Position numbers and translations under genes: made by a program | Part shown: piece after piece, positions 1 to 64,000 of the stretch | Position numbering within the stretch: the first letter of the stretch is position 1 | Layout of the letters: each line of letters opens with the position of its first letter | DNA from: an uncultured cyanobacterium | Lineage (GTDB): Bacteria; Cyanobacteriota; Cyanobacteriia; Pseudanabaenales; Pseudanabaenaceae | DNA: 64,000 bases | Assembly: GCA_963703315.1 (NCBI GenBank) | Contig: OY969811.1 | Span: 1,920,001 to 1,984,000, forward strand | Direction of reading: 5' to 3' | Notes under the pieces: generated by a model | What the model saw: only the letters and a program-made list of their open reading frames with translations | What the model was told of the DNA's origin: nothing | Databases searched by the model: none

Positions 1-853
1 GAATAGCATCGCCATCATCCTCTAGCAATTCCAACTTGACCCAGTTTTTACCTTTCTTAAAGCCCTTTAGGTAAATCGGCTCCCAGCGATCGAAGGTAAA
101 GCTTTGACCATCAATAGTTGCGCGAACTTGCCAATCCTCAATCACCGCATCATCTTTGCCAAGTACATGGGGTGGTGTATTTTGCAGATAAAAATCAAGC
201 AAGATTGGCTCCGCGCCATAGGTTCCCACAGGACGGCTATAGGTAAGCAAAGGTGTTTTGGCTTCGGGCATATTTTCGCCAGTTTTGGTCAAAACATGGA
301 AAGTGACCTGTGCGTAGGCTCCTTTGTTTTTGAAACTTTCATGCCAAGGACGAGACGCAAAGGCACGAATTGTATGGGTTCCTGCGCTAAGGTGATCAAA
401 AGTTGTAGCTTCCTTAAGATCATACAAACCTTTGTATTCTTGGTTATCCAAGGTCACATGGATATGAGGACCTAAACCAAAATCAGCATTTTTGAAAATT
501 GGTAAATTCTTGACATCAAACTTGACTGCCACTTGCGTATCATTTAGCACCTCATCAGGTTTAGGGCTAATAATGCTGACCTGTGGCTCGTAGCGATCAA
601 GGAGGCGGCTGAGGCGTTGAATTTCCTTAGGTGGTGAAACTTCGACAATATTGACAGTTTCAACTTTGGGGTTTGAAGTAGTGGCTTTACTAACAGTCTT
701 ACTATCATCACCACAAGCTGTAAGGTAAAAGCACAAGGCGATCGCCATTACCAAACTAGATAACTTTTTCCAAGGGATATTTCGACAATAAGCTTGAACT
801 CGCGAAGTCTTTGGCTTGTCTTCGGGTTGGTTAGAGTTTGCGATCGCGCTCAT
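1..853 (-). CDS. Conserved cyanobacterial hypothetical lipoprotein (partial, runs off left edge)
   Basis: Not in ORF track. Manual translation from ATG at 853 is open to position 1: lipobox-like LTACG, then GPHIHVTLDNQ, FASRPWHESFKN, PLLTYSRPVGTYGAEPILLDFYL. Confidence 0.8.
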   Translation of the reverse strand, partial: MSAIANSNQPEDKPKTSRVQAYCRNIPWKKLSSLVMAIALCFYLTACGDDSKTVSKATTSNPKVETVNIVEVSPPKEIQRLSRLLDRYEPQVSIISPKPDEVLNDTQVAVKFDVKNLPIFKNADFGLGPHIHVTLDNQEYKGLYDLKEATTFDHLSAGTHTIRAFASRPWHESFKNKGAYAQVTFHVLTKTGENMPEAKTPLLTYSRPVGTYGAEPILLDFYLQNTPPHVLGKDDAVIEDWQVRATIDGQSFTFDRWEPIYLKGFKKGKNWVKLELLEDDGDAI

Positions 854-1041
854 AAAAACTATGCTCAACTCACATTACACAGGCAAATATACCGAAAAAT
901 GACCGCGTTGCTCATAAAGAAAGTACACAATTTTATGGCAATCTATGAAAACGCACCTGTAGAAAGCTTTTTCATAAATTGATCTATGCTAAAAGTTGTG
1001 TCTTTTCAAATATTTTTAAATATCTAGAGTTGTTTGTGCCA

Positions 1042-1917
1042 ATGCAAGTACGCCGTCAATCTGAATTTGCTCGTCATAAAGGCTATGCGATCGCCGCCCT
1101 CACTGATGCGCCCCAAAATATTTTAGAAACAATTGTCTGGTATAAGGAGCGTGAAGTTGCCCAGATGTACGCCAACGACTCACTAGATGCATTGAAGTCA
1201 AAACTGGCAAATGTCCAGCCGCCCAAAGATTTTTATGGTAGTTTGCAAAATTCTCGCACCAAACCTGCGCTGATCGCTGAAGTCAAAAAAGCCTCGCCTA
1301 GCAAAGGTGTATTTCGTGAAGATTTTGATCCTGTAGCGATCGCTAAGTCCTACGAAATTGGCGGCGCGAGTTGCCTCTCAGTATTGACGGACTCAGAATT
1401 TTTTCAAGGCGGCTTTGAAAATCTGCAACTAGTGCGCCAAGTCGTTGATTTACCCTTAATTTGTAAAGAATTTATTATTGACCCCTATCAAATCTATCTG
1501 GGGCGATCGCACGGTGCTGATGCAGTTTTATTGATTGCGGCGATTCTCACTGATGCGGAGTTAAGCGAATTCCAAGCCTTGATTCATCAATTAGGGATGA
1601 CGGCTCTAGTGGAAGTGCATACACAAGAGGAATTAGATCGAGTTTTACAAATTCCTGATGTACGTTTAATCGGCATTAATAACCGCAATTTAGAAAATTT
1701 CGTAGTAGAACTTGAACAGACTAAAGTTTTAATGGATAAGCTAGATCCAGCCATTAGAAATAAATATCTCTGGGTCAGTGAATCTGGTATTTACACCCGT
1801 CAAGATTTAGATTTTGTGCAAAATTGTGGTGCAAGTGCGGTATTGGTAGGCGAGTCTTTAATTAAGCAAGCAAATATTGAAGAAGCCGTTAAGAATTTGC
1901 TCCTTCCTTCCCAGTGA
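1042..1917 (+). CDS. trpC: Indole-3-glycerol-phosphate synthase
   Basis: LIAEVKKASPSKG, SVLTD..FFQG, GINNRNL, VSESGI motifs; ATG at 1042 preferred over TTG at 979. Confidence 0.96.
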   Translation: MQVRRQSEFARHKGYAIAALTDAPQNILETIVWYKEREVAQMYANDSLDALKSKLANVQPPKDFYGSLQNSRTKPALIAEVKKASPSKGVFREDFDPVAIAKSYEIGGASCLSVLTDSEFFQGGFENLQLVRQVVDLPLICKEFIIDPYQIYLGRSHGADAVLLIAAILTDAELSEFQALIHQLGMTALVEVHTQEELDRVLQIPDVRLIGINNRNLENFVVELEQTKVLMDKLDPAIRNKYLWVSESGIYTRQDLDFVQNCGASAVLVGESLIKQANIEEAVKNLLLPSQ

Positions 1918-1921
1918 ATAA

Positions 1922-1994
1922 TTAGTGGTGTGCGGCTAAGCCGCACACCACTAAACCCTTTTTTAAGGGTGCGGCTTAGCCGCACCCTTAAAAA
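1922..1994. repeat. Two tandem palindromes with GTGCGGCT(A/T)AGCCGCAC core; likely bidirectional terminator/REP-like
   Basis: TTAGTGGTGTGCGGCTAAGCCGCACACCACTAA and TTTTAAGGGTGCGGCTTAGCCGCACCCTTAAAA between convergent genes. Confidence 0.75.
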
Positions 1995-1995
1995 C

Positions 1996-2139
1996 TTAGC
2001 GTAAGCGCATAATCTCATTGACCCAACGGAGGCGTTCGGCATGGGTGAGGTTGAAAATATCTTCCCTTGACCAATGGAAGTAAAAAGCAATGAAGGCTAC
2101 CTCTTCATACAACCGATCCGAGGGGTAGCCTATGATTCC
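1996..2139 (-). CDS. DUF6760-like (gpT/GpE-like) tail-assembly-chaperone C-terminal segment, probably reached by -1 frameshift
   Basis: Manual translation GIIGYPSDRLYEEVAFIAFYFHWSREDIFNLTHAERLRWVNEIMRLR*; overlaps the end of the upstream ORF in the -1 frame at GGGGGAA; no ATG/GTG start. Confidence 0.8.
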   Translation of the reverse strand, partial: GIIGYPSDRLYEEVAFIAFYFHWSREDIFNLTHAERLRWVNEIMRLR

Positions 2140-2432
2140 CCCAATGTAGTTACATTATGAGGCTGTAATTGACTAAATAAGTCTTGTAAATACAGAAAAT
2201 CAGGCAAAAATAACTGCTCTAGATATTCTGGTGTAACTTTGGTTAAGTTTCCTAATTTGGCGATCGCCTGAGCTAGTAATAAAAATACAAGATCGGTATG
2301 AGGATGGAGAGGAGATAAATCCTGCACAATCAATTCATCTTTAGCCGTTAACAGTTTCATCTTGCCCTGATCATGTAATTCACCATTAACGATGAATCCT
2401 TTTGGTAATCTAAACTCAAATTCTTTGTTCAT
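2130..2432 (-). CDS. Phage-tail/contractile injection system tail assembly chaperone (gpG-like)
   Basis: EFEFRLPKG..LH..G.M.L.TAKDE..A..I..LG.L..VT....E.LF..DF.YLQD pattern resembling CIS-associated chaperones. Confidence 0.75.
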   Translation of the reverse strand: MNKEFEFRLPKGFIVNGELHDQGKMKLLTAKDELIVQDLSPLHPHTDLVFLLLAQAIAKLGNLTKVTPEYLEQLFLPDFLYLQDLFSQLQPHNVTTLGES

Positions 2433-2467
2433 AATTAACAGAAGTAGCGTACTGATAATGTAACGTG

Positions 2468-2585
2468 CGAAGTTGCTAAGACCCTCACCCCTAGCCCCTC
2501 TCCCAAAAAGGGAGAGGGGAACAAGAAAAACATCTTACTCCCCTTCTCCCTTTCTGGGAGAAGGGGGTGGGGGATGAGGGCAGTT
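2468..2585 (+). repeat. Cyanobacterial REP-like element (CCCTCACCCC..CCCCTCTCCC..GGGAGAGGGG doublet), copy 1
   Basis: Near-identical inverted copy at ~53590-53703. Confidence 0.85.
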
Positions 2586-2595
2586 TTTAATTTCG

Positions 2596-2635
2596 TAAAC
2601 CATTGATAATGTAACGTTACATTATCAATGGTTTA
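2596..2635. repeat. Perfect 40-bp spacerless palindrome
   Basis: TAAACCATTGATAATGTAAC|GTTACATTATCAATGGTTTA; includes the stop codon of the upstream ORF. Confidence 0.9.
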
Positions 2636-5557
2636 TTTTTGACTTGGTGGAACTTCTGATGGTGAGAGTGTCCCCCCCGATCGCTGATTGGCTGAATTAG
2701 GAATTAATGGAGAATCGATCGCAGGTACTTCAGGAGGCAAGACAATCGGTGGGGTTTCCTCTGACTTAGGCGCAGGGGGCGGCGCGATCGTTTGGACAAT
2801 AAAAGAACGCATCACAATTTGACCATCGGGATTTGTAACTTGCAGCGTATAGGTTACTTCTGCGGATTTAGGACTGAGAGGAATAGCTAGTTGACCAACG
2901 GCGGCAATATTACCAGGGGCAGGAAGTAAATCAATTTTTGCTGCTGCGGAAGCTTCCACTTTCCAAGCTAGAGTCAAAATTGTGGGTATGTCTGGATTGA
3001 GATTGAAGGAATATTGCGGTAAGGCATCTTGTCCATTGACCTTGAGTTCGAGAATCTTGGCAGGATAAGGAGCAATTTTCGTGATCTCGGTTTTTCGGGT
3101 TACAGGAACCGCTTTAGGATCGGTGGGAGGTTTACTCGGTACGATCGCTAATTCAAAAATGTAATTGCCCGATGCCTTCGCTTCCGTAGGGACATTTTTG
3201 CAGATCAGTTCATCGTTAGTGCTTGTGCAGTAGGGGCGCAGCGATCGCGGTAAATCTTCGGTGATTAGATAGCGCAGAGGCGGACTCTTTACTTCTCCTT
3301 CAGGCGATCGCCCCACTAGAGTTAATTCTTTAACTTGACTTAGATTTGAGATGCGCCAGTTTAGCCTTACTTCATTATCTAGATCGGGCTTTGGTTGGGC
3401 TATACCTAACTTCACTGCACCTTTCGCAATACCCACCGATGTGAAAAATACTTGTTTGTCTAAGGCGAACTCATCGGTTCTATTAGTAGCATTAGTCGTA
3501 GTACTAGTCGGTGCTGAAGCAGGAGTATTATTATTCGCATTGCTGGGATTGTTTGCGTCAGAGGATGCAGGAGAATTTTCTGAGGGCTTTGCTTGGGTAG
3601 TGGCAGTTACCACCGTAGGTAAAACTGGCTTGGATTCTGTATATAGAGGTTTGGTCGATGCTAGTTCTAAAATCTGGGCTTGTGGCACAGGTTCCACAAG
3701 AATTTTTGTAGTTTTGAGCGGTGGGATTTTGCCAGTTTTAGGATTGTTAGAGGCTAAGTTCATCTGAAAAGTATACTGACTGGGCTTACGCGCATCAGTT
3801 GGTACATTTTGACATAGCAACTCGCGATCAATTACACAATATTCCTTCAATTCCGATGGAATGCCCTTGCTAAAGTTATATACAACAGGCTGACTGAGAA
3901 CTTTGTCATCATCAGATAGTCCTTCTACGCGAATTTCGCGCACTAGTTCAGGATTGCTAATCCGCCAGCGTAAACGGATGGCTTCGTTAGAAACTTCTTT
4001 ATAGGTCGATGATTCAGAAGTGAATTCCACTACTTGCGGCACATCGGGCGGACGGAAAAAGAACCACCAAATCAAAAAGATGATAAGACCAATTAATCCC
4101 AAAATGCCGATCAGAACTAAAACAAACTGCCACCAAGGACGAGCAGGCATGAGCAAGTTACCGATGTAGCGATCGTTGGGAATTACGATCCCCTGCTTAT
4201 CTTCCACTTCGACAATAAAGTTCAGATAGCGATCGCTTAAAAACCGAGGCTTACATTTTTTCGTGGTCTGAACTTCTATATTTGTCCTTGCCGTTCCATA
4301 GGGAGCAATTTTAATTTCTTCAGTAGTCAAGGTATAGAGCAACATTCCATCTTGTTCAGAGCTACTAGCTCTAAGAACTAATTCGCGGGCGATATTGCCA
4401 TGACTTTTAAAACGCATTTCATACAGAGAAGGCTGATTCTCCACCCGCGTTAGTAATGTCACTAACTGAATATCAAGCTGATATGTGGGCAAAATCTCAA
4501 AGTAAGCAATATCTAGTAATGCTAAATCTGGATTATTAGCGGAATGGACGCGAATTGTTGGAGCATAAATTCCTGCCCACACATCTAAGGGAGGCTTAAA
4601 AATCAGTGTAATCTGTCCTTGGGTATTAGGGTTAAGTGGTAAACCTTCGGCAGCTTCCACAACTCCTACTAGGGCTAAGCCTTCAGGATAGTAAATTGAG
4701 AACCATTTAGGATCTAGATCAGGTATAGTTACCCGAAAACGATCAACCCGTTCGGAGCGGTTGCTCACTAAGATGAGAAGCTGCCAAATTTCACCCGATC
4801 GCATTTGATGGGGATTACTTGAAGAACTGCGCGGTTGGGTAATAAAAGTAGGATCATTAACCCTAATTACTTCTTGAATCGATGGCAGGACAATTACGCG
4901 ACCTTTGTATTGAATCGGCGTATGTTCTGGATAATGCTGAGGTGCATCGATAATTAAGGTGTAATTATATTCATCAGCAGGGGTAGTCGGCGGTACTTGA
5001 ATCAGAAATACAACTTCGCAACTCTGCCCAATGCTTAGGGCTAAACTCTCTGATGGCAGCGCACACCAAGGATAAATTGAGCTAGAGTCTTGATCGAGCG
5101 CGACACTAATCACCGCACTGCGATCGCCCTGATTGGTAACGGTGACGCATAATTCAAAACTTTCGCCTGTAGCGATCGAGACTGTACTCGATGGGTTCAG
5201 GATGATCGATAGGGGTCGTAGTGATACCGATGCCGATGACGCATCAAAATTTTTGGGGCTTTGTTGACGGCGAAAGTCGATCGCATAGTAGGTCATATCC
5301 TGAATTTGCCGTACTTCCACAAATCCTTGAGCAATTAAATACTCAACCTCAAGCAGTGTCTCTTCTAATTCGGCTTCAAGGTGGATCGCGATCGCTTCTA
5401 GAGTTGCGTTCCGTTGACGCATAATCCAATTCATAATCTGCTGTTGTCGAGTGGATAGGGTCAAGATATCCACTTCACTCAATCCTGTATTCTGCTCTAT
5501 ACTCGGCTGTATATTACCATCAGCATTATTAGCAAATATGGTTCGGTCACTCCTCAT
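2633..5557 (-). CDS. Large bitopic membrane protein: N-terminal wHTH-like region, Ig-like (COG1470-type) domains, TM helix, duplicated Cys-pair domains; probably CIS-associated
   Basis: 974 aa; TM WWQFVLVLIGILGLIGLIIFLIWWFFF; internal duplication IRLRWRISN..YC...LLCQNVPT / VRLNWRISN..YC...LICKNVPT; directly upstream of tail chaperone. Confidence 0.65.
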   Translation of the reverse strand: MRSDRTIFANNADGNIQPSIEQNTGLSEVDILTLSTRQQQIMNWIMRQRNATLEAIAIHLEAELEETLLEVEYLIAQGFVEVRQIQDMTYYAIDFRRQQSPKNFDASSASVSLRPLSIILNPSSTVSIATGESFELCVTVTNQGDRSAVISVALDQDSSSIYPWCALPSESLALSIGQSCEVVFLIQVPPTTPADEYNYTLIIDAPQHYPEHTPIQYKGRVIVLPSIQEVIRVNDPTFITQPRSSSSNPHQMRSGEIWQLLILVSNRSERVDRFRVTIPDLDPKWFSIYYPEGLALVGVVEAAEGLPLNPNTQGQITLIFKPPLDVWAGIYAPTIRVHSANNPDLALLDIAYFEILPTYQLDIQLVTLLTRVENQPSLYEMRFKSHGNIARELVLRASSSEQDGMLLYTLTTEEIKIAPYGTARTNIEVQTTKKCKPRFLSDRYLNFIVEVEDKQGIVIPNDRYIGNLLMPARPWWQFVLVLIGILGLIGLIIFLIWWFFFRPPDVPQVVEFTSESSTYKEVSNEAIRLRWRISNPELVREIRVEGLSDDDKVLSQPVVYNFSKGIPSELKEYCVIDRELLCQNVPTDARKPSQYTFQMNLASNNPKTGKIPPLKTTKILVEPVPQAQILELASTKPLYTESKPVLPTVVTATTQAKPSENSPASSDANNPSNANNNTPASAPTSTTTNATNRTDEFALDKQVFFTSVGIAKGAVKLGIAQPKPDLDNEVRLNWRISNLSQVKELTLVGRSPEGEVKSPPLRYLITEDLPRSLRPYCTSTNDELICKNVPTEAKASGNYIFELAIVPSKPPTDPKAVPVTRKTEITKIAPYPAKILELKVNGQDALPQYSFNLNPDIPTILTLAWKVEASAAAKIDLLPAPGNIAAVGQLAIPLSPKSAEVTYTLQVTNPDGQIVMRSFIVQTIAPPPAPKSEETPPIVLPPEVPAIDSPLIPNSANQRSGGTLSPSEVPPSQK

Positions 5558-5681
5558 AGGACACAGGATTTCTTACTAGGACAGAATCTATTGTTATTAA
5601 ATATGAGTTGCGGCGCTTCGCACTGCAACTCATATTTAATAATAAGAATACAACTGAACGCTTCAGCAAAAGTTATCATGA

Positions 5682-7070
5682 TTAACTACATTTACCAATT
5701 GTGCCATCAGTCAAGGTTGCACCGCAAAAATTAGCACCTTGCAAAACCGCACCGCGTAGATTTGCACCACTGAGATTTGCTCCTGAGAAATTTGCCCTTT
5801 GCAAATTTGCCCCAACCAGATCCGCGCCACGCAGATCTGACTGACTGAGATTGGCATCCACTAGTCGCGCCCCACGCAAACGCGCTAGCCGTAAATTTGC
5901 ACCTGACAGATCAAACTTAGTTAGGTTGCGATCTTCAGCACCACGATTTACGATTTCCCAAACCACTTTCCATTTGCGATCGATAATTGTCTCTTCATTA
6001 ATGATGCTTTCTCGCAAATTCGCAAGACGGAGATTCGCTCCCTCTAAATTTGCATCTGACAACTGCGCTCCTTTAAAATCAGCTTCCGTCAGATTCGCCT
6101 TGGTGAGATCGGCATAGCGCAAGTTCGCATCATTAAATTTGACCCTTACTAGATTGCTACGTCTGAGATTGGTAATGAACAAATAAGCTTGAGTGAAGTT
6201 CACATCTTCCAAATTCACACCTGCAAGATTTGCCTTCTCAAAATTCCCCCCTGATAAGTCGGCTGCGACTAAAGTTTGCCCTTCAACGCGCTGATTCACA
6301 ATTTTCCAGACGAGAAACCACTTAGGGTCAAAAAAGGTATCACTATCGATTTTGCTCGATCGCAGATCGGTATGAAATAAATTTGCCCCTGCAAAGGTCG
6401 TTCCCTCCAAACTCGCACCTTCTAAATTTGCCCTTGTGAGGTTGACTTCACTAAAATTTGCTCGGCGCAGATTGGCACGTTTGAGCCGAGCATTAGTGAA
6501 ATCAGCTTTTTCCAGTTCGGCGAGTCCTAAATTAGCACTTTCGAGATTTGCACCATCTAGTTTTGCGGCGATGAGTTTGGCAAATTGTAAATCCGCATTT
6601 TTGAGAGAAGCTTGATTGAGAATGGCGCGTTCGAGGTTGGCATACTTCAGATTAGCCCGAAATAAATTTGCGCCTTCGAGTTTTGCTTCCAGTAAATTTG
6701 CATTTAAAAAATCTGCTCCTGATAACAGAGCGAAGCGCAGATCTGCTCCCAACATATTCGATCGCATAAATTTTGCGCCATCTAGTTTCGCCCCACGCAG
6801 ATCGGCTTTGCGAAGGTCGGCATCGCGAATATTTGCGCCGATCAGGTCAGCCCCTGCTAACCTTGCGTCAGGCAAGTCACATTCTGAACATTCCTTAGTT
6901 TTAACTAGCTGATCGATATGACTTTGATTTGCCGCAAAAACTGATGATGCAGAGGCGATCGCCCCTATCAAAAAAATAGCGATCGCCCTCTTGCTAAATA
7001 TTCTGTTACTAGATAATTTGCAGAAATTATTGATGCTCATCTTGATGATTTTACGATAATCAAATGCCAT
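5682..7070 (-). CDS. Pentapeptide repeat protein with N-terminal signal/TM
   Basis: A(D/N)LxxA repeats; C..CDL N-cap; hydrophobic leader. Confidence 0.92.
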   Translation of the reverse strand: MAFDYRKIIKMSINNFCKLSSNRIFSKRAIAIFLIGAIASASSVFAANQSHIDQLVKTKECSECDLPDARLAGADLIGANIRDADLRKADLRGAKLDGAKFMRSNMLGADLRFALLSGADFLNANLLEAKLEGANLFRANLKYANLERAILNQASLKNADLQFAKLIAAKLDGANLESANLGLAELEKADFTNARLKRANLRRANFSEVNLTRANLEGASLEGTTFAGANLFHTDLRSSKIDSDTFFDPKWFLVWKIVNQRVEGQTLVAADLSGGNFEKANLAGVNLEDVNFTQAYLFITNLRRSNLVRVKFNDANLRYADLTKANLTEADFKGAQLSDANLEGANLRLANLRESIINEETIIDRKWKVVWEIVNRGAEDRNLTKFDLSGANLRLARLRGARLVDANLSQSDLRGADLVGANLQRANFSGANLSGANLRGAVLQGANFCGATLTDGTIGKCS

Positions 7071-7116
7071 GACTTATATCAATTCACGAAAGTGTGACAA
7101 CACTTTTGTGAATTAA

Positions 7117-7176
7117 AAACTAAACCCAGTAAGGATTTTAAAACTAAAAACAGCGTAGCTATTTTTAGTTTTGGTA
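7117..7176 (+). repeat. Dispersed intergenic repeat (AAACCCAGTAAGG...hairpin...TTTTGGTA), copy 1
   Basis: Similar inverted copy at 23364-23424. Confidence 0.65.
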
Positions 7177-7252
7177 CTATATATAGCGTTTCACAGTCTA
7201 GCTAAGCAAACGATCTATTTTTCCAGTATCTGTCATCGCTGTTTCTCAAATG

Positions 7253-8356
7253 TTATTCCACAAGTTGTGGAATAAATGGACCACTAATTTTAGGTTTGCC
7301 AACTACTTGAGGTAACAGTTTATCTAACACATACACAATAGGGACTGAAAACAAAATAGATACAATTGTTGCCAAGGCAGATACTAAGGAAATCACAAGT
7401 TCTGTGTGTTGAATATATGGATATATTAGCTTTGTATAAGATTCATTAATCAAGTGATGAAATATACCTGCTGTACCTAAAAGAATTAATGTATTTCTTC
7501 CAGTCCATAAGATTAAACTGTTTTGAGGTGTTAGTCTTGCTAAAAATATTATACATAATGATCCTGCGATTGCCGTAATTGGGAAAATAACTGGATTACC
7601 ATGCTGAGAAAGCGCCATGCTTACGCTGCTATTTAAGTTAATAGTTGCCCAAAATATTACACCAAAAACTATCATTACAAAAAAATTTTTAAACAAGGAA
7701 TTACATTTTTCGATAATCCCAAGATTGTTTAAAATCCTACCAAACTTATAAAATAGATAAGCAACAAAAGCTTCATGTAAGAACCAAAAGTTCAAGCCAA
7801 TTCCCATATTAGACACAAAAAACTTTTCATTACTTACTAAAATAATTCCAATTATATAGGATGTAAGTGCGTTAAGTATAAACCACCAATTCAAATTTGA
7901 GCTAGTAGTTTTTATATTGTTTATTACATATTTGTTAACTAGATAGTCGATGATTTCAACTGTAAAGAGGCAGACTAGAAACCAAGTCATAAAGTTAAAT
8001 ACTGGATAAGCTCTTAATATACTAACAATTCCAGATATATACAAAGGTAATCGAATTACTCGATTAGTTAAATCGCTATAAATCTGTAAAGGCAAAGAAA
8101 TAAAAAAATTAAAAAAGATAAAAGGTAAAATTCTTGTAGACAAACGTTGTTTTAGATTTAGTGAAAAGTTTTTTGAAAAATAGCCTGAAACAATGAAAAA
8201 TAATGGTATATGAAACCCATAAATAATTTTATGCTGGTATGACATAGAACTAATTCCCAATATCTCAAATTTTTCAATTATATGTCCATAAAAGACTAAG
8301 ATTATGCCATATGCTTTTGCAGTATCTAGCCAAAAAATTCTTTTACAATCCAACAT
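7253..8356 (-). CDS. Acyltransferase family 3 (polysaccharide O-acetyltransferase-like)
   Basis: RIFWLDTAKAYGIILVFYGH, FHIPLFFIVSGY, WFLVCLF motifs; multi-TM; AT-rich. Confidence 0.88.
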   Translation of the reverse strand: MLDCKRIFWLDTAKAYGIILVFYGHIIEKFEILGISSMSYQHKIIYGFHIPLFFIVSGYFSKNFSLNLKQRLSTRILPFIFFNFFISLPLQIYSDLTNRVIRLPLYISGIVSILRAYPVFNFMTWFLVCLFTVEIIDYLVNKYVINNIKTTSSNLNWWFILNALTSYIIGIILVSNEKFFVSNMGIGLNFWFLHEAFVAYLFYKFGRILNNLGIIEKCNSLFKNFFVMIVFGVIFWATINLNSSVSMALSQHGNPVIFPITAIAGSLCIIFLARLTPQNSLILWTGRNTLILLGTAGIFHHLINESYTKLIYPYIQHTELVISLVSALATIVSILFSVPIVYVLDKLLPQVVGKPKISGPFIPQLVE

Positions 8357-8529
8357 TTTATCTAACTCTTTCTTAATTCAATACTTCGGACAAAATTAGG
8401 AGGTAATAGCACCCTTAAGAGCAAAGGATAGGGTGATTAGGATAAGAGTAATCAAATGAGAATCCAAGTCTAACAGGAAAATCTCAGTGGCATAAAAAGA
8501 GAGTTGCGGTGCAACTCTCTTTTTATGGT

Positions 8530-10278
8530 TTATTTAGCCGCTTTTTTGAGAGCAATAATTGCTTCAACTTCCGCAGTTTCTGGATTTGGATAAGCAGCCG
8601 TTACTGCCAAACCACGAATTGATTCAATCAAAGCCTTGGTTTCAGGAGGTGTTTTTGCTTTCTCAGCAGCAGGTAAGAAAGCTTGGACAATGCTCCATGT
8701 TCTATCTGCATCAATGTAGAAATAGCCAACATTGTTAGTAGGAAGTGTACTAATTACTGACTTAAACGTAGCATCATCATTGATCGTGCTGGCAGGTTTG
8801 GGTACGAACAGCGATACAATTGGAGAAGCTGTGATAAATACTGTGTCTGACTGCGACCAACCATGAGAAACGATCGCTCCAGGCGCACCCATAACTGACC
8901 ACTCAGTAACCGATACTCCACCTACCTCTTTCTTGCTGACATTCCCACCGTTCTTAGAAACCAAATCATCAAGCTTCTTAAACAAGGATTCGCCAGCCGC
9001 ACGATTGGTTGTTTGTAAAAGTAGGAGAGGGGCAAGACCTTGAGTCTGCGCTAAAATCCCTTCAGGCTTACCAGATACAGATGCAAAAGCAAATTCACCA
9101 TCCATCCATCCAAAGATTTCTTTATCAAGATCGAGATTCCAAGGAGGCGATTTTAGCTGAGTTCTGGCTTCATCAATACCTTTTTTGACTTCAGGATTTT
9201 TCTCCGCAGATTTGACAAACTGTTCCCATGAGTTCTTGATATTAAAGCCTGTGGTTACAGAAAATGCTTGAGAAGGAATTTGACCAGTAATCTTGTTGGG
9301 AGAGTTCTTGAGTCCAGAAATTGTAGCTGTATCGACTTTGCCAAGAGCTTTAAAGCGAATACCTGCATCATCAATCCCAACACCAAAATTTACAGATTTG
9401 AGCTTCTTCAATTGTTCCAAAGATTCTGGCGGAATTGTTTGTGCTTCAGGATTCAAAGCTGCTAGTTCAACAATAGATTCGCCAAAGTTAGGGATATAAA
9501 GCTGAATCACAGGATTTTTGAGTTTGAGATCGTCAGCACTCGCAGAACTGGCTAACGAAGCTTCTCCTTTGAAAGTATCGATCGCCTTTTGCGTTGCTTG
9601 TTCACGAGGAGTGACAATCAAATAGTCACCGATCATTGCTGTAGAACTTGCTTTGGAACCTTCTCCATATTGGGTAATTTTTACGCCCTTATAGTCCGAC
9701 TGTTTTTCTTTGCCTCCTGCCTTAGTTTTAACTTTAGTCGTCAAAAATTGCTCAGCACCAGCTTTGTCTTTGACTTCAACTACGACCAAAATATTTGGAG
9801 GTTCTTCAGCTACAGTCTCTTTTTTGTCTTGTACAAACTGAATCGAACCAGTATCACTCATCGGCACATAGCGAGGCTGAATTGTAGCTTGCGATTTGGT
9901 AGGAACAAGACCTGCTTTCTTCCCTGAAGGCAAAATGGCAACTGTTACATTTTTACCAATCCAAGGCTTGATATCTTTGTCATAGTCAAAGTCACCCGAT
10001 GAAAGATTTTTGCGGGTTTCCGCGATCGCTTGATCGTAAAGTTTTCTAGTTTCGGGAGTGAGAAACTGCTCTATTTGCGAAAGGGCTGCACCATCGGTTG
10101 ATATCGAAAATGCAGCTAAGGACTGTTTCGGTACAACGGTGAGCGTACCAGCAGTACTGCTAGCTGTAGGCAGAAGATTTGCAGGTTTATTGAAGAAAAA
10201 ATATGCACCTACACCACCCGCGACGACGACAGCCGCCCCACCAATAATCGGGAGTAAATTTGGTTTTGTTTCAGTCAT
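8530..10278 (-). CDS. DUF3352-like membrane-anchored protein
   Basis: N-terminal anchor; DYDKDIKPWIG, YKGVKI, DLDKEIFGWMDGEFA, GYFYID motifs. Confidence 0.8.
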   Translation of the reverse strand: MTETKPNLLPIIGGAAVVVAGGVGAYFFFNKPANLLPTASSTAGTLTVVPKQSLAAFSISTDGAALSQIEQFLTPETRKLYDQAIAETRKNLSSGDFDYDKDIKPWIGKNVTVAILPSGKKAGLVPTKSQATIQPRYVPMSDTGSIQFVQDKKETVAEEPPNILVVVEVKDKAGAEQFLTTKVKTKAGGKEKQSDYKGVKITQYGEGSKASSTAMIGDYLIVTPREQATQKAIDTFKGEASLASSASADDLKLKNPVIQLYIPNFGESIVELAALNPEAQTIPPESLEQLKKLKSVNFGVGIDDAGIRFKALGKVDTATISGLKNSPNKITGQIPSQAFSVTTGFNIKNSWEQFVKSAEKNPEVKKGIDEARTQLKSPPWNLDLDKEIFGWMDGEFAFASVSGKPEGILAQTQGLAPLLLLQTTNRAAGESLFKKLDDLVSKNGGNVSKKEVGGVSVTEWSVMGAPGAIVSHGWSQSDTVFITASPIVSLFVPKPASTINDDATFKSVISTLPTNNVGYFYIDADRTWSIVQAFLPAAEKAKTPPETKALIESIRGLAVTAAYPNPETAEVEAIIALKKAAK

Positions 10279-10516
10279 ACATTAAGACCTAAAATTTATT
10301 TTGTTAATTACGAAGATTCAAGATGACAGTATAGTGCCTAACCCAAAATACCCATAGAGTTAATTAACCTATACATTGTGAGCCTGCTCACACTAAAATA
10401 ATTTTCTGTGTGAGCAGGCTAAGCCGTAACACACAAAATTATTTCCTTTAAAAAATCGCATTTAGAGATAAAGACGTAAAAACGAAAAGAGAGTTGCAGC
10501 GCAACTCTCTTTTCGT

Positions 10517-11263
10517 TTAACAATCAAGCCATGCGGGGATTAACTTCCATGCTTGATTCAGAGATTTATCTAAAGATTTGTAATTTGGCTCAAATTTGCT
10601 GACTAATTCCCAAAATTGATCCGAGTGATTCATGTGTGTCGTATGGCAAAGCTCATGAATCAATACATATTCCACTACCTTCGTTTCTAGAAAAAGTAGC
10701 TTGTAATTAAGACTAATATTGCGCTTGCTAGAACAGCTACCCCATAGAGTCTTTTGGCTCCGAATGGCAGTGGTGCGATAGGGTAAATTTAGGCGAGTAC
10801 TGACTTTGCGTAGCCAACTAAATAAATGCTTTTCTGCCTTTTTGATTAACCATTCCTTGAGAAAAAATTTGCAAGCTTCAATATCAGCAGTATTGCCACT
10901 GAGGACTAACTTAAGTTCGGTATTTTTTTCTTGGATATCAATAGCTCTGGTTTTAGTGGGAAGTAGCTGATATTCAATTTCCCAATCTTCACCAAGCGAT
11001 CGCAAATTAATGCGATCGGGCAACTGATGGGGCGCTTGTGACTGCAAAAAAGCTTCACGCTGATCAAGTTTGAGTTGATTGCGGACAATCCAATCTCGCT
11101 TCTGATGGATAAGCTCAGGAACCTGATGGCGATCATAATTAGTAGGAATCACCACCTCTAAACCAGCTTCTACTGAGAGCGAAAGGCGGACACTTTTAGC
11201 GCGATCGCTAACACGTACTGTATAGTCTGGTAAGTCTGTAATTACAGATTGGGAACGCGCCAT
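10517..11263 (-). CDS. YgjP/DUF45 (SprT-like) zinc metallohydrolase
   Basis: QKTLWGSCS, YVLIHELCH..HMNHS..FW. Confidence 0.9.
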   Translation of the reverse strand: MARSQSVITDLPDYTVRVSDRAKSVRLSLSVEAGLEVVIPTNYDRHQVPELIHQKRDWIVRNQLKLDQREAFLQSQAPHQLPDRINLRSLGEDWEIEYQLLPTKTRAIDIQEKNTELKLVLSGNTADIEACKFFLKEWLIKKAEKHLFSWLRKVSTRLNLPYRTTAIRSQKTLWGSCSSKRNISLNYKLLFLETKVVEYVLIHELCHTTHMNHSDQFWELVSKFEPNYKSLDKSLNQAWKLIPAWLDC

Positions 11264-11287
11264 AAATTTAATCTTGAGCCTTAAGCT

Positions 11288-12196
11288 TTAATCTTGTAGC
11301 AAAAGCGTACCGGGGTAACGCGCATTCAAACGTTCACGCTCACGATGGGCATTACTACGATTATTATAAGTCCGCACCTGAATATAATATTTTCCTTTAA
11401 AAATAGTCAAAAAGGCATCGGGGGCAAGCTCACGAATTTCCTTTAAAGTTTTGTCATTGATATTTGGAACCAGCACACGATAGATTGTGCCAATCGAAGG
11501 TTTAGGTGTAGGGGGAGTTGGCGTGGGAACTGGAGTTGGGGCAGGATTGGGAAAGTTGAGCAGGGAGGCGCTAATTACTTGAGCCGCTAAGCCTTGACTA
11601 CGCAACCTTGCAGCGATCGCATTAGCATTTTGAATACTTGATAACGGGGCTGCCAAAATTACCGAACGATTATTAAATGTGGCTAAAACTGCACCTTTGC
11701 CCGATAGAGCCTGCACCTGTGGAATAGCCAAGCTTGGGTCTTGGTTCAGTTCCACCAAAATCATTGCTGGCTGTAAATTTGCAGGTACATCATTCACCTT
11801 AGCTGAGAAAGAATGCACAACCGCATCTAAACCTAATTGACGGAGTTGATTGGCTCGAAATGTCGATGCTTTGGCATTGTCAAAACCACCAAAAAAAGTC
11901 ATCGAACCATTGAGATAACCACAGGGGACTGCCGCGATCGCTAAAAATTCTGGAAGTTTCGGTAAGGTATTCGCAGGACGATCTAATATGACGGCATAGC
12001 GTCGATTAGTTAATTGTGGGCAAGCATTTAAAACTGTTGGTGCAGATTGGGCGATCGCCGTAGATGGAAATACAAGACTATCAACCAAAGCCATACTAGT
12101 CATACAACTAGCAGCGATTAATACTCTAGACAAGCTATTTTTATGTCTAAGTCCTAAAGATTTCATATTAAATCGACCTATTCCCTCAAGAGTCAT
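11288..12196 (-). CDS. Secreted hypothetical protein with SPOR-like segments and Pro/Thr linker
   Basis: Signal peptide; repeated A.....LR..GL.A segments; PAPTPVPTPTPPTP linker. Confidence 0.6.
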   Translation of the reverse strand: MTLEGIGRFNMKSLGLRHKNSLSRVLIAASCMTSMALVDSLVFPSTAIAQSAPTVLNACPQLTNRRYAVILDRPANTLPKLPEFLAIAAVPCGYLNGSMTFFGGFDNAKASTFRANQLRQLGLDAVVHSFSAKVNDVPANLQPAMILVELNQDPSLAIPQVQALSGKGAVLATFNNRSVILAAPLSSIQNANAIAARLRSQGLAAQVISASLLNFPNPAPTPVPTPTPPTPKPSIGTIYRVLVPNINDKTLKEIRELAPDAFLTIFKGKYYIQVRTYNNRSNAHRERERLNARYPGTLLLQD

Positions 12197-12392
12197 GATT
12201 TCTCTAATCCCATGATTTCTATCACCAATAGTTGAGATATACCACTATATGTTGCGAATTGTCATGACGTTGTTTAACCTTTTCGGTCTTGGCTTACTGT
12301 TATAGCTGTCGCCATTAAAAGCGAGTAGCGGCGCAAAGCGCCGCCACTCGCTTTCATTTACAAATTGCCGTGCTGATAACGGAGTCAAGATC

Positions 12393-13073
12393 GTGGCAAA
12401 TAAAGAACATTTAATGCAACTGCAAAAAGGGGTAAGTAGTTGGAATTTTTGGCGATCGCAAGAACCTCGCTTACAAATTGATCTGATCGAAGCCAACCTT
12501 GCTTATGCAGAAGTTAGTAAGGCTAACTTTAGTGGTGCTGATTTAAATTTGGCAAATTTGGGAGGAGCAAATCTGATCGGCGCGAATTTGCGGGAAGCCA
12601 ATCTCACATTGGCAAATCTCAGTGGTGCAAACTTAAGTCTTGCTACATTTCAGGATGTCACGCTCTGCATGACCAACCTCAGTGGCACAAATTTAAGTTT
12701 GGCAAATCTCAACGCCGTTAACCTCACCCTAGCCAATCTTAGTGGTGCAAACCTAAGTGGAGCCATATTACGCAATGCCAACTTAATGGGGGTGAATTTC
12801 AGTGGCGCAGACTTAACTAATGCTGACCTTACCGATGCAAATCTCAGTGGCGCAAATCTGAATGGGGCAAATTTGAGCAATGCGGTACTTTGTGAAACGG
12901 AGTTAAGTGGGGCAGTCTTGAGTGGGGCAAATTTAACTAGGGCAAATCTCAGTGGGGCAGTGTTACGCAAAACTGATTTTAATGGGGCAAGACTCAAGGA
13001 CGCTGACCTGAGAAATACCGATCTTCATGCTGCCAACCTTGATGGTGCTTATTTAGAAAATGTTAAGCATTAA
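12393..13073 (+). CDS. Pentapeptide repeat protein
   Basis: ANKEHL..L..GV..WN.WR N-cap plus ANLSG repeats. Confidence 0.92.
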   Translation: MANKEHLMQLQKGVSSWNFWRSQEPRLQIDLIEANLAYAEVSKANFSGADLNLANLGGANLIGANLREANLTLANLSGANLSLATFQDVTLCMTNLSGTNLSLANLNAVNLTLANLSGANLSGAILRNANLMGVNFSGADLTNADLTDANLSGANLNGANLSNAVLCETELSGAVLSGANLTRANLSGAVLRKTDFNGARLKDADLRNTDLHAANLDGAYLENVKH

Positions 13074-13121
13074 ATTCGAGCATTAAAGTTGAGAAAGCTT
13101 GCAATGCAAGCTTTCTCAACT

Positions 13122-14066
13122 CTAGCCTTCCCAGATTTTTGCTAGGACTGTTTGAGCAGGAATGGCATTAAGTAACTGTCCTGCGATCGCCTGTACATAT
13201 TTAATCCGTTTTTCATGAATCGGTAAAAATGTACTTGCAGAGGTGTTTGATCCAAGAATGGCGACTAAGGCTGTACCAACGGCAACGCCTAGTTGCAAAG
13301 TATCCCCTTCAGCACTAATAAAGAGATTAGCGGAAGCAATAAAAGCGGTCAGCTTGCCAATATCGGTTGGACTAGCAATCAAAAGATTAGGGATTTTAGT
13401 ATTTAACTTCTTGAGTAAATCGGCATTATTGACACTATCGATCGCCACAATGGGTAAATCTGGCAATTTAGATTGAATGTCGATGGCAATCTCTGCCCAA
13501 CTTTCCGCAGGATAATTGGCATAAGCCCCACAATTAAGCAAGATAAACCCACTTTTTTGAATGCCTAAACGCTTCTGCTCATTGGTTGCCCAGTCCAAAT
13601 CGTTTTTAGGAAGATTAACTTTAATTGGTGGACAGGTTTTTTGAATATCGATGGCGATGAGCAGGTTATGGTTCTGCACTGCCAAATAGTCATTAGCGTC
13701 TTTAGCAATCACATCGGTCAATAAAAAGTCTCCCTGCCCAGCAAAGGAGATCCGCTTAGGAATACCGCTTAACCACAACAGGATATTAGTCGATAATTTT
13801 GACTGCGTAATGAACGCGGCATCATATTCGCGATCGCGGATTGTGCCGAGTAAGTTACCAAAATCCGCCAGAGAGTTACGATCATTGAAATCAAATTTCA
13901 AGACTCGATTGACAGATTGGCTAATTCGATAAGCGGCGATCGCGCGTGGCTCGACCACTACATCAATCTCGGCATTGGGATACTGTTGTTTGAGTGTGTC
14001 CAGTGTCGGGAAAAACAATAACTGATCGCTAGTCCCACCTGGAACCAATGCCAGTATTCGCATCAT
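13122..14066 (-). CDS. Glycosyltransferase family 9 (heptosyltransferase-like)
   Basis: MRILALVPGG..DQLLFFPTLD.LK..YP.AEIDVVVEP. Confidence 0.88.
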   Translation of the reverse strand: MMRILALVPGGTSDQLLFFPTLDTLKQQYPNAEIDVVVEPRAIAAYRISQSVNRVLKFDFNDRNSLADFGNLLGTIRDREYDAAFITQSKLSTNILLWLSGIPKRISFAGQGDFLLTDVIAKDANDYLAVQNHNLLIAIDIQKTCPPIKVNLPKNDLDWATNEQKRLGIQKSGFILLNCGAYANYPAESWAEIAIDIQSKLPDLPIVAIDSVNNADLLKKLNTKIPNLLIASPTDIGKLTAFIASANLFISAEGDTLQLGVAVGTALVAILGSNTSASTFLPIHEKRIKYVQAIAGQLLNAIPAQTVLAKIWEG

Positions 14067-14283
14067 ATTTATACATCTCTAGACGAAGACCGTAAGCCAT
14101 AATACTTTGTTTTTGGGAGTTGATACAGACACCAAACATACAGGGCTTCAAAAATTCCGCAAAATTATACTTTTGAGAGAGGGGCTAGGCTAGCGATCGC
14201 GATGTTATCGAAAAATTTCAATTTTTTTGCTCAAGCTATTGTCTAAATGTACAAACTAGTATTATTATAAATAACGGTTAAAT

Positions 14284-14357
14284 GGCGAGTGTAGCCAAGT
14301 GGTTAAGGCAGTGGTTTGTGGTACCACCATTCGTGGGTTCAATTCCCATCATTCGCC
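14284..14357 (+). tRNA. trnH: tRNA-His(GTG)
   Basis: G-1, acceptor GCGAGTG/CATTCGC with C73; anticodon arm GTGGT-TTGTGGT-ACCAC; T-arm GGTTCAATTCC; CCA not encoded. Confidence 0.96.
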
Positions 14358-14360
14358 CTC

Positions 14361-14394
14361 AAAAAAGACACCCGCAATGCGGGTGTCTTTTTTT
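14361..14394 (+). terminator. Rho-independent terminator after tRNA-His
   Basis: AAAAAAGACACCCGC-AAT-GCGGGTGTCTTTTTT. Confidence 0.8.
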
Positions 14395-14509
14395 GTAATT
14401 AATTTGTAATTACGTTTCTGCGATTTATAGCAATTCTTGTTAGAACAAAAAACCAAAAGACGAGATGCGGCGCAGAGCGCCGCATCTCGTCTTTTGGTTT
14501 TGCATTAAA

Positions 14510-15466
14510 TTAGTTAAAAAAGACAATCCAAACAGGAAGCATAAAAATTATGCCGATGAAGGAGAAGGCGATCGTGCTAATCAGTAAATCGCGATCAAGA
14601 TTGTAAACTTCAGCAAGAATCAGTACCGACAAACCAGTGGGTGTCCCTGACATCAAAGTAAGAATCAGGCGAGGATCACTTCTGAGTCCAAAAGCTGTTG
14701 CCCCTAGCCCGATCGCTAAAGGCACAATTCCCACACGCAGAAATGCGGCGATCGCTGCTGATTTCAAACTTGTCCATTTTTCGATTTTGCCGAGTCTTAA
14801 ACCCACCAGTGACAAAGCAAAGGCGATCGTTACCCATACGCCCATATCCAGACTTGATTCGATCACTTCAGGCAATCCAATCGGTCTGGTATACCAACCA
14901 ATCGCAAAAGCCCAGAGACTAGGCACAGTTGCCACATCTAGCAATAACTTCCACCAAGGCGGCTTCACATCACTCTTACCAAAGTAACTGGCAATAAAAA
15001 CCGCAATGCCATAATTACCCGCCACATTACTAGCAATACTGTATAAAACTGCCCAGTCTGCAAAACTAGAGCTTGTGAGAGAGTTGGTCAGCGTTAACCC
15101 CACAAAACCAGTGTTTCCTAGCATCGTTGCCAAAATAAAGCTACCAAGACTAGAGCGATCGCTATCTTCCTGTTTGGCAAATTGCCAACCAATTAGCGCC
15201 AATAACCAACTGATAATTAGGGTAGCGATCGCCACATAGGGAATGTAAGGCGTGTCGGAAAATTGTGTATGTCTGGCAAGGACAAACAGTTGTAATGGTA
15301 CTCCCACCCAATACAGACCAACGCCTAACAATTTGGAAGTCTGAGCAGGGGCAAATCTGGAAGCTATTAATCCAACGCCTGTCCATACCATTAGGGGGAT
15401 ATAAGCATTGATCAGATCACCAAAATGGAAGATAGACCAGAAGTCGTTAGAGTCACTTAGCAGCAT
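14510..15466 (-). CDS. AEC (auxin efflux carrier-like) family transporter
   Basis: ~10 TM; GNTGFVG; PTG...LILAEVYNLD. Confidence 0.85.
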   Translation of the reverse strand: MLLSDSNDFWSIFHFGDLINAYIPLMVWTGVGLIASRFAPAQTSKLLGVGLYWVGVPLQLFVLARHTQFSDTPYIPYVAIATLIISWLLALIGWQFAKQEDSDRSSLGSFILATMLGNTGFVGLTLTNSLTSSSFADWAVLYSIASNVAGNYGIAVFIASYFGKSDVKPPWWKLLLDVATVPSLWAFAIGWYTRPIGLPEVIESSLDMGVWVTIAFALSLVGLRLGKIEKWTSLKSAAIAAFLRVGIVPLAIGLGATAFGLRSDPRLILTLMSGTPTGLSVLILAEVYNLDRDLLISTIAFSFIGIIFMLPVWIVFFN

Positions 15467-17285
15467 TCAAAATCCATTCGGTAATACCATCGGCAAGGGT
15501 TGTAGCAAGTAACTTTTGCTGTTGTGGATCGATAATCCATTCAAATTCAACGGGATTAATCATAAACCCTAATTCCAAAAGTACTGATAGCGTATTGGTG
15601 GGGCGAATAAGCGCCAAATTATTCCAAAAAACACCATAATCATTACGATTCAGCTTTTTGGTAATGTAGCTATTGATAAACTTAGCCAAATCTTGAGACT
15701 GCGGGTTGTACCAAAAAGCACTAGCCCCAGATGTGTTAAGTGCATCACCATCATCGGGAAGAGCATTGTAATGAACACTAATCGCGATCGCTGGTTCCTC
15801 CTGCTCAATTTTAGCAACCCTTGGCGACAAATCAATATCCGCATCATCGGTGCGCGTCATAATTATTTTTGCACCGCGATTTTGTAATTCTTTCTCTAGT
15901 AATTTGGAAGTTATTAGGGTCACATCCTTTTCAGGATAACCTGTTGCGCCCCTTGAGCCTAAATCATTTTGGCTACCATGTCCTGCATCTAATAAGATCT
16001 TGATCCCTTGAAGCGGTTGAGATACCTGTGCGGTATCCCTATTGATTTTGGGAGGATGCTTAAGGGAGATAATTAGATTTGTGCCTTGATACCGCACCTT
16101 ATAGCCCCATTGCTGTTTAGTTCTGAGGTTAATGGTATAAGTTACTTTGTCTGGCTCAGGTTGTACCCAATCGAATTTGTCAATAATTGATTCAGGATCT
16201 ATAGAAATCGTATCTGTTTGAGAAGTTACATTGTAGAGAGTGAAAGCAAATTGGCGATCGCTTTGACTAATGGAAATTGGCACTGGAACTTCGAGGGGAA
16301 CAATCACTTCAGTCCAAATATTCCCAGTATTATTTCTGTCAATCAGCCGTTTGGTATTAATACTCCGAATAATGGAGTGGGGTGATACTTCTGATACTTC
16401 AATTTTCGTCAAACGTTCTCTCACCCAGCCACCATAATCAAGTCTGAGCCAATCTCCTTGTTTACCCGTAATCACAGCTTTAGTGCCTTTCGGTAAAGGC
16501 GTGAGCCTTGAGAAATCGCTACTTGCACCTGTTCGCGCATCGGCGATCGCCGTTACTTCCGCAACTTGGATATTTTTAGAAGACAGAATTTCGATATTCC
16601 CGATCGCTTTTTCTTGGACAAGGCGATCGCCTAAGCGCATTTCGTATAAAGGCTGACCTAATTGACCAGCCTCTTCAAAGGTTGTACAGCCGCGAAAATA
16701 ACCTGAGGGAGATTCGGCAATCGCGGTGTTATTTCCTGTCAAGACTGAAGAATTGGCTGGTAGTTGAATATTGCGCCGACGGGGTAATAATGGAACTTCC
16801 TGATCGCCAACTCTCACCGTCACTTTGGCGCTAGGCGTAGCGATCGCATCGAAGCAAATGCGCTCATTCGGTTGTCGGGCTATATTTACAGAGGGAAACA
16901 GAGAATCTTTGATCAAGCCAAAATCTTTGGGCGGTAGAGTAATGCGCGACTCTCGTAAGACTTTGACTTGAATTTGTCGCTCATTTTGGCGATCGCCGTT
17001 AGTACTAATGTACTTAATCTCAAAATTATTTTCCCCCAACTGAAGCGGCAAACTCGGCGCGAAATGACCTGCATCACTACGGGATATCACCTTGCCATTA
17101 ATGCTGACATTGCCATCTTTCGGCGCAGTACCAATAAAAAATAGGCGATCGCTAACGGTAGTATGTTGCACAGGTGGATAGGTGAGATGCAGTTGCGAAG
17201 GTGGGATAAAGTTTTGAGCGCCTATGGCTGTAGCAAACATAAAGCTCAACATCCCAACCACAAAAAGTCCGATCAATCGCCGCAT
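15453..17285 (-). CDS. N-acetylmuramoyl-L-alanine amidase (Amidase_3, with SH3-like region)
   Basis: ILLDAGHG, EKDVTL, ISVHYNA, VLLELGFM; signal peptide. Confidence 0.93.
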   Translation of the reverse strand: MRRLIGLFVVGMLSFMFATAIGAQNFIPPSQLHLTYPPVQHTTVSDRLFFIGTAPKDGNVSINGKVISRSDAGHFAPSLPLQLGENNFEIKYISTNGDRQNERQIQVKVLRESRITLPPKDFGLIKDSLFPSVNIARQPNERICFDAIATPSAKVTVRVGDQEVPLLPRRRNIQLPANSSVLTGNNTAIAESPSGYFRGCTTFEEAGQLGQPLYEMRLGDRLVQEKAIGNIEILSSKNIQVAEVTAIADARTGASSDFSRLTPLPKGTKAVITGKQGDWLRLDYGGWVRERLTKIEVSEVSPHSIIRSINTKRLIDRNNTGNIWTEVIVPLEVPVPISISQSDRQFAFTLYNVTSQTDTISIDPESIIDKFDWVQPEPDKVTYTINLRTKQQWGYKVRYQGTNLIISLKHPPKINRDTAQVSQPLQGIKILLDAGHGSQNDLGSRGATGYPEKDVTLITSKLLEKELQNRGAKIIMTRTDDADIDLSPRVAKIEQEEPAIAISVHYNALPDDGDALNTSGASAFWYNPQSQDLAKFINSYITKKLNRNDYGVFWNNLALIRPTNTLSVLLELGFMINPVEFEWIIDPQQQKLLATTLADGITEWILNAAK

Positions 17286-17404
17286 AATTTCTATTGCTCA
17301 TCCAAAATAGCGATGCACTGCATCATTATTCAATACTATCGTCATTAACGGGAGGGGCGGCGCAAAGCGCCGCCCCTCTCTTTTCGGCTCGAATCGTTAT
17401 ATTC

Positions 17405-17519
17405 TATAGCTGTAGTCACTTGCATTAGGACAAATCAAAACCCAAAAAGCAAGTGGCGGCGCTTCGCGCCGCAACTTGCTTTTTGGTTTTATGTCCTAAC
17501 AAGACTGGCGACAGCTATA
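17405..17519. mobile_element. MITE-like element with imperfect TIRs (TATAGCTGT...TTAGGACA) and internal GCGGCGC-hairpin
   Basis: Ends TATAGCTGTAGTCACTTGCATTAGGACA / TGTCCTAACAAGACTGGCGACAGCTATA; partial copies at 12301 and 32570. Confidence 0.7.
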
Positions 17520-17551
17520 AGTCTAGTAAATTCTAAAAATATTAATAAAAA

Positions 17552-18493
17552 ATGAAAATTTTAGTAATGGGTGGCACGAGATTTATCGGTGTGTCACTGG
17601 TGAAGTTATTGGTATCACAAGGACATGAAGTAACTTTATTTAATCGCGGCAAAAAGCCTTCACCCGTTGCAGATCTGCGGACAATTATTGGTGATCGCAC
17701 TGATGCCCAACAACTAAAAGACAAACTCAGTGGTGAATCCTTTGATGCGATTTTTGATAACAATGGGCGCGAACTCAGCGATACCCAGCCCCTAGTCGAA
17801 ATTTTTCGCGATCGCCTCCAGCATTTTATCTACATGAGTTCCGCAGGTGTCTATCTGGATAGTGATATTTTGCCGTACCACGAAACCGATGCCACTGACC
17901 CCAAAAGCCAACATAAGGGCAAACTCGATACCGAAGCCTATTTACAACAAGTTCGTGCGGAATCGGGATTTCCCTATACTTCGATCCGTCCTACCTATAT
18001 TTATGGTCCCCAAAACTATAACGATGTGGAAGCTTGGTTCTTTGATCGGATTGTGCGCGATCGCCCCCTTCCCATTCCTGCTAATGGCAAATTCATCACT
18101 CAACTTGGTCATGTCGAAGATCTCGCCAGTGCGATGGCAGCAGTCTTAGGCAATCAAAAGGCGATCGGTGAAATTTACAATATTTCTGATACTCGCTATG
18201 TCACTTTCATCGGACTTGCCAAGCAATGCGCGATCGCCGCAGGCAAAGATCCTAGCCAGCTAAACTTTGTCTATTACAACCCCAAAGACTTTGACTTTGG
18301 CAAAAAGAAAGCTTTTCCCTTCCGCTTGCAGCATTTCTTTGCCTCAGTGAACAAGGCTACACAAGATTTAAACTGGCATCCCAAGTACGATCTACTCTCT
18401 GGTCTGAAGACTTCCTTTGAGCAAGATTATCTTCCTTCCAAGCGCGATCAAGCAGAAGTGGATTTCTCAACAGATGAACAAATTCTGAAGTGA
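17552..18493 (+). CDS. NAD-dependent epimerase/dehydratase family protein (CSP41-like)
   Basis: GGTRFIG, FNRG, IRPTYIYGP.NY...E.WFFDR, FPFR.QHFF. Confidence 0.9.
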   Translation: MKILVMGGTRFIGVSLVKLLVSQGHEVTLFNRGKKPSPVADLRTIIGDRTDAQQLKDKLSGESFDAIFDNNGRELSDTQPLVEIFRDRLQHFIYMSSAGVYLDSDILPYHETDATDPKSQHKGKLDTEAYLQQVRAESGFPYTSIRPTYIYGPQNYNDVEAWFFDRIVRDRPLPIPANGKFITQLGHVEDLASAMAAVLGNQKAIGEIYNISDTRYVTFIGLAKQCAIAAGKDPSQLNFVYYNPKDFDFGKKKAFPFRLQHFFASVNKATQDLNWHPKYDLLSGLKTSFEQDYLPSKRDQAEVDFSTDEQILK

Positions 18494-18580
18494 GTTCTTT
18501 CGGCACTGGACAGTTATTGTGGAATTCATGCAGCTAAAAAAGATGCCAATACGTTGATCACGATTTAGCTGACCAGTGCC

Positions 18581-19273
18581 TTATGCTTGGGCTTGCAATT
18601 GTTCAATTTCCAGAATCACGCGGTTTTGGCTTGACGTAAGATGATCACGGATTGCCGCTAGAGCTTGCTCGACATTGCGTTGGGCGATCGCTGCATATAT
18701 TTGTCGATGCTCAGAGCGAATTTCTAAAACTTGGAGATTGCGTTGAATCGTTTGGATGCGTAACAGTGCCATCTTGTCGAACAATTGATCGAGCAGAATT
18801 GCTAACCAAGGATTGCCTGAACATTCAGCGATCGCCCGATGAAACTGATAGTCTATATGAAGTAATTGATAACTGGTGAGTTGATTAGGTTGTTGAGCGA
18901 TCGCTTTTTCGGCTTGTTGGATGATGGCTTCGATTTTTTCTAACTGGTCAGGTGTAGCGTGTTTACAAGCCTCTGATACCGACTCCTGCTCTAACACAGA
19001 TCGACAACGATAGAGATTTCTGGCATCTTCAGTGGAGAAACTGATTACCCGTAAGTTCCCATTTCCATCTGCAACAATAAGTTGTTCTTTCTGTAACTGT
19101 TGCAATGCCTCGCGAATCGGGGTGCGACTAACTTGCAGTTTTTCGGCGATTTGGGTTTCCACTAAACGTGAGTCAGCCGTAAACTCACCCGACAAAATTG
19201 CCGATCGCAATACTTGGTAAGTTTGTTCGCGCAAAGACTGGGGACGCTGAATTGGAGCAGATGAAGAAAACAT
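18581..19273 (-). CDS. GntR family (FCD-type) transcriptional regulator
   Basis: L.E..IAEKLQVSRTPIREALQQL HTH; D..FH..I, EH..I..AI C-terminal FCD motifs. Confidence 0.93.
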   Translation of the reverse strand: MFSSSAPIQRPQSLREQTYQVLRSAILSGEFTADSRLVETQIAEKLQVSRTPIREALQQLQKEQLIVADGNGNLRVISFSTEDARNLYRCRSVLEQESVSEACKHATPDQLEKIEAIIQQAEKAIAQQPNQLTSYQLLHIDYQFHRAIAECSGNPWLAILLDQLFDKMALLRIQTIQRNLQVLEIRSEHRQIYAAIAQRNVEQALAAIRDHLTSSQNRVILEIEQLQAQA

Positions 19274-19304
19274 GGGTTAGAAAACTCCTAATGAAATATT
19301 TTTA

Positions 19305-19317
19305 TGTATACAGTATA
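19305..19317. promoter_or_regulatory. Putative GntR operator (partial TGTATACAGTATA)
   Basis: Between divergent gntR and amidohydrolase; matches motif seen at 5 other promoters. Confidence 0.7.
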
Positions 19318-19370
19318 TTGTATTCATGATCTGTGATACCACAGAAATAATTATAAAAAAAATCCGAGCT

Positions 19371-20630
19371 ATGATCGTAACACTTTCCAGACAATCAACT
19401 CTAAGCCTATCAATAAACGGCGATCGCCTTGATCGCCATCTTGCGGAACTTGCAGAAATAGGTAAGCTAGCTAATGGGGGCGTATGTAGACTGGCTTTTT
19501 CCGATGCCGATGTGCAGGCGCGATCGCTGATCAAAAGTTGGATGCTGGAAGCAGGGATGACCGTGCGCGGTGATGCAGTCGGGAATATCATTGGCACGTA
19601 TGCTGGTACGGAGTCAGGGATGGCGGCATTGGCGACAGGTTCGCACATTGATACAGTGCCTGTGGGAGGTCGCTATGATGGCTGTCTGGGTGTTTTAGCA
19701 GGAATTGAAGTAGCACGAGTATTTCAAGAAAATCAGTTCCGTTTACGCCATCCTTTGGAAGTAATTGTTTTCTCTGACGAAGAAAATAGCGTCATTGGGT
19801 GCAAAGCGATCGCAGGAAATGCCCCCACCGATCCCGAACGCTATCGCCGCAAAGATGGTACATCCATTCAGGATTGTTTAGCCAAAGTTGGTGGTGATTG
19901 GAATGCTGTAGCAACAGCAAAGCGCGATCGCAATGACATTGCTGCTTTTATAGAACTGCACGTCGAGCAAGGTGGGGTATTGGAAGCGCTAGATAAACAA
20001 ATCGGCGTAGTTACGGGCATAGTTGGTCAATATCGCTTTATGGTGCAGATCATCGGTCGTCCCAATCACGCAGGGACAACGCTAATGAATATGCGAAAGG
20101 ATGCTCTTGTGGCGGCTTCTCAACTTGTACTTGCCATCAATCGTTTGGGAATGACAACTAAAGGCGATCAAGTGGCTACAGTGGGACATCTCACCGTTTC
20201 CCCTAATGCCACTAATGTTGTACCTGCCCATGTTGATTTGAGCATTGATCTGCGCGATCTATCAGAAGAAAATTTACGGTTTCTAATTGATCAGATTGAA
20301 CAAGAATGTAAGGCGATCGCTAAAAATACGGGTACAGAAATTACAATTGAGCAGAAGCTTCATGTTTTACCAACTCCAGCTAAATCGGAACTCATGGAGG
20401 CGATCACCAAAGTTTGCGAAGACCTTGAACTTAGTTATGATTATTTACCGAGTCGGGCGGGGCATGATGCCCAAGAGATCGGACGTTTTACGGATATGGG
20501 GATGATTTTTGTACCAAGTCGTGACGGTATTAGCCATTCTCAAGATGAATATACTTCTCCTGAACAATGCGCTCAAGGGGCAAATGTTCTATTACATACA
20601 CTTTTGGCGATCGATAATTGCTATCCCTAG
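19371..20630 (+). CDS. M20 Zn-dependent amidohydrolase (allantoate amidohydrolase / N-carbamoylase family)
   Basis: GSHIDTVP.GGRYDG.LGV, DEE, ELHVEQG, NHAGTT, SRAGHDA, GISH. Confidence 0.9.
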   Translation: MIVTLSRQSTLSLSINGDRLDRHLAELAEIGKLANGGVCRLAFSDADVQARSLIKSWMLEAGMTVRGDAVGNIIGTYAGTESGMAALATGSHIDTVPVGGRYDGCLGVLAGIEVARVFQENQFRLRHPLEVIVFSDEENSVIGCKAIAGNAPTDPERYRRKDGTSIQDCLAKVGGDWNAVATAKRDRNDIAAFIELHVEQGGVLEALDKQIGVVTGIVGQYRFMVQIIGRPNHAGTTLMNMRKDALVAASQLVLAINRLGMTTKGDQVATVGHLTVSPNATNVVPAHVDLSIDLRDLSEENLRFLIDQIEQECKAIAKNTGTEITIEQKLHVLPTPAKSELMEAITKVCEDLELSYDYLPSRAGHDAQEIGRFTDMGMIFVPSRDGISHSQDEYTSPEQCAQGANVLLHTLLAIDNCYP

Positions 20631-20716
20631 TTGTCAATCCTCCCAGTGAATAATTTTGGGTGCGCGGCTCCGCCGCGCACCCAAAATTATTCACTATCAA
20701 ACTTAGGTAAATCTTA

Positions 20717-22072
20717 ATGGGTACAGTTCTCGTCAAAAATATTCATACTTTGGTGACAATGGATCGCGATCGCCGCGAGCTTCATAATGCAGCAATTTTT
20801 GTGCAGGATCAGGCGATCGCACAGGTCGGACTGACCGAAGATTTACCTAAAGATGCGGATCAAGTTCTCGATTTGCAAGGAAGACATATTGTCATGCCGG
20901 GGTTAGTCAATACTCACCACCATTTCTACCAAACCCTTACCAAAGTAGTTCCCGATGCTCAGAATTGCGATCTATTCAACTGGCTAAAAACACTCTATCC
21001 AATTTGGTCAAAACTAACTGCTGAAGGTGTCTATGTGAGCGCTCAGATGGCTGCCGCCGAACTAATGCTCTCTGGCTGTACCACTGCGAGTGATCATCTC
21101 TATATCTATCCCAATGACTGTACCTTAGATGATGAAATTGCGGCGATGCAAGCGATCGGCATCCGCTTTCATGCCAGTCGCGGCAGTATGAGTGTCGGAG
21201 AGAGTTTAGGTGGATTGCCCCCTGATAGTTTAGTAGAAAAGGAAGCAGATATTCTCAAAGACTCGCAACGATTGATTGAACAGTATCATGATTCCTCTCG
21301 TTATGCGATGTTGCGAATGACCTTAGCTCCCTGTTCACCTTTCTCCGTTTCCCCTGACCTCATGCGCGAGTCGGCAACGATGGCGCGATCCTATACCAGT
21401 GTGAGACTGCATACTCATCTTGCGGAAAACCAATCCGATATCGACTACAGTTTGCAGAAGTTTGGAATGAGTCCTGAAGACTATGCGGAATCAGTCGGTT
21501 GGCTTGGTGATGATGTTTGGCACGCCCATTGTGTGAAGTTAAGTGATCAAGCGATCGCCAAGTTTGGACGCACTGGCACTGGAGTAGCACATTGTCCTTG
21601 CAGTAATATGCGTCTGGCGAGTGGCATTGCCCCCATTCGTAAAATGCTTAATCATGGTGTGCCTGTGGGCTTGGGGGTGGATGGTTCCGCTTCCAATGAC
21701 ATTGGCAACTTGATGCAAGAAGCTAGAACTGCTTTTCTCTTAGCAAGAGTTGGTAGTTGCGATGCCCAGTCAATGAGTGCTAGAGATGTTTTAGAAATTG
21801 CCACCTTAGGCGGCGCGAGGGTATTGGGAAGAGATGACATCGGCGCGATCGCCCCCAATATGGCGGCAGATTTTATTGCGATTAATGTTGATCGTCCAGA
21901 GTTCGCAGGCGCACATCGCGACTTAGTATCGGCTTTGATCTTCTGTCCTGTCGGCAATGTGGATTACAGTTTTATCAATGGGCGAATGGTAGTGGAACGT
22001 GGACAATTAACTACCGTCGATCTACCGATTCTAATTGAACGGACAAATAAATTGTCACTAGCCATGTTGTAG
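20717..22072 (+). CDS. 8-oxoguanine deaminase family amidohydrolase (AtzB-like)
   Basis: PGLVNTHHHFYQTLT, GCTT.SDHLY, RFHASRGSMS.G, APCSPFSV, LHTHLAE, CSNMRLASG, GVDGSASND. Confidence 0.88.
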   Translation: MGTVLVKNIHTLVTMDRDRRELHNAAIFVQDQAIAQVGLTEDLPKDADQVLDLQGRHIVMPGLVNTHHHFYQTLTKVVPDAQNCDLFNWLKTLYPIWSKLTAEGVYVSAQMAAAELMLSGCTTASDHLYIYPNDCTLDDEIAAMQAIGIRFHASRGSMSVGESLGGLPPDSLVEKEADILKDSQRLIEQYHDSSRYAMLRMTLAPCSPFSVSPDLMRESATMARSYTSVRLHTHLAENQSDIDYSLQKFGMSPEDYAESVGWLGDDVWHAHCVKLSDQAIAKFGRTGTGVAHCPCSNMRLASGIAPIRKMLNHGVPVGLGVDGSASNDIGNLMQEARTAFLLARVGSCDAQSMSARDVLEIATLGGARVLGRDDIGAIAPNMAADFIAINVDRPEFAGAHRDLVSALIFCPVGNVDYSFINGRMVVERGQLTTVDLPILIERTNKLSLAML

Positions 22073-22123
22073 AGTTGGGCGATCGCCAAAGAATGAAACG
22101 CTCTTTCCTCCTTTGATCTGTAT

Positions 22124-22137
22124 GTATTGTTGTATAC
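22124..22137. promoter_or_regulatory. Putative NtcA box
   Basis: tGTA-TTGTTGTA-TACa upstream of ABC operon. Confidence 0.6.
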
Positions 22138-22177
22138 AGAAACTTTCTTGCTACTAACCTTAAATACAGGTTAGTTC

Positions 22178-22192
22178 TGTATACAGTATACA
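22178..22192. promoter_or_regulatory. Putative GntR operator TGTATACAGTATACA
   Basis: Full 15-bp palindrome 22 bp before SBP start. Confidence 0.8.
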
Positions 22193-22214
22193 TATTTAGC
22201 TTTGCAGAGAGATA

Positions 22215-23351
22215 ATGCTTCATACTTTCAAGAAACAGTTACACAGAATTCTCTTTATTGCAGTTTCCACAACAGTACTTGCTGCTTGCAACAGTGCGCC
22301 ACCAAGCACAACCTCTGGCGATAAGCCTTCAACAACTGCAACAACGACCAAATCAGTCAATCCTGATCAGAAAGCCAAACAAGATATTCGTGTGCAGCTT
22401 CCCTTTCTGAAACAAAGTCTTGATGCACCTCTAATTTGGGCGATCGAAAAAGGCTATTTTGCAGAGGAAGGACTAAACGTCAGTTACGAGCGTGGTTTTG
22501 GGAACGCTGATACCATTAGTAAGTTGGGTACTGGCAAGTACGACATGGCATTTAGCGATGTCTACAATGCGATGGAGTTTAATGACAAAAATCCTAATGA
22601 TAAGATTCTTGCTGTAGCCTTTTATCAAAACAAAGCTCCTTTCTCAATTGTTACTTTCAAAGCAAATGGAATTAAAAGCCCTGCCGAACTATCTGGCAAA
22701 AAGCTTGGTGCGCCCGCAGGTGATGGACCTCGCAAGCTATTTCCTCTTTTGGCGAAAGAAGTGAAAATCTCTCCCGATTCAGTCACTTGGGACACAATGG
22801 AACCGAAGCTGCGGGAAACCTTTTTGCTACAGGGTAAAGTTGATGCAGTCAGTGGTTTTTATACTTCAGTTGTTCCATCATTGATCAAAGGTGGAAAGAC
22901 GATGGAGGATATTCAAATCTTTTTCTATGACGAATATGGCTTAGATTTTTATGGCAATGGGATTTTAGTCAAACAAGATTTCATGACCAAAAATCCTGAA
23001 GCCATCAAAGCTTTCCTCAAAGCCTATTTTCGAGCCATGCAGGAAGTTATCAAAGATCCTAGTGCCGCCCTTGATCTAGTTGTATCCACCGATCAAAGTA
23101 AGTTGATGGATCGAGATGCAGAGAAGCTACGTTTAAAACTCGCCCTCGAACGGATGTATGTGACTCCAGAATTAGAAGCATCTGGTTTGGGTGGTGCGGA
23201 CATGAAACGGCTCGATAAGAGTATCGCTCAAACCGTTGAGGGTTTTAAATTGAAGCCTACTACCTCTGCGGATTTGTTTACCGATAAGTTCTTGCCGCCT
23301 AAAGAACAACGGATGGTTCCTCCTGCTAGCGATCGCAAACCATTGCTCTAA
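22215..23351 (+). CDS. ABC transporter substrate-binding lipoprotein (NMT1/THI5/SsuA-like)
   Basis: Lipobox LAAC; A.EKGYFAEEGL.V; GIKSPAEL.GKKLG. Confidence 0.9.
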   Translation: MLHTFKKQLHRILFIAVSTTVLAACNSAPPSTTSGDKPSTTATTTKSVNPDQKAKQDIRVQLPFLKQSLDAPLIWAIEKGYFAEEGLNVSYERGFGNADTISKLGTGKYDMAFSDVYNAMEFNDKNPNDKILAVAFYQNKAPFSIVTFKANGIKSPAELSGKKLGAPAGDGPRKLFPLLAKEVKISPDSVTWDTMEPKLRETFLLQGKVDAVSGFYTSVVPSLIKGGKTMEDIQIFFYDEYGLDFYGNGILVKQDFMTKNPEAIKAFLKAYFRAMQEVIKDPSAALDLVVSTDQSKLMDRDAEKLRLKLALERMYVTPELEASGLGGADMKRLDKSIAQTVEGFKLKPTTSADLFTDKFLPPKEQRMVPPASDRKPLL

Positions 23352-23363
23352 TAGCAAAACAGA

Positions 23364-23424
23364 TACCAAAACAGAAAATGGCATAGCCATTTTCTGTTTT
23401 TAAAACCCTTACTGGGTTTGGTTT
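23364..23424 (-). repeat. Dispersed intergenic repeat, copy 2
   Basis: Inverted homolog of 7117-7176. Confidence 0.65.
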
Positions 23425-23457
23425 CATTACTCCACTCAATAAAATGGCATAACTAAA

Positions 23458-24282
23458 ATGGTTCAGCCTCTAACTTCCTCTTCTACTGAAACTGCTACTC
23501 ATTCTATGCCCTTGCTAGAATTTGATCGGATTGGTTTGGAATATCCATTTGGCGAATCGATGCGTCGGATTATTCAGGAAATCTCGCTCGACATCCAAGC
23601 AGGTGAATTTGTCTCTTTTGTCGGTCCTAGTGGATGCGGCAAAACCTCGATTTTACGGATGGTTTCAGGCTTAAGTCCAACTAAAATTGGTGAGTTACGT
23701 TGTCATGGTCAACCAGTCACAAAACCACTCAAAAATGTGGGTATTGCTTTCCAGAATCCCGTATTACTACCTTGGCGACGGACTATTGATAATGTATTAC
23801 TGCCCTTAGAAGTAGTCCATCCCTATAAGCGCGATTTCAAAGTTAATCATGCTCATTATGTGGAAATGGCACAAAAATTATTGCAGGCAGTGGGTTTAAA
23901 GGATTTCCAACAGCAGTTCCCTTGGCAGTTGTCGGGTGGTATGCGGCAGAGAGCTTCTCTTTGTCGTTCCTTGATTCACCAACCAGAAATTTTACTATTA
24001 GATGAACCCTTTGGGGCGCTAGATGCCTTTACCCGTGAGGAAATGTGGGTAATGCTGCAAAAGTTATGGATGGAAGCAAAGTGTGTGGGAATTTTAATTA
24101 CCCATGATTTGAGAGAAGCTGTATTTTTGTCAGATACCGTTTATGTGATGAGTCCACGCCCCAGTGAGATTGCTTTCAAGCTGAAAATTGATCTGCCGCG
24201 TCCAAGAACCTTAGAAATGTGTCTCAGTGATGAGTTTGCTCATCTTGCTGCCGAACTACGTCGTCATATTCACAAAAACTAA
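23458..24282 (+). CDS. ABC transporter ATP-binding protein (NitT/TauT family)
   Basis: GPSGCGKT, LSGGMRQR, LLLDEPFGALD, H-loop ITHD. Confidence 0.95.
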   Translation: MVQPLTSSSTETATHSMPLLEFDRIGLEYPFGESMRRIIQEISLDIQAGEFVSFVGPSGCGKTSILRMVSGLSPTKIGELRCHGQPVTKPLKNVGIAFQNPVLLPWRRTIDNVLLPLEVVHPYKRDFKVNHAHYVEMAQKLLQAVGLKDFQQQFPWQLSGGMRQRASLCRSLIHQPEILLLDEPFGALDAFTREEMWVMLQKLWMEAKCVGILITHDLREAVFLSDTVYVMSPRPSEIAFKLKIDLPRPRTLEMCLSDEFAHLAAELRRHIHKN

Positions 24283-24401
24283 ACTATCTAAAAGCTGTAG
24301 TGAAGTACGGGATTGTTTCCCCGCCTTCGGCGGGGAAACAATCCTATGTACCTCGCTTGCTTGAAAAGCGCTATATATGAAAATGATCCTCAGGAGAAAA
24401 T

Positions 24402-25211
24402 ATGCAGGGAACTATTGAGAATGCAAGGCAATCGCCTAAGAAGTTTGATTTTGATGCTTTTCTGAATACGAAATCGGCGACGGTCATCTTGCCAGCGATC
24501 GCCACAGTTGTATTATTTGTGATCTGGGAAGTTGCAGTATGGGCATTGAAGATTCAGCCTTTTAATTTACCTGCTCCTTCCAAAATTTTAGAAGCAACCA
24601 TCAAATTTGCACCTCAGCTTACCGAAAACTCTTTGAGAACAATCTGGACAACCTTTGCGGGTTTTGCGATCGCTAGCATCGTCGGTGTAGTTTTAGGCTT
24701 TCTAATTGGTTACTCTCGATTCATTTATCTAACTTTCTATCCATTACTAGTTGCCTTTAATACAATTCCGAAGTCAGCACTAGTGCCATTGTTAGCGGTT
24801 TGGTTTGGAGCCAATGCTATTCCTGCGATCGTCACCGCATTTTTGCTAGCATTTTTCCCGATCGCGGTTAATGTTGCCCTTGGTTTAGAAACCATTGAGC
24901 CTGAGATGAAAGATGTTTTACACGCTTTGGGAGCATCTAATTTTGAGATATTCCAGAAAGTTGGCTGGCCGCATACCTTACCCTATGTATTTGCCTCTCT
25001 CAAAATTGCGGTTTCCTTTTCCTTTATCGGAGCCGTAATTGCTGAGTCGATCGCTTCTAATGCAGGTTTAGGCTATCTGATCGTACAGGCAGCATCGGAC
25101 TTTAATGTACCTCTTGCCTTTGCAGCATTGATTGCCCTTGCGATCTTAGGGGTGATGCTATACGCCTTATTTGTCGCTATAGAAAAGAAAGTTATCTACT
25201 GGGCAAGATAA
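24402..25211 (+). CDS. ABC transporter permease (NitT/TauT family)
   Basis: LPAPS, IPK.AL.PL...WFG, EAA-like LGAS..EIF.KV..P..LP, GLGYLI. Confidence 0.93.
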   Translation: MQGTIENARQSPKKFDFDAFLNTKSATVILPAIATVVLFVIWEVAVWALKIQPFNLPAPSKILEATIKFAPQLTENSLRTIWTTFAGFAIASIVGVVLGFLIGYSRFIYLTFYPLLVAFNTIPKSALVPLLAVWFGANAIPAIVTAFLLAFFPIAVNVALGLETIEPEMKDVLHALGASNFEIFQKVGWPHTLPYVFASLKIAVSFSFIGAVIAESIASNAGLGYLIVQAASDFNVPLAFAALIALAILGVMLYALFVAIEKKVIYWAR

Positions 25212-25224
25212 TCCTCTAACAAGC

Positions 25225-25260
25225 AATAAAAAAGGCTCGCCTAGGCGAGCCTTTTTTATT
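25225..25260. terminator. Bidirectional terminator-like hairpin
   Basis: AATAAAAAAGGCTCGCCTAGGCGAGCCTTTTTTATT. Confidence 0.8.
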
Positions 25261-25265
25261 GTTTG

Positions 25266-25442
25266 TTATCTAGGTTTTGGCAACCATCCCAAATGGCGAT
25301 AGTTTGGGTGGAGATAATCTTTGGGTTCACGGCTGTCAATTACTTCTTCAAATTTTGGCAGATCATCTACCTCTATAAATATTAGGCGATCGTCATAATT
25401 TCGATCTTTGGGTTGCTTGATATTTTTACTAAGAGTTTGCAT
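25266..25442 (-). CDS. Possible 58-aa small protein
   Basis: Manual: MQTLSKNIKQPKDRNYDDRLIFIEVDDLPKFEEVIDSREPKDYLHPNYRHLGWLPKPR*; stop abuts the bidirectional hairpin. Confidence 0.45.
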   Translation of the reverse strand: MQTLSKNIKQPKDRNYDDRLIFIEVDDLPKFEEVIDSREPKDYLHPNYRHLGWLPKPR

Positions 25443-25695
25443 AGCTTTGTTTTAACTCATAAATTTTAATTTCTATTTGTATTATAAACTACATTTATTT
25501 CAAAACAAGCTGAGAGTTGTTATTCAATGACATTAATGAATAATTAATGAATATATGGTTAGCTATAGCTAAATAAATTAAGACATCAAGCCCATAAGAG
25601 AGGGGCGGCGCTTTGCGCCGCCCCTCTCTTATGGTATAAAACAGCAAAAGCCTTGCATTGCAAGGCTTTTGCTAAAAATGAACTTTTGCTTGTTT

Positions 25696-27600
25696 CTAGA
25701 AACTAAACTGAGTGCGGAGATTACCGACAAATACAGTTGGGTTAGTCGAGAAACTATTAGGATTGAAAATTGCGTAGAAGGCAGGGACGATCGCAATATT
25801 TTTACTGATTGGATAGTAGTAAGACATCTCTACGTCATACTGGGTTGCACCATTCCCACCGCCAGAAGCAAGGAAATTTCGACCACTGCTATAGCTGTGA
25901 GGTACAACAAAGGAAAGTACGCCCAATGCACCTTCCTTAAATAGATCTGGAAAAGCTAAACCAAATTGATAGGCATTTACATTTACACTACCACCAGCGA
26001 TCGCGGGATTAATTGGCGAAATGTTAGTACTACCGTAGGAATAGCGACCAAATACACCAAAACCTTTTGTAATCAACCAATCAAAGTTAAGGATAAACGT
26101 ATCTGCGGTCGCATTATTGATACCGCCACCTTGACCATCATCCGCAATCCCGTATGGCAGAGGTTCAGCAGTAGCGCCAGTAATCCGATTAGCAAGAGGT
26201 GGGATAAGAACGCCAGTGGTTTTAATATTGGAATGAGTGTACAAGAACCGAAAGTTGGCATCACGACTTGGCGAATATACTAACTCTGCCGACAGTGTAT
26301 TTGTACCTCCAAACAAACCTTGTTGAGGATTGCTAGAAGTATTGAAGTTAGGATTAGTCGCAGGGAGAAATTCTGTGTTTTCACCAAGATAACCAGCAGT
26401 AAATTTAAACTGAGGATTAATCATCCAAGTGACAATTGCACCTGAACCGCGATCGACAGCATTCGATAAAGTACTGCCATTGGAGTTAAAGCTAGTTGCA
26501 CCCGTCAAGAAATTAGTGAAGCGGTTCCCATCAAAATAGCGATAGAAGTTTAAACGAGGACCGATCGCCAGATTGACATTATCAGAAACAGGGAAGCTAT
26601 AAAATAACTCTCGAATATTAAAGGTATTAGCAGTTGGTACACCTGTCTGATCTAGAAACGGTGTCCCCCAAGAGTTAAAGAAACCGTTGGATGCAAAATT
26701 ATTGGCAGGAGAGTTACCATTACCTGTTACCAGTTGAGTTACTAAAGCATCTTTGCCAGTAAATGAGGTGGTTAGGGTGAGAAATAGATAGTAACCAAAG
26801 GTGAGATTAGGACGGATTGCTGTGGTCGTTAAAGGCTGTCCAGTGATACTGCGTGCGCCAGTCTCTCTAATCACATCTCCCGAAGCGGTGGCTCCAGTGA
26901 GATTAAAGAAAGCAAGTCCACTCAGTTTTGTCGTTGTAGAGAACTGCTGTGCTTCGAGCTTAGCTGTTTTTGCATCAAGGGCATCCACACGACCGCGTAA
27001 AGTTGCCAATTCAGCCGCAAATTCTTCTTGCAACTTCTGTAAAGTAGCAAGGTCTTCCTTTGATACTTTGTCCGCTAGCCCTGCGGAAATAATTTCATTA
27101 ATTTTATCCAAACAGGCATTCAGTCCCGCCGCAAATTCATAGCGAGCTAGGGCTTTGCTGCCACGAAAAGTCCGATCAGGATAGCCTGCGATACATCCAT
27201 ATCTTTCTACTAGAGATTGCAGAGCCGTGAATGCCCAATCGGTTGGACGCACATCAGACAACTGGGATACCGAGGTTACTGAGGCAACATCAGTCGTCTC
27301 AGTGAGCTTGTCTACTTCCAGATTGCTAGTAGCTGATTCTACGGTTAGGTTTGGTTGAAGAGTGGTAGCAGCTTCTTGGCGGTCAATTAAATTACTAATT
27401 GATGGCGTAGCTGTCGGTGCAGAATTTGATAAATTATTCGGTAAATTAACTGTTGAGAGATTAGTGGATAAATCTTTTGATAAAGTTTCTGACGTTTGAG
27501 GTGCAGCTTTTACAGGTGCATTGCCCAAAGTAGATAACACAGCAGACATCGTGACAAACATCGCTAGACAAGAGCGCGAACTATTGAAAGCCTTTGACAT
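25696..27600 (-). CDS. Cyanobacterial SLH-domain outer-membrane porin (OprB/SomA-like)
   Basis: VTSVSQLSDVRPTDWAFTALQSLVERYGCIAGYPD SLH motif; QFSTTTKL; C-terminal LRTQFSF. Confidence 0.93.
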   Translation of the reverse strand: MSKAFNSSRSCLAMFVTMSAVLSTLGNAPVKAAPQTSETLSKDLSTNLSTVNLPNNLSNSAPTATPSISNLIDRQEAATTLQPNLTVESATSNLEVDKLTETTDVASVTSVSQLSDVRPTDWAFTALQSLVERYGCIAGYPDRTFRGSKALARYEFAAGLNACLDKINEIISAGLADKVSKEDLATLQKLQEEFAAELATLRGRVDALDAKTAKLEAQQFSTTTKLSGLAFFNLTGATASGDVIRETGARSITGQPLTTTAIRPNLTFGYYLFLTLTTSFTGKDALVTQLVTGNGNSPANNFASNGFFNSWGTPFLDQTGVPTANTFNIRELFYSFPVSDNVNLAIGPRLNFYRYFDGNRFTNFLTGATSFNSNGSTLSNAVDRGSGAIVTWMINPQFKFTAGYLGENTEFLPATNPNFNTSSNPQQGLFGGTNTLSAELVYSPSRDANFRFLYTHSNIKTTGVLIPPLANRITGATAEPLPYGIADDGQGGGINNATADTFILNFDWLITKGFGVFGRYSYGSTNISPINPAIAGGSVNVNAYQFGLAFPDLFKEGALGVLSFVVPHSYSSGRNFLASGGGNGATQYDVEMSYYYPISKNIAIVPAFYAIFNPNSFSTNPTVFVGNLRTQFSF

Positions 27601-27645
27601 AACTCCTCAAACCAATTACATAAGCGACGAAAATACGAATTCAAA

Positions 27646-27693
27646 AATCGCAGTAACTTGAATACTGTATACAGTATTCAAGTTACTGCGATT
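27646..27693. promoter_or_regulatory. Perfect 48-bp palindrome centred on TACTGTATACAGTA (putative GntR operator) upstream of porin
   Basis: AATCGCAGTAACTTGAATACTGTA|TACAGTATTCAAGTTACTGCGATT. Confidence 0.75.
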
Positions 27694-27719
27694 AAACTGG
27701 AGAATCGCGATCGCTTTCT

Positions 27720-27733
27720 GTATTGATGATTAC
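27720..27733. promoter_or_regulatory. Putative NtcA box
   Basis: tGTA-TTGATGAT-TACa upstream of porin. Confidence 0.65.
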
Positions 27734-27805
27734 AGTCAATCCAAAACCAAAGGAACCAATTTTTAGTGGCGCTGCGAAGCCGCGCCACTAAAAACTTGCC
27801 GAAAC

Positions 27806-28165
27806 CTAACTACCGCGATAGGTGCTGTAAGCCCAAGGTGATACCAGTAAGGGGACATGGTAGTTAGCATTGACATCAGAAATACCAAAGCGAATGGGAA
27901 CGCGACTTAGGAAAGGGGGCTGGGTTTGAGATATTTCTAGACTTGCAAAATAGTCACTCACATTAAACCAAATTTCATAAATACCTGACTGCATCTCCGC
28001 ACCACTTAGTAATGGCTGATCGGTTCTGCCATCTTGATTGGTATACAGAGTTTTGAGTAAGGTCTTTTTTTCGTGATTGTCAGTTAACCACAACTCAATC
28101 TGCATATTTCTCGCAGGCGATCCATTTACTGTATCGAGAACATGGGTTGAGAGTTTTCCAGTCAT
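27806..28165 (-). CDS. uraH: 5-hydroxyisourate hydrolase (transthyretin-like)
   Basis: LSTHVLDT..G.PA, TN.DGR, YHVPLL.SPW.YSTYRGS; ATG at 28165. Confidence 0.96.
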   Translation of the reverse strand: MTGKLSTHVLDTVNGSPARNMQIELWLTDNHEKKTLLKTLYTNQDGRTDQPLLSGAEMQSGIYEIWFNVSDYFASLEISQTQPPFLSRVPIRFGISDVNANYHVPLLVSPWAYSTYRGS

Positions 28166-28185
28166 AGTATATTGTATTTGATAAT

Positions 28186-28200
28186 TGCATACTGTATACA
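28186..28200. promoter_or_regulatory. Putative GntR operator TGCATACTGTATACA
   Basis: One mismatch to consensus; between divergent uraH and GGCT-like gene. Confidence 0.75.
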
Positions 28201-28233
28201 ATAACTTAGCCTATAACTTCAACATTGCTACTT

Positions 28234-28626
28234 ATGACCACATCTAACGGGACAAGACGAGTATTTATCTGCGGTTCAGCATTGCGAGGACAGCCTGATC
28301 ATGGCAATTTGCAAGATGCCAAATTTATCCGTACTGCTAATACCCAATCACGTTATCGACTTCATGCGGCTGGCGACGGTTGGCATCCTGCGATTTATGA
28401 AGTAGAAACAGGGGGGATTTCCATCCCTGGGGAAGTCTATGAGATGCAAGCCGATGAATTTGACTACCTCGCTAGTAATGAGCCTCCTCATATGTATCCT
28501 ACAGATGTTTATTTGGAAGATGGAGAAGTATTGACAGCTTTCTTCTATCCTCAAGAGTTAATCGAAAAGTTTAATTGGAAAGACATCTCTCATCTTGGTG
28601 GTTGGGCTGCTTATAAAAGTGCATAG
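28234..28626 (+). CDS. Gamma-glutamylcyclotransferase-fold protein resembling allophanate hydrolase C-terminal domain
   Basis: VFICGSALRGQPDH.NL..A.F.....T...YRL, I.GEVY, EPP, L.DG, DIS..GGW.AY. Confidence 0.75.
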   Translation: MTTSNGTRRVFICGSALRGQPDHGNLQDAKFIRTANTQSRYRLHAAGDGWHPAIYEVETGGISIPGEVYEMQADEFDYLASNEPPHMYPTDVYLEDGEVLTAFFYPQELIEKFNWKDISHLGGWAAYKSA

Positions 28627-28664
28627 ACTAAAAGAAAATGGCTCGCTTTGCGAGCCATTTTCTT

Positions 28665-29735
28665 TTAGTCTATGCGAGCGATCGCCGCAACTGGACCACC
28701 GCCAGAGGGTCCTTGATGTTCAGCACCTCCAGATACATAGACCATCGGATCTTGGACGATAGAAGCCACTACTGCTCCCACCACAGCCCTTGCCATGCGT
28801 GTATGGTTGATATCAGAGTCATCCATCATCGTATGTCTTCTCCCCAAAAGCTCTCCCGTTGGGTCAGCCTCGGCTTTAGCAAATATATTGATGACCCGAT
28901 CGCTTGTTTGACCTGTGGAGGCGATCGCCTTAGTTACAGCTTGAGCATCCAGAGCGTGTTGCATCACACTATGACCAATCACAAAGTTACTAGTGGATGT
29001 CGGGGCATTCCCTAAGACCAAAATCTCGCAATTGCGTAACTCCACCCCTGCGGAGGTGGAAGCAACCGTGGAGTACAAAGCATAATTTTGGCAAATATCT
29101 GCCTCTGTAAGATCTTCTAGTCGAACTTCACCCAAGGCGACCGCTACACCTAGCGCTGAGGCTCCACGCGAGTAACCCATTGACTGATAGCTGCTTACCG
29201 ATTTACTAACTGATTTCTCTTTTGGAGATTCATCTAGCAAGCGATCGCGACTGGTGACAAGGGGACATTTGATCTGGACAAAATGCACATCGTCTTTAGC
29301 GATTCCTGCGGTAGCGATCGCCTGATTAACTGCCGCAGCAACTTCTTTAACCATTGTTAACGATCCAATTTCCGCAGGGGTAAAATCACGGGTATGAATC
29401 ACTCCCAAGGTTAAAGCCATACGGGTTGGGGTGTCTGTCGATGAAGGTTGACTTGTAAAAATTGTCAAATGCGGGCTTAAGGCTCCCTCAGTACCGCCCG
29501 ACATGACATAGACAATCGCTGCCGCTTGCTCCTGTCCGACAAAATTAGCGAGGTAGTTTTTTAAGGTTTGGACAGCAAAGCCGCGTGTGAAGTCATTCAC
29601 ACAGCCATTTCCTTCTGTCTTGCCCATAATCGCCACAATGTGCTGGGGATTAATTTTGCCTGAAGCGATCGCTGCTTCTAGAGCCGTGAGATCATCAGGG
29701 CTATTTTGAGGAAGCTTGTATACATCAACTTTCAT
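28665..29735 (-). CDS. atzD: Ring-opening amidohydrolase, cyanuric acid hydrolase (AtzD/TrzD)-type
   Basis: GKTEGNGCVNDFTR, VMSGGTEG, HFVQIKCPL, SMGYSRGASALG, STSAG, YVSGGAEHQGP.GGGP. Confidence 0.88.
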   Translation of the reverse strand: MKVDVYKLPQNSPDDLTALEAAIASGKINPQHIVAIMGKTEGNGCVNDFTRGFAVQTLKNYLANFVGQEQAAAIVYVMSGGTEGALSPHLTIFTSQPSSTDTPTRMALTLGVIHTRDFTPAEIGSLTMVKEVAAAVNQAIATAGIAKDDVHFVQIKCPLVTSRDRLLDESPKEKSVSKSVSSYQSMGYSRGASALGVAVALGEVRLEDLTEADICQNYALYSTVASTSAGVELRNCEILVLGNAPTSTSNFVIGHSVMQHALDAQAVTKAIASTGQTSDRVINIFAKAEADPTGELLGRRHTMMDDSDINHTRMARAVVGAVVASIVQDPMVYVSGGAEHQGPSGGGPVAAIARID

Positions 29736-29771
29736 TTTTTTATTGGAGATAGGGTTTTGTGTTGCCGTTCC

Positions 29772-30674
29772 TTATGCTGGTTTATGGTGCTTGTGCCAAT
29801 GATGGGCAATGTCAATACGGCGACAAATCCAGACGCGATCGCGGCTCTGCACATAGTCTAAAAATCTCGCCAAAGCCGCCGCCCGTCCTGCTCTGCCCAC
29901 TAAGCGACAATGTAAACCGATGCTCATCATTTTGGGAGAGGTGTCGCCTTCGTCGTAGAGAACATCAAAGGCATCGCGCAAATAGGCAAAAAACTGATCG
30001 CCCGAATTAAAGCCTTGGGGCGTGGCAAAACGCATATCATTATTGTCGAGGGTATAGGGAATAACTAGGTGCGGCTTGCCATATTCATAGTTCCAATAGG
30101 GAAGGTCATCGGCATAGCTGTCGGAATCATAGAGAAATCCACCTTCTTCCACAACTAAACGGCGTGTATGCTCACTAGTCCGCCCCGTATACCAGCCGAG
30201 CGGACGTTCCCCTGTTACTTGTGTATGAATCGCGATCGCCTTTTGCAAATGTTCTCGCTCTTGTTCAGGAGAAAAATATTTGTAATCAATCCAACGATAG
30301 CCATGACTAGCAATTTCCCAATCTGCTTCCAGCATGGCGGAAACAGCTTCAGGGTTACGAGCGAGCGCCATCGCAATACCATAAATAGTTACAGGAATAT
30401 GGCGATCGCAAAACATCCGATATAAGCGCCAAAATCCTGCACGACTACCATATTCATAACAGGATTCCATATTCATGTGACGCAATCCATTAAAGGGAAC
30501 TGCGCCCACAATTTCTGATAGAAAAGTTTCAGAGGTACTGTCTCCATGCAGAATACAAGTTTCGCCACCTTCCTCGTAATTAATCACAAACTGGACAGCC
30601 ACACGAGCATTATCTTTCCATTTTGCATCAGGAGTAAATCTCCCGTAGCCAATCATGTCTCTTGGATATGTCAT
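29772..30674 (-). CDS. puuE: Allantoinase PuuE (polysaccharide deacetylase fold)
   Basis: YPRDMIGYG, QFVINYEEGGE, YEYGSRAGFWRL, PYTLD.NDMRF, MMSIGLHCRL.GR. Confidence 0.95.
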   Translation of the reverse strand: MTYPRDMIGYGRFTPDAKWKDNARVAVQFVINYEEGGETCILHGDSTSETFLSEIVGAVPFNGLRHMNMESCYEYGSRAGFWRLYRMFCDRHIPVTIYGIAMALARNPEAVSAMLEADWEIASHGYRWIDYKYFSPEQEREHLQKAIAIHTQVTGERPLGWYTGRTSEHTRRLVVEEGGFLYDSDSYADDLPYWNYEYGKPHLVIPYTLDNNDMRFATPQGFNSGDQFFAYLRDAFDVLYDEGDTSPKMMSIGLHCRLVGRAGRAAALARFLDYVQSRDRVWICRRIDIAHHWHKHHKPA

Positions 30675-30715
30675 GGTTATATATGGGTAATTCCTAATTC
30701 GTAATTCGTAATTGA

Positions 30716-31216
30716 TTAACTACTAATCGCTAAAACCAAACGCCATCTAGCAATTTCGATAATTTCGGCGATCGCCGTTTGCTTCTCTACTTCCAGATTA
30801 TTCTGAAGTCTTTGCTCAAAAGCAGCAAGAATACTATCTTTGGTATGGTTGCGAACAGCGATGATAAAAGGGAATGAGAACTTCTCTTTATAGGCTTGAT
30901 TAAGATTTTGAAAGCGATCGTATTCTGCGGCAGAGAGTTGATCGAGTCCGATGGTGGATTGCTCCTGTACTGAAGCTTCCGCCATTTTGAACTTACTGCC
31001 CAGATCGGGGTGAGCGCAGATGAGCTTTAATTTCTCAGCATCACTCATTCTCAAGACGATCGCCGCCATGACTTGGTGCAGATTTTGGACATCGATAAAA
31101 GGACGCGATCGCCATGCTTCGGCGGCTATTTCGGGTGTGTGTTCAAAGATCGAACCGAGGGCTTCAATAAATTCTGACTGACTCATTTGGTTGAGAGTAT
31201 TGATCGTATAACTCAA
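30716..31216 (-). CDS. uraD: OHCU decarboxylase
   Basis: IFEHTP.IA, AHPDLG, S..EQ...GL, N..Y..KF.FPFIIAVR, EI..IA..RL. Confidence 0.95.
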   Translation of the reverse strand: MSYTINTLNQMSQSEFIEALGSIFEHTPEIAAEAWRSRPFIDVQNLHQVMAAIVLRMSDAEKLKLICAHPDLGSKFKMAEASVQEQSTIGLDQLSAAEYDRFQNLNQAYKEKFSFPFIIAVRNHTKDSILAAFEQRLQNNLEVEKQTAIAEIIEIARWRLVLAISS

Positions 31217-32382
31217 TGCAATGGTCCTCCACTGATAATTTTGGCGATCGCACTGGTGACATCTAAGGGACTTTCCTGCGAGAGTTGGTCATACCACTTT
31301 TGGGTAACTTCAGGATCTTTGCCATGAATAGCTTCCGCCCGATTACGCGCTTTATTCACGATTTCAGTAGTGCGGACTTTGCGTTCCTTTTCGTAACGCA
31401 TCAGGGCATCGGCAACACTTACATTAGTTGATAATAGATAATTAGCGATCACAAAGCTATCTTCGAGAGCTTGACATCCACCCTGTCCGAGATCTGGGCA
31501 AGTCGCATGAGCTGCGTCCCCCAAAAGAGCTACCCGACCCTTGACCATTTTTTCAATAGGTCCTACATCATGGATTTCTACCCTCGCAACATTCTCAGGA
31601 TCGAGACGATCAATTAGTAACTGCACAGGCTTTGCCCAGTCTTGAAAATATTCCTTGAGTTCTATTTGATAGTTAGCGCGATCATTAGTTGTACCTTTGG
31701 GGAGTGGCACATCAAAAAAGAAATAGAAGCGATCGCCAGCAACAGGCATCATCGAGGCGCGTTTATGTTCTCCCACATAGATCGACCACATATCCGCAGG
31801 GGCAAGATCATCACTAATCGGAACCAATCCATTCCAATTTACATAGCCTTGATAGGTTGGTTCAATTGTTTCATTGAGAACATATTTCCGTAACAGCGAA
31901 CGCACTCCATCGGCAGCGATTAGCACATCGCCCGAGGCCGCACTTCCATCTTCAAATTTAGCGGTAACATCGCGATCGCTTTCTATGCAATCAATACATT
32001 TAGTACCAAGAGTTATCTTGCCGCCTAGGGACTCAAATGACGATAAGAGAAGATTTTGTAAATCTCGTCTTGCCACAGGGTAAGGACGTTGACCGACTTC
32101 ATCAATTAAAGGTTGAAGAGGAATTTCATTGAGTAAGTTCCCCGACAAATGGCGGTATTCCATCCGATTCATGATTCCACCGATTGCTGCCATTTTCTCG
32201 CCCAAACCAAGACGATTGAGAACTTTAACGCCATTTGACCAAAGCGAAATCCCTGAACCCGTAGGACGCAAATCCCGTACGCGATCGTAAATTTCCACTT
32301 CGTAGCCAGACTGTCGCAGCGAGATTCCTGCTGTCAGACCACCGATACCTGCACCGATAATTATTGCTTTTAAACCGTACAC
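31213..32382 (-). CDS. hpxO: FAD-dependent urate hydroxylase
   Basis: GAGIGG, ISLWSNGVK.LN.LG, YVNWNGLV, YVGEHKR.S.MPV, GDAAH...PD.GQGGC; GTG at 32382 preferred start. Confidence 0.92.
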   Translation of the reverse strand: MYGLKAIIIGAGIGGLTAGISLRQSGYEVEIYDRVRDLRPTGSGISLWSNGVKVLNRLGLGEKMAAIGGIMNRMEYRHLSGNLLNEIPLQPLIDEVGQRPYPVARRDLQNLLLSSFESLGGKITLGTKCIDCIESDRDVTAKFEDGSAASGDVLIAADGVRSLLRKYVLNETIEPTYQGYVNWNGLVPISDDLAPADMWSIYVGEHKRASMMPVAGDRFYFFFDVPLPKGTTNDRANYQIELKEYFQDWAKPVQLLIDRLDPENVARVEIHDVGPIEKMVKGRVALLGDAAHATCPDLGQGGCQALEDSFVIANYLLSTNVSVADALMRYEKERKVRTTEIVNKARNRAEAIHGKDPEVTQKWYDQLSQESPLDVTSAIAKIISGGPLH

Positions 32383-32402
32383 GATGGCAATCCTACACAA
32401 AA

Positions 32403-32449
32403 TGTATACTGTATACAAAACTATTTTTAACCATTGTATATCAAGCTAC
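32403..32449 (-). promoter_or_regulatory. Putative NtcA-activated promoter with overlapping GntR operator
   Basis: GTA-N8-TAC at 32436-32449, 22-nt spacer, -10 TACAGT (32413-32408) inside TGTATACTGTATACA (32403-32417). Confidence 0.75.
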
Positions 32450-32532
32450 AAAACAGCAGGAGTTACGCAAAGTTGCATGGTCAGGAGATCGCAACTTTTT
32501 TGCCACATTGATCTTGCTATACAACAAATGTA

Positions 32533-32547
32533 TGTATACTGTATACA
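32533..32547. promoter_or_regulatory. Second putative GntR operator TGTATACTGTATACA
   Basis: Perfect consensus 130 bp from the first. Confidence 0.75.
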
Positions 32548-32634
32548 TACAAAATTTAGAGAATCCATCTATAACTGTCGCCAATCTTGTTAGGACACAA
32601 AACCAGAACATAAATTACTGAATCTTACGAGTTT

Positions 32635-33117
32635 ATGATTATTCCTATTCCTCAGCCTTTTCAGCCGATTGTGACATTTGCTCATCCTGTTTTGATGACT
32701 GCCACTTTGATCACCGCTATTTATGCAGCCTACTTGGGAATGCAATATCGCAAGGCGCGTAGCTCTGAAGGCGAAGTCAAGAAAGCTCTGATGTCTAAGC
32801 GTTACAACCTTCAGCATTACAAAATTGGTGCAATCTTTTTGGTGCTAATGGTCGGAGGTGCGATCGGAGGCATGGCGGTTACTTATAACAGCAGTGGCAA
32901 ACTGGCGATCGGAGCGCATTTATTTGCAGGTTTAGGATTAGCATTTTTAGCAGCTATATCGGCTTCTCTTGCACCATTAATGCAGCAGGGAAAAGAATGG
33001 GCAAGAATCTCACATATTTCAATCAATACCGTAATTCTCGGTATTTTTTCTTGGCAATTGCTTACGGGTTTAAATATTGTGCAGCGTATTTTAGAGCAAA
33101 TGTCAAAAGCATCTTAA
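32635..33117 (+). CDS. DUF4079-like membrane protein
   Basis: HP.LM, YAAYLG...R..R, H...G, H...GL, H...N: four-His cytochrome-b-like pattern. Confidence 0.8.
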   Translation: MIIPIPQPFQPIVTFAHPVLMTATLITAIYAAYLGMQYRKARSSEGEVKKALMSKRYNLQHYKIGAIFLVLMVGGAIGGMAVTYNSSGKLAIGAHLFAGLGLAFLAAISASLAPLMQQGKEWARISHISINTVILGIFSWQLLTGLNIVQRILEQMSKAS

Positions 33118-33746
33118 TAATTTTTGTACAGGCATAAAGTAATCTCAGACTCATAAAATTTAATGTTGCTAGATATATCGCAATATTAAATTTTTAGCTA
33201 TTATTATTAATGATTATTCTTTGCTAAATTAGCAAAGATAATGGGTTAAGCGATTACTAACTTAGCCTATATTTAATTTTAGAAATTTACTTGGTAATAA
33301 GAATAATAAGTACAGCCTATTGCGACTTAAAGTAGTACAGAGAGATCTTTAAGTTGGCGCAAAACACTGCATCTAAAAATAATTAAAAATTAGAATCAAA
33401 ACTTATAGCGCATAGTTCTTGGTGTCATAGATTTTGAGATTTTATATTTAATTATGTCTAGCTTTCTACTGACTATTTTAAAAACTTTATAGATAATAAT
33501 TTTAAATAAATTAAAATAGCTAATTTATTTAAAATTGACTCGACAAAAAAGTAACTTAGAATACCATTACTTTGTGAAAGCTCTGTTGTAATAAAGTCTA
33601 TATGTCAAGCTAGTTTGTTAATTTACTATATTAACTAAGGAAACTAATTAATTTTTTGCTGATATTATGAGGGCATTTCTTTATGATATCAAATCTCTTA
33701 AGCAAAGTATTAATTGTTACATTTAGATTGAGTTTACTAACTAGTT

Positions 33747-34331
33747 TTGGCAATCAAAAATCAGAGTCGTAAAAGTATGCGTAGGAATAAGTTCGGCAGT
33801 ATGTTCAAATCACCTAGTTCTAAATTACTTACTAAATTCAGTAGTCTTTGCTTAGCCCTAGTAATCATGTTGGGTGTCTTTTTAGGTAATCCAATTAATG
33901 CACAGGCAAATGTCACCACATCCAATTTTGATGGCTTTGTTTCTGAGATGAGATCGCCTGCCGATGGCACAAATTTTTCTTTGCTACTAGCAGATGCGGC
34001 AGTAGAACCTGAAGCAACACCAGAAACTCCAGAAGCAAAAGCCGCCGCTAAACTCGAAGCCAAAAAAGCTAAGGCTGCCGCTAAACTCGAAGCTAAAAAG
34101 CTCAAGGAAGCTGCTGAAGCTGAAGCTGCTGAAGTAAAAGCGGCGGAAAAAGCAGCTAAAAAAGCGGCTAAGCTAGAAGCAAAAAAGGCGAAGGAAGCAG
34201 CTAAACTTGAAGCCAAAAAAGCTAAGGAAGCAGAAAAAGCGGCTGCGACTGAAGAAGAACCATTGAAAGAATCTCCTGAAGCAGCACCTTCAGAGCCAGC
34301 AGCAGCAGTAGAAACTGAACCTACTCCTTAG
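33747..34331 (+). CDS. Secreted Ala/Lys/Glu-rich low-complexity protein
   Basis: Signal peptide (AQA); AAKLEAKKAK repeats; real start probably 33777 or 33801. Confidence 0.7.
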   Translation: MAIKNQSRKSMRRNKFGSMFKSPSSKLLTKFSSLCLALVIMLGVFLGNPINAQANVTTSNFDGFVSEMRSPADGTNFSLLLADAAVEPEATPETPEAKAAAKLEAKKAKAAAKLEAKKLKEAAEAEAAEVKAAEKAAKKAAKLEAKKAKEAAKLEAKKAKEAEKAAATEEEPLKESPEAAPSEPAAAVETEPTP

Positions 34332-34474
34332 TTATCGCGATTTTGAGTTTGCCTAAGGTAAATTCAAAGGTCAAAACCTTTACTGTGATTGTCTTTGGGT
34401 TTGCAAATGAGCATCCACTCATTTGCAAACCTCTATACCGATAAATAATCTATGATCTAATTCAGGGCAAGAAA

Positions 34475-35263
34475 ATGACTTCGGCAATTCCGCGATCGCA
34501 ATCCAAGTTCAACCTGAGTGCCTACTTAATTAGCGATAAACCAGCAGGATTCTTATTAAGTTGGGTAGCTGGATTTGTGGATACTTCTGCATTTATTATT
34601 CTATTTGGACTCTTCACCGCCCATGTAACTGGAAATATTGCTTTAGCGGGGTCTTCATTTGTGAGTTCTGACACTGAGACAACGATTACCCGTTTATTGA
34701 TGTTGCCCACATTTGTAGTCACTGTCGCTTTGACTTCCCTGCTTGCTCGCTATGCCCGTAGTCAAAAGTGGTGTGTATTTGGAGTATTGTTGACTGCGGA
34801 AGCGATCGCCCTAGCAATCTTTCTATCACTGGGAATGACTCTTTCCCCTGAACTTCTATTTGATGTTCAAGAGGAGCTAATTCTACCCATTGGTATTTCT
34901 GGGGTAATTGCTATGGCAATTCAGAATGCTTTGATGAAAGAGGCAAAAGGAGTATTTAAAAGCTATATTCCCACGACAGTAATGACTGGAAATACTACGC
35001 AACTAACCATTGATGTAGTGCAGTTTTTTAGTGCAAAGTTGGCAAAAAATCAGACTGAATTAACTCAAATTGAAGCTGAAGAATCTTTAGAACGGATTAG
35101 CAGATTTGTACCAACGATCGCAGGTTTTGCCCTTGGTGGATTGCTTGCGGCTTGCTTTGTATTAGCTTCTGAGTCTTGGTGGAGCTTATCTCTACCTTTG
35201 ATTATTATCTCGATTTTGGCGATCGCTGCCTATGTTGAGCATGGGCGCGAATCTACCACATAA
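34475..35263 (+). CDS. YoaK/DUF1275 family membrane protein
   Basis: AGFVD...F..LFGLFTAHVTGN; MAIQNA; TTVMTGNTT. Confidence 0.88.
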   Translation: MTSAIPRSQSKFNLSAYLISDKPAGFLLSWVAGFVDTSAFIILFGLFTAHVTGNIALAGSSFVSSDTETTITRLLMLPTFVVTVALTSLLARYARSQKWCVFGVLLTAEAIALAIFLSLGMTLSPELLFDVQEELILPIGISGVIAMAIQNALMKEAKGVFKSYIPTTVMTGNTTQLTIDVVQFFSAKLAKNQTELTQIEAEESLERISRFVPTIAGFALGGLLAACFVLASESWWSLSLPLIIISILAIAAYVEHGRESTT

Positions 35264-35327
35264 GGATTGAATGAGCAGCGCCTTGCTACGCTCATCTACA
35301 TTTTTAAAATATTCTTAGGAAAAGCAA

Positions 35328-35945
35328 ATGAGACAACGTTTACTATCATTACTATCAATTTTTATCAGCGCTATTATTTTTGTGGGATTGCTTACGAGCA
35401 ATACAGTCCAAGCACAAACTATCTCTTCGCATACGGAAACTTGGCTAGCTGAGGTAGAGATGGCAGAACCAGTCATAGAAACTGAAGTTGCTGCACCTGA
35501 ATCTGCTGCACCTAAATCTGTAGCAGTATCGAAACCTGATGAGACAACTACTCTTCTCAAACAATTAGAAACAGAAATATTGCCCCAAATTGAGAGTGTC
35601 TTAACTCCAGAGCAACAATCGGAATTTGCCGCTAAGGTTGCCGCAGGAACTAGTTTTCGCAAAGCTTTTAAAGCTATAACTCTTACACCAGCGCAAAAAA
35701 GTAAACTGAGTACCGTATTTAAATCTATTCCTAAAAAAGATATTTTTGCGACACTTACTCCTGCTCAGAAGAAACAACTATTTTTGAAAAATAAACAGCT
35801 ATTTATTCCTAGTTCTGAAGAAATTGGCGCGAAGATTACTGCTGGTATGAAAATGGCAAAGGATAAGTCTCCTTTAGCACCATCCGCAGAATCGATTATC
35901 GAAAAAATCAATGCCAAAATGAAAGCTATTGAGACAGAGGAATAA
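35328..35945 (+). CDS. Secreted hypothetical protein with LTxxQ motifs (Spy/CpxP-like)
   Basis: Signal peptide; LTPEQ, LTPAQK twice. Confidence 0.6.
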   Translation: MRQRLLSLLSIFISAIIFVGLLTSNTVQAQTISSHTETWLAEVEMAEPVIETEVAAPESAAPKSVAVSKPDETTTLLKQLETEILPQIESVLTPEQQSEFAAKVAAGTSFRKAFKAITLTPAQKSKLSTVFKSIPKKDIFATLTPAQKKQLFLKNKQLFIPSSEEIGAKITAGMKMAKDKSPLAPSAESIIEKINAKMKAIETEE

Positions 35946-35947
35946 AG

Positions 35948-36178
35948 ATGGATAGTATGATGTCGGGTCGTTTGAATGATTGGTTGCTATTAGTAGCGGC
36001 GATCGTGGCGGCAATGGTCATATTTGCATCCTTAGCGAAGATTGCGAAATCAGTACTTGTACCATTTGCAGTTGTGGCGATCGCTTTAATTGTGGCAAAG
36101 ATTGCTTTTGGGATTACTCCAGAATATCTTTGGCATGAGTCAATTCATGTGATTAGGAGACTAGGAGCAAGATCCTAA
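35948..36178 (+). CDS. Small two-TM hypothetical protein
   Basis: 76 aa hydrophobic; ..FGITP..LW motif; coupled to upstream ORF. Confidence 0.65.
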   Translation: MDSMMSGRLNDWLLLVAAIVAAMVIFASLAKIAKSVLVPFAVVAIALIVAKIAFGITPEYLWHESIHVIRRLGARS

Positions 36179-36296
36179 AACCTGTGGCGCACGCTGCGCG
36201 TGCGCCACAGGTTTTAGAACTGTTTTTTAATTATGCCGAAGTAATTATAGGATGAGAGGTGCTTCGTTCCGACCATCCTATAAAGTTGAAAATCAC

Positions 36297-36986
36297 ATGA
36301 GAATTTTGCTAGTTGAAGATGAAGATGATCTGGGTAAGGCGCTACAACGGAGCTTAAGGCAAGAAAAATATATTGTTGATTGGGTACAGGACGGTGCAGA
36401 AGCATGGAGATATCTTTCAAGTCCTGAAGTAGATTATGTGCTGGCAGTTGTCGATTGGATGTTGCCAAGTTTATCGGGGTTGGAAATATGTAAGCGCTTG
36501 CGATCGCATGGTAATTCGCTGCCAGTGCTAATGCTGACGGCAAAGGATCAGATGCAAGATCGGGTGATGGGTTTAGACTCAGGGGCAGATGATTATCTTG
36601 TTAAGCCGTTTGGGATGGTGGAATTGATGGCGCGGCTGAGAGCGTTGCTACGAAGACCGCCTCAATTTCAGCCCCAAATTTTACAGGTAGGCAATTTGAT
36701 TCTTGATTATGGGAAGTCCACAATTGCGATCGCTAATCAAAATGCGATCGCTGAAGGCATCATGCTGACAACTAAAGAATTTCAGTTGTTAGAATACTTT
36801 ATGCAGCATCCTAATCAGATTCTTACCCGTGACCAGATTATGAATCGGCTATGGGAATTTCAATCCGAACCTGCTAGTAATGTCGTGGCAGCCCAAATTC
36901 GGCTGTTAAGAAAGAAATTAGCAGAATATAGTTGTGATATTGAGATTGAAACAATCTATGGTTTGGGATATCGCTTGAATTCATGA
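36297..36986 (+). CDS. rppA: OmpR-family response regulator, RppA/NrsR-like
   Basis: MRILLVEDE, DWMLP.LSG, GLDSGADDYLVKPF, LRRPPQFQPQ, SNVVAAQIRLLR. Confidence 0.85.
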   Translation: MRILLVEDEDDLGKALQRSLRQEKYIVDWVQDGAEAWRYLSSPEVDYVLAVVDWMLPSLSGLEICKRLRSHGNSLPVLMLTAKDQMQDRVMGLDSGADDYLVKPFGMVELMARLRALLRRPPQFQPQILQVGNLILDYGKSTIAIANQNAIAEGIMLTTKEFQLLEYFMQHPNQILTRDQIMNRLWEFQSEPASNVVAAQIRLLRKKLAEYSCDIEIETIYGLGYRLNS

Positions 36987-38320
36987 ATCACAATAAAATC
37001 TTTTTGGGAGCGCGGTTACATCTTGCAGGTTGGTATGCAGGCGTGATGGGAATCATTTTGACCCTATCAGGAGTCGGTATTTATCAGGTGATGGCTCATG
37101 CCCATTGGCAAGCAGTCGATCGCGAGTTAGAGTCCGTAGCTGGGACATTGCATGATAGTTTAGAACCTCTACTACAACAAAGCGATCGCATCGATCCGAG
37201 CGTCCAACAAATTCTTCCTAACCTTTGCATCATCGGTGAGAAATGTGAGCAAGAATCTTCCACAAGACATATTATGGGTGCGATCCAACAAGAAAGCTTC
37301 TATGCGTTATTTCTGACTCGTTCTGGAAACTTGATTGCCACAGTCGGAAAACCACCAATGGGAATTGTCCCTCAGATTGGACAAGAAGCTTGGCAAACAA
37401 TTGAGGATCGAGAGGGAAATCGTTATCATCAAATTTCACTTTTACTTAAAAATAATCGTGGGAAATCATGGGGATATCTGCAAGTAGGGCGATCGCTTGC
37501 TGACTATGACCATCATCTTGAGCAATCAAAATTAATATTGATCATTAGTTTACCGATTGTTTTTCTGATTGTGAGCATAGCAAGTTGGTATTTAGCAAGT
37601 ATTGCAATGAAACCAGTTTATTCTTCTTATCAACAAATTCAGCAATTCACCGCCGATGCTGCCCATGAACTGCGGACTCCGCTTGCAGCCATCCGCGCCA
37701 CAGTTGAATCTACTCTTAGTAGTGAGTCAATTTCTGAACTAGAGTCAAGAGATATTTTACAAACAATCAATCGCCAAGCAGTGCGACTTTCAGAACTGGT
37801 GCAAGATTTACTTCTGCTGTCGAGGATGGACTTACAACTAATTACTTTACAAAAGCAAGCTTGTTGTTTGAATGAAATTGTTAGTGATTTAGTTGAAGAA
37901 GTCTCAGCACTTGCCATCCAGTCAGATATTGATCTAAAACTGAACGTTGCCCATGAATCTACAATTTATGTCAATGGTAATCAAGAGCAACTCTATCGAC
38001 TAATTCTAAATATTCTAATCAATGCAATTCATTACACGCCTGAACATGGCAAAGTTGAGGTATCTCTCGATCACATCGAGCATCATGCGATTATCCAAAT
38101 TCAGGATAATGGAATTGGTATAAGTTCCATTGATTTACCCAACATCTTCGATCGCTTCTATCGAGTAAGTAGCGATCGCTCTCGCAAAAAAGGTGGATCT
38201 GGTTTAGGCTTGGCGATCGCACAGGCGATCGTCAAATCTCATAATGGCGATATTCAAGCTAAGAGTGAGATTGAACAAGGTAGTACATTTACAATTAAGA
38301 TGCCATTAATAGCAATATAA
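36983..38320 (+). CDS. rppB: Sensor histidine kinase, RppB/NrsS-like
   Basis: ELESVAGTLHD.LE, QFTADAAHELRTPL H-box, N/G boxes; two TMs; ATGA overlap with regulator. Confidence 0.85.
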   Translation: MNHNKIFLGARLHLAGWYAGVMGIILTLSGVGIYQVMAHAHWQAVDRELESVAGTLHDSLEPLLQQSDRIDPSVQQILPNLCIIGEKCEQESSTRHIMGAIQQESFYALFLTRSGNLIATVGKPPMGIVPQIGQEAWQTIEDREGNRYHQISLLLKNNRGKSWGYLQVGRSLADYDHHLEQSKLILIISLPIVFLIVSIASWYLASIAMKPVYSSYQQIQQFTADAAHELRTPLAAIRATVESTLSSESISELESRDILQTINRQAVRLSELVQDLLLLSRMDLQLITLQKQACCLNEIVSDLVEEVSALAIQSDIDLKLNVAHESTIYVNGNQEQLYRLILNILINAIHYTPEHGKVEVSLDHIEHHAIIQIQDNGIGISSIDLPNIFDRFYRVSSDRSRKKGGSGLGLAIAQAIVKSHNGDIQAKSEIEQGSTFTIKMPLIAI

Positions 38321-38472
38321 GTAAGACTTACGCATAAGATTTGCGGGGGGGATTGGCTAGCGATCGCGTCTAAAAATCAACTTTTGATTTTGTGGGTGAC
38401 GATGCAAAATGTTTGCGGGTATAGTTTAAACTTATTTGATTCAGTTAGGCTTGAATTAGGGAGTTTTGCGCG

Positions 38473-41400
38473 ATGGCGACAGGTAAAGAGGAGCAACCGA
38501 TCTGGGTGCAAGACTTGTTGGCTTGGCTGGACAAGATTGAGGCAAAGAAGTTAGAGGGAGAAAAATGGATTGAGCGGGTAAATGAGGTTTTGGCTGAGTT
38601 ACTGCCAGATTTATCAGAACCGTTAAAACAAGATGATCTTAGAGACACTAAAAATGTTTGTGAGGAGTATTCCAGATCGCAAACAATAGCCGATGTCACC
38701 GCTCAAACTTCTGCATCTGATGTAGAACGATTAAAACAGTCTCTTGCAGACGCTCAAAGTATTTATGATGAGTATTCCAGATGGCAAGCAATAGCTGATG
38801 TAGTCGCTCAAATTCCTGAATCCGAGCCAGAACTACTAAAACAAGCTCTTGATGTTGCTCAACGTATTAGTGATGAGTATTGTAGATCAGAAGCGATAGC
38901 CGCCGTAGCCTCTCAAATTCCTGCATCTGAACCAGAACTACTGAAGCAAGCTCTTGAAGCTATTCAACGTATTGATAATGGAAATTACAGATCGCCAGCA
39001 ATAGTCTCTCTAGCCACTCAAATTCCTTCGTCTGAGCTAGAACTACTAAAACAAGCTCTTGAAGCCGCTCAAAGCATTGATAATGAGTATTACAGGTCAC
39101 CAGCAATAGTTGCCGTAGCCACTCAAATTCCTGCATCTGAGCCAGAACTGTTAAAACAAGCTCTTGAAGCCGCTCAAAGCATTGATAATGAGTATTACAG
39201 GTCACCAGCAATAGTTGCCGTAGCCACTCAAATTCCTGAATCTGAGCCAGAACTACTAAAACAATCTCTTGAAGCCGCTCAACGTATTAAAAATGATGAA
39301 TGCAGATGGAAAACTATAGCCATCGCAGCCGCTCAACTTCCTTCATTAGAACGAAAACTAGTTTTACAACAAGCAATTGAATCCACTCAACGTATTTATG
39401 ATGAGTATTCCAAATCGAAAGCAATAGCCGATGTAGCCACTCAAATTCCTGCATCCGAGCCAGAACTGTTAGAAAACGCTCTTAAAGCCGCTCAAAGCAT
39501 TGAGAGTGAGCATTACAGATCGAAAGCGATCGCCGCCGTAGCTGCTCAAATTCCTGCATTGGAAAGAAAATCAGCTTTACAACAAGCCATTGAAGTCGCT
39601 CAACGTATTGAAAATGAGGATTACAGATCACAAGCAATAGCCGCCGTAGCTGCTCAAATTCCTTCGTCTGAGCCAGAACTACTAAAACAAGTCCTTGAAA
39701 ATGCTCAACGTATTGAGTATGAAGATTACAGATCGCAAGCGATAGCTGCCGTAGCCGCTCAAATTCCTTCGTCTGAGCCAGAACTACTAAAACAAGTCCT
39801 TGAAAACGCTCAACGTATTGTCGGCGAGGAATACAGATTGCCAGTAATAGTCGCCGTAGCTACTCAAATTCCTGCATCCGAGCCAGAACTAATAAAACAA
39901 GCTCTTGAAGCTGCTCAACTTATCGAAAATGAGTATTTAAGATCGCCAGCAATAACCGCCATAGCTGCTCAGATTCCTGCATTCGAGCTAGAATTAATAA
40001 AACAAGCTCTTGAAACCGCGCAAACTATTAATGATGAGTATTGTAGAGCGCCAGCAATAGCCGCCGTAGCTGCTCAAATTCCTATATCCAAACGAAAACT
40101 AACTTTACAACAAACGATTAAAGTCGCTCAACATATTGAAAATGAGGATTACAGATCACAAGCAATAGCTACCGTAGTCGCTCAAATTCCTACATCAGAA
40201 CCAGAACTATTAAAACAAACCCTTGAAACTGCCCAAAGTATTGGTGATGAGAATTGCAGATTGTCAGTAATAGCTGCCATAGCTGCTCAAATTCCTGCAT
40301 CCGAGCCAGAGTTACTAAAACAGGCTCTTAAAGCCGCTCAAAGTATTATTGATGTGCAATACAGATGGCAAGCAATAGCCGCCGTAGCCGCCAAAATTCC
40401 TGAGTCCGAGCCAGAACTATTAAAACAAGCTCTTGAAGCCGCTCAAAGTCTTTTCGGCGAGGAATACAAATCGCCAGCAATAGCTGCCGTAGTGGCTCAA
40501 ATTCCTGTATCTGAGCCAGAACTATTAAAACAAGCTCTTGAAGCCGCTCAAAATATTGAGGATAAGCAATATAAAGCGCCAGCAATAGCCGCCGTAGCCT
40601 CTCAACTTTCTCCATCCGAACGAAAATCAGTATTACAACAAGCTATTAAAGTTGCACAAAGTATTGAAGACTATTATTCTGACTCGAAAGGAAGGGCAAT
40701 AGCCGCCGTAGCTGCTCAAATTCCTGTATTCGAACCAGATCTGTTAAAACAAGCCCTTGAAACAGCCCAAAGTATTAGTGATGAATATTTCAGATCAAAA
40801 ACAATAACTGCTGTAGCTGCTCAAATTCCTGAATCCGAGCTAGAACTGTTAAAACAAGCTCTTGAAGCTGCCCAGAGTATTCAAAATAATGATGAATATA
40901 GATCAAAAACAATAACTGCCGTAGCCGCTCAAATTCTTCCATCGCAACGAAAACTAGCCTTACAACAAGCTATTGGAGCCACTAAAAGTATTAGTGATGA
41001 GTATTCCAGATCGAAGGCAATAGCCGCCGTAGTCGCTCAAATTCCTGTATCCGAGCCAGAACTATTACTACAAGCCTTTGAAGCCGCTCAAAATATTGGT
41101 AATGAGAATTACAGATCAGAGGCAATAGCCACCGTAGCCACTCAACTTCCGCCATCCGAACGAAAATCAGCTTTACAAAAAGCTCTTGAAGTTGCTCAAA
41201 ATATTGAGCGTGAGGATTACAGATCGCAAACAATAGCCGTTGTAGCTGCTCGAATTCCTGCGTCCGAGCCAGAACTGTTAAAACAAGCCTTTGAAGCCGC
41301 TCAAAGTCTTGTCGATGAGCAAAACAGATCGCCAGCAATAGCCACCGTAGCTGCTCAAATTCCTGTATCCGAACTAGATCTGCTAAAACAAGCTCTTGAA

Positions 41401-44400
41401 GCTACTCAAAATATTAATCGTGGGTATCATAGATCTGAAGCAATAGCTGCCGTAGTCGCTAAACTTCCGACATCGGAATATCACAAAATAATTGAAATTT
41501 GTTCAAAGCTAGAAAACAAGCAATATCGGATTGAGGCATTAGGAGCTATAGCCTTTAAGGCAACTGAGATGCTAATCGCCCAAACCCCTCAAAATCTAAT
41601 ATCCACGATTTTAGAAATAGTTCCCAACGGTAAAAATTCAGCCGATAAAGCCAAACTTCTTAGCGCTCTTGCTACTCGACTTTCTACAGGGCTTTTTCCC
41701 AGAGCATTACAAATCATCCAAAATGAAATCAACCATCCCACATACCAAGCCGAAACTCTTAGCAATCTTCTCCCCTATTTGCCCCCAGAACAACTTCCAG
41801 AAGCACTCGCAGTAATAACAAGCTTCGCGGGTTACTCTGCTCCCACCACAGCCCTTTGCCAACTTATCCCTAAACTTACTTTTCCCGACCTAGAGTTAGT
41901 CTTCAAGGATTTTATTATTGGAACCACTGAAACAAAGGCACGAATTCCGCAACCAAAACTCCAATATCAAATCCTTAAATGTCTGAATACTTGCCTCAAA
42001 AGCATTCTGGAAAATATTACCGAAATTGACGCAGACCAACATAGCCAAGAGAGACTATCTCAAGAAATCAATGACCACCTTCACCAAATCATTAATGAAT
42101 ACGGGCATCTATTTAGCAAACTCTCATCAGACAATCAAACCGTAACACCTAAATTGATCGCCGAACAAACAAAAATCTTACGAACCATTCGCGAAAATAG
42201 CCGCGACTTCGACAAAGCCAACGCCCTCATTCAAATAACCGCCAGTTTAGATGATTCTCTATCCATCGAAGCGCAAAGTATCGCTCAAGAGATTCAAGAT
42301 GCTTATCATAAAGCACGCGCTCTAGTTTCCCTAGCATCAAGATTTCCTAAAATTCGTAACGAAGCGCAACAACAAGTTAATCAGACTAGAAAAGACGAAA
42401 TCCAACATATCGAACTTCTAAGCCAATTTGCCACCATTGTTCCCGAACAAATTCCCAACCTGCTGAAAAGCGTTGAAGAATGGTCAGGCGCAAATCCCTT
42501 TGAACTTCAAGAAACCACCACCGATCCTGAACGCTGCAAATATAAGCGCCGTCGCATCCTGATCGCCCTCAAGCCCCACCTCCCGATCCGCCTCAGCCGC
42601 GAAATCGATCGCGAAACCAGCATCGGCAAAGCCCCTCAAGACCTCTGGGAAAGATGCCTCTTTGTCCTCCGCAACGAATATCGCCAAGCCCTCAAAAGTG
42701 GCAGTTTCCGTAATGATGCCACTCAAGATGAAGATCTGCTCAACCTCAAAGACGAAATCAATGCCTTAACCGAAATGCTGCTCATGCGCGACCTTACCCC
42801 ACCCGTAGCCGTTGGCATCCTCGGTGGTTGGGGCGGCGGTAAATCTTACATGATGCACCTCATGCAAAAACACATGGTCGAGATTCGCAGTCGTGGACTC
42901 GATCCAGTTGAAGCTTGGGGATTTAAAGATAAGGATGAGGAAAATCCTGATAGCAGTAGGTTGAACCGCTATGTCGGACATATTTACCAAATCAAATTTG
43001 ACGCTTGGACTTATGCCAAATCTAACCTCTGGGCAAGCCTCATGCAGACGATCTTCTTTGAACTAGATCGCCAAATCTCCCTAGAACACCAAATTGATAC
43101 CGCTTTAAAAAGAGCCAATCCCAAAACTACCCCTCTCGATTCACAAAATGGAACGATTTGGCAAGCACTCTATGAAGTCAGTGATGAAGATCGCGAATGG
43201 TTTCTCAAAAATGTACTGACCGATCAGACATTTAATGAATGGGAAAAATTGTCAAAAGAAAACAGTAGTTCTGAAAAACTTTGGGAACTATTTGGTAACT
43301 CTCAAAAAGAAGCGATCGCAGATTTAGAAGCCCTAAAATCAACCCTTCAAGAGACAAAAGAGAATTTACAAAAGAAACCAGTCGAAATTTTGAACGATCA
43401 TGTAAAACGTAAAGCTTTCTTTGATACTGCCAGTCAAAAAGCGATCGCCATCCTTCAAAAACGTTTAGGCAAAAACTTTACTGACGAAATCAAGAAGGAC
43501 TTGGAACAAAAACTTACGAAAATTCAAGATACAACGACCGATCTAAATCAATTTTATGATTTGGTCAAAGATGATATCGAAACAGTATTGGAAAAGAAAG
43601 AGACACAAATCGACATCCAATTTATCAAAGAATTCACAGTCAAAAATTATCTGTTTATTCTCATCTGCCTCTCATTCATTCTTTTAGCCATATTCATCCC
43701 CATTGCTCTTCCCGAATCGATAAAAAACAACTTAGTCGCTCAAATCATTTCCGCAACCACTCCATTAGTCGCTGCAATTCCCTTTGCTAAAACAACAATC
43801 CAAAGAGGTCGCAAACTCTATAATCAAATTAAACTCGAAGTTTCTGACTTCACACACAAATTAGAAAACAATATTCAAAATCAAATTGATACTGATAAAG
43901 ATCTTTTAGCCCTGAAAACAAAAATTACAGAACTTGAGAAGGAAGTAAAAAATAAATCCGCAGATATTCCTACTAACACCTATGCTTCGATCACTGATTT
44001 CGTCAAAGATCGCGTCCAAAAAGGTGGCTATCAAGAACACTTAGGCATGATGCATCAAGTCAAAGAAGACCTATCCATGCTCAGCAAACGCCTCTTACCA
44101 CCACCCGCCGATTCTAAGGAATACGCCACCAAAGTTAAACAACTCGCAGAAGTATTTCCCCGTGGTTCCGCCCGTGTAGTTCTCTACATTGACGACCTCG
44201 ATCGCTGTCCACCCAAAACCGTTGTCGAAGTCCTCGAAGCCGTCCAACTCCTCGTCAAGAATCCGCTTTTTATTGCTGTCTTAGCGATCGACGAGCGCTA
44301 CATCACTCGCGCCCTTGCCGATCATTACAAAGGTGTACTTCCCCTCAAAGGTCGCCCCTCCGCCTCGGACTATCTCGAAAAGATCATTCAAATCCCCTAC

Positions 44401-44979
44401 CGTATTCGCCCCATTTCTGAACAAGCCCTCCGTCAATACCTCCGCGCCCAAATCGTCGTCCAAGATAGTGAAACTAGCGGTACTAAGTTTAATGAATTCT
44501 CCCCTGAAGAATTTAATCTGCTCGTTACCTGTTGCCAAGAATCAGAACTTTCTCCGCGCAGCCTCAAACGTCTCACCAACGTCTATAAACTCTACAAAGT
44601 TCTCAGTCGCACTCGCGGTCAAAAGCCCACACCCAAAGAACAAAAAACAATTCTGACCCTGCTTGCCTTTTCCAGTCGCTACCCTGACCTCATGCGCGAT
44701 ATTCTTCAAAAAATTGGTTCCATCTTCGACCAAAGTCAAAATCCAGATAATGAGAAGGAAACCCTTTTTAATGTATTCAAAACATACCTAGAAAATCCTG
44801 CCAAGAATTCCGCAAATTCATACTTAACAGAAGATGTCAAACAACTCACCTATGACTTTCACAAACTTGTGGATGAGAAATTGGAACTCAATGAAATTAG
44901 AAGTATTTTTGACTTTGTGCGTACTTTCTCCTTTGTCGGTGATATTGGGGTCGATCACACAAACTTAGGAATTGCGTAA
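38473..44979 (+). CDS. KAP-family P-loop NTPase with ~27 N-terminal alpha-helical (HEAT/TPR-like) repeats
   Basis: Walker A GILGGWGGGKS, FDAWTYA...LWA, two TM segments, Walker B VVLYIDDLDRC, YLEKIIQIPY, SPR.LKRL.N. Confidence 0.9.
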   Translation: MATGKEEQPIWVQDLLAWLDKIEAKKLEGEKWIERVNEVLAELLPDLSEPLKQDDLRDTKNVCEEYSRSQTIADVTAQTSASDVERLKQSLADAQSIYDEYSRWQAIADVVAQIPESEPELLKQALDVAQRISDEYCRSEAIAAVASQIPASEPELLKQALEAIQRIDNGNYRSPAIVSLATQIPSSELELLKQALEAAQSIDNEYYRSPAIVAVATQIPASEPELLKQALEAAQSIDNEYYRSPAIVAVATQIPESEPELLKQSLEAAQRIKNDECRWKTIAIAAAQLPSLERKLVLQQAIESTQRIYDEYSKSKAIADVATQIPASEPELLENALKAAQSIESEHYRSKAIAAVAAQIPALERKSALQQAIEVAQRIENEDYRSQAIAAVAAQIPSSEPELLKQVLENAQRIEYEDYRSQAIAAVAAQIPSSEPELLKQVLENAQRIVGEEYRLPVIVAVATQIPASEPELIKQALEAAQLIENEYLRSPAITAIAAQIPAFELELIKQALETAQTINDEYCRAPAIAAVAAQIPISKRKLTLQQTIKVAQHIENEDYRSQAIATVVAQIPTSEPELLKQTLETAQSIGDENCRLSVIAAIAAQIPASEPELLKQALKAAQSIIDVQYRWQAIAAVAAKIPESEPELLKQALEAAQSLFGEEYKSPAIAAVVAQIPVSEPELLKQALEAAQNIEDKQYKAPAIAAVASQLSPSERKSVLQQAIKVAQSIEDYYSDSKGRAIAAVAAQIPVFEPDLLKQALETAQSISDEYFRSKTITAVAAQIPESELELLKQALEAAQSIQNNDEYRSKTITAVAAQILPSQRKLALQQAIGATKSISDEYSRSKAIAAVVAQIPVSEPELLLQAFEAAQNIGNENYRSEAIATVATQLPPSERKSALQKALEVAQNIEREDYRSQTIAVVAARIPASEPELLKQAFEAAQSLVDEQNRSPAIATVAAQIPVSELDLLKQALEATQNINRGYHRSEAIAAVVAKLPTSEYHKIIEICSKLENKQYRIEALGAIAFKATEMLIAQTPQNLISTILEIVPNGKNSADKAKLLSALATRLSTGLFPRALQIIQNEINHPTYQAETLSNLLPYLPPEQLPEALAVITSFAGYSAPTTALCQLIPKLTFPDLELVFKDFIIGTTETKARIPQPKLQYQILKCLNTCLKSILENITEIDADQHSQERLSQEINDHLHQIINEYGHLFSKLSSDNQTVTPKLIAEQTKILRTIRENSRDFDKANALIQITASLDDSLSIEAQSIAQEIQDAYHKARALVSLASRFPKIRNEAQQQVNQTRKDEIQHIELLSQFATIVPEQIPNLLKSVEEWSGANPFELQETTTDPERCKYKRRRILIALKPHLPIRLSREIDRETSIGKAPQDLWERCLFVLRNEYRQALKSGSFRNDATQDEDLLNLKDEINALTEMLLMRDLTPPVAVGILGGWGGGKSYMMHLMQKHMVEIRSRGLDPVEAWGFKDKDEENPDSSRLNRYVGHIYQIKFDAWTYAKSNLWASLMQTIFFELDRQISLEHQIDTALKRANPKTTPLDSQNGTIWQALYEVSDEDREWFLKNVLTDQTFNEWEKLSKENSSSEKLWELFGNSQKEAIADLEALKSTLQETKENLQKKPVEILNDHVKRKAFFDTASQKAIAILQKRLGKNFTDEIKKDLEQKLTKIQDTTTDLNQFYDLVKDDIETVLEKKETQIDIQFIKEFTVKNYLFILICLSFILLAIFIPIALPESIKNNLVAQIISATTPLVAAIPFAKTTIQRGRKLYNQIKLEVSDFTHKLENNIQNQIDTDKDLLALKTKITELEKEVKNKSADIPTNTYASITDFVKDRVQKGGYQEHLGMMHQVKEDLSMLSKRLLPPPADSKEYATKVKQLAEVFPRGSARVVLYIDDLDRCPPKTVVEVLEAVQLLVKNPLFIAVLAIDERYITRALADHYKGVLPLKGRPSASDYLEKIIQIPYRIRPISEQALRQYLRAQIVVQDSETSGTKFNEFSPEEFNLLVTCCQESELSPRSLKRLTNVYKLYKVLSRTRGQKPTPKEQKTILTLLAFSSRYPDLMRDILQKIGSIFDQSQNPDNEKETLFNVFKTYLENPAKNSANSYLTEDVKQLTYDFHKLVDEKLELNEIRSIFDFVRTFSFVGDIGVDHTNLGIA
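38700..41470 (+). repeat. Intragenic tandem repeat, 105/108-bp units
   Basis: xSEPELLKQALEAAQxIxxxxYRSxAIAAVAAQIP (35 aa) interspersed with xxERKxxLQQAI variants (36 aa). Confidence 0.95.
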
Positions 44980-45065
44980 AAGAACGAGATGTAGTGACAA
45001 TTCATGAATTACCACTACATCTCGTTCTTTTGTGTCAACGCACAATGGATGTTGGAGTTTTTATA

Positions 45066-45082
45066 TTTCACACCTATTTCAT
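45066..45082 (+). promoter_or_regulatory. OmpR-type direct repeat TTTCAC-N5-TTTCAT (RppA/NrsR/CopR-like box)
   Basis: 11-bp period repeat upstream of RND adaptor; similar site at 50441. Confidence 0.6.
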
Positions 45083-45150
45083 TTTGTTGTGAGATGCTTG
45101 ATATCAAGGTAATTGCGATAAATATTGAGTACAAAAACTAGATTAAGCAG

Positions 45151-46707
45151 ATGAGATTATCCCCAAGACTTCACGTTCCCATTATTAAAGTAATTCTTAG
45201 TTTGATTTTACTTTCTAATCCTGCGATCGCCCTTGCTCATGCGGGACATGGCGATGAATTTAAAGGGACTAATACAACTGAAATCACGGGAATTACAGTA
45301 GATGATGAAGTTGCCAAGTCACTGGGAATTAAAGTAGAAACTGTAAAGAAACAGCCCCTAAAATTTGGTATGCAAACCACAGGGCAGATCGAGACTTTGC
45401 CGAACCAACAAGTAAAAGTAACTACTCCGATCAAAGGAACAATTGTTAATTTGCTAGTAGAGCCGGGGGCTTTAGTTCAGGCAGGTCAACCTGTGGCAAT
45501 TCTATCTAGTCCAGAACTAGCGGAGTTACGAGTTAGTTCGCTAGAGAAACAGGCAGAAGCAAGTGGCAATATTCTCAATGCTGAATCAAATTTACGTTTA
45601 GCCCGACAAAATCTTGAACGTCAGAAGCTACTTGTTGAAGCAGATATCCGTCAGGCTCAGACTGAATTAAGTTTAGATAAGGAGCGTTATGAGCGCGACA
45701 AAGAGTTATTAGAGAAAGGGGCGATCGCCCGACGACAATTACAAGAATCAGAATCAAAGTTTGTCGCCGCAAGAGCCGCCTTAACTAAAGCAGAAAGTCG
45801 TTTACCTTTGCTAGAAGCTCAAGCACAATTAGAAAGAGCCGAAGCTGATGTACAAGTATCTGCGACCAGAGTTGAGCTAAGTACTGCCGCTTATGCAGCA
45901 AGATTAAATCAACTAGAAGCTAGTGCAAATTCTAATGGCACGATTACAATTACTGCGCCAATTGATGGAGTTGTCAGCGATCGCGAAGCGACAATTGGCG
46001 AGTCAGTTGATGCCGCAGGAAAGACTTTAATGACGATCGTTAATGATGAAAGAGTTCTCGCCACTGCAAATATTTACGAAAAAGATATAAGTAAAATCCG
46101 TATTGGTCAACCCGTGCAGGTGAAAATTGCAGGACAGCCTTCGACTACAGTTTTTCAAGGCAAGGTGACGGTGATTGGTACTACTGTAGAAGGACAAAGC
46201 CGTATTGTTCCCGTAAAAGCTGAGATTGGTAATGTGAAGAGACAGTTAAAAGCGGGGATGTTTACCAATATCGAAATCCTCACAGATAGTGTGTCTGTGC
46301 CAACCTTAGCGATTCCTGCTGCTTCAGTAGTAGAAGCAAATGGCAAGCAGTTAGTATTTGTGCAGAATGGGAAGTCCTATCAGCCTGTTGATGTGACTTT
46401 GGGAAAGACTTCGGGGGATTTAGTGGAAGTTACAAGCGGATTGTTTGAAGGCGATCGCATTGTTACTCAGCGTGCTAATCAGCTATATGCTCAATCTCTG
46501 CGTGGAGATAATAAGCCCAAGGATGATCATAGTAATGCTATAAAACCTGATGTATCTATCCAAAACAACTGGTGGCTGATGCTTCTAGCAGGAGGTGTTG
46601 GCGGCGGCGCAATTGTGGCGATCGCTTTTTGGTTAGGAAGGCGATCGGGTACAAAAATGGTGATACTGCGGGAGCCTTTAAGTACAAGCGATCACATTGA
46701 TAGATGA
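45151..46707 (+). CDS. Heavy-metal RND efflux periplasmic adaptor (CzcB/NrsB-like)
   Basis: AHAGHGDEF, TGQIETLP, SPELAELR, coiled coil, GLFEGD.IVTQRA.QLYAQSLRG. Confidence 0.9.
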   Translation: MRLSPRLHVPIIKVILSLILLSNPAIALAHAGHGDEFKGTNTTEITGITVDDEVAKSLGIKVETVKKQPLKFGMQTTGQIETLPNQQVKVTTPIKGTIVNLLVEPGALVQAGQPVAILSSPELAELRVSSLEKQAEASGNILNAESNLRLARQNLERQKLLVEADIRQAQTELSLDKERYERDKELLEKGAIARRQLQESESKFVAARAALTKAESRLPLLEAQAQLERAEADVQVSATRVELSTAAYAARLNQLEASANSNGTITITAPIDGVVSDREATIGESVDAAGKTLMTIVNDERVLATANIYEKDISKIRIGQPVQVKIAGQPSTTVFQGKVTVIGTTVEGQSRIVPVKAEIGNVKRQLKAGMFTNIEILTDSVSVPTLAIPAASVVEANGKQLVFVQNGKSYQPVDVTLGKTSGDLVEVTSGLFEGDRIVTQRANQLYAQSLRGDNKPKDDHSNAIKPDVSIQNNWWLMLLAGGVGGGAIVAIAFWLGRRSGTKMVILREPLSTSDHIDR

Positions 46708-46757
46708 GCTATTACTATTGTGGCTTCAAAATTTTGATTGACGTATCCTTGCATCAT
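46692..46757 (-). pseudogene. Probable 5' remnant of a clan AA aspartic-protease-like partner gene
   Basis: ATGA-coupled to 46754 ORF; MMQGYVNQNFEATIVIA then runs into the adaptor gene end and stops after 21 aa. Confidence 0.5.
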
Positions 46758-47029
46758 AGCTTTTCTTTTAAGCTTCGCGCTCCAAAACGATGAACGGCGC
46801 GATAACCGATTCGGACTACCCAAGTTTGAGAATCGGGAAATCGCTCCCTAAGCTTTTTAGTGGCGGTCATTGTGTCATTAGCAATTTCAAAAGCTCCTGT
46901 TTCGATATCAATAGCTACAATTTTGCCGTGATGATCTGTCTCGACTTGTGGGAGGATTTGAGTCTGATAAATGAGATCGCCACGCTTGGCAAATTCTTCT
47001 TTGCTATATCGAGGTTGACGGACTGCCAT
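46754..47029 (-). CDS. Small conserved protein (DUF5678-like)
   Basis: RYSKEEFA.RG..IY...I.PQVE....GKIVAIDIETGAFE..RIG. Confidence 0.75.
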   Translation of the reverse strand: MAVRQPRYSKEEFAKRGDLIYQTQILPQVETDHHGKIVAIDIETGAFEIANDTMTATKKLRERFPDSQTWVVRIGYRAVHRFGARSLKEKL

Positions 47030-47119
47030 AATTGTTGTTTCTCCGCGATCATTGCCTTATTTAACATATTGTAACTGACCATAAACCGCTCCAAAGCGAT
47101 CGCTGATCAAGCTCATTTT

Positions 47120-47356
47120 CTACCGTGATGACTTGGGTGGAATCTGGACAGATTGAGGTAGTGAACAAGTTGGCGGTTTGGTTTGAGCAGATGGTAAGTA
47201 TGGACTGAAGGAATAAACCAAAACAGGGACTATGATATGGGTTCCGATATAGGTAAGACTTCTCAACAGGCGACGGGGAATCGCAATGTTAATTTTGTCA
47301 TCATTGGGAAGAGGAGAAAGCTCTGAGCCTTTACCAGAAATCGATTTGTTTGACAT
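47120..47356 (-). CDS. Hypothetical protein
   Basis: 78-aa ORF with one hydrophobic stretch. Confidence 0.5.
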   Translation of the reverse strand: MSNKSISGKGSELSPLPNDDKINIAIPRRLLRSLTYIGTHIIVPVLVYSFSPYLPSAQTKPPTCSLPQSVQIPPKSSR

Positions 47357-47632
47357 AATGAACCCATCATTAATATTTGTAGGTGTTGTTGCTTCGGCAC
47401 AGCGCTTTGTTCATAAAAAAGCGCTATTAGATATAAATAGTAGTATATACAATCAATAGATATACTGTCAATACTTATAAAACAATTGTGTTACCTAGTC
47501 TCTGATTTGCTTTTGATGCTTATATCTGGAATTATCCTTGGGATTTTGTGATAAATCTTTTGTTATAAAAGGAGAGCTTGCTTAGTGAAAGTATTTCCTA
47601 AGATAATTTTTCAAAAGCTATTTCAGTAAAAG

Positions 47633-47908
47633 ATGATCGTTAGGAAATTTGAGCAGTTACCAGTAGAAGCAAAGAATATTCTCCTGCAAATCAAGTCAGG
47701 TGTTGCATTTGCTCATAAAAAAGATGGGAGTGTATATCGCAACAGAGAAGGAAAGTTACCAGAACGATCGCCTGATTATTATCGGGAATATACGGTTCTG
47801 ACTCCTGAGATGACAACGAGAGGCTCACGCCGTTTGGTTATTGGTAATGAAGGGGAAATCTACTATACTGATGATCACTATCTGACTTTTCAGAAAATCA
47901 TCGAATAG
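47633..47908 (+). CDS. Guanyl-specific ribonuclease (barnase/RNase Sa-like), no signal peptide
   Basis: DG.VY.NREG.LP, YYREYTV, RG.RRLV.G, YYT.DHY.TF. Confidence 0.9.
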   Translation: MIVRKFEQLPVEAKNILLQIKSGVAFAHKKDGSVYRNREGKLPERSPDYYREYTVLTPEMTTRGSRRLVIGNEGEIYYTDDHYLTFQKIIE

Positions 47909-47909
47909 T

Positions 47910-48329
47910 ATGACTAAGCACATAACCCAGTTACTTCCTGTTAAGCCTTTAGCTGATCGTGATTCTGTGGCGATCGCTAATGGTGCTGATAGTTTACAGA
48001 AGTTAGGAACTGAGATTTTTTATCTTGATGGTCGAGAAATTCGGGATAAGCAGTCTTTTTTGCAGAAAGTCGCTGAGGTGATGCGGTTTCCAGATTATTT
48101 TGGCTATAACTGGGATGCTTTGGAGGAGTGCATTACGGATTTAGATTGGTGTCCTGCGGCGCGATATATTTTGATATACGACTATCCAGAAGCGTTTTCA
48201 AAAGTGGAGCCTGAAGAATGGAAGCTTGCATATGATATTTTGCGATCGGCTGTGGAATATTGGCAGGTAACGGATACGCCTTTGGAGGTTTTGTTAATTG
48301 GTGAAACCGTTACAGATAAAACGTTGTAG
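47910..48329 (+). CDS. Barstar family RNase inhibitor
   Basis: LDG..I.DK..FL......FPDYFG.NWDALEECITDL.W. Confidence 0.92.
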   Translation: MTKHITQLLPVKPLADRDSVAIANGADSLQKLGTEIFYLDGREIRDKQSFLQKVAEVMRFPDYFGYNWDALEECITDLDWCPAARYILIYDYPEAFSKVEPEEWKLAYDILRSAVEYWQVTDTPLEVLLIGETVTDKTL

Positions 48330-48567
48330 GGGCAAAGCATTCCCGCAGAAATTTATGATTTTACACATCGCTTTAAATCGGGAATGCTCTGCCCAAAACC
48401 TCAAACATTTATCGATAATCTCTAAACCGCACAAAACCTTATGCATTTACCGATAATCTCCAAACCGCAGGGATAATTTATCGGTAAAAGCGAAGAGGGT
48501 TTAGCATTTGTAAATGGAGATTTTAGTGAGGAGTTGAGAGAGGTTGGCGCAAATGCTAAACCCCTAC
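48326..48567. repeat. GTAG-type REP doublet (REPIN-like), copy 1
   Basis: GTAGGGGCAAAGCATTCCC...GGGAATGCTCTGCCC...GGGTTTAGCATTTG...CAAATGCTAAACCCCTAC; homolog at 60432-60611. Confidence 0.8.
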
Positions 48568-48581
48568 GTTACCTACATTAC

Positions 48582-49517
48582 TTACCTTGTGGCTCTGCGG
48601 GTAGCGAGAATGAAAACCTTGTCGATGCCAATATGAAAGGCAAAGCGAGTGAGGCGATAGAAGGTAATCAGTGAAACGAGACGATGATTCATTCCCTTTG
48701 ATTGCATTCTTGTCCGTGATTCCATCATGTCGCTAATCCAGTGCTGCCATTCATCCCATTCTTCAGGAAAGACTTCAGCTAAACCTTGAGTAATAGCTTC
48801 AACTAAAGTTACATCCCATGCTCTTTGTTTAATTTGAATTTGAGATTTACTATAAGCAATGAGATGATCGGGAATTTCCTCTAAAGATATATTTATACAG
48901 GCTTCTGCAGCAAACTGAAGCATGGAATACCTTATACTAAGAGCGTAATTAACCCTAGCATTTACATAAGTATTAGCCATAGAAATAGCAAACGCATTAG
49001 CAATAGCATATGCAATATTGTTCTTTCTAGGATTAGTCATAGAACGACAAGCTTTAACAAACATTCCGTTAGCATGAGATTTATATTTGACAGCTATAGA
49101 CAATTCTTTAGCATAGGCTTTAGACTTTCTAGTCAAAATTCTAGCAGTCGTATCGTTAGCCTTAGTATCGATAGAAATATCTTCTGCCTCAGTAACTAGA
49201 AATTTTGACTCGCTAGTATAGTTGTTTGTCAACATATCAATAGTTCTTTTTATACCAATAGATTTTAATTTGGCATTTAAAGATCTTGATTTTTTGACAG
49301 CATATTTTGCTTTGGTAACAGCAGCCTTTGTTTTATTCTCTAAAAATTGAAATTCAGATACATCAACATGAGCCTTAGCAACAATACTTGCTCCTATCTC
49401 CTCACTAGCTTGAACCATAGCATTAAGCTCTTCTATAGCATCAAATTTAGCTTTACCCTTAAAAGCCCTAAATCCTAATAAAACCCGAAAGATAGCTATT
49501 GGATTAGTTTGACTCAT
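48582..49517 (-). CDS. PadR-associated hypothetical protein
   Basis: 311-aa ORF 2 bp downstream of PadR; AT-rich Ala/Lys N-terminal part, ordinary-composition C-terminus (FPEEWDEW). Confidence 0.65.
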   Translation of the reverse strand: MSQTNPIAIFRVLLGFRAFKGKAKFDAIEELNAMVQASEEIGASIVAKAHVDVSEFQFLENKTKAAVTKAKYAVKKSRSLNAKLKSIGIKRTIDMLTNNYTSESKFLVTEAEDISIDTKANDTTARILTRKSKAYAKELSIAVKYKSHANGMFVKACRSMTNPRKNNIAYAIANAFAISMANTYVNARVNYALSIRYSMLQFAAEACINISLEEIPDHLIAYSKSQIQIKQRAWDVTLVEAITQGLAEVFPEEWDEWQHWISDMMESRTRMQSKGMNHRLVSLITFYRLTRFAFHIGIDKVFILATRRATR

Positions 49518-49519
49518 CT

Positions 49520-49864
49520 CTAAATCCCCCCGATCGCCATAACAGATCTCAACCCACTCAAAAACACCTCCTTAGCATTAAGAGCGCGATTACCCTCACC
49601 CGCAATCACATAATAACGCCGCCTTGCGCCAGTAAGTTCTTCTGGAGTTTCATCACCCCAACGCGAAGTTACAAAACCCTTTTCCTCAAGCTTTTTCAGC
49701 GTCGGATATAGTGAACTAAACCCGATCTTGCGCTTGCCATCACTAGCTTTAGCGATCGCATCGATAATTTCTAAACCATAACGCTCGCGATCGCGCACCG
49801 CATATAGCACCATCTCTTCAGTGGGCGTAAGGTCTAGGGGATCATCAGACTTTTTGCGTGCCAT
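49520..49864 (-). CDS. PadR family transcriptional regulator
   Basis: YGLEII, SLYPTLKKLEEKGFVTSRW, GARRRYY.I..EG. Confidence 0.93.
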   Translation of the reverse strand: MARKKSDDPLDLTPTEEMVLYAVRDRERYGLEIIDAIAKASDGKRKIGFSSLYPTLKKLEEKGFVTSRWGDETPEELTGARRRYYVIAGEGNRALNAKEVFLSGLRSVMAIGGI

Positions 49865-50017
49865 AACCTAATATACATACAATCTATAACTGATTATACA
49901 TTAATTAGATATATAGTCTATATCATAAAAATATTTTTTGATGCGATCGCTGAGACAATTCGGCAAGGCGATCGCTGAAACAATTAGAAAATTGCAAGTG
50001 ATTTTGTTATATCAACA

Positions 50018-50401
50018 ATGAGTAAAGAAAGGATATTTAATAGTTCTCAGTTTCTTCAGCCAAATGATGATGAGCCTATTCGATCAGTTGTTACCGAATC
50101 CAAAGATGCTGTTGTTGTAGCTTGGTATGTCAACTCGAAGCAAAAGATTGCGCCGCACATTCATCCAAATGGACAAGACACATGGACAGTTTTGAGTGGT
50201 AAAGGTGAATATTATCTGGATGCAACAGGCGGCACTAAACAGATAGTTGCTGGAGACATTGCAGTTGCTCCTCTTGGTTGCGTACATGGAGTATTTAATA
50301 ATGGTGACGAACCATTGATATTTATCTCAGTTGTAACACCTGCTACCGCAGGTTATCAACCTATTCCTTTAGAAAATTCCTCTGATAGTACAGCCTATTG
50401 A
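50018..50401 (+). CDS. Cupin domain protein
   Basis: PHIHP.GQD.W.VLSG.G; GDI...P....HGV.N. Confidence 0.88.
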   Translation: MSKERIFNSSQFLQPNDDEPIRSVVTESKDAVVVAWYVNSKQKIAPHIHPNGQDTWTVLSGKGEYYLDATGGTKQIVAGDIAVAPLGCVHGVFNNGDEPLIFISVVTPATAGYQPIPLENSSDSTAY

Positions 50402-50440
50402 GGATTCAAGTATTACAGCACAAAGCACTGTAACTTGGCA

Positions 50441-50457
50441 TTTCATCATGACTTCAT
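50441..50457 (+). promoter_or_regulatory. OmpR-type direct repeat TTTCAT-N5-CTTCAT
   Basis: 11-bp period repeat upstream of RND permease. Confidence 0.6.
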
Positions 50458-50514
50458 AATTCCATGTCATGCTAACTTCACTAGCTACTCATCATATTTC
50501 TATTACCTCAAATT

Positions 50515-53500
50515 ATGCTGAGTTCCATTATTAAATGGGCGATCGCCCGCCGTTGGTTGGTGATTGTCGGAGCGATGATTCTTAGTATTTGGATATTTCG
50601 TACAATCGTCCAAATGCCTTTGGATGTGTTCCCCCCCTTTGCACCACCGCAAGTCGAAATCCAAACCGAAGCCGCAGGATTAGCGCCCGAAGAAGTGGAA
50701 TCACTGGTGACATTGCCCATTGAGAGCGCAATTAATGGCACGGCTGGCGTTAGTGCGGTGCGTTCTTCGAGTGCAGCTAGTATCTCAGTTGTGCGTGTAA
50801 TTTTTAATTGGGGAACTGATATTTATCAAGCTAGACAGTTAGTAACGGAGCGATTACAGGCGGCTCGGAGTAAATTACCAGCATCGGTGGAGACTCCACA
50901 AATTGCGCCTATTAGTTCGCCAATTGGCACAATTCTTACCTATGCATTCACATCGAAAAATAATGACTTAATGGAAACGCGGCGACTTGTGGATTGGCAA
51001 GTCACTAACCGACTGTTAGCAGTGCCAGGAGTGGCGCAGGTCATTGTTTTTGGTGGGGATGTGCGTCAATATCAAGTGCTGGTTGCTCCTGAAAAATTAC
51101 AAGCCTTTAATGTCTCACTTCAAGATGTATCGGATGCAGTGGCGGCGGCAAATGTGAATGCTGCGGGGGGATATTTGATTACGCCCGATCGCGAAAAATT
51201 GATTCGCGGTATTGGGCGCATTGAGGATATTGAGGCTCTCAAACAATCAGTAATTAAGGCTCGTAACGGTGTGCCTGTAAGAATTAGCGATATTGCCGAT
51301 GTAAAAATTGGGGCGGCGGTGAAGCGTGGTGATGCCAGTGTCAACACTCAGAAAGCAGTAGTAGCAATCATCAATAAACAGCCGCAAGCGGATACGCCCA
51401 CCGTCACCCGTGCTGTAGAAGCTGCCATGAATGAGTTAAAAGTGGGACTGCCCACAAGTATTCAAGTGGAAACTACTTTCCGTCAAGAGGCTTACATTGA
51501 TGCATCGATTGAAAATGTCAAGGAAGCCTTAATCGAAGGCAGTATTATTGTGGCTCTGGTTTTGATTCCGTTTTTGATGAATTGGCGGAACTTAGCCGTA
51601 TGTTTAGCAGCTTTGCCTTTATCTTTGTTGATCGGCGTGTTAGCCCTCAACTGGCTAGGACAAGGCTTAAACACGATGACCTTGGGTGGTTTAGCGGTGG
51701 CGATCGGTTCGGCGGTGGATGATGCGATCGTTGATGCCGAAAATGTTTACCGATGTCTCCGTGAAAATAAACATTCTGATCATCCCCGCCCCGTTTTAGA
51801 AGTGGTTTTTGATGGCTGTCAGGAAGTCCGCGATTCGGTATTTGGAGCCACGATTATCACGATTGTCGTCTTTTCGCCGATCTTTGCGCTCACGGGTGTG
51901 GAGGGTAGTATTTTTATTCCGATGGGTTTGGGTTATTTAGCCGCAGTATTAGCATCTAGCTTTGTGGCGCTCACGGTTACGCCTGCGCTCTGTGCAATTT
52001 TGCTACCCTACGGACATTTACCCGAACGGGAACCTTGGGTAGCACGATTTTTCAAAAAACTATATTTACCGCTCATCAAATTTGCGATGCGCCGATCGCA
52101 GATTATTATTGGTCTTGCGGCGGCAAGCATACTACTATCCGCGATCGTTGTGCCATCCTTCGGGCGCATCTTTTTACCAGAATTTCAAGAGCAGTCTCTA
52201 GTTAACACATTACTGCTCTATCCTGGCTCATCTTTAGAGGCAACTAATAGCGCAGGCTCAGTCCTAGAGAATAAACTGAAAGACAATCCTAACTTCCGTA
52301 ATATTCAAGTGCGATCGGGGAGAGCAGAAGGGGATGCCGATGCCGCAGGGGTGAACTTAGCGCACGTCGATGTGGAGTTGAGTGAAGTTGGCATGAAGGA
52401 TCGCAGAGCCAGTATTGATTTATTGCGTCAGGAGTTTGGAAAAGTAATTGGCGCGGCTCCGAATGTGGGTGGATTTATTTCGCATCGCATGGATGAAGTG
52501 TTATCAGGGGTAAGAAGCGCGATCGCTGTCAAAATATTTGGTGCTGATTTAGCGCAACTGCGGATACTTGGACAGCAGGTAAATGATGTAATGCGATCGG
52601 TTGAAGGTGTAGTCGATCTACAACTGGAACCGCAAATTCCTGTGGAACAAGTTCAGATTAAATTCGATCGCATGGCGGCGGCAAGGTATGGATTAACGAT
52701 TGGGAAACTTTCGGAAACGATTGAAACGGCTCTGAATGGAAAGGTAGTTTCTCAAGTTTTAGAGCAGCAGCAAACTTTCGATCTGGTCGTATGGCTGAAG
52801 CCAGAAGCCCGTCAAAGCTTAAATGCGATCGGTAATTTAATGGTTGATACATCTGATGGTAATAAAATTCCATTAGCTCAAGTTGCCACACTGATCGATG
52901 GGAAGGGAGCCAATACAATTAACCGCGAGAATGTCTCTCGATTGCTAGTGGTTGCAGCCAATGCACAGGGGCGAGATTTGCGATCTGTGGTCAGTGATAT
53001 TCAGGCAAAAGTCAAAGCCCAGATCCAAATCCCTACGGGTTATTACATTCAATATGCAGGACAATTTGAAGCGGAAGGGAGAGCATCTCAAAATATTGTG
53101 CTGTTTAGCGCGATCGCCTTTGTTGCCATCACCGTAATCATGTATCTTTCGGTGAAATCCGTCGCCTCCACAGTGATGATTATGATTAATTTACCTTTAG
53201 CCTTAGTGGGCGGCGTGATTGCTGTCGCCCTAACGGGAGGAGTTTTGTCGATCGCTTCATTAGTCGGATTTGTGACCTTATTTGGGGTTGCTACTCGCAA
53301 TGGTTTATTGTTAGTCGATAACTACAACACCAAATTTGCATCGGGAATGCCCCTAAGAGACTTGTTGATTCAAGGCTCAATGGAACGACTTAACGCGATT
53401 CTGATGACTGCATTTACTTCAGCATTAGGCTTAGCGCCGCTAGTGGTAGCGGGTGGTGCTGGGAAGGAGTTATTACAACCATTATCGATTGTCGTTCTGG

Positions 53501-53637
53501 GTGGGCTGTTCACATCTACCGCCTTAACCTTACTGGTTTTACCAGCTTTGTATTCCCAGTTTGGGAAGTACCTCATTCCCAAACCAACTTGCCCTCATCC
53601 CCCAGCCCCTTCTCCCAGAACGGGAGAAAGGGAGTAA
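50515..53637 (+). CDS. CusA/CzcA family heavy-metal efflux RND permease (NrsA-like)
   Basis: MPLDVFP.FAPPQVEIQTEA.GLAPEEVE, NTMTLGGLA.AIG..VDDAIVD.EN, RL.AILMTA. Confidence 0.95.
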   Translation: MLSSIIKWAIARRWLVIVGAMILSIWIFRTIVQMPLDVFPPFAPPQVEIQTEAAGLAPEEVESLVTLPIESAINGTAGVSAVRSSSAASISVVRVIFNWGTDIYQARQLVTERLQAARSKLPASVETPQIAPISSPIGTILTYAFTSKNNDLMETRRLVDWQVTNRLLAVPGVAQVIVFGGDVRQYQVLVAPEKLQAFNVSLQDVSDAVAAANVNAAGGYLITPDREKLIRGIGRIEDIEALKQSVIKARNGVPVRISDIADVKIGAAVKRGDASVNTQKAVVAIINKQPQADTPTVTRAVEAAMNELKVGLPTSIQVETTFRQEAYIDASIENVKEALIEGSIIVALVLIPFLMNWRNLAVCLAALPLSLLIGVLALNWLGQGLNTMTLGGLAVAIGSAVDDAIVDAENVYRCLRENKHSDHPRPVLEVVFDGCQEVRDSVFGATIITIVVFSPIFALTGVEGSIFIPMGLGYLAAVLASSFVALTVTPALCAILLPYGHLPEREPWVARFFKKLYLPLIKFAMRRSQIIIGLAAASILLSAIVVPSFGRIFLPEFQEQSLVNTLLLYPGSSLEATNSAGSVLENKLKDNPNFRNIQVRSGRAEGDADAAGVNLAHVDVELSEVGMKDRRASIDLLRQEFGKVIGAAPNVGGFISHRMDEVLSGVRSAIAVKIFGADLAQLRILGQQVNDVMRSVEGVVDLQLEPQIPVEQVQIKFDRMAAARYGLTIGKLSETIETALNGKVVSQVLEQQQTFDLVVWLKPEARQSLNAIGNLMVDTSDGNKIPLAQVATLIDGKGANTINRENVSRLLVVAANAQGRDLRSVVSDIQAKVKAQIQIPTGYYIQYAGQFEAEGRASQNIVLFSAIAFVAITVIMYLSVKSVASTVMIMINLPLALVGGVIAVALTGGVLSIASLVGFVTLFGVATRNGLLLVDNYNTKFASGMPLRDLLIQGSMERLNAILMTAFTSALGLAPLVVAGGAGKELLQPLSIVVLGGLFTSTALTLLVLPALYSQFGKYLIPKPTCPHPPAPSPRTGERE

Positions 53638-53703
53638 GAAAATCCTCTTGTTCCCCTCTCCCAAAAAGGGAGAGGGGCTAGGGGTGAGGGGCTTAGCAAT
53701 TTC
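53590..53703 (-). repeat. REP-like element copy 2, overlapping the RND permease 3' end
   Basis: Inverted near-copy of 2468-2585; encodes CPHPPAPSPRTGERE*. Confidence 0.85.
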
Positions 53704-53744
53704 TGCGTAAGTCCAAACTTTCTAAATAAAACCCAAGGAAATCT

Positions 53745-54233
53745 ATGCAATTATTTCAATCGATTCTTCTCAGCTTGGCTAGTTTAGCTGTACTAGCAGC
53801 TTGTAGTAACAACACTCCAACTACAAGCTCAACAACTGCAACTACGGTAGCTAAAGTTGAGACAGCCCAAGCAAATTCTACGCCTAGCGCGACAAAATCT
53901 GAAACTAAGCATGGCGCTCCTCAACAAGGAGGACAGGTGATTGAGTCGGGAATCTATCATTTAGAGTTGGTTATCGCACCTGAAGAGAATGGCATTCATT
54001 TGGATTTCTTTTTGCAAAAAGGTGACACCCATGAAGCAATTCCCGATGCTAAAGTAACGGCACAAGTTCATTTGCCTGACGGGACTCAAAAGAATTTAGA
54101 TCTAGCCTATGATGCTCCTGCCAAGCACTATGGAGTAAACCTATCAGGCAAAGCAAAGGGTGAGTATAAAGTGGTGATTTTGTCAGATATTAAAGGGGAA
54201 AAGGTCAACGGACGATTTAACTTTAAGTTGTAG
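53745..54233 (+). CDS. Putative metal-binding lipoprotein associated with RND efflux
   Basis: Lipobox LAAC; GGQVIESG.YHLELV, HLDF.LQ.GD.HEAI, KHY. Confidence 0.75.
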   Translation: MQLFQSILLSLASLAVLAACSNNTPTTSSTTATTVAKVETAQANSTPSATKSETKHGAPQQGGQVIESGIYHLELVIAPEENGIHLDFFLQKGDTHEAIPDAKVTAQVHLPDGTQKNLDLAYDAPAKHYGVNLSGKAKGEYKVVILSDIKGEKVNGRFNFKL

Positions 54234-54323
54234 GCAGTTCTTTTACTGCGCGTCCTTAAGCATTTCTTTTGTTATGCTAATTTCTCATTTTGTAGTGATT
54301 CTAGCGGAATTACCCGAAGTTTT

Positions 54324-54338
54324 TGTATACAGTATACA
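54324..54338. promoter_or_regulatory. Putative GntR operator TGTATACAGTATACA
   Basis: Perfect consensus upstream of NCS2 permease; degenerate NtcA-like GTA-N8-AGC at 54292-54305 lies 22 nt before the embedded TACAGT. Confidence 0.8.
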
Positions 54339-54379
54339 ATACATAGAATTTATATTTCAAATAACTCAAGCAAGACATT

Positions 54380-55819
54380 ATGGATGCGGAAAAGGAACTT
54401 ACCCTAGATGATCAATTTGCCGACAAAGTTGAAGATGCTTCAGCAGTCGGTAAGTCTGAACTCATCTATGGTCTAAATGATAAGCCCCCAGTTGTCGAAG
54501 CGATTTTTGTGGCTTTCCAGCACGTTCTCGCTGCTTTTGTTGGCATTATCACGCCGCCAATCATTATCTGTACCACTCTCGGACTAGATGCCGCGAATAC
54601 TAGCTATTTAATTAGTATGTCGCTCTTCGCTTCGGGAATCTGCACTTATATCCAATGTAAAAAGATTGGTCCCGTTGGTTCAGGTTTGCTGAGTTTGCAA
54701 GGAACCAGTTTTGCTTTCCTTGCACCTATTTTAGGTGTAGGAACTGTTGCGATCCAAAAAGGGAGTTCTCCAGAGCAAGCTTTGGCTTTGATTTTTGGAG
54801 TTTGTTTATTTGGCTCTTTTGTAGAAATTATTTTGAGTCAATTTTTACATCTCCTAGATAAAATCATTACTCCAGTTGTTTCTGGAACGGTCGTGATGAT
54901 TATTGGTCTAGGATTGATTAAAACTGGGATGATCAGCTTAGCTGGTGGTGCTGTCGCTCTAGCCCAAAAAGATGGTTCCTTTGGGAGCTTTCAAAATCTG
55001 GCTCTTGGTGGTACTGTCCTTTTGATTGTGCTGACCCTAACCCTTTCTAGGAATCGCTTTTTGAGGATGGGCGCGATCGCGATCGGGTTGGCAGTTGGCT
55101 TTATCATTTCTTTGTTCCTTGGTATTGTAGATTTTAGTTCTCTAAGTCAACTTCCTTTCTTTAGGATTCCAGTACCTCTTCGTTATGGGATCAGCTTTGA
55201 TTTTGGAGCCTTCCTACCATTCATCCTGCTCTATGTTTTAACAGCGATCGAAACCGTTGGTGATTTGACAGCAACTTCGGCAGTATCTGGAGAACCAGTC
55301 AAAGGCGGTGTGTATGTTCGCCGTATTAAGGGGGGTGTTCTTGGAGATGGGATTAACTCATTGATTGCTGCGTTTCTCAACACATTTCCTAACACTACCT
55401 TTAGTCAAAACAATGGTGTTATCCAAATGACAGGTGTAGGTAGTCGTTATGTCGGATTCTTTGTAGCTGGCATTTTTGCGATCTTGGGACTGTTGCCTGT
55501 TATTGGTGGTGTATTTCAAACTATTCCCCAACCTGTTTTGGGTGGTGCAACTCTAGTTATGTTTGGCTCGATCGCTGTGTCTGGTTTAAATATCGTCGTA
55601 TCAGCAGGACTAGATCGCCGTTCGATTATCATCGTTGCAGTATCTCTTGGCTTAGGCTTAGGTGTGGTATTTGTGCCTGAAGTTTTTGCAGATAAACCCG
55701 CAATTTTTAATAATCTGTTTGGTTCTGCGATCTCTACAGGTGGTTTAACCGCTATCCTTTTGAGTTGGCTATTACCTAGGTTCGATGAAGAAGTTGCTGT
55801 TCAAGAAAATCTTTCTTAA
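54380..55819 (+). CDS. NCS2/NAT family xanthine/urate permease
   Basis: QHVLA, GTSFAF, ETVGD..ATS, NAT motif TFSQNNGVIQMTG, VLGGA...MFG. Confidence 0.93.
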   Translation: MDAEKELTLDDQFADKVEDASAVGKSELIYGLNDKPPVVEAIFVAFQHVLAAFVGIITPPIIICTTLGLDAANTSYLISMSLFASGICTYIQCKKIGPVGSGLLSLQGTSFAFLAPILGVGTVAIQKGSSPEQALALIFGVCLFGSFVEIILSQFLHLLDKIITPVVSGTVVMIIGLGLIKTGMISLAGGAVALAQKDGSFGSFQNLALGGTVLLIVLTLTLSRNRFLRMGAIAIGLAVGFIISLFLGIVDFSSLSQLPFFRIPVPLRYGISFDFGAFLPFILLYVLTAIETVGDLTATSAVSGEPVKGGVYVRRIKGGVLGDGINSLIAAFLNTFPNTTFSQNNGVIQMTGVGSRYVGFFVAGIFAILGLLPVIGGVFQTIPQPVLGGATLVMFGSIAVSGLNIVVSAGLDRRSIIIVAVSLGLGLGVVFVPEVFADKPAIFNNLFGSAISTGGLTAILLSWLLPRFDEEVAVQENLS

Positions 55820-55832
55820 ATACTATTTCTTG

Positions 55833-55867
55833 AATAAAAAAGCCTCGCTACGCGAGGCTTTTTTATT
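55833..55867. terminator. Bidirectional terminator-like hairpin
   Basis: AATAAAAAAGCCTCGC-TAC-GCGAGGCTTTTTTATT. Confidence 0.8.
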
Positions 55868-56555
55868 TTCTGATCAGCACTAAGGTTCCATTAAATAGAA
55901 GTACCATCAATCCTAAAGTAGCTAAAACTATGATTGTACCGATTAGATTTTTCTGGCGTGATATTCTCACATAAGCAGGTTGCAACCAAAAGCTTAATCT
56001 TTGAGAGATAACGGGCATTACCACAAAACTCAAAACTGTGGAAGTAATTAAGTTATTTACAATCATGGAGTTTGCTAGTGACCAAGATTGCATTAGATTA
56101 AAGATGGAAAAGGCGATCGCCTGTATCATCACCACAGGATAAAGACCTAAAACCACTGCTAAAATCTGCTTCCAACGTGGAGGTCCTAGCCCTTTATATT
56201 CCGCACTGCCTGCCTGCATCGAGAACCAACCCTCTAAGCCAGTCGTAAAAGACTTAAATCGATAGGCAGAAAATATTTCCTGTCCAGATTCTAATAATTG
56301 CTGGCGATCGCTTGATTCCATCCATTGATTAAGATTTTCAGGCGAATCAAAATGCATAATGTAATACCACTTCACAACGGGGTCTTTACACTTAAGTGGT
56401 GGACATAGATCACACCGCAGAAACCCGTCATATTTCCTTGAGATCTCAACTAAATGATTGTGCCATCTTTTAAAAGCAAAATCTCTCCCTTTTGGGACAA
56501 TATGTTCAGTGACTAGACTGGAGTAAAAAAGCTGCTCTAAGGGAGTATTTTTCAT
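55863..56555 (-). CDS. Antibiotic-biosynthesis-monooxygenase-like domain plus C-terminal TMs
   Basis: FDS.ENL..W..S..R, GLEGWF, PPRWKQ......GLYP, VMP. Confidence 0.75.
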   Translation of the reverse strand: MKNTPLEQLFYSSLVTEHIVPKGRDFAFKRWHNHLVEISRKYDGFLRCDLCPPLKCKDPVVKWYYIMHFDSPENLNQWMESSDRQQLLESGQEIFSAYRFKSFTTGLEGWFSMQAGSAEYKGLGPPRWKQILAVVLGLYPVVMIQAIAFSIFNLMQSWSLANSMIVNNLITSTVLSFVVMPVISQRLSFWLQPAYVRISRQKNLIGTIIVLATLGLMVLLFNGTLVLIRK

Positions 56556-56759
56556 AACTGATAACTCGCACAGACTTTGACATTAAACCAATATTTCCAT
56601 TGCTAAAGTGTTGCTCAGCAACACTTTAGCAATGGAAATAAATGGAAATATTGTGTTTCACAGTCTAGTGAAGTACAGGTTGGTTAGTACAAACTAAAAA
56701 ACCAGAAGTCGCGTTGCGGCGCTCCGCGCCGCAACGCGACTTCTGGTTTTTTGTCCTAA

Positions 56760-57263
56760 TTACTGTTCTACAGATGCAACTGTTTTAGGCGTATAAAATG
56801 ACATTGCACCCACGATGGGAATAGTCGAAGGACAACCTTGTGTCTTAAACCAAACCCGTTTACCTGATGCTAAGCCCTGTGTCGCAAGCCTTTCAGAGAT
56901 TACACAATCACTAAGGGTGTCATGGAGTGCAAAAGTATTGACATTGAGTAAGCTAGGGCTTGCCACATCTAGATATTTATCGCGATAAATGCCTTGCACA
57001 ATATTCCGATTGTAGAGACTTGCGGAAGAACCTACTTGAAGGTTGTACTTCTCAAACATCCAATTAGGAACATAGTAATTGTTCGATGTGCCTGTTATGT
57101 TTTTGAAGGTAACGATATTACCAGCAATCTTTTCTATTGTCTGAGGAGAGGTATTATCGATATATTCATCAGCAGTTTGAGCATTGGCTGATATCGCGAA
57201 TGCTGTGGTGGCGATCGCCACTGAACAAATAGTAAGAATTGAGTTTAGAATAAATTTTTGCAT
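56760..57263 (-). CDS. Secreted hypothetical protein
   Basis: Signal peptide ending ANA; two Cys. Confidence 0.65.
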   Translation of the reverse strand: MQKFILNSILTICSVAIATTAFAISANAQTADEYIDNTSPQTIEKIAGNIVTFKNITGTSNNYYVPNWMFEKYNLQVGSSASLYNRNIVQGIYRDKYLDVASPSLLNVNTFALHDTLSDCVISERLATQGLASGKRVWFKTQGCPSTIPIVGAMSFYTPKTVASVEQ

Positions 57264-57828
57264 AGCCTTTATCTTTCCTAAAGATATATTCCTAAAGAGA
57301 TAATTATTGAACTAGGTAATAGTTCTTCTGTTACTCTTTAAGAATTACAGAACTATGGTTGATTTAAGATATAAGTTGATTGATTACAGTACAAAACTTA
57401 TCTAGACATGAACGATTGCAATGATTTTAGATCATAAGTATCTCAGCATAACTAAAGAGCTTGTAATGCCTGTTTAGCAAGCAATATAAGCTTCTAGATT
57501 TTAAGTTTACTTACGTCTAGCTACAAACTGTTGAGGCTTAAAGTAGTCCAGAGAAATTATTAAAAGTGTGGCAAAGTCGTATTTTTAATAATTTCTCTGG
57601 ATTTCAAATCAGCGTAAAGTGCTATGCTTAATGCCCAAATCAAAAGATTAATAGAGATTATTACTCTTATCAAGTTTTGATGCATTCTTATACAACTCAA
57701 ATAACTTAGAGATTTAGATATACATCATCTCAAACATCCCTCGGTTATGGTCTTCTTAGTAAGATCAAAACTTTTAGACACAGCCGTGATAATCGCCTGT
57801 GATAAAAGTTATAGACAGGAGATTCACA

Positions 57829-58899
57829 ATGAGAATAGCCCAAGTTTCACCACTATGGGAACAGGTTCCTCCCCCCGCTTATGGCGGCACTGAACTTGTA
57901 GTCAGTTTACTCACCGAAGAACTAGTCAAGCGTGGTCATGAGGTCACTCTATTTGCTTCGGGAGACTCCACAACTGCTGCCAAATTAGAATCTGTACATC
58001 CCAGAGCTTTACGTTTAGATACTAATGTTACAGATCCAAATATCTACGATATGCTCAATATGAGCCGAGTCTATGAGAATGCGGATCAATTTGATATTAT
58101 TCATTCCCATGTTGGTTGTGTGGCATTACCTTATGCGAATTTAGTCAAAACACCTACAGCTCATACATTACATGGCATCTTCACACCTGACAATGAGAAA
58201 CTATTTACTCATGTACGGAAGCAACCCTTCATCAGTATTTCTAATTCTCAAAGGGATACAAGATTAGGCTTAAACTATGTAGCCACAATTTATAACGGTA
58301 TTGATCCTAATACCTATAGCTTTTATCCTCAGCCAGAACATCCACCGTATCTGGCTTTTTTGGGTCGAATATCGCCTGAAAAGGGAGCGCATTTAGCGAT
58401 CGAGATTGCGAAACGTTCGGGATGGCATCTGAAGATGGCTGGAAAAGTTGACGCTGTGGACGTGGAATATTTTGAAACTCAAATTCGCCCCCATATTGAT
58501 GGCGAACAAATCGAATTCCTCGGTGAAGCTAATCATCAACAAAAAAGTATTCTTATGGGTGGAGCTGTTGCTACGCTCTTCCCAATTACATGGAAGGAAC
58601 CTTTTGGACTGGTGATGATTGAATCAATGGTCACAGGTACGCCTGTAATCGCCATGAGTTTAGGCTCTGCACCTGAAGTGATTGCTCATGGAGTAAGTGG
58701 GTTTCTCTGCCAGAACGTCACTGAATGTGTAGATGCGATCGCCCCTGCTACCCAGTTAGATCGGCGTGCTTGTCGCGATCATGTCCTGATGAATTTCACT
58801 GCGAAACGAATGGCAGATGGCTATGAAGCGGTGTATCAGAAGATTTTGGGAGAGAAATATTCTCGAAATGGACAAAAGCGCGATTTGGTAATGCAATAG
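57829..58899 (+). CDS. Glycosyltransferase family 4
   Basis: MRIAQVSPLWE.VPP..YGGTE, FLGRISPEKG, EPFGLVMIE; AGGAG RBS before ATG 57829. Confidence 0.93.
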   Translation: MRIAQVSPLWEQVPPPAYGGTELVVSLLTEELVKRGHEVTLFASGDSTTAAKLESVHPRALRLDTNVTDPNIYDMLNMSRVYENADQFDIIHSHVGCVALPYANLVKTPTAHTLHGIFTPDNEKLFTHVRKQPFISISNSQRDTRLGLNYVATIYNGIDPNTYSFYPQPEHPPYLAFLGRISPEKGAHLAIEIAKRSGWHLKMAGKVDAVDVEYFETQIRPHIDGEQIEFLGEANHQQKSILMGGAVATLFPITWKEPFGLVMIESMVTGTPVIAMSLGSAPEVIAHGVSGFLCQNVTECVDAIAPATQLDRRACRDHVLMNFTAKRMADGYEAVYQKILGEKYSRNGQKRDLVMQ

Positions 58900-59052
58900 C
58901 CCTCACCCCCTATTCCCGTCTCCTAATGGGAGATGGGGCGTAGGAAAATTTTTCCCTTCTCCCATTAGTTGCTCAAGATCCCCCCAGCCCCCCCTTAAAA
59001 AGGGGGGAGAATTATCTTCTTCCCCCTTTTTAAGGGGGATTGAGGGGGATCT
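58899..59052. repeat. Cluster of REP-like C/G-run palindromes
   Basis: CCTCACCCCC..GGGAGATGGGG and GATCCCCCCAGCCCCCCTTAAAAAGGGGGGAG...AGGGGGATC. Confidence 0.7.
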
Positions 59053-59126
59053 ACACTCTCAAACATAGATAGAGGAGCTAGAGGAGCTAAAAGAGAGGGA
59101 CTGAATAATAAAAAAGGAGAAATATT

Positions 59127-60422
59127 ATGTTGAGTTTAAATAGACAGGCGATCGCCCTCATTTCTGACCATGCTGATCCTGCGGCGGATGTGGGATGCGA
59201 AGAAGCAGGTGGACAAAATGTATATGTGCGCCATGTGGGCGAAACCCTTGCAGCACTCGGTTGGCAAGTGGATATGTTTACGCGCAAAGTTCATGCTAGT
59301 GATGAGGCGATCGTGCAGCATTCACCGCATTGTCGAACAATCCGACTTAAAGCAGGAGCAGAAGCCTATATTCCTAGAGATAGATTATTTGAACATATGC
59401 CAGAGTTTGTGCATTCATTTCAATCTTTTCAAAGGACTCAGGGCATAAATTATCCCTTAATCCATACAAATTATTGGCTATCGGCTTGGGCTGGGCTGGA
59501 ATTACAAAAAACTAGCGGTATCCAATTGGTGCATACCTATCACTCTTTAGGAGCCGTGAAATATCAAGCTCTGGCGGAGATTCCACAAGTTGCCAATACT
59601 CGTCTCAGGGTTGAGCGAGAGATTTTAGAACGCGCTAATTGTGTGGTGGCAACTAGTCCTCAAGAACAGGAAACTTTGCGATCGCTTGTGTCAACTCGTG
59701 GACAAATTGAAGTTATTCCTTGCGGAACAGATACCAACAACTTTCGGATGACATCAAAGGCTCATGCTCGTAGCAAATTGAAATTAGGTATCCATGAGAA
59801 AGTGATTCTTTATGTTGGTAGATTTGATGAACGGAAAGGGATTGAGACTTTGGTGAGAGCCTTCGCAATCCTAAAGAAACATGATCTGCAAAATCTCAAA
59901 CTGATTATTGTTGGCGGTAGTTCTGCAAATATGCCCGATGGTGATGAGAGGAAAAGAATTGAACATATTGTTTCTGAACTAGGGCTAACCAATGCTACGG
60001 TTTTTGCGGGTCGAATTGGGCATGATATTTTACCGCTTTACTATACTGCGGCTGATGTTTGCGTGATTCCCAGTTACTATGAACCCTTTGGCTTAGTGGC
60101 GATCGAGGCAATGGCTTGTGGTGTGCCTGTGGTTGCCTCGAATGTGGGTGGCTTGAAGTTCACGATCATTCCTGAAGAAACGGGTCTATTAGTTGAGCCA
60201 AAAGATGTCGAAGCTTTTGCTAATGGTATTCATCGGATTCTCTTTGATGAGTTATGGGTGCGAAAAATGCGGAAGCAAGCATCGGCAAATGTGAATCAGC
60301 GATTTAGTTGGGCAGGAGTCACGATTCAACTGAGTGAACTCTATCGTCATGTATTAGCGCGATCGATTATGCATGAACAAGCTTGGAGTTACAAGATGCC
60401 AAGCATCAATAGATCTGCATAG
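59127..60422 (+). CDS. Glycosyltransferase family 4 (MshA/sucrose-phosphate-synthase-like)
   Basis: EAGGQNVYV, IHTNYWLS, HTYHSLG, YVGRFD.RKG, YEPFGLVAIEAMACG. Confidence 0.92.
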   Translation: MLSLNRQAIALISDHADPAADVGCEEAGGQNVYVRHVGETLAALGWQVDMFTRKVHASDEAIVQHSPHCRTIRLKAGAEAYIPRDRLFEHMPEFVHSFQSFQRTQGINYPLIHTNYWLSAWAGLELQKTSGIQLVHTYHSLGAVKYQALAEIPQVANTRLRVEREILERANCVVATSPQEQETLRSLVSTRGQIEVIPCGTDTNNFRMTSKAHARSKLKLGIHEKVILYVGRFDERKGIETLVRAFAILKKHDLQNLKLIIVGGSSANMPDGDERKRIEHIVSELGLTNATVFAGRIGHDILPLYYTAADVCVIPSYYEPFGLVAIEAMACGVPVVASNVGGLKFTIIPEETGLLVEPKDVEAFANGIHRILFDELWVRKMRKQASANVNQRFSWAGVTIQLSELYRHVLARSIMHEQAWSYKMPSINRSA

Positions 60423-60431
60423 AATGAAACC

Positions 60432-60611
60432 GTAGGGGCAGAGCATTCCCACCACAATCTGTAAATCCTAGATAATCTTCTTTTGGGAATGCTCTGCCAA
60501 AACCTCGCAACAGAGGGAAAAATTATCTATAAAAGCACAGAGGGCTGAGCATTTGCGGATCGAGATTTCTGTAACGGGTTCAAATTTGTGACGCAAATGC
60601 TCAGCCCCTAC
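60432..60611. repeat. GTAG-type REP doublet (REPIN-like), copy 2
   Basis: GTAGGGGCAGAGCATTCCC...GGGAATGCTCTGCC...GGGCTGAGCATTTGCG...CGCAAATGCTCAGCCCCTAC. Confidence 0.8.
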
Positions 60612-60650
60612 GGTCTTAATGCAATAAATCGTGATATTAACAGTAACCCA

Positions 60651-61319
60651 ATGAGAAACAAATTAATATACCGTTTTATTCTATTTTTAGTAGCTTTAAG
60701 CGTATTTACAGGTTGTGCTTTTAGCTTGAATGGAACTAGAGGATCGGGAGTTTTAAAAACTGAGGTTAGAGAAGTGAAGACCTTTTCAACGATCTCTTTT
60801 AAATCTGTTGGCAAGCTCAAAATCCAACAGACAGGTAAAGAATCTCTCACAATTATTGCTGATGAGAATATTTTGCCAATCCTAGAGAGTCGAGTGTCTG
60901 AACAAACCTTGTATATTAACAATGTGAACTCTTCCAGTATTGATCCGACTAATCCCATTGAATTTATTGTCGAAGTGAAGAATCTGGAGAATTTATACAC
61001 TAAGGCAGTTGGTAGTATCGAAGTTAAGGATATTCAAGGAAAAAGGTTATCGATTTCCCTTGATGGTGTCGGTAGTATGGCGATCGCGGGAAATGTGGAT
61101 GTATTGGATCTCAACCTTTCTGGAGTCGGTAACTTTAATGGTGAAGAGTTGAAGGCAAAGCAGGCTACGGTTCGCAATAAAGGTGTAGGCAGTGCGGTGG
61201 TTAATGTGAGTGAGCAGTTAGAGGCATCTGTATCAGGTATAGGAGCGATCGAATATATCGGTTCTCCTCAAGTTCAAGAATCTATGAAAGGAATGGGAGA
61301 GATTAAAAAAAGAAGCTAA
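60651..61319 (+). CDS. DUF2807/GIN-domain lipoprotein
   Basis: Lipobox FTGC; GSG..KTE.R; repeated GVGS/GVGN; I.Y.GSP; track start 60588 lies inside the REP so ATG 60651 preferred. Confidence 0.85.
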   Translation: MRNKLIYRFILFLVALSVFTGCAFSLNGTRGSGVLKTEVREVKTFSTISFKSVGKLKIQQTGKESLTIIADENILPILESRVSEQTLYINNVNSSSIDPTNPIEFIVEVKNLENLYTKAVGSIEVKDIQGKRLSISLDGVGSMAIAGNVDVLDLNLSGVGNFNGEELKAKQATVRNKGVGSAVVNVSEQLEASVSGIGAIEYIGSPQVQESMKGMGEIKKRS

Positions 61320-61331
61320 CAATAATCTGTT

Positions 61332-61928
61332 ATGAATAAATTAAAACTTTCTGGTCTACTATTCTTTCTTGCTGGCTCATTTGCTTTGATGGGCATCATC
61401 ACTGCCGAAGCATTGTATCCATCAGGCACTGGTTACACAACTTTTCACAGCGAAATCAGCGATCTTGGTGCAACTAGACCGCCCAACAGCATAATCTATC
61501 AGCCGTCTTCGAGCATTTTTAATACCACAATGCTGTTATCTGGGTTAATGACTTTAACCGCAACATTTTATCAGCATAGATATTTCAGAAAATTGCTTGT
61601 CAGCATTCCACTTGGTCTATTTGGTTTGGGTTTGGTGGGTATTGGAATTTTTTCTGGTGACAAAACTCCGTATCATGGAGTGTTTGCAATGCTTACATTT
61701 TTATCTGGTGGATTTTCAGCGATCGCCTCTGCCAAAATTGCTTCAGCACCTTTCAAATATATTGGGATTCTACTTGGTTCAGTTGCATTACTTACTTGGT
61801 TCGCTGCCGTGTTTGTCCCCACCATTATTTTTCCTTATATCGGCATTGGCGGAACAGAAAGATGGATAGTTTATTCACTTGTATTATGGTTAACAGGTTT
61901 AGGTGGTTATTTGATGAATAAACAATAA
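61332..61928 (+). CDS. DUF998-like membrane protein
   Basis: ISDLG, G.G.F, H...A...F, GG.ER. Confidence 0.75.
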   Translation: MNKLKLSGLLFFLAGSFALMGIITAEALYPSGTGYTTFHSEISDLGATRPPNSIIYQPSSSIFNTTMLLSGLMTLTATFYQHRYFRKLLVSIPLGLFGLGLVGIGIFSGDKTPYHGVFAMLTFLSGGFSAIASAKIASAPFKYIGILLGSVALLTWFAAVFVPTIIFPYIGIGGTERWIVYSLVLWLTGLGGYLMNKQ

Positions 61929-61943
61929 TTCAAAAATAAAACA

Positions 61944-62522
61944 ATGAAAAAAATACTAATTATCAATGGGCATCCAGACAAGGAGAGTTTTTGTTTTGCA
62001 CTCGCAGAAAGCTATAAAAAAGGTGCAGACTCATCTGGAGTAGATTGCAAATTAGTGCATCTAATTGATTTAGATTTCAATCTCATTTTGACTTTTGGAT
62101 ACAGAATAATAAGCGAGTTAGAACCTGATTTAGTAAAAATGCAACAAGAGATTCTTGCCGCAGACCATTTAGTTTTGGTTTATCCGAATTGGTGGGCAAC
62201 TTTTCCTGCAATTCTAAAAGGATTTATCGATAGGGTTTTTGTGCCTAATTTTGCCTTCAAATATCGTGAAAACTCTCCATTTTGGGACAAATTATTAATA
62301 GGGAAAACCGCGAGAATGATTGTCACGATGGATACGCCAAATTGGTATTACTTCTTGATGAATATAAATGCTGGACATAATGCAATGAGAATTGGCGTAT
62401 TAGAATTTTGCGGTATAAAACCCGTAAAAATTACCTCATTTGCTCCCGTAAAATCATCTGATGAAGTAAAAAGAAAAAAATGGTTGGCTGAAGTTGAGAA
62501 ATTAGGAAAAGAGCAAAAGTGA
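61944..62522 (+). CDS. NAD(P)H-dependent oxidoreductase (flavodoxin-like, MdaB/KefF family)
   Basis: INGHP...SF, ADHLV..YP.WW...PA.LKGFIDRVF. Confidence 0.92.
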   Translation: MKKILIINGHPDKESFCFALAESYKKGADSSGVDCKLVHLIDLDFNLILTFGYRIISELEPDLVKMQQEILAADHLVLVYPNWWATFPAILKGFIDRVFVPNFAFKYRENSPFWDKLLIGKTARMIVTMDTPNWYYFLMNINAGHNAMRIGVLEFCGIKPVKITSFAPVKSSDEVKRKKWLAEVEKLGKEQK

Positions 62523-63382
62523 AAATCACCAATCAAAAAAGGCGATCGCTAAAGCAAATCGGATTTTTTTTGCTTTATACTTTTTCGATAACTTGGCTAT
62601 CTTGGCTGATCATTATCATCGGGAATAAATATTTTAATTTCCTTTTGTATGGTGAGCCTTTATTCTGGATACCATACATAATCGGTGGGTTAGCTCCAGC
62701 TATTAGTTCTTATATTATCTATCGACAGTTCAATGAAGATTTCATTCCAGAATTTTTTATTAAGTATATCTTTTGTAAAAAAGTCGATAGAAAAGCATGG
62801 CTAATATTTGGATTATTTACAATTTGGCGTTTATTGATGATTTGGATTGCTTTTGGCATTAATAGACCTATCTCAATACTCTCGATAATTATTAATTTAC
62901 CACTGCTCATTCTTTTAGGTGGATTAGAAGAATTAGGTTGGCGCGGAATTTTGCAGCCTCAATTAGAAAAGATAATTAATTATTTGCCCTCAATCCTTGT
63001 AGCAGGGACTATATGGAGTGTTTGGCATTTGCCGCTATGGATGATAAAAGGCACAGTCCAAAGTTCATTTCCCTTTGGATTATATTTGTTTTCAGGAATA
63101 ATTTTAACTGCTAGTTTTACAACTCTTTATAAATACACAAACAACTTATTCCTTTGTGTCTTAAGTCATGCTTGGTTTAATGGATGCATTGGATTAGCTC
63201 TATATGTCGGCAATAATGGAACCTTACAGCTAGATTTGAATTGGAAAGTAATTGTAGTTTTTTTCCTTGAGCTAATAGCCTCTATCTGTTTAGGAATTGC
63301 CTACAGCCGTAAGCCCCCCCTTATGTTAAACAATAATTTCAAACCCAGAAAAAGAACTTCACTTAATAACAATCATGAATAA
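62519..63382 (+). CDS. CPBP (Abi/CAAX) family intramembrane metalloprotease
   Basis: EELGWRG, W..WHLP, H...N. Confidence 0.9.
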   Translation: MKITNQKRRSLKQIGFFLLYTFSITWLSWLIIIIGNKYFNFLLYGEPLFWIPYIIGGLAPAISSYIIYRQFNEDFIPEFFIKYIFCKKVDRKAWLIFGLFTIWRLLMIWIAFGINRPISILSIIINLPLLILLGGLEELGWRGILQPQLEKIINYLPSILVAGTIWSVWHLPLWMIKGTVQSSFPFGLYLFSGIILTASFTTLYKYTNNLFLCVLSHAWFNGCIGLALYVGNNGTLQLDLNWKVIVVFFLELIASICLGIAYSRKPPLMLNNNFKPRKRTSLNNNHE

Positions 63383-64000
63383 CAGCGACCCAGAGAACCA
63401 TTCACCATTAAAATTCTTTCTACTTGTTTTTGGACTTTCTATCCCTTTATGGATAATTGAAACAAGAATTGACGTAAAAGGGTTGCCGTTAGATATTCCT
63501 ATAACAGACATTTTAGCTGCATTTACACCAACGATTGCTGCTAGCATTCTCGTTTATAAAGAAGAAAAACTGATTGGTGTTAAAAAACTGTTTAAGAGGA
63601 TTTTAGATTTTCCAAGAATCACAAAAAAGATATGGTACTTGCCGATCGCTTTGCTACCATTTTTAATATATTTATTGATATACATAGTAATTCACCTCAT
63701 CGGATTACCGCTCCCAATCAATTTTTACATCCCTTTTCTTTCTATCCCTTTTCTCTTTTGTTTGTTTTTTCTCGGATCTGCGGCAGAAGAAACTGGCTAT
63801 ATGGGTTATGCGATCGCACCTATGCAAGAACGGTTTGGCGCTTTATCAGCAAGTATCCTTATCGGTATACCTTGGGCGGTGTGGCATTACCCATCAATAA
63901 TTCAACAAGGACATAATCTAACTTGGATAGCTTGGGCAACTCTTGGTACTGTTGCAGTGAGAGTTCTAATTGTTTGGATTTATAACAACACAGGAGAAAG
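63375..64000 (+). CDS. Second CPBP family protease (partial, runs off right edge)
   Basis: Not in track; manual translation MNNSDPENHSPLKFF...AEETGYMG...WAVWHYP...IYNNTG open to the window end. Confidence 0.85.
   Translation, partial: MNNSDPENHSPLKFFLLVFGLSIPLWIIETRIDVKGLPLDIPITDILAAFTPTIAASILVYKEEKLIGVKKLFKRILDFPRITKKIWYLPIALLPFLIYLLIYIVIHLIGLPLPINFYIPFLSIPFLFCLFFLGSAAEETGYMGYAIAPMQERFGALSASILIGIPWAVWHYPSIIQQGHNLTWIAWATLGTVAVRVLIVWIYNNTGE

Follow-up and report, generated by a model that had tools for sequence, protein, structure and literature searches.

A predicted cyanuric acid hydrolase gene, atzD, lies directly behind the allantoinase gene puuE in the 64,000-nucleotide stretch of cyanobacterial DNA analysed here (called the window), and the gene order suggests that it is probably the final gene of an hpxO-uraD-puuE-atzD operon. 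On balance, we lean towards reading the surrounding island as a nitrogen-salvage regulon for oxidised purines that, in part of the genus, has taken in an ordinary cyanuric acid hydrolase. What sets the gene apart is its placement in a urate operon; the enzyme itself, the idea of a natural origin and the ancient origin of AtzD are not new. The earlier note on this DNA had seen a pointer to a natural origin of AtzD, which fits the operon placement, but earlier papers have already proposed that cyanurate and the enzymes acting on it arose naturally, through purine oxidation (PMC7948467, PMC6557486, PMC7615792). That such a source sustained AtzD before triazine chemicals has been argued mainly from chemistry. 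A single genus in which atzD can be inside the urate operon, elsewhere in the genome or missing, and in which cultured strains have the linked form, makes the link directly testable.

The island begins with a GntR/FCD transcription factor gene on the minus strand (18581..19273; Pfam GntR and FCD), a probable repressor. On the plus strand lie the genes of an M20 zinc amidohydrolase resembling allantoate amidohydrolases (19326..20630; NF006771, 446 bits, cut-off 399), a member of the 8-oxoguanine deaminase family (20717..22072; NF006055, 675 bits, cut-off 532) and the binding protein, ATPase and permease of an NMT1/THI5-type ABC transporter (22215..25211). The minus strand carries a cyanobacterial SLH-OprB porin identified by profile matches (25696..27600), the hydroxyisourate hydrolase gene uraH (27806..28165; TIGR02962), atzD (28665..29735), puuE (29772..30674; TIGR03212, 538 bits, cut-off 425), the OHCU decarboxylase gene uraD (30716..31216; TIGR03164) and the FAD-dependent urate hydroxylase gene hpxO (31213..32382; NF033623, 603 bits, cut-off 500). 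The probable starts of uraH (ATG 28165) and hpxO (GTG 32382) follow annotated orthologues of 119 and 389 amino acids, respectively. The earlier description of hpxO, uraD, puuE and atzD as co-oriented with short gaps holds (minus strand; gaps of -4, 41 and 36 bp), as does the list of neighbours, namely uraH, the deaminase, the M20 enzyme, the transporter, the porin and GntR. The island is not anomalous in GC content (about 0.41-0.47 versus 0.42). The puuE-atzD gap yielded no hairpin by folding and no terminator by a terminator scan that, like the sigma-70 scan, performed at chance level. A perfect 26-bp hairpin (28620..28675; -44.2 kcal/mol, z -11.8, 0 of 200 shuffles equally stable) covers the stop codons of atzD and of a plus-strand gene for a stand-alone allophanate-hydrolase C-terminal domain (AH_C) and is a probable bidirectional terminator. 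Since the AH_C gene stands tail to tail with atzD, uraH falls outside the atzD transcript.

The AtzD protein, of the Toblerone fold family, passes the NCBIfam model NF052395 (486 bits, cut-off 360), matches Pfam PF09663 (482 bits) and ranks the Moorella enzyme (406 bits) above AtzD (340 bits) and barbiturase (252 bits) among PDB entries. All three Ser-Lys dyads (K39/S79, K156/S228, K287/S335), the substrate-binding arginines R51, R190 and R316, the metal-binding E289 and the SGGAEHQGP loop are present, with reference positions for dyads, arginines and specificity residues taken from PMC3758960 and PMC6557486. The cyanurate-specificity signature R190, T312, R316, G336 and G337 (reference positions Arg195, Thr321, Arg325, Gly345 and Gly346) occurs in 29/29 sequences of the genus. 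The motifs HFVQIKCP and SMGYSRGASALG, which had been read as hydrolase-type rather than barbiturase-type, are indeed there, and the barbiturase signature (Asn/His/Lys/Val/Ser-Ala) is absent from the protein; barbiturase (5hwe) and RAH (5hy0; 193 bits) share the fold family at lower scores. Judged by these residues, the gene encodes a cyanuric acid hydrolase in which the AtzD signature is complete. The best PDB matches are Group II/III enzymes of the same family and signature (Moorella thermoacetica CAH 6bum, Pseudomonas ADP AtzD 4bvq, TrzD 5t13), whereas the gene described here is cyanobacterial and last in a urate operon instead of in an atzDGEHF or biuret cluster.

HpxO, UraH, UraD and PuuE all score above their family cut-offs. 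The M20 enzyme remains a likely allantoate amidohydrolase, as had been proposed: it passes the subfamily model PRK09290.1-5 but fails the AllC equivalog TIGR03176 (285 bits, cut-off 598), and the structures nearest to it are those of N-carbamoylases and ureidoglycolate hydrolase. The 8-oxoguanine deaminase is closest to 3hpa (619 bits) and 7ww2 in the PDB; members of this family also deaminate isocytosine and guanine (PMC6186785). The postulated route from 8-oxoguanine and urate to ammonia is incomplete in this genome, for the genome search found no AllE/UGlyAH, AllA-family lyase (PF04115) or xanthine-dehydrogenase Mo subunit. An allantoicase search gave no match, but neither did its control, and a search for an HpxD-type hydroxylase returned seven unassigned Rieske matches. 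The Klebsiella hpx cluster and other HpxO/UraH/UraD/PuuE pathways share the FAD urate hydroxylase route to allantoate, the M20 amidohydrolase and the NCS2 permease, whereas the present system lacks a detectable xanthine-dehydrogenase Mo subunit, AllE and AllA-family lyase and adds 8-oxoguanine deaminase, AtzD and stand-alone AH_C.

A palindromic box, TGTATACAGTATACA, has four exact copies in the genome, all within the window (0.02 expected). One lies upstream of the ABC binding protein (22178..22192), two upstream of hpxO (32403-32417 and 32533-32547) and one (54324) ahead of a plus-strand NCS2/PbuX-type xanthine-urate permease gene (54380-55819; box and gene together 54324..55819). Similar boxes occur between gntR and the M20 gene (19305..19319, two mismatches) and at the point where uraH and AH_C diverge (28186..28200, one mismatch), and two overlapping ones form part of a perfect palindrome (27646..27693) that is also a terminator-like hairpin after uraH (z -11.2). 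The box is present in 40 of 48 genomes of the genus, the eight genomes without it all lack puuE, and the reversed-box control gave 0-1 hits per genome. As GntR orthologues in other cyanobacteria adjoin the same genes and box, the box probably serves the island's GntR as operator, and GntR would repress via TGTATACWGTATACA; the NCS2 permease is a probable outlying member of the same regulon, and in two linked relatives such a permease is encoded within ~4 kb of hpxO. This candidate operator would define a purine regulon across many cyanobacteria. The consensus site of NtcA has an N8 spacing; the box, with GTA-N7-TAC, was rejected as an NtcA site.

The window holds no biuret hydrolase, as the earlier note said, but the downstream route, called unexplained there, can be traced elsewhere in the genome: biuH (C1:4528595-4529278; NF050097, 411 bits, cut-off 370) lies more than 1.9 Mb from atzD together with trtA, whose product is closest to 6xix, and urease is also encoded. 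All 29 atzD genomes of the genus carry biuH, and the five genomes without biuH also lack atzD. No box was found upstream of biuH-trtA, and the downstream step is therefore outside the purine-box regulon. A genome search suggested for biuH, atzE and atzF thus recovered only the first; the sole PF01425 match in the whole genome is GatA, and no urea carboxylase exceeded its cut-off. A ChrR-type cupin in the biuH cluster, also seen in loci L092 and L095, is a candidate TrtB (carboxybiuret decarboxylase); in plasmid locus L095, the small protein labelled 'allophanate hydrolase' turned out to be a cupin. The closest parallel in gene content that we describe is pRL10 of Rhizobium johnstonii (leguminosarum) 3841, with a biuH-atzD-ABC-trtA-like hydrolase-cupin cluster and no atzF beside it (PMC5806882): AtzD, BiuH, TrtA, the ChrR-type cupin and BMP-type ABC parts are all present in our genome, which differs in the distance of atzD from biuH, in the purine box and in lacking AtzF altogether. 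With the atzDGEHF system of Pseudomonas sp. ADP only the first step is shared.

These observations can be joined into a working scheme. The porin, ABC transporter and NCS2 permease would import oxidised purines; 8-oxoguanine would be deaminated to urate, urate converted to allantoate by HpxO, UraH, UraD and PuuE, and ammonia probably released by the M20 enzyme, all steps assigned from family-level knowledge. AtzD, presumably co-transcribed behind puuE, would open the cyanurate ring, and the resulting 1-carboxybiuret would decarboxylate to biuret. From gene content, BiuH would then yield allophanate and ammonia, and allophanate, as there is no AtzF, would decay to urea for urease to split. Urate oxidation yields triuret and cyanuric acid (PMC7948467, Figure 1 legend; PMC11782772). 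Cyanurate would most likely be a non-enzymatic side product of urate or guanine oxidation that comes in or arises alongside urate, making urate a usable cue for AtzD synthesis. We consider it somewhat probable that atzD in the urate operon serves to salvage cyanurate met together with oxidised purines. If so, freshwater cyanobacteria would be able to draw nitrogen from cyanurate, biuret and triuret. A native role on cyanurate or another ring had been suggested for AtzD; the cyanurate-type residues, the probable puuE operon and the purine-cluster box agree with the former, and the latter is without residue support.

The linkage is not unique to this genome: a neighbourhood survey found atzD next to puuE in 10 of the 29 genomes of the genus that carry it (this one and 9 others), and these genomes occupy four or more distinct positions on a tree of one rpoB gene fragment (weak inner nodes; G027, G040, G048 and G051 omitted). 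The linkage recurs across several rpoB lineages but is optional: in the other 19 genomes atzD lies apart from puuE at many unrelated sites, with no box in the fetched loci, and is equally maintained there by purifying selection, its dN/dS (0.08 and 0.07) matching that of the linked copies (0.07). Among the 37 puuE genomes, 27 have no atzD behind puuE and 9 have none at all. Among 401 cyanobacterial genomes, four others, outside the genus, gave an atzD match, all unlinked, and no puuE-atzD linkage was seen in the other cyanobacteria sampled; as the most divergent atzD genes of the genus are unlinked too, the linkage looks derived. No atzD remnants were found behind puuE in 20 fetched loci of unlinked genomes (15 with atzD elsewhere, 5 without). 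Alternatively, atzD may be a mobile singleton of a biuret/triuret module. On this view it inserted behind puuE on one occasion and there acquired a promoter that works during nitrogen scavenging, and the enzyme would act on cyanurate from the environment (excreted by protists, formed by urea/cyanate chemistry or released as pollution), without any particular connection to urate. The scattered, equally conserved unlinked copies speak for this, as do the pRL10 cluster, a cyanobacterial fragment (L040) with atzD beside biuH-trtA, the secretion of cyanurate by Paramecium (1.78 ug/L; PMC12342508), and a quick protein tree in which one weak branch separates the linked genes from the rest (support for linked monophyly 67), so that they may go back to one event. 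Against it, the arrangement persists in several rpoB lineages and has survived a probable transfer (G062, island dS 0.55-0.83 versus rpoB dS 1.20), and homologues of AtzD turn up repeatedly close to genes of the allantoin type in unrelated phyla: among 80 metagenome loci, 19 have AllF/G/H and 9 have NCS2 permeases, and of five plasmid loci opened, two have allB or ureidoglycolate lyase. We regard this explanation as doubtful. Only 1 of the 80 metagenome loci, a near relative, carries hpxO/uraD/puuE, and one linked record, NZ_AP017563.1, has the whole island on a plasmid. Recent sweeping of atzD into the operon was rejected, as its fourfold-site divergence is below that of puuE in 36/45 linked but also 43/45 unlinked pairs. 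One soil metatranscriptome, holding 0.05 of the sequence words, has a contig of ~90% identity spanning puuE-atzD; with contigs of up to 110 kb, no single transcript is shown.

Cyanurate salvage also fits the active site better than a different main substrate for linked AtzD, such as oxonate, allantoxaidin or parabanate. The position in a urate operon would suit such a ring, and urate oxidation is known to yield parabanate and related rings (PMC11782772), but all 15 catalytic and specificity positions checked match characterised cyanuric acid hydrolases, identically in linked and unlinked copies, the two groups of proteins are 75-90% identical, and biuH accompanies atzD in all 29 genomes; nothing among the residues points to a ring other than cyanurate, and we judge this option quite unlikely. 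Clearance of cyanurate as an inhibitor of a urate-route ring enzyme or transporter, rather than for nitrogen gain, would agree with cross-inhibition by ring analogues (cyanurate inhibits barbiturase; PMC3758960) and with biuH in another regulon. We judge it very unlikely; 27 of the 37 genomes with puuE have the operon but no linked atzD.

The AH_C gene (28234..28626, plus strand; GGCT-like; PF21986, 102.7 bits) was absent from the earlier note's list. Its profile matches are 5c5z and the C-domains of allophanate hydrolases, and it carries an 'EPP' motif with a conserved Glu. It is kept beside purine genes in cyanobacteria and is a more constant member of their purine clusters than atzD, its island-type copies, counted by score band, numbering 36, beside 37 puuE and 29 atzD genes; a role as TrtB or as partner of atzD was rejected on this distribution, which tracks puuE. 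A bolder reading, which we rate as unlikely, combines three elements: cyanurate as a regular product of urate turnover in O2-evolving cells (by an HpxO side reaction or reactive-oxygen chemistry), a GntR regulon built to catch it, and AH_C as an undescribed enzyme handling the unstable M20 product, by carbamate decarboxylation or ureidoglycine cleavage, in genomes without AllE. It would imply a native pathway from purines to AtzD and a new enzyme activity. Judged from its genomic context, AH_C may fill the hole in the purine route, and the gene is a concrete candidate for the missing step.

The window (C1:1920001-1984000, C1 being the single contig of the 4.57-Mb source genome, 99.67% complete) was scanned for ORFs and protein families, and every gene named in the earlier note was present. 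The source genome was treated as a member of Pseudanabaena (called the genus in all counts), records of which match its AtzD at up to 95% identity. The minus strand carries hpxO, uraD, puuE and atzD, with successive gaps of -4, 41 and 36 bp. Folding analysis of the puuE-atzD gap gave no fold and a perfect 26-bp hairpin (z -11.8; window 28620-28675) spans the atzD stop, so the four genes likely form one transcript with atzD as its end. Absent from the earlier gene list was a stand-alone allophanate-hydrolase C-terminal domain (AH_C, GGCT-like, PF21986; 28234-28626, plus strand), divergent from uraH and convergent with atzD; the palindrome at 28620-28675 contains the final codons of both convergent genes. 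Elsewhere in the window lie an ORF of 2168 aa that shows strong strand skew (38473-44979) and, judged from the appearance of the translation, a 1040-aa CusA/CzcA-like RND efflux gene with a small His-rich lipoprotein (50515-54233).

The 15-bp operator-like palindrome TGTATACAGTATACA (the box) has four exact copies in the genome, all inside the window (0.02 expected from base composition), and seven positions at up to one mismatch, again all inside the window (0.9 expected). Sites were found 5' of the M20/deaminase genes (two mismatches), the ABC transporter, the porin, uraH/AH_C, hpxO and a PbuX-type permease (54380). The last site is an exact copy, which together with its PbuX/NCS2 permease occupies 54324-55819, 22 kb from the island; this permease lies close to hpxO in two relatives. 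A long perfect palindrome at 27646-27693 is centred on the box. Forty of the 48 genus genomes carry the box and all eight without it also lack puuE; the reversed-box control gave 0-1 matches per genus genome. In other cyanobacteria, most of the 28 loci inspected have similar boxes (up to three mismatches) next to gntR, M20 and puuE. The box is presumably bound by the island's GntR, which would control this candidate regulon.

atzD was detected in 29/48 genus genomes and in none of 23 genomes of other genera in a family survey. All 28 other genus loci were fetched, some on short contigs. atzD lies directly behind puuE in nine of them (10/29 counting the source genome), and the other 19 of the 29 occupy a variety of unrelated settings, where allowing one mismatch revealed no box in the fetched, partly short loci; in one of these unlinked genomes (G019), 6 kb separate atzD from the deaminase-M20-gntR genes. 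puuE exceeded the cut-off in 37/48 genomes, 10 linked, 18 with atzD elsewhere and 9 without atzD. The neighbourhood survey proposed in the earlier note thus extends the linkage beyond the source genome but makes it optional. In a quick atzD tree the ten linked sequences need one state change (support 67), and linkage is absent both from the seven genus sequences that diverge most and from the other cyanobacterial sequences. Because of this distribution, the scatter of linked genomes over at least four places in a 47-genome rpoB tree, the lower dS of the island than of rpoB in G062 (0.55-0.83 vs 1.20) and an entire island on a plasmid (NZ_AP017563.1), the linkage reads as a derived arrangement that is persistent and sometimes moved as a unit. 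We lean, with reserve, towards salvage of cyanurate met together with oxidised purines, a source of cyanurate for the window AtzD being inferred. That atzD merely landed behind puuE, with no special tie to urate, has the optional linkage in its favour and the persistence against it, and is a possible though weaker account. The genus offers a clean test of the purine-atzD link. In L016 (G022) an insert of ~5.2 kb between uraD and puuE splits puuE-atzD from the hpxO promoter region. A 140-aa gene, apparently of the SnoaL/NTF2 type, directly follows atzD in four unlinked genomes (L032-L035), and 12 unlinked atzD genes have a common short upstream leader despite differing surroundings.

Across a 401-genome phylum sample six genomes matched atzD, two of them in the genus; none of the remaining four matches lies beside hpxO/uraD/puuE. 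Of 586 confirmed metagenome loci the best 80 were considered (50 of at least 5 kb; annotation from cluster representatives only); hpxO-uraD-puuE occurred once among them, in a 92%-identical relative, and neighbours included AllF/G/H (19), carbamate kinase (11), NCS2 permease (9) and BiuH/TrtA-type hydrolase (8). Five of 128 plasmid records were opened: allB (Skermanella) and ureidoglycolate lyase (Polaromonas) lie near AtzD-family genes, and two Rhizobium loci are biuret-type clusters. AllF/G/H, NCS2, allB and ureidoglycolate lyase as neighbours tie AtzD loosely but recurrently to ureide metabolism; within these three sets the exact hpxO-uraD-puuE-atzD operon was found only in the genus. A cyanobacterial operon uniting atzD, hpxO and puuE did not come up in the literature searched, whose scope left out some central papers on AtzD family surveys and 8-oxoguanine deaminase; nor is atzD placed in a urate operon in the available portions of PMC6015842, PMC6737895, PMC12623156, PMC6186785, PMC12828455, PMC5806882 and PMC13751858. 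The natural-origin idea for AtzD is already published.

The window AtzD exceeds the cut-off of the AtzD equivalog NF052395 (486 vs 360 bits), and its structure matches rank Moorella CAH (406 bits) before TrzD (360), AtzD (340) and barbiturase (252). At catalytic and specificity positions taken from the accessible text of PMC3758960 and PMC6557486, 15/15 are CAH-type in the window AtzD and in 29/29 genus sequences, which bears out the earlier assignment as CAH-type rather than barbiturase-type. For atzD, dN/dS is 0.067 in the linked group, against 0.081 and 0.073 in two groups of unlinked copies. The feature is real, and the enzyme is an ordinary CAH within a new regulatory setting. That AtzD mainly opens another ring substrate would suit the purine neighbourhood; the 15 positions give no sign of altered specificity, and we consider it improbable. 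Among divergent copies, L037:2770-5381 (G081) holds two AtzD-family genes in near-tandem around a 145-aa gene, and its flanks carry a deaminase-like gene, GntR and an NMT1 binding protein; the first AtzD-family gene is 38% identical, has lost catalytic Lys/Ser from several domains and falls below the AtzD cut-off. Cyanobacterial atzD is broken into two pieces in L039 (G317), and a fragment adjoins biuH-trtA in L040:9782-10144 (G099).

The downstream route, unexplained in the earlier note, is standard and encoded elsewhere in the genome. A biuH-ABC ATPase-ChrR cupin-trtA cluster lies at C1:4528595-4532180 (biuH over the NF050097 cut-off, trtA closest to 6xix), and urease is encoded; the proposed search for biuH, atzE and atzF thus recovered biuH, but GatA was the sole amidase. 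Urea carboxylase gave no match above cut-off in the source genome. Carboxybiuret and allophanate are described as unstable in the available part of PMC6219798. Since biuH, trtA and urease are present with this amidase and carboxylase content, cyanurate would pass through carboxybiuret, biuret and allophanate to urea by decay, and on to urease. A second stand-alone AH_C (C1:283258-283635; L007:8259-8636), of the 5c5z type and close to that E. coli structure, tracks biuH rather than puuE across the genus and is a candidate allophanate or carboxybiuret decarboxylase where AtzF is absent. biuH occurs in 43/48 genus genomes, mostly with trtA, which suggests widespread triuret/biuret use, and in 29/29 atzD genomes. 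No purine box was found upstream of biuH. Detoxification, with AtzD clearing cyanurate rather than gaining nitrogen, is very improbable. A separate porin-BMP-permease operon (C1:1141430-1146913) carries an NtcA-like site.

On the purine side, guanine deaminase is present (C1:2504751-2506082) and the xanthine-dehydrogenase Mo subunit was not found in the source genome, so that xanthine has no obvious path to urate there. AllE and the AllA-family lyase were likewise not found there. AllE was found in 0/40 genomes with the island-type AH_C; weak PF04115 matches in 30 of the 40, none in the source genome, count against a complete pathway hole. The island-type AH_C (36 genus copies by score-band assignment) tracks puuE, and close homologues occur in 35/401 phylum genomes. 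Within 1.5 kb either side of 28 AH_C loci outside the genus (L241-L268), an M20 gene was found in 17, and M20, puuE, gntR, hpxO, uraH or uraD in 24. AH_C may act after the M20 step and is a further lead, as a candidate new enzyme of purine catabolism. Its profile matches are 5c5z and allophanate-hydrolase C-domains; it keeps the Glu of an EPP motif, whereas fused allophanate-hydrolase C-domains have Ala or Pro there, and it lacks the His of 'GAHL' that belongs to those fused domains.
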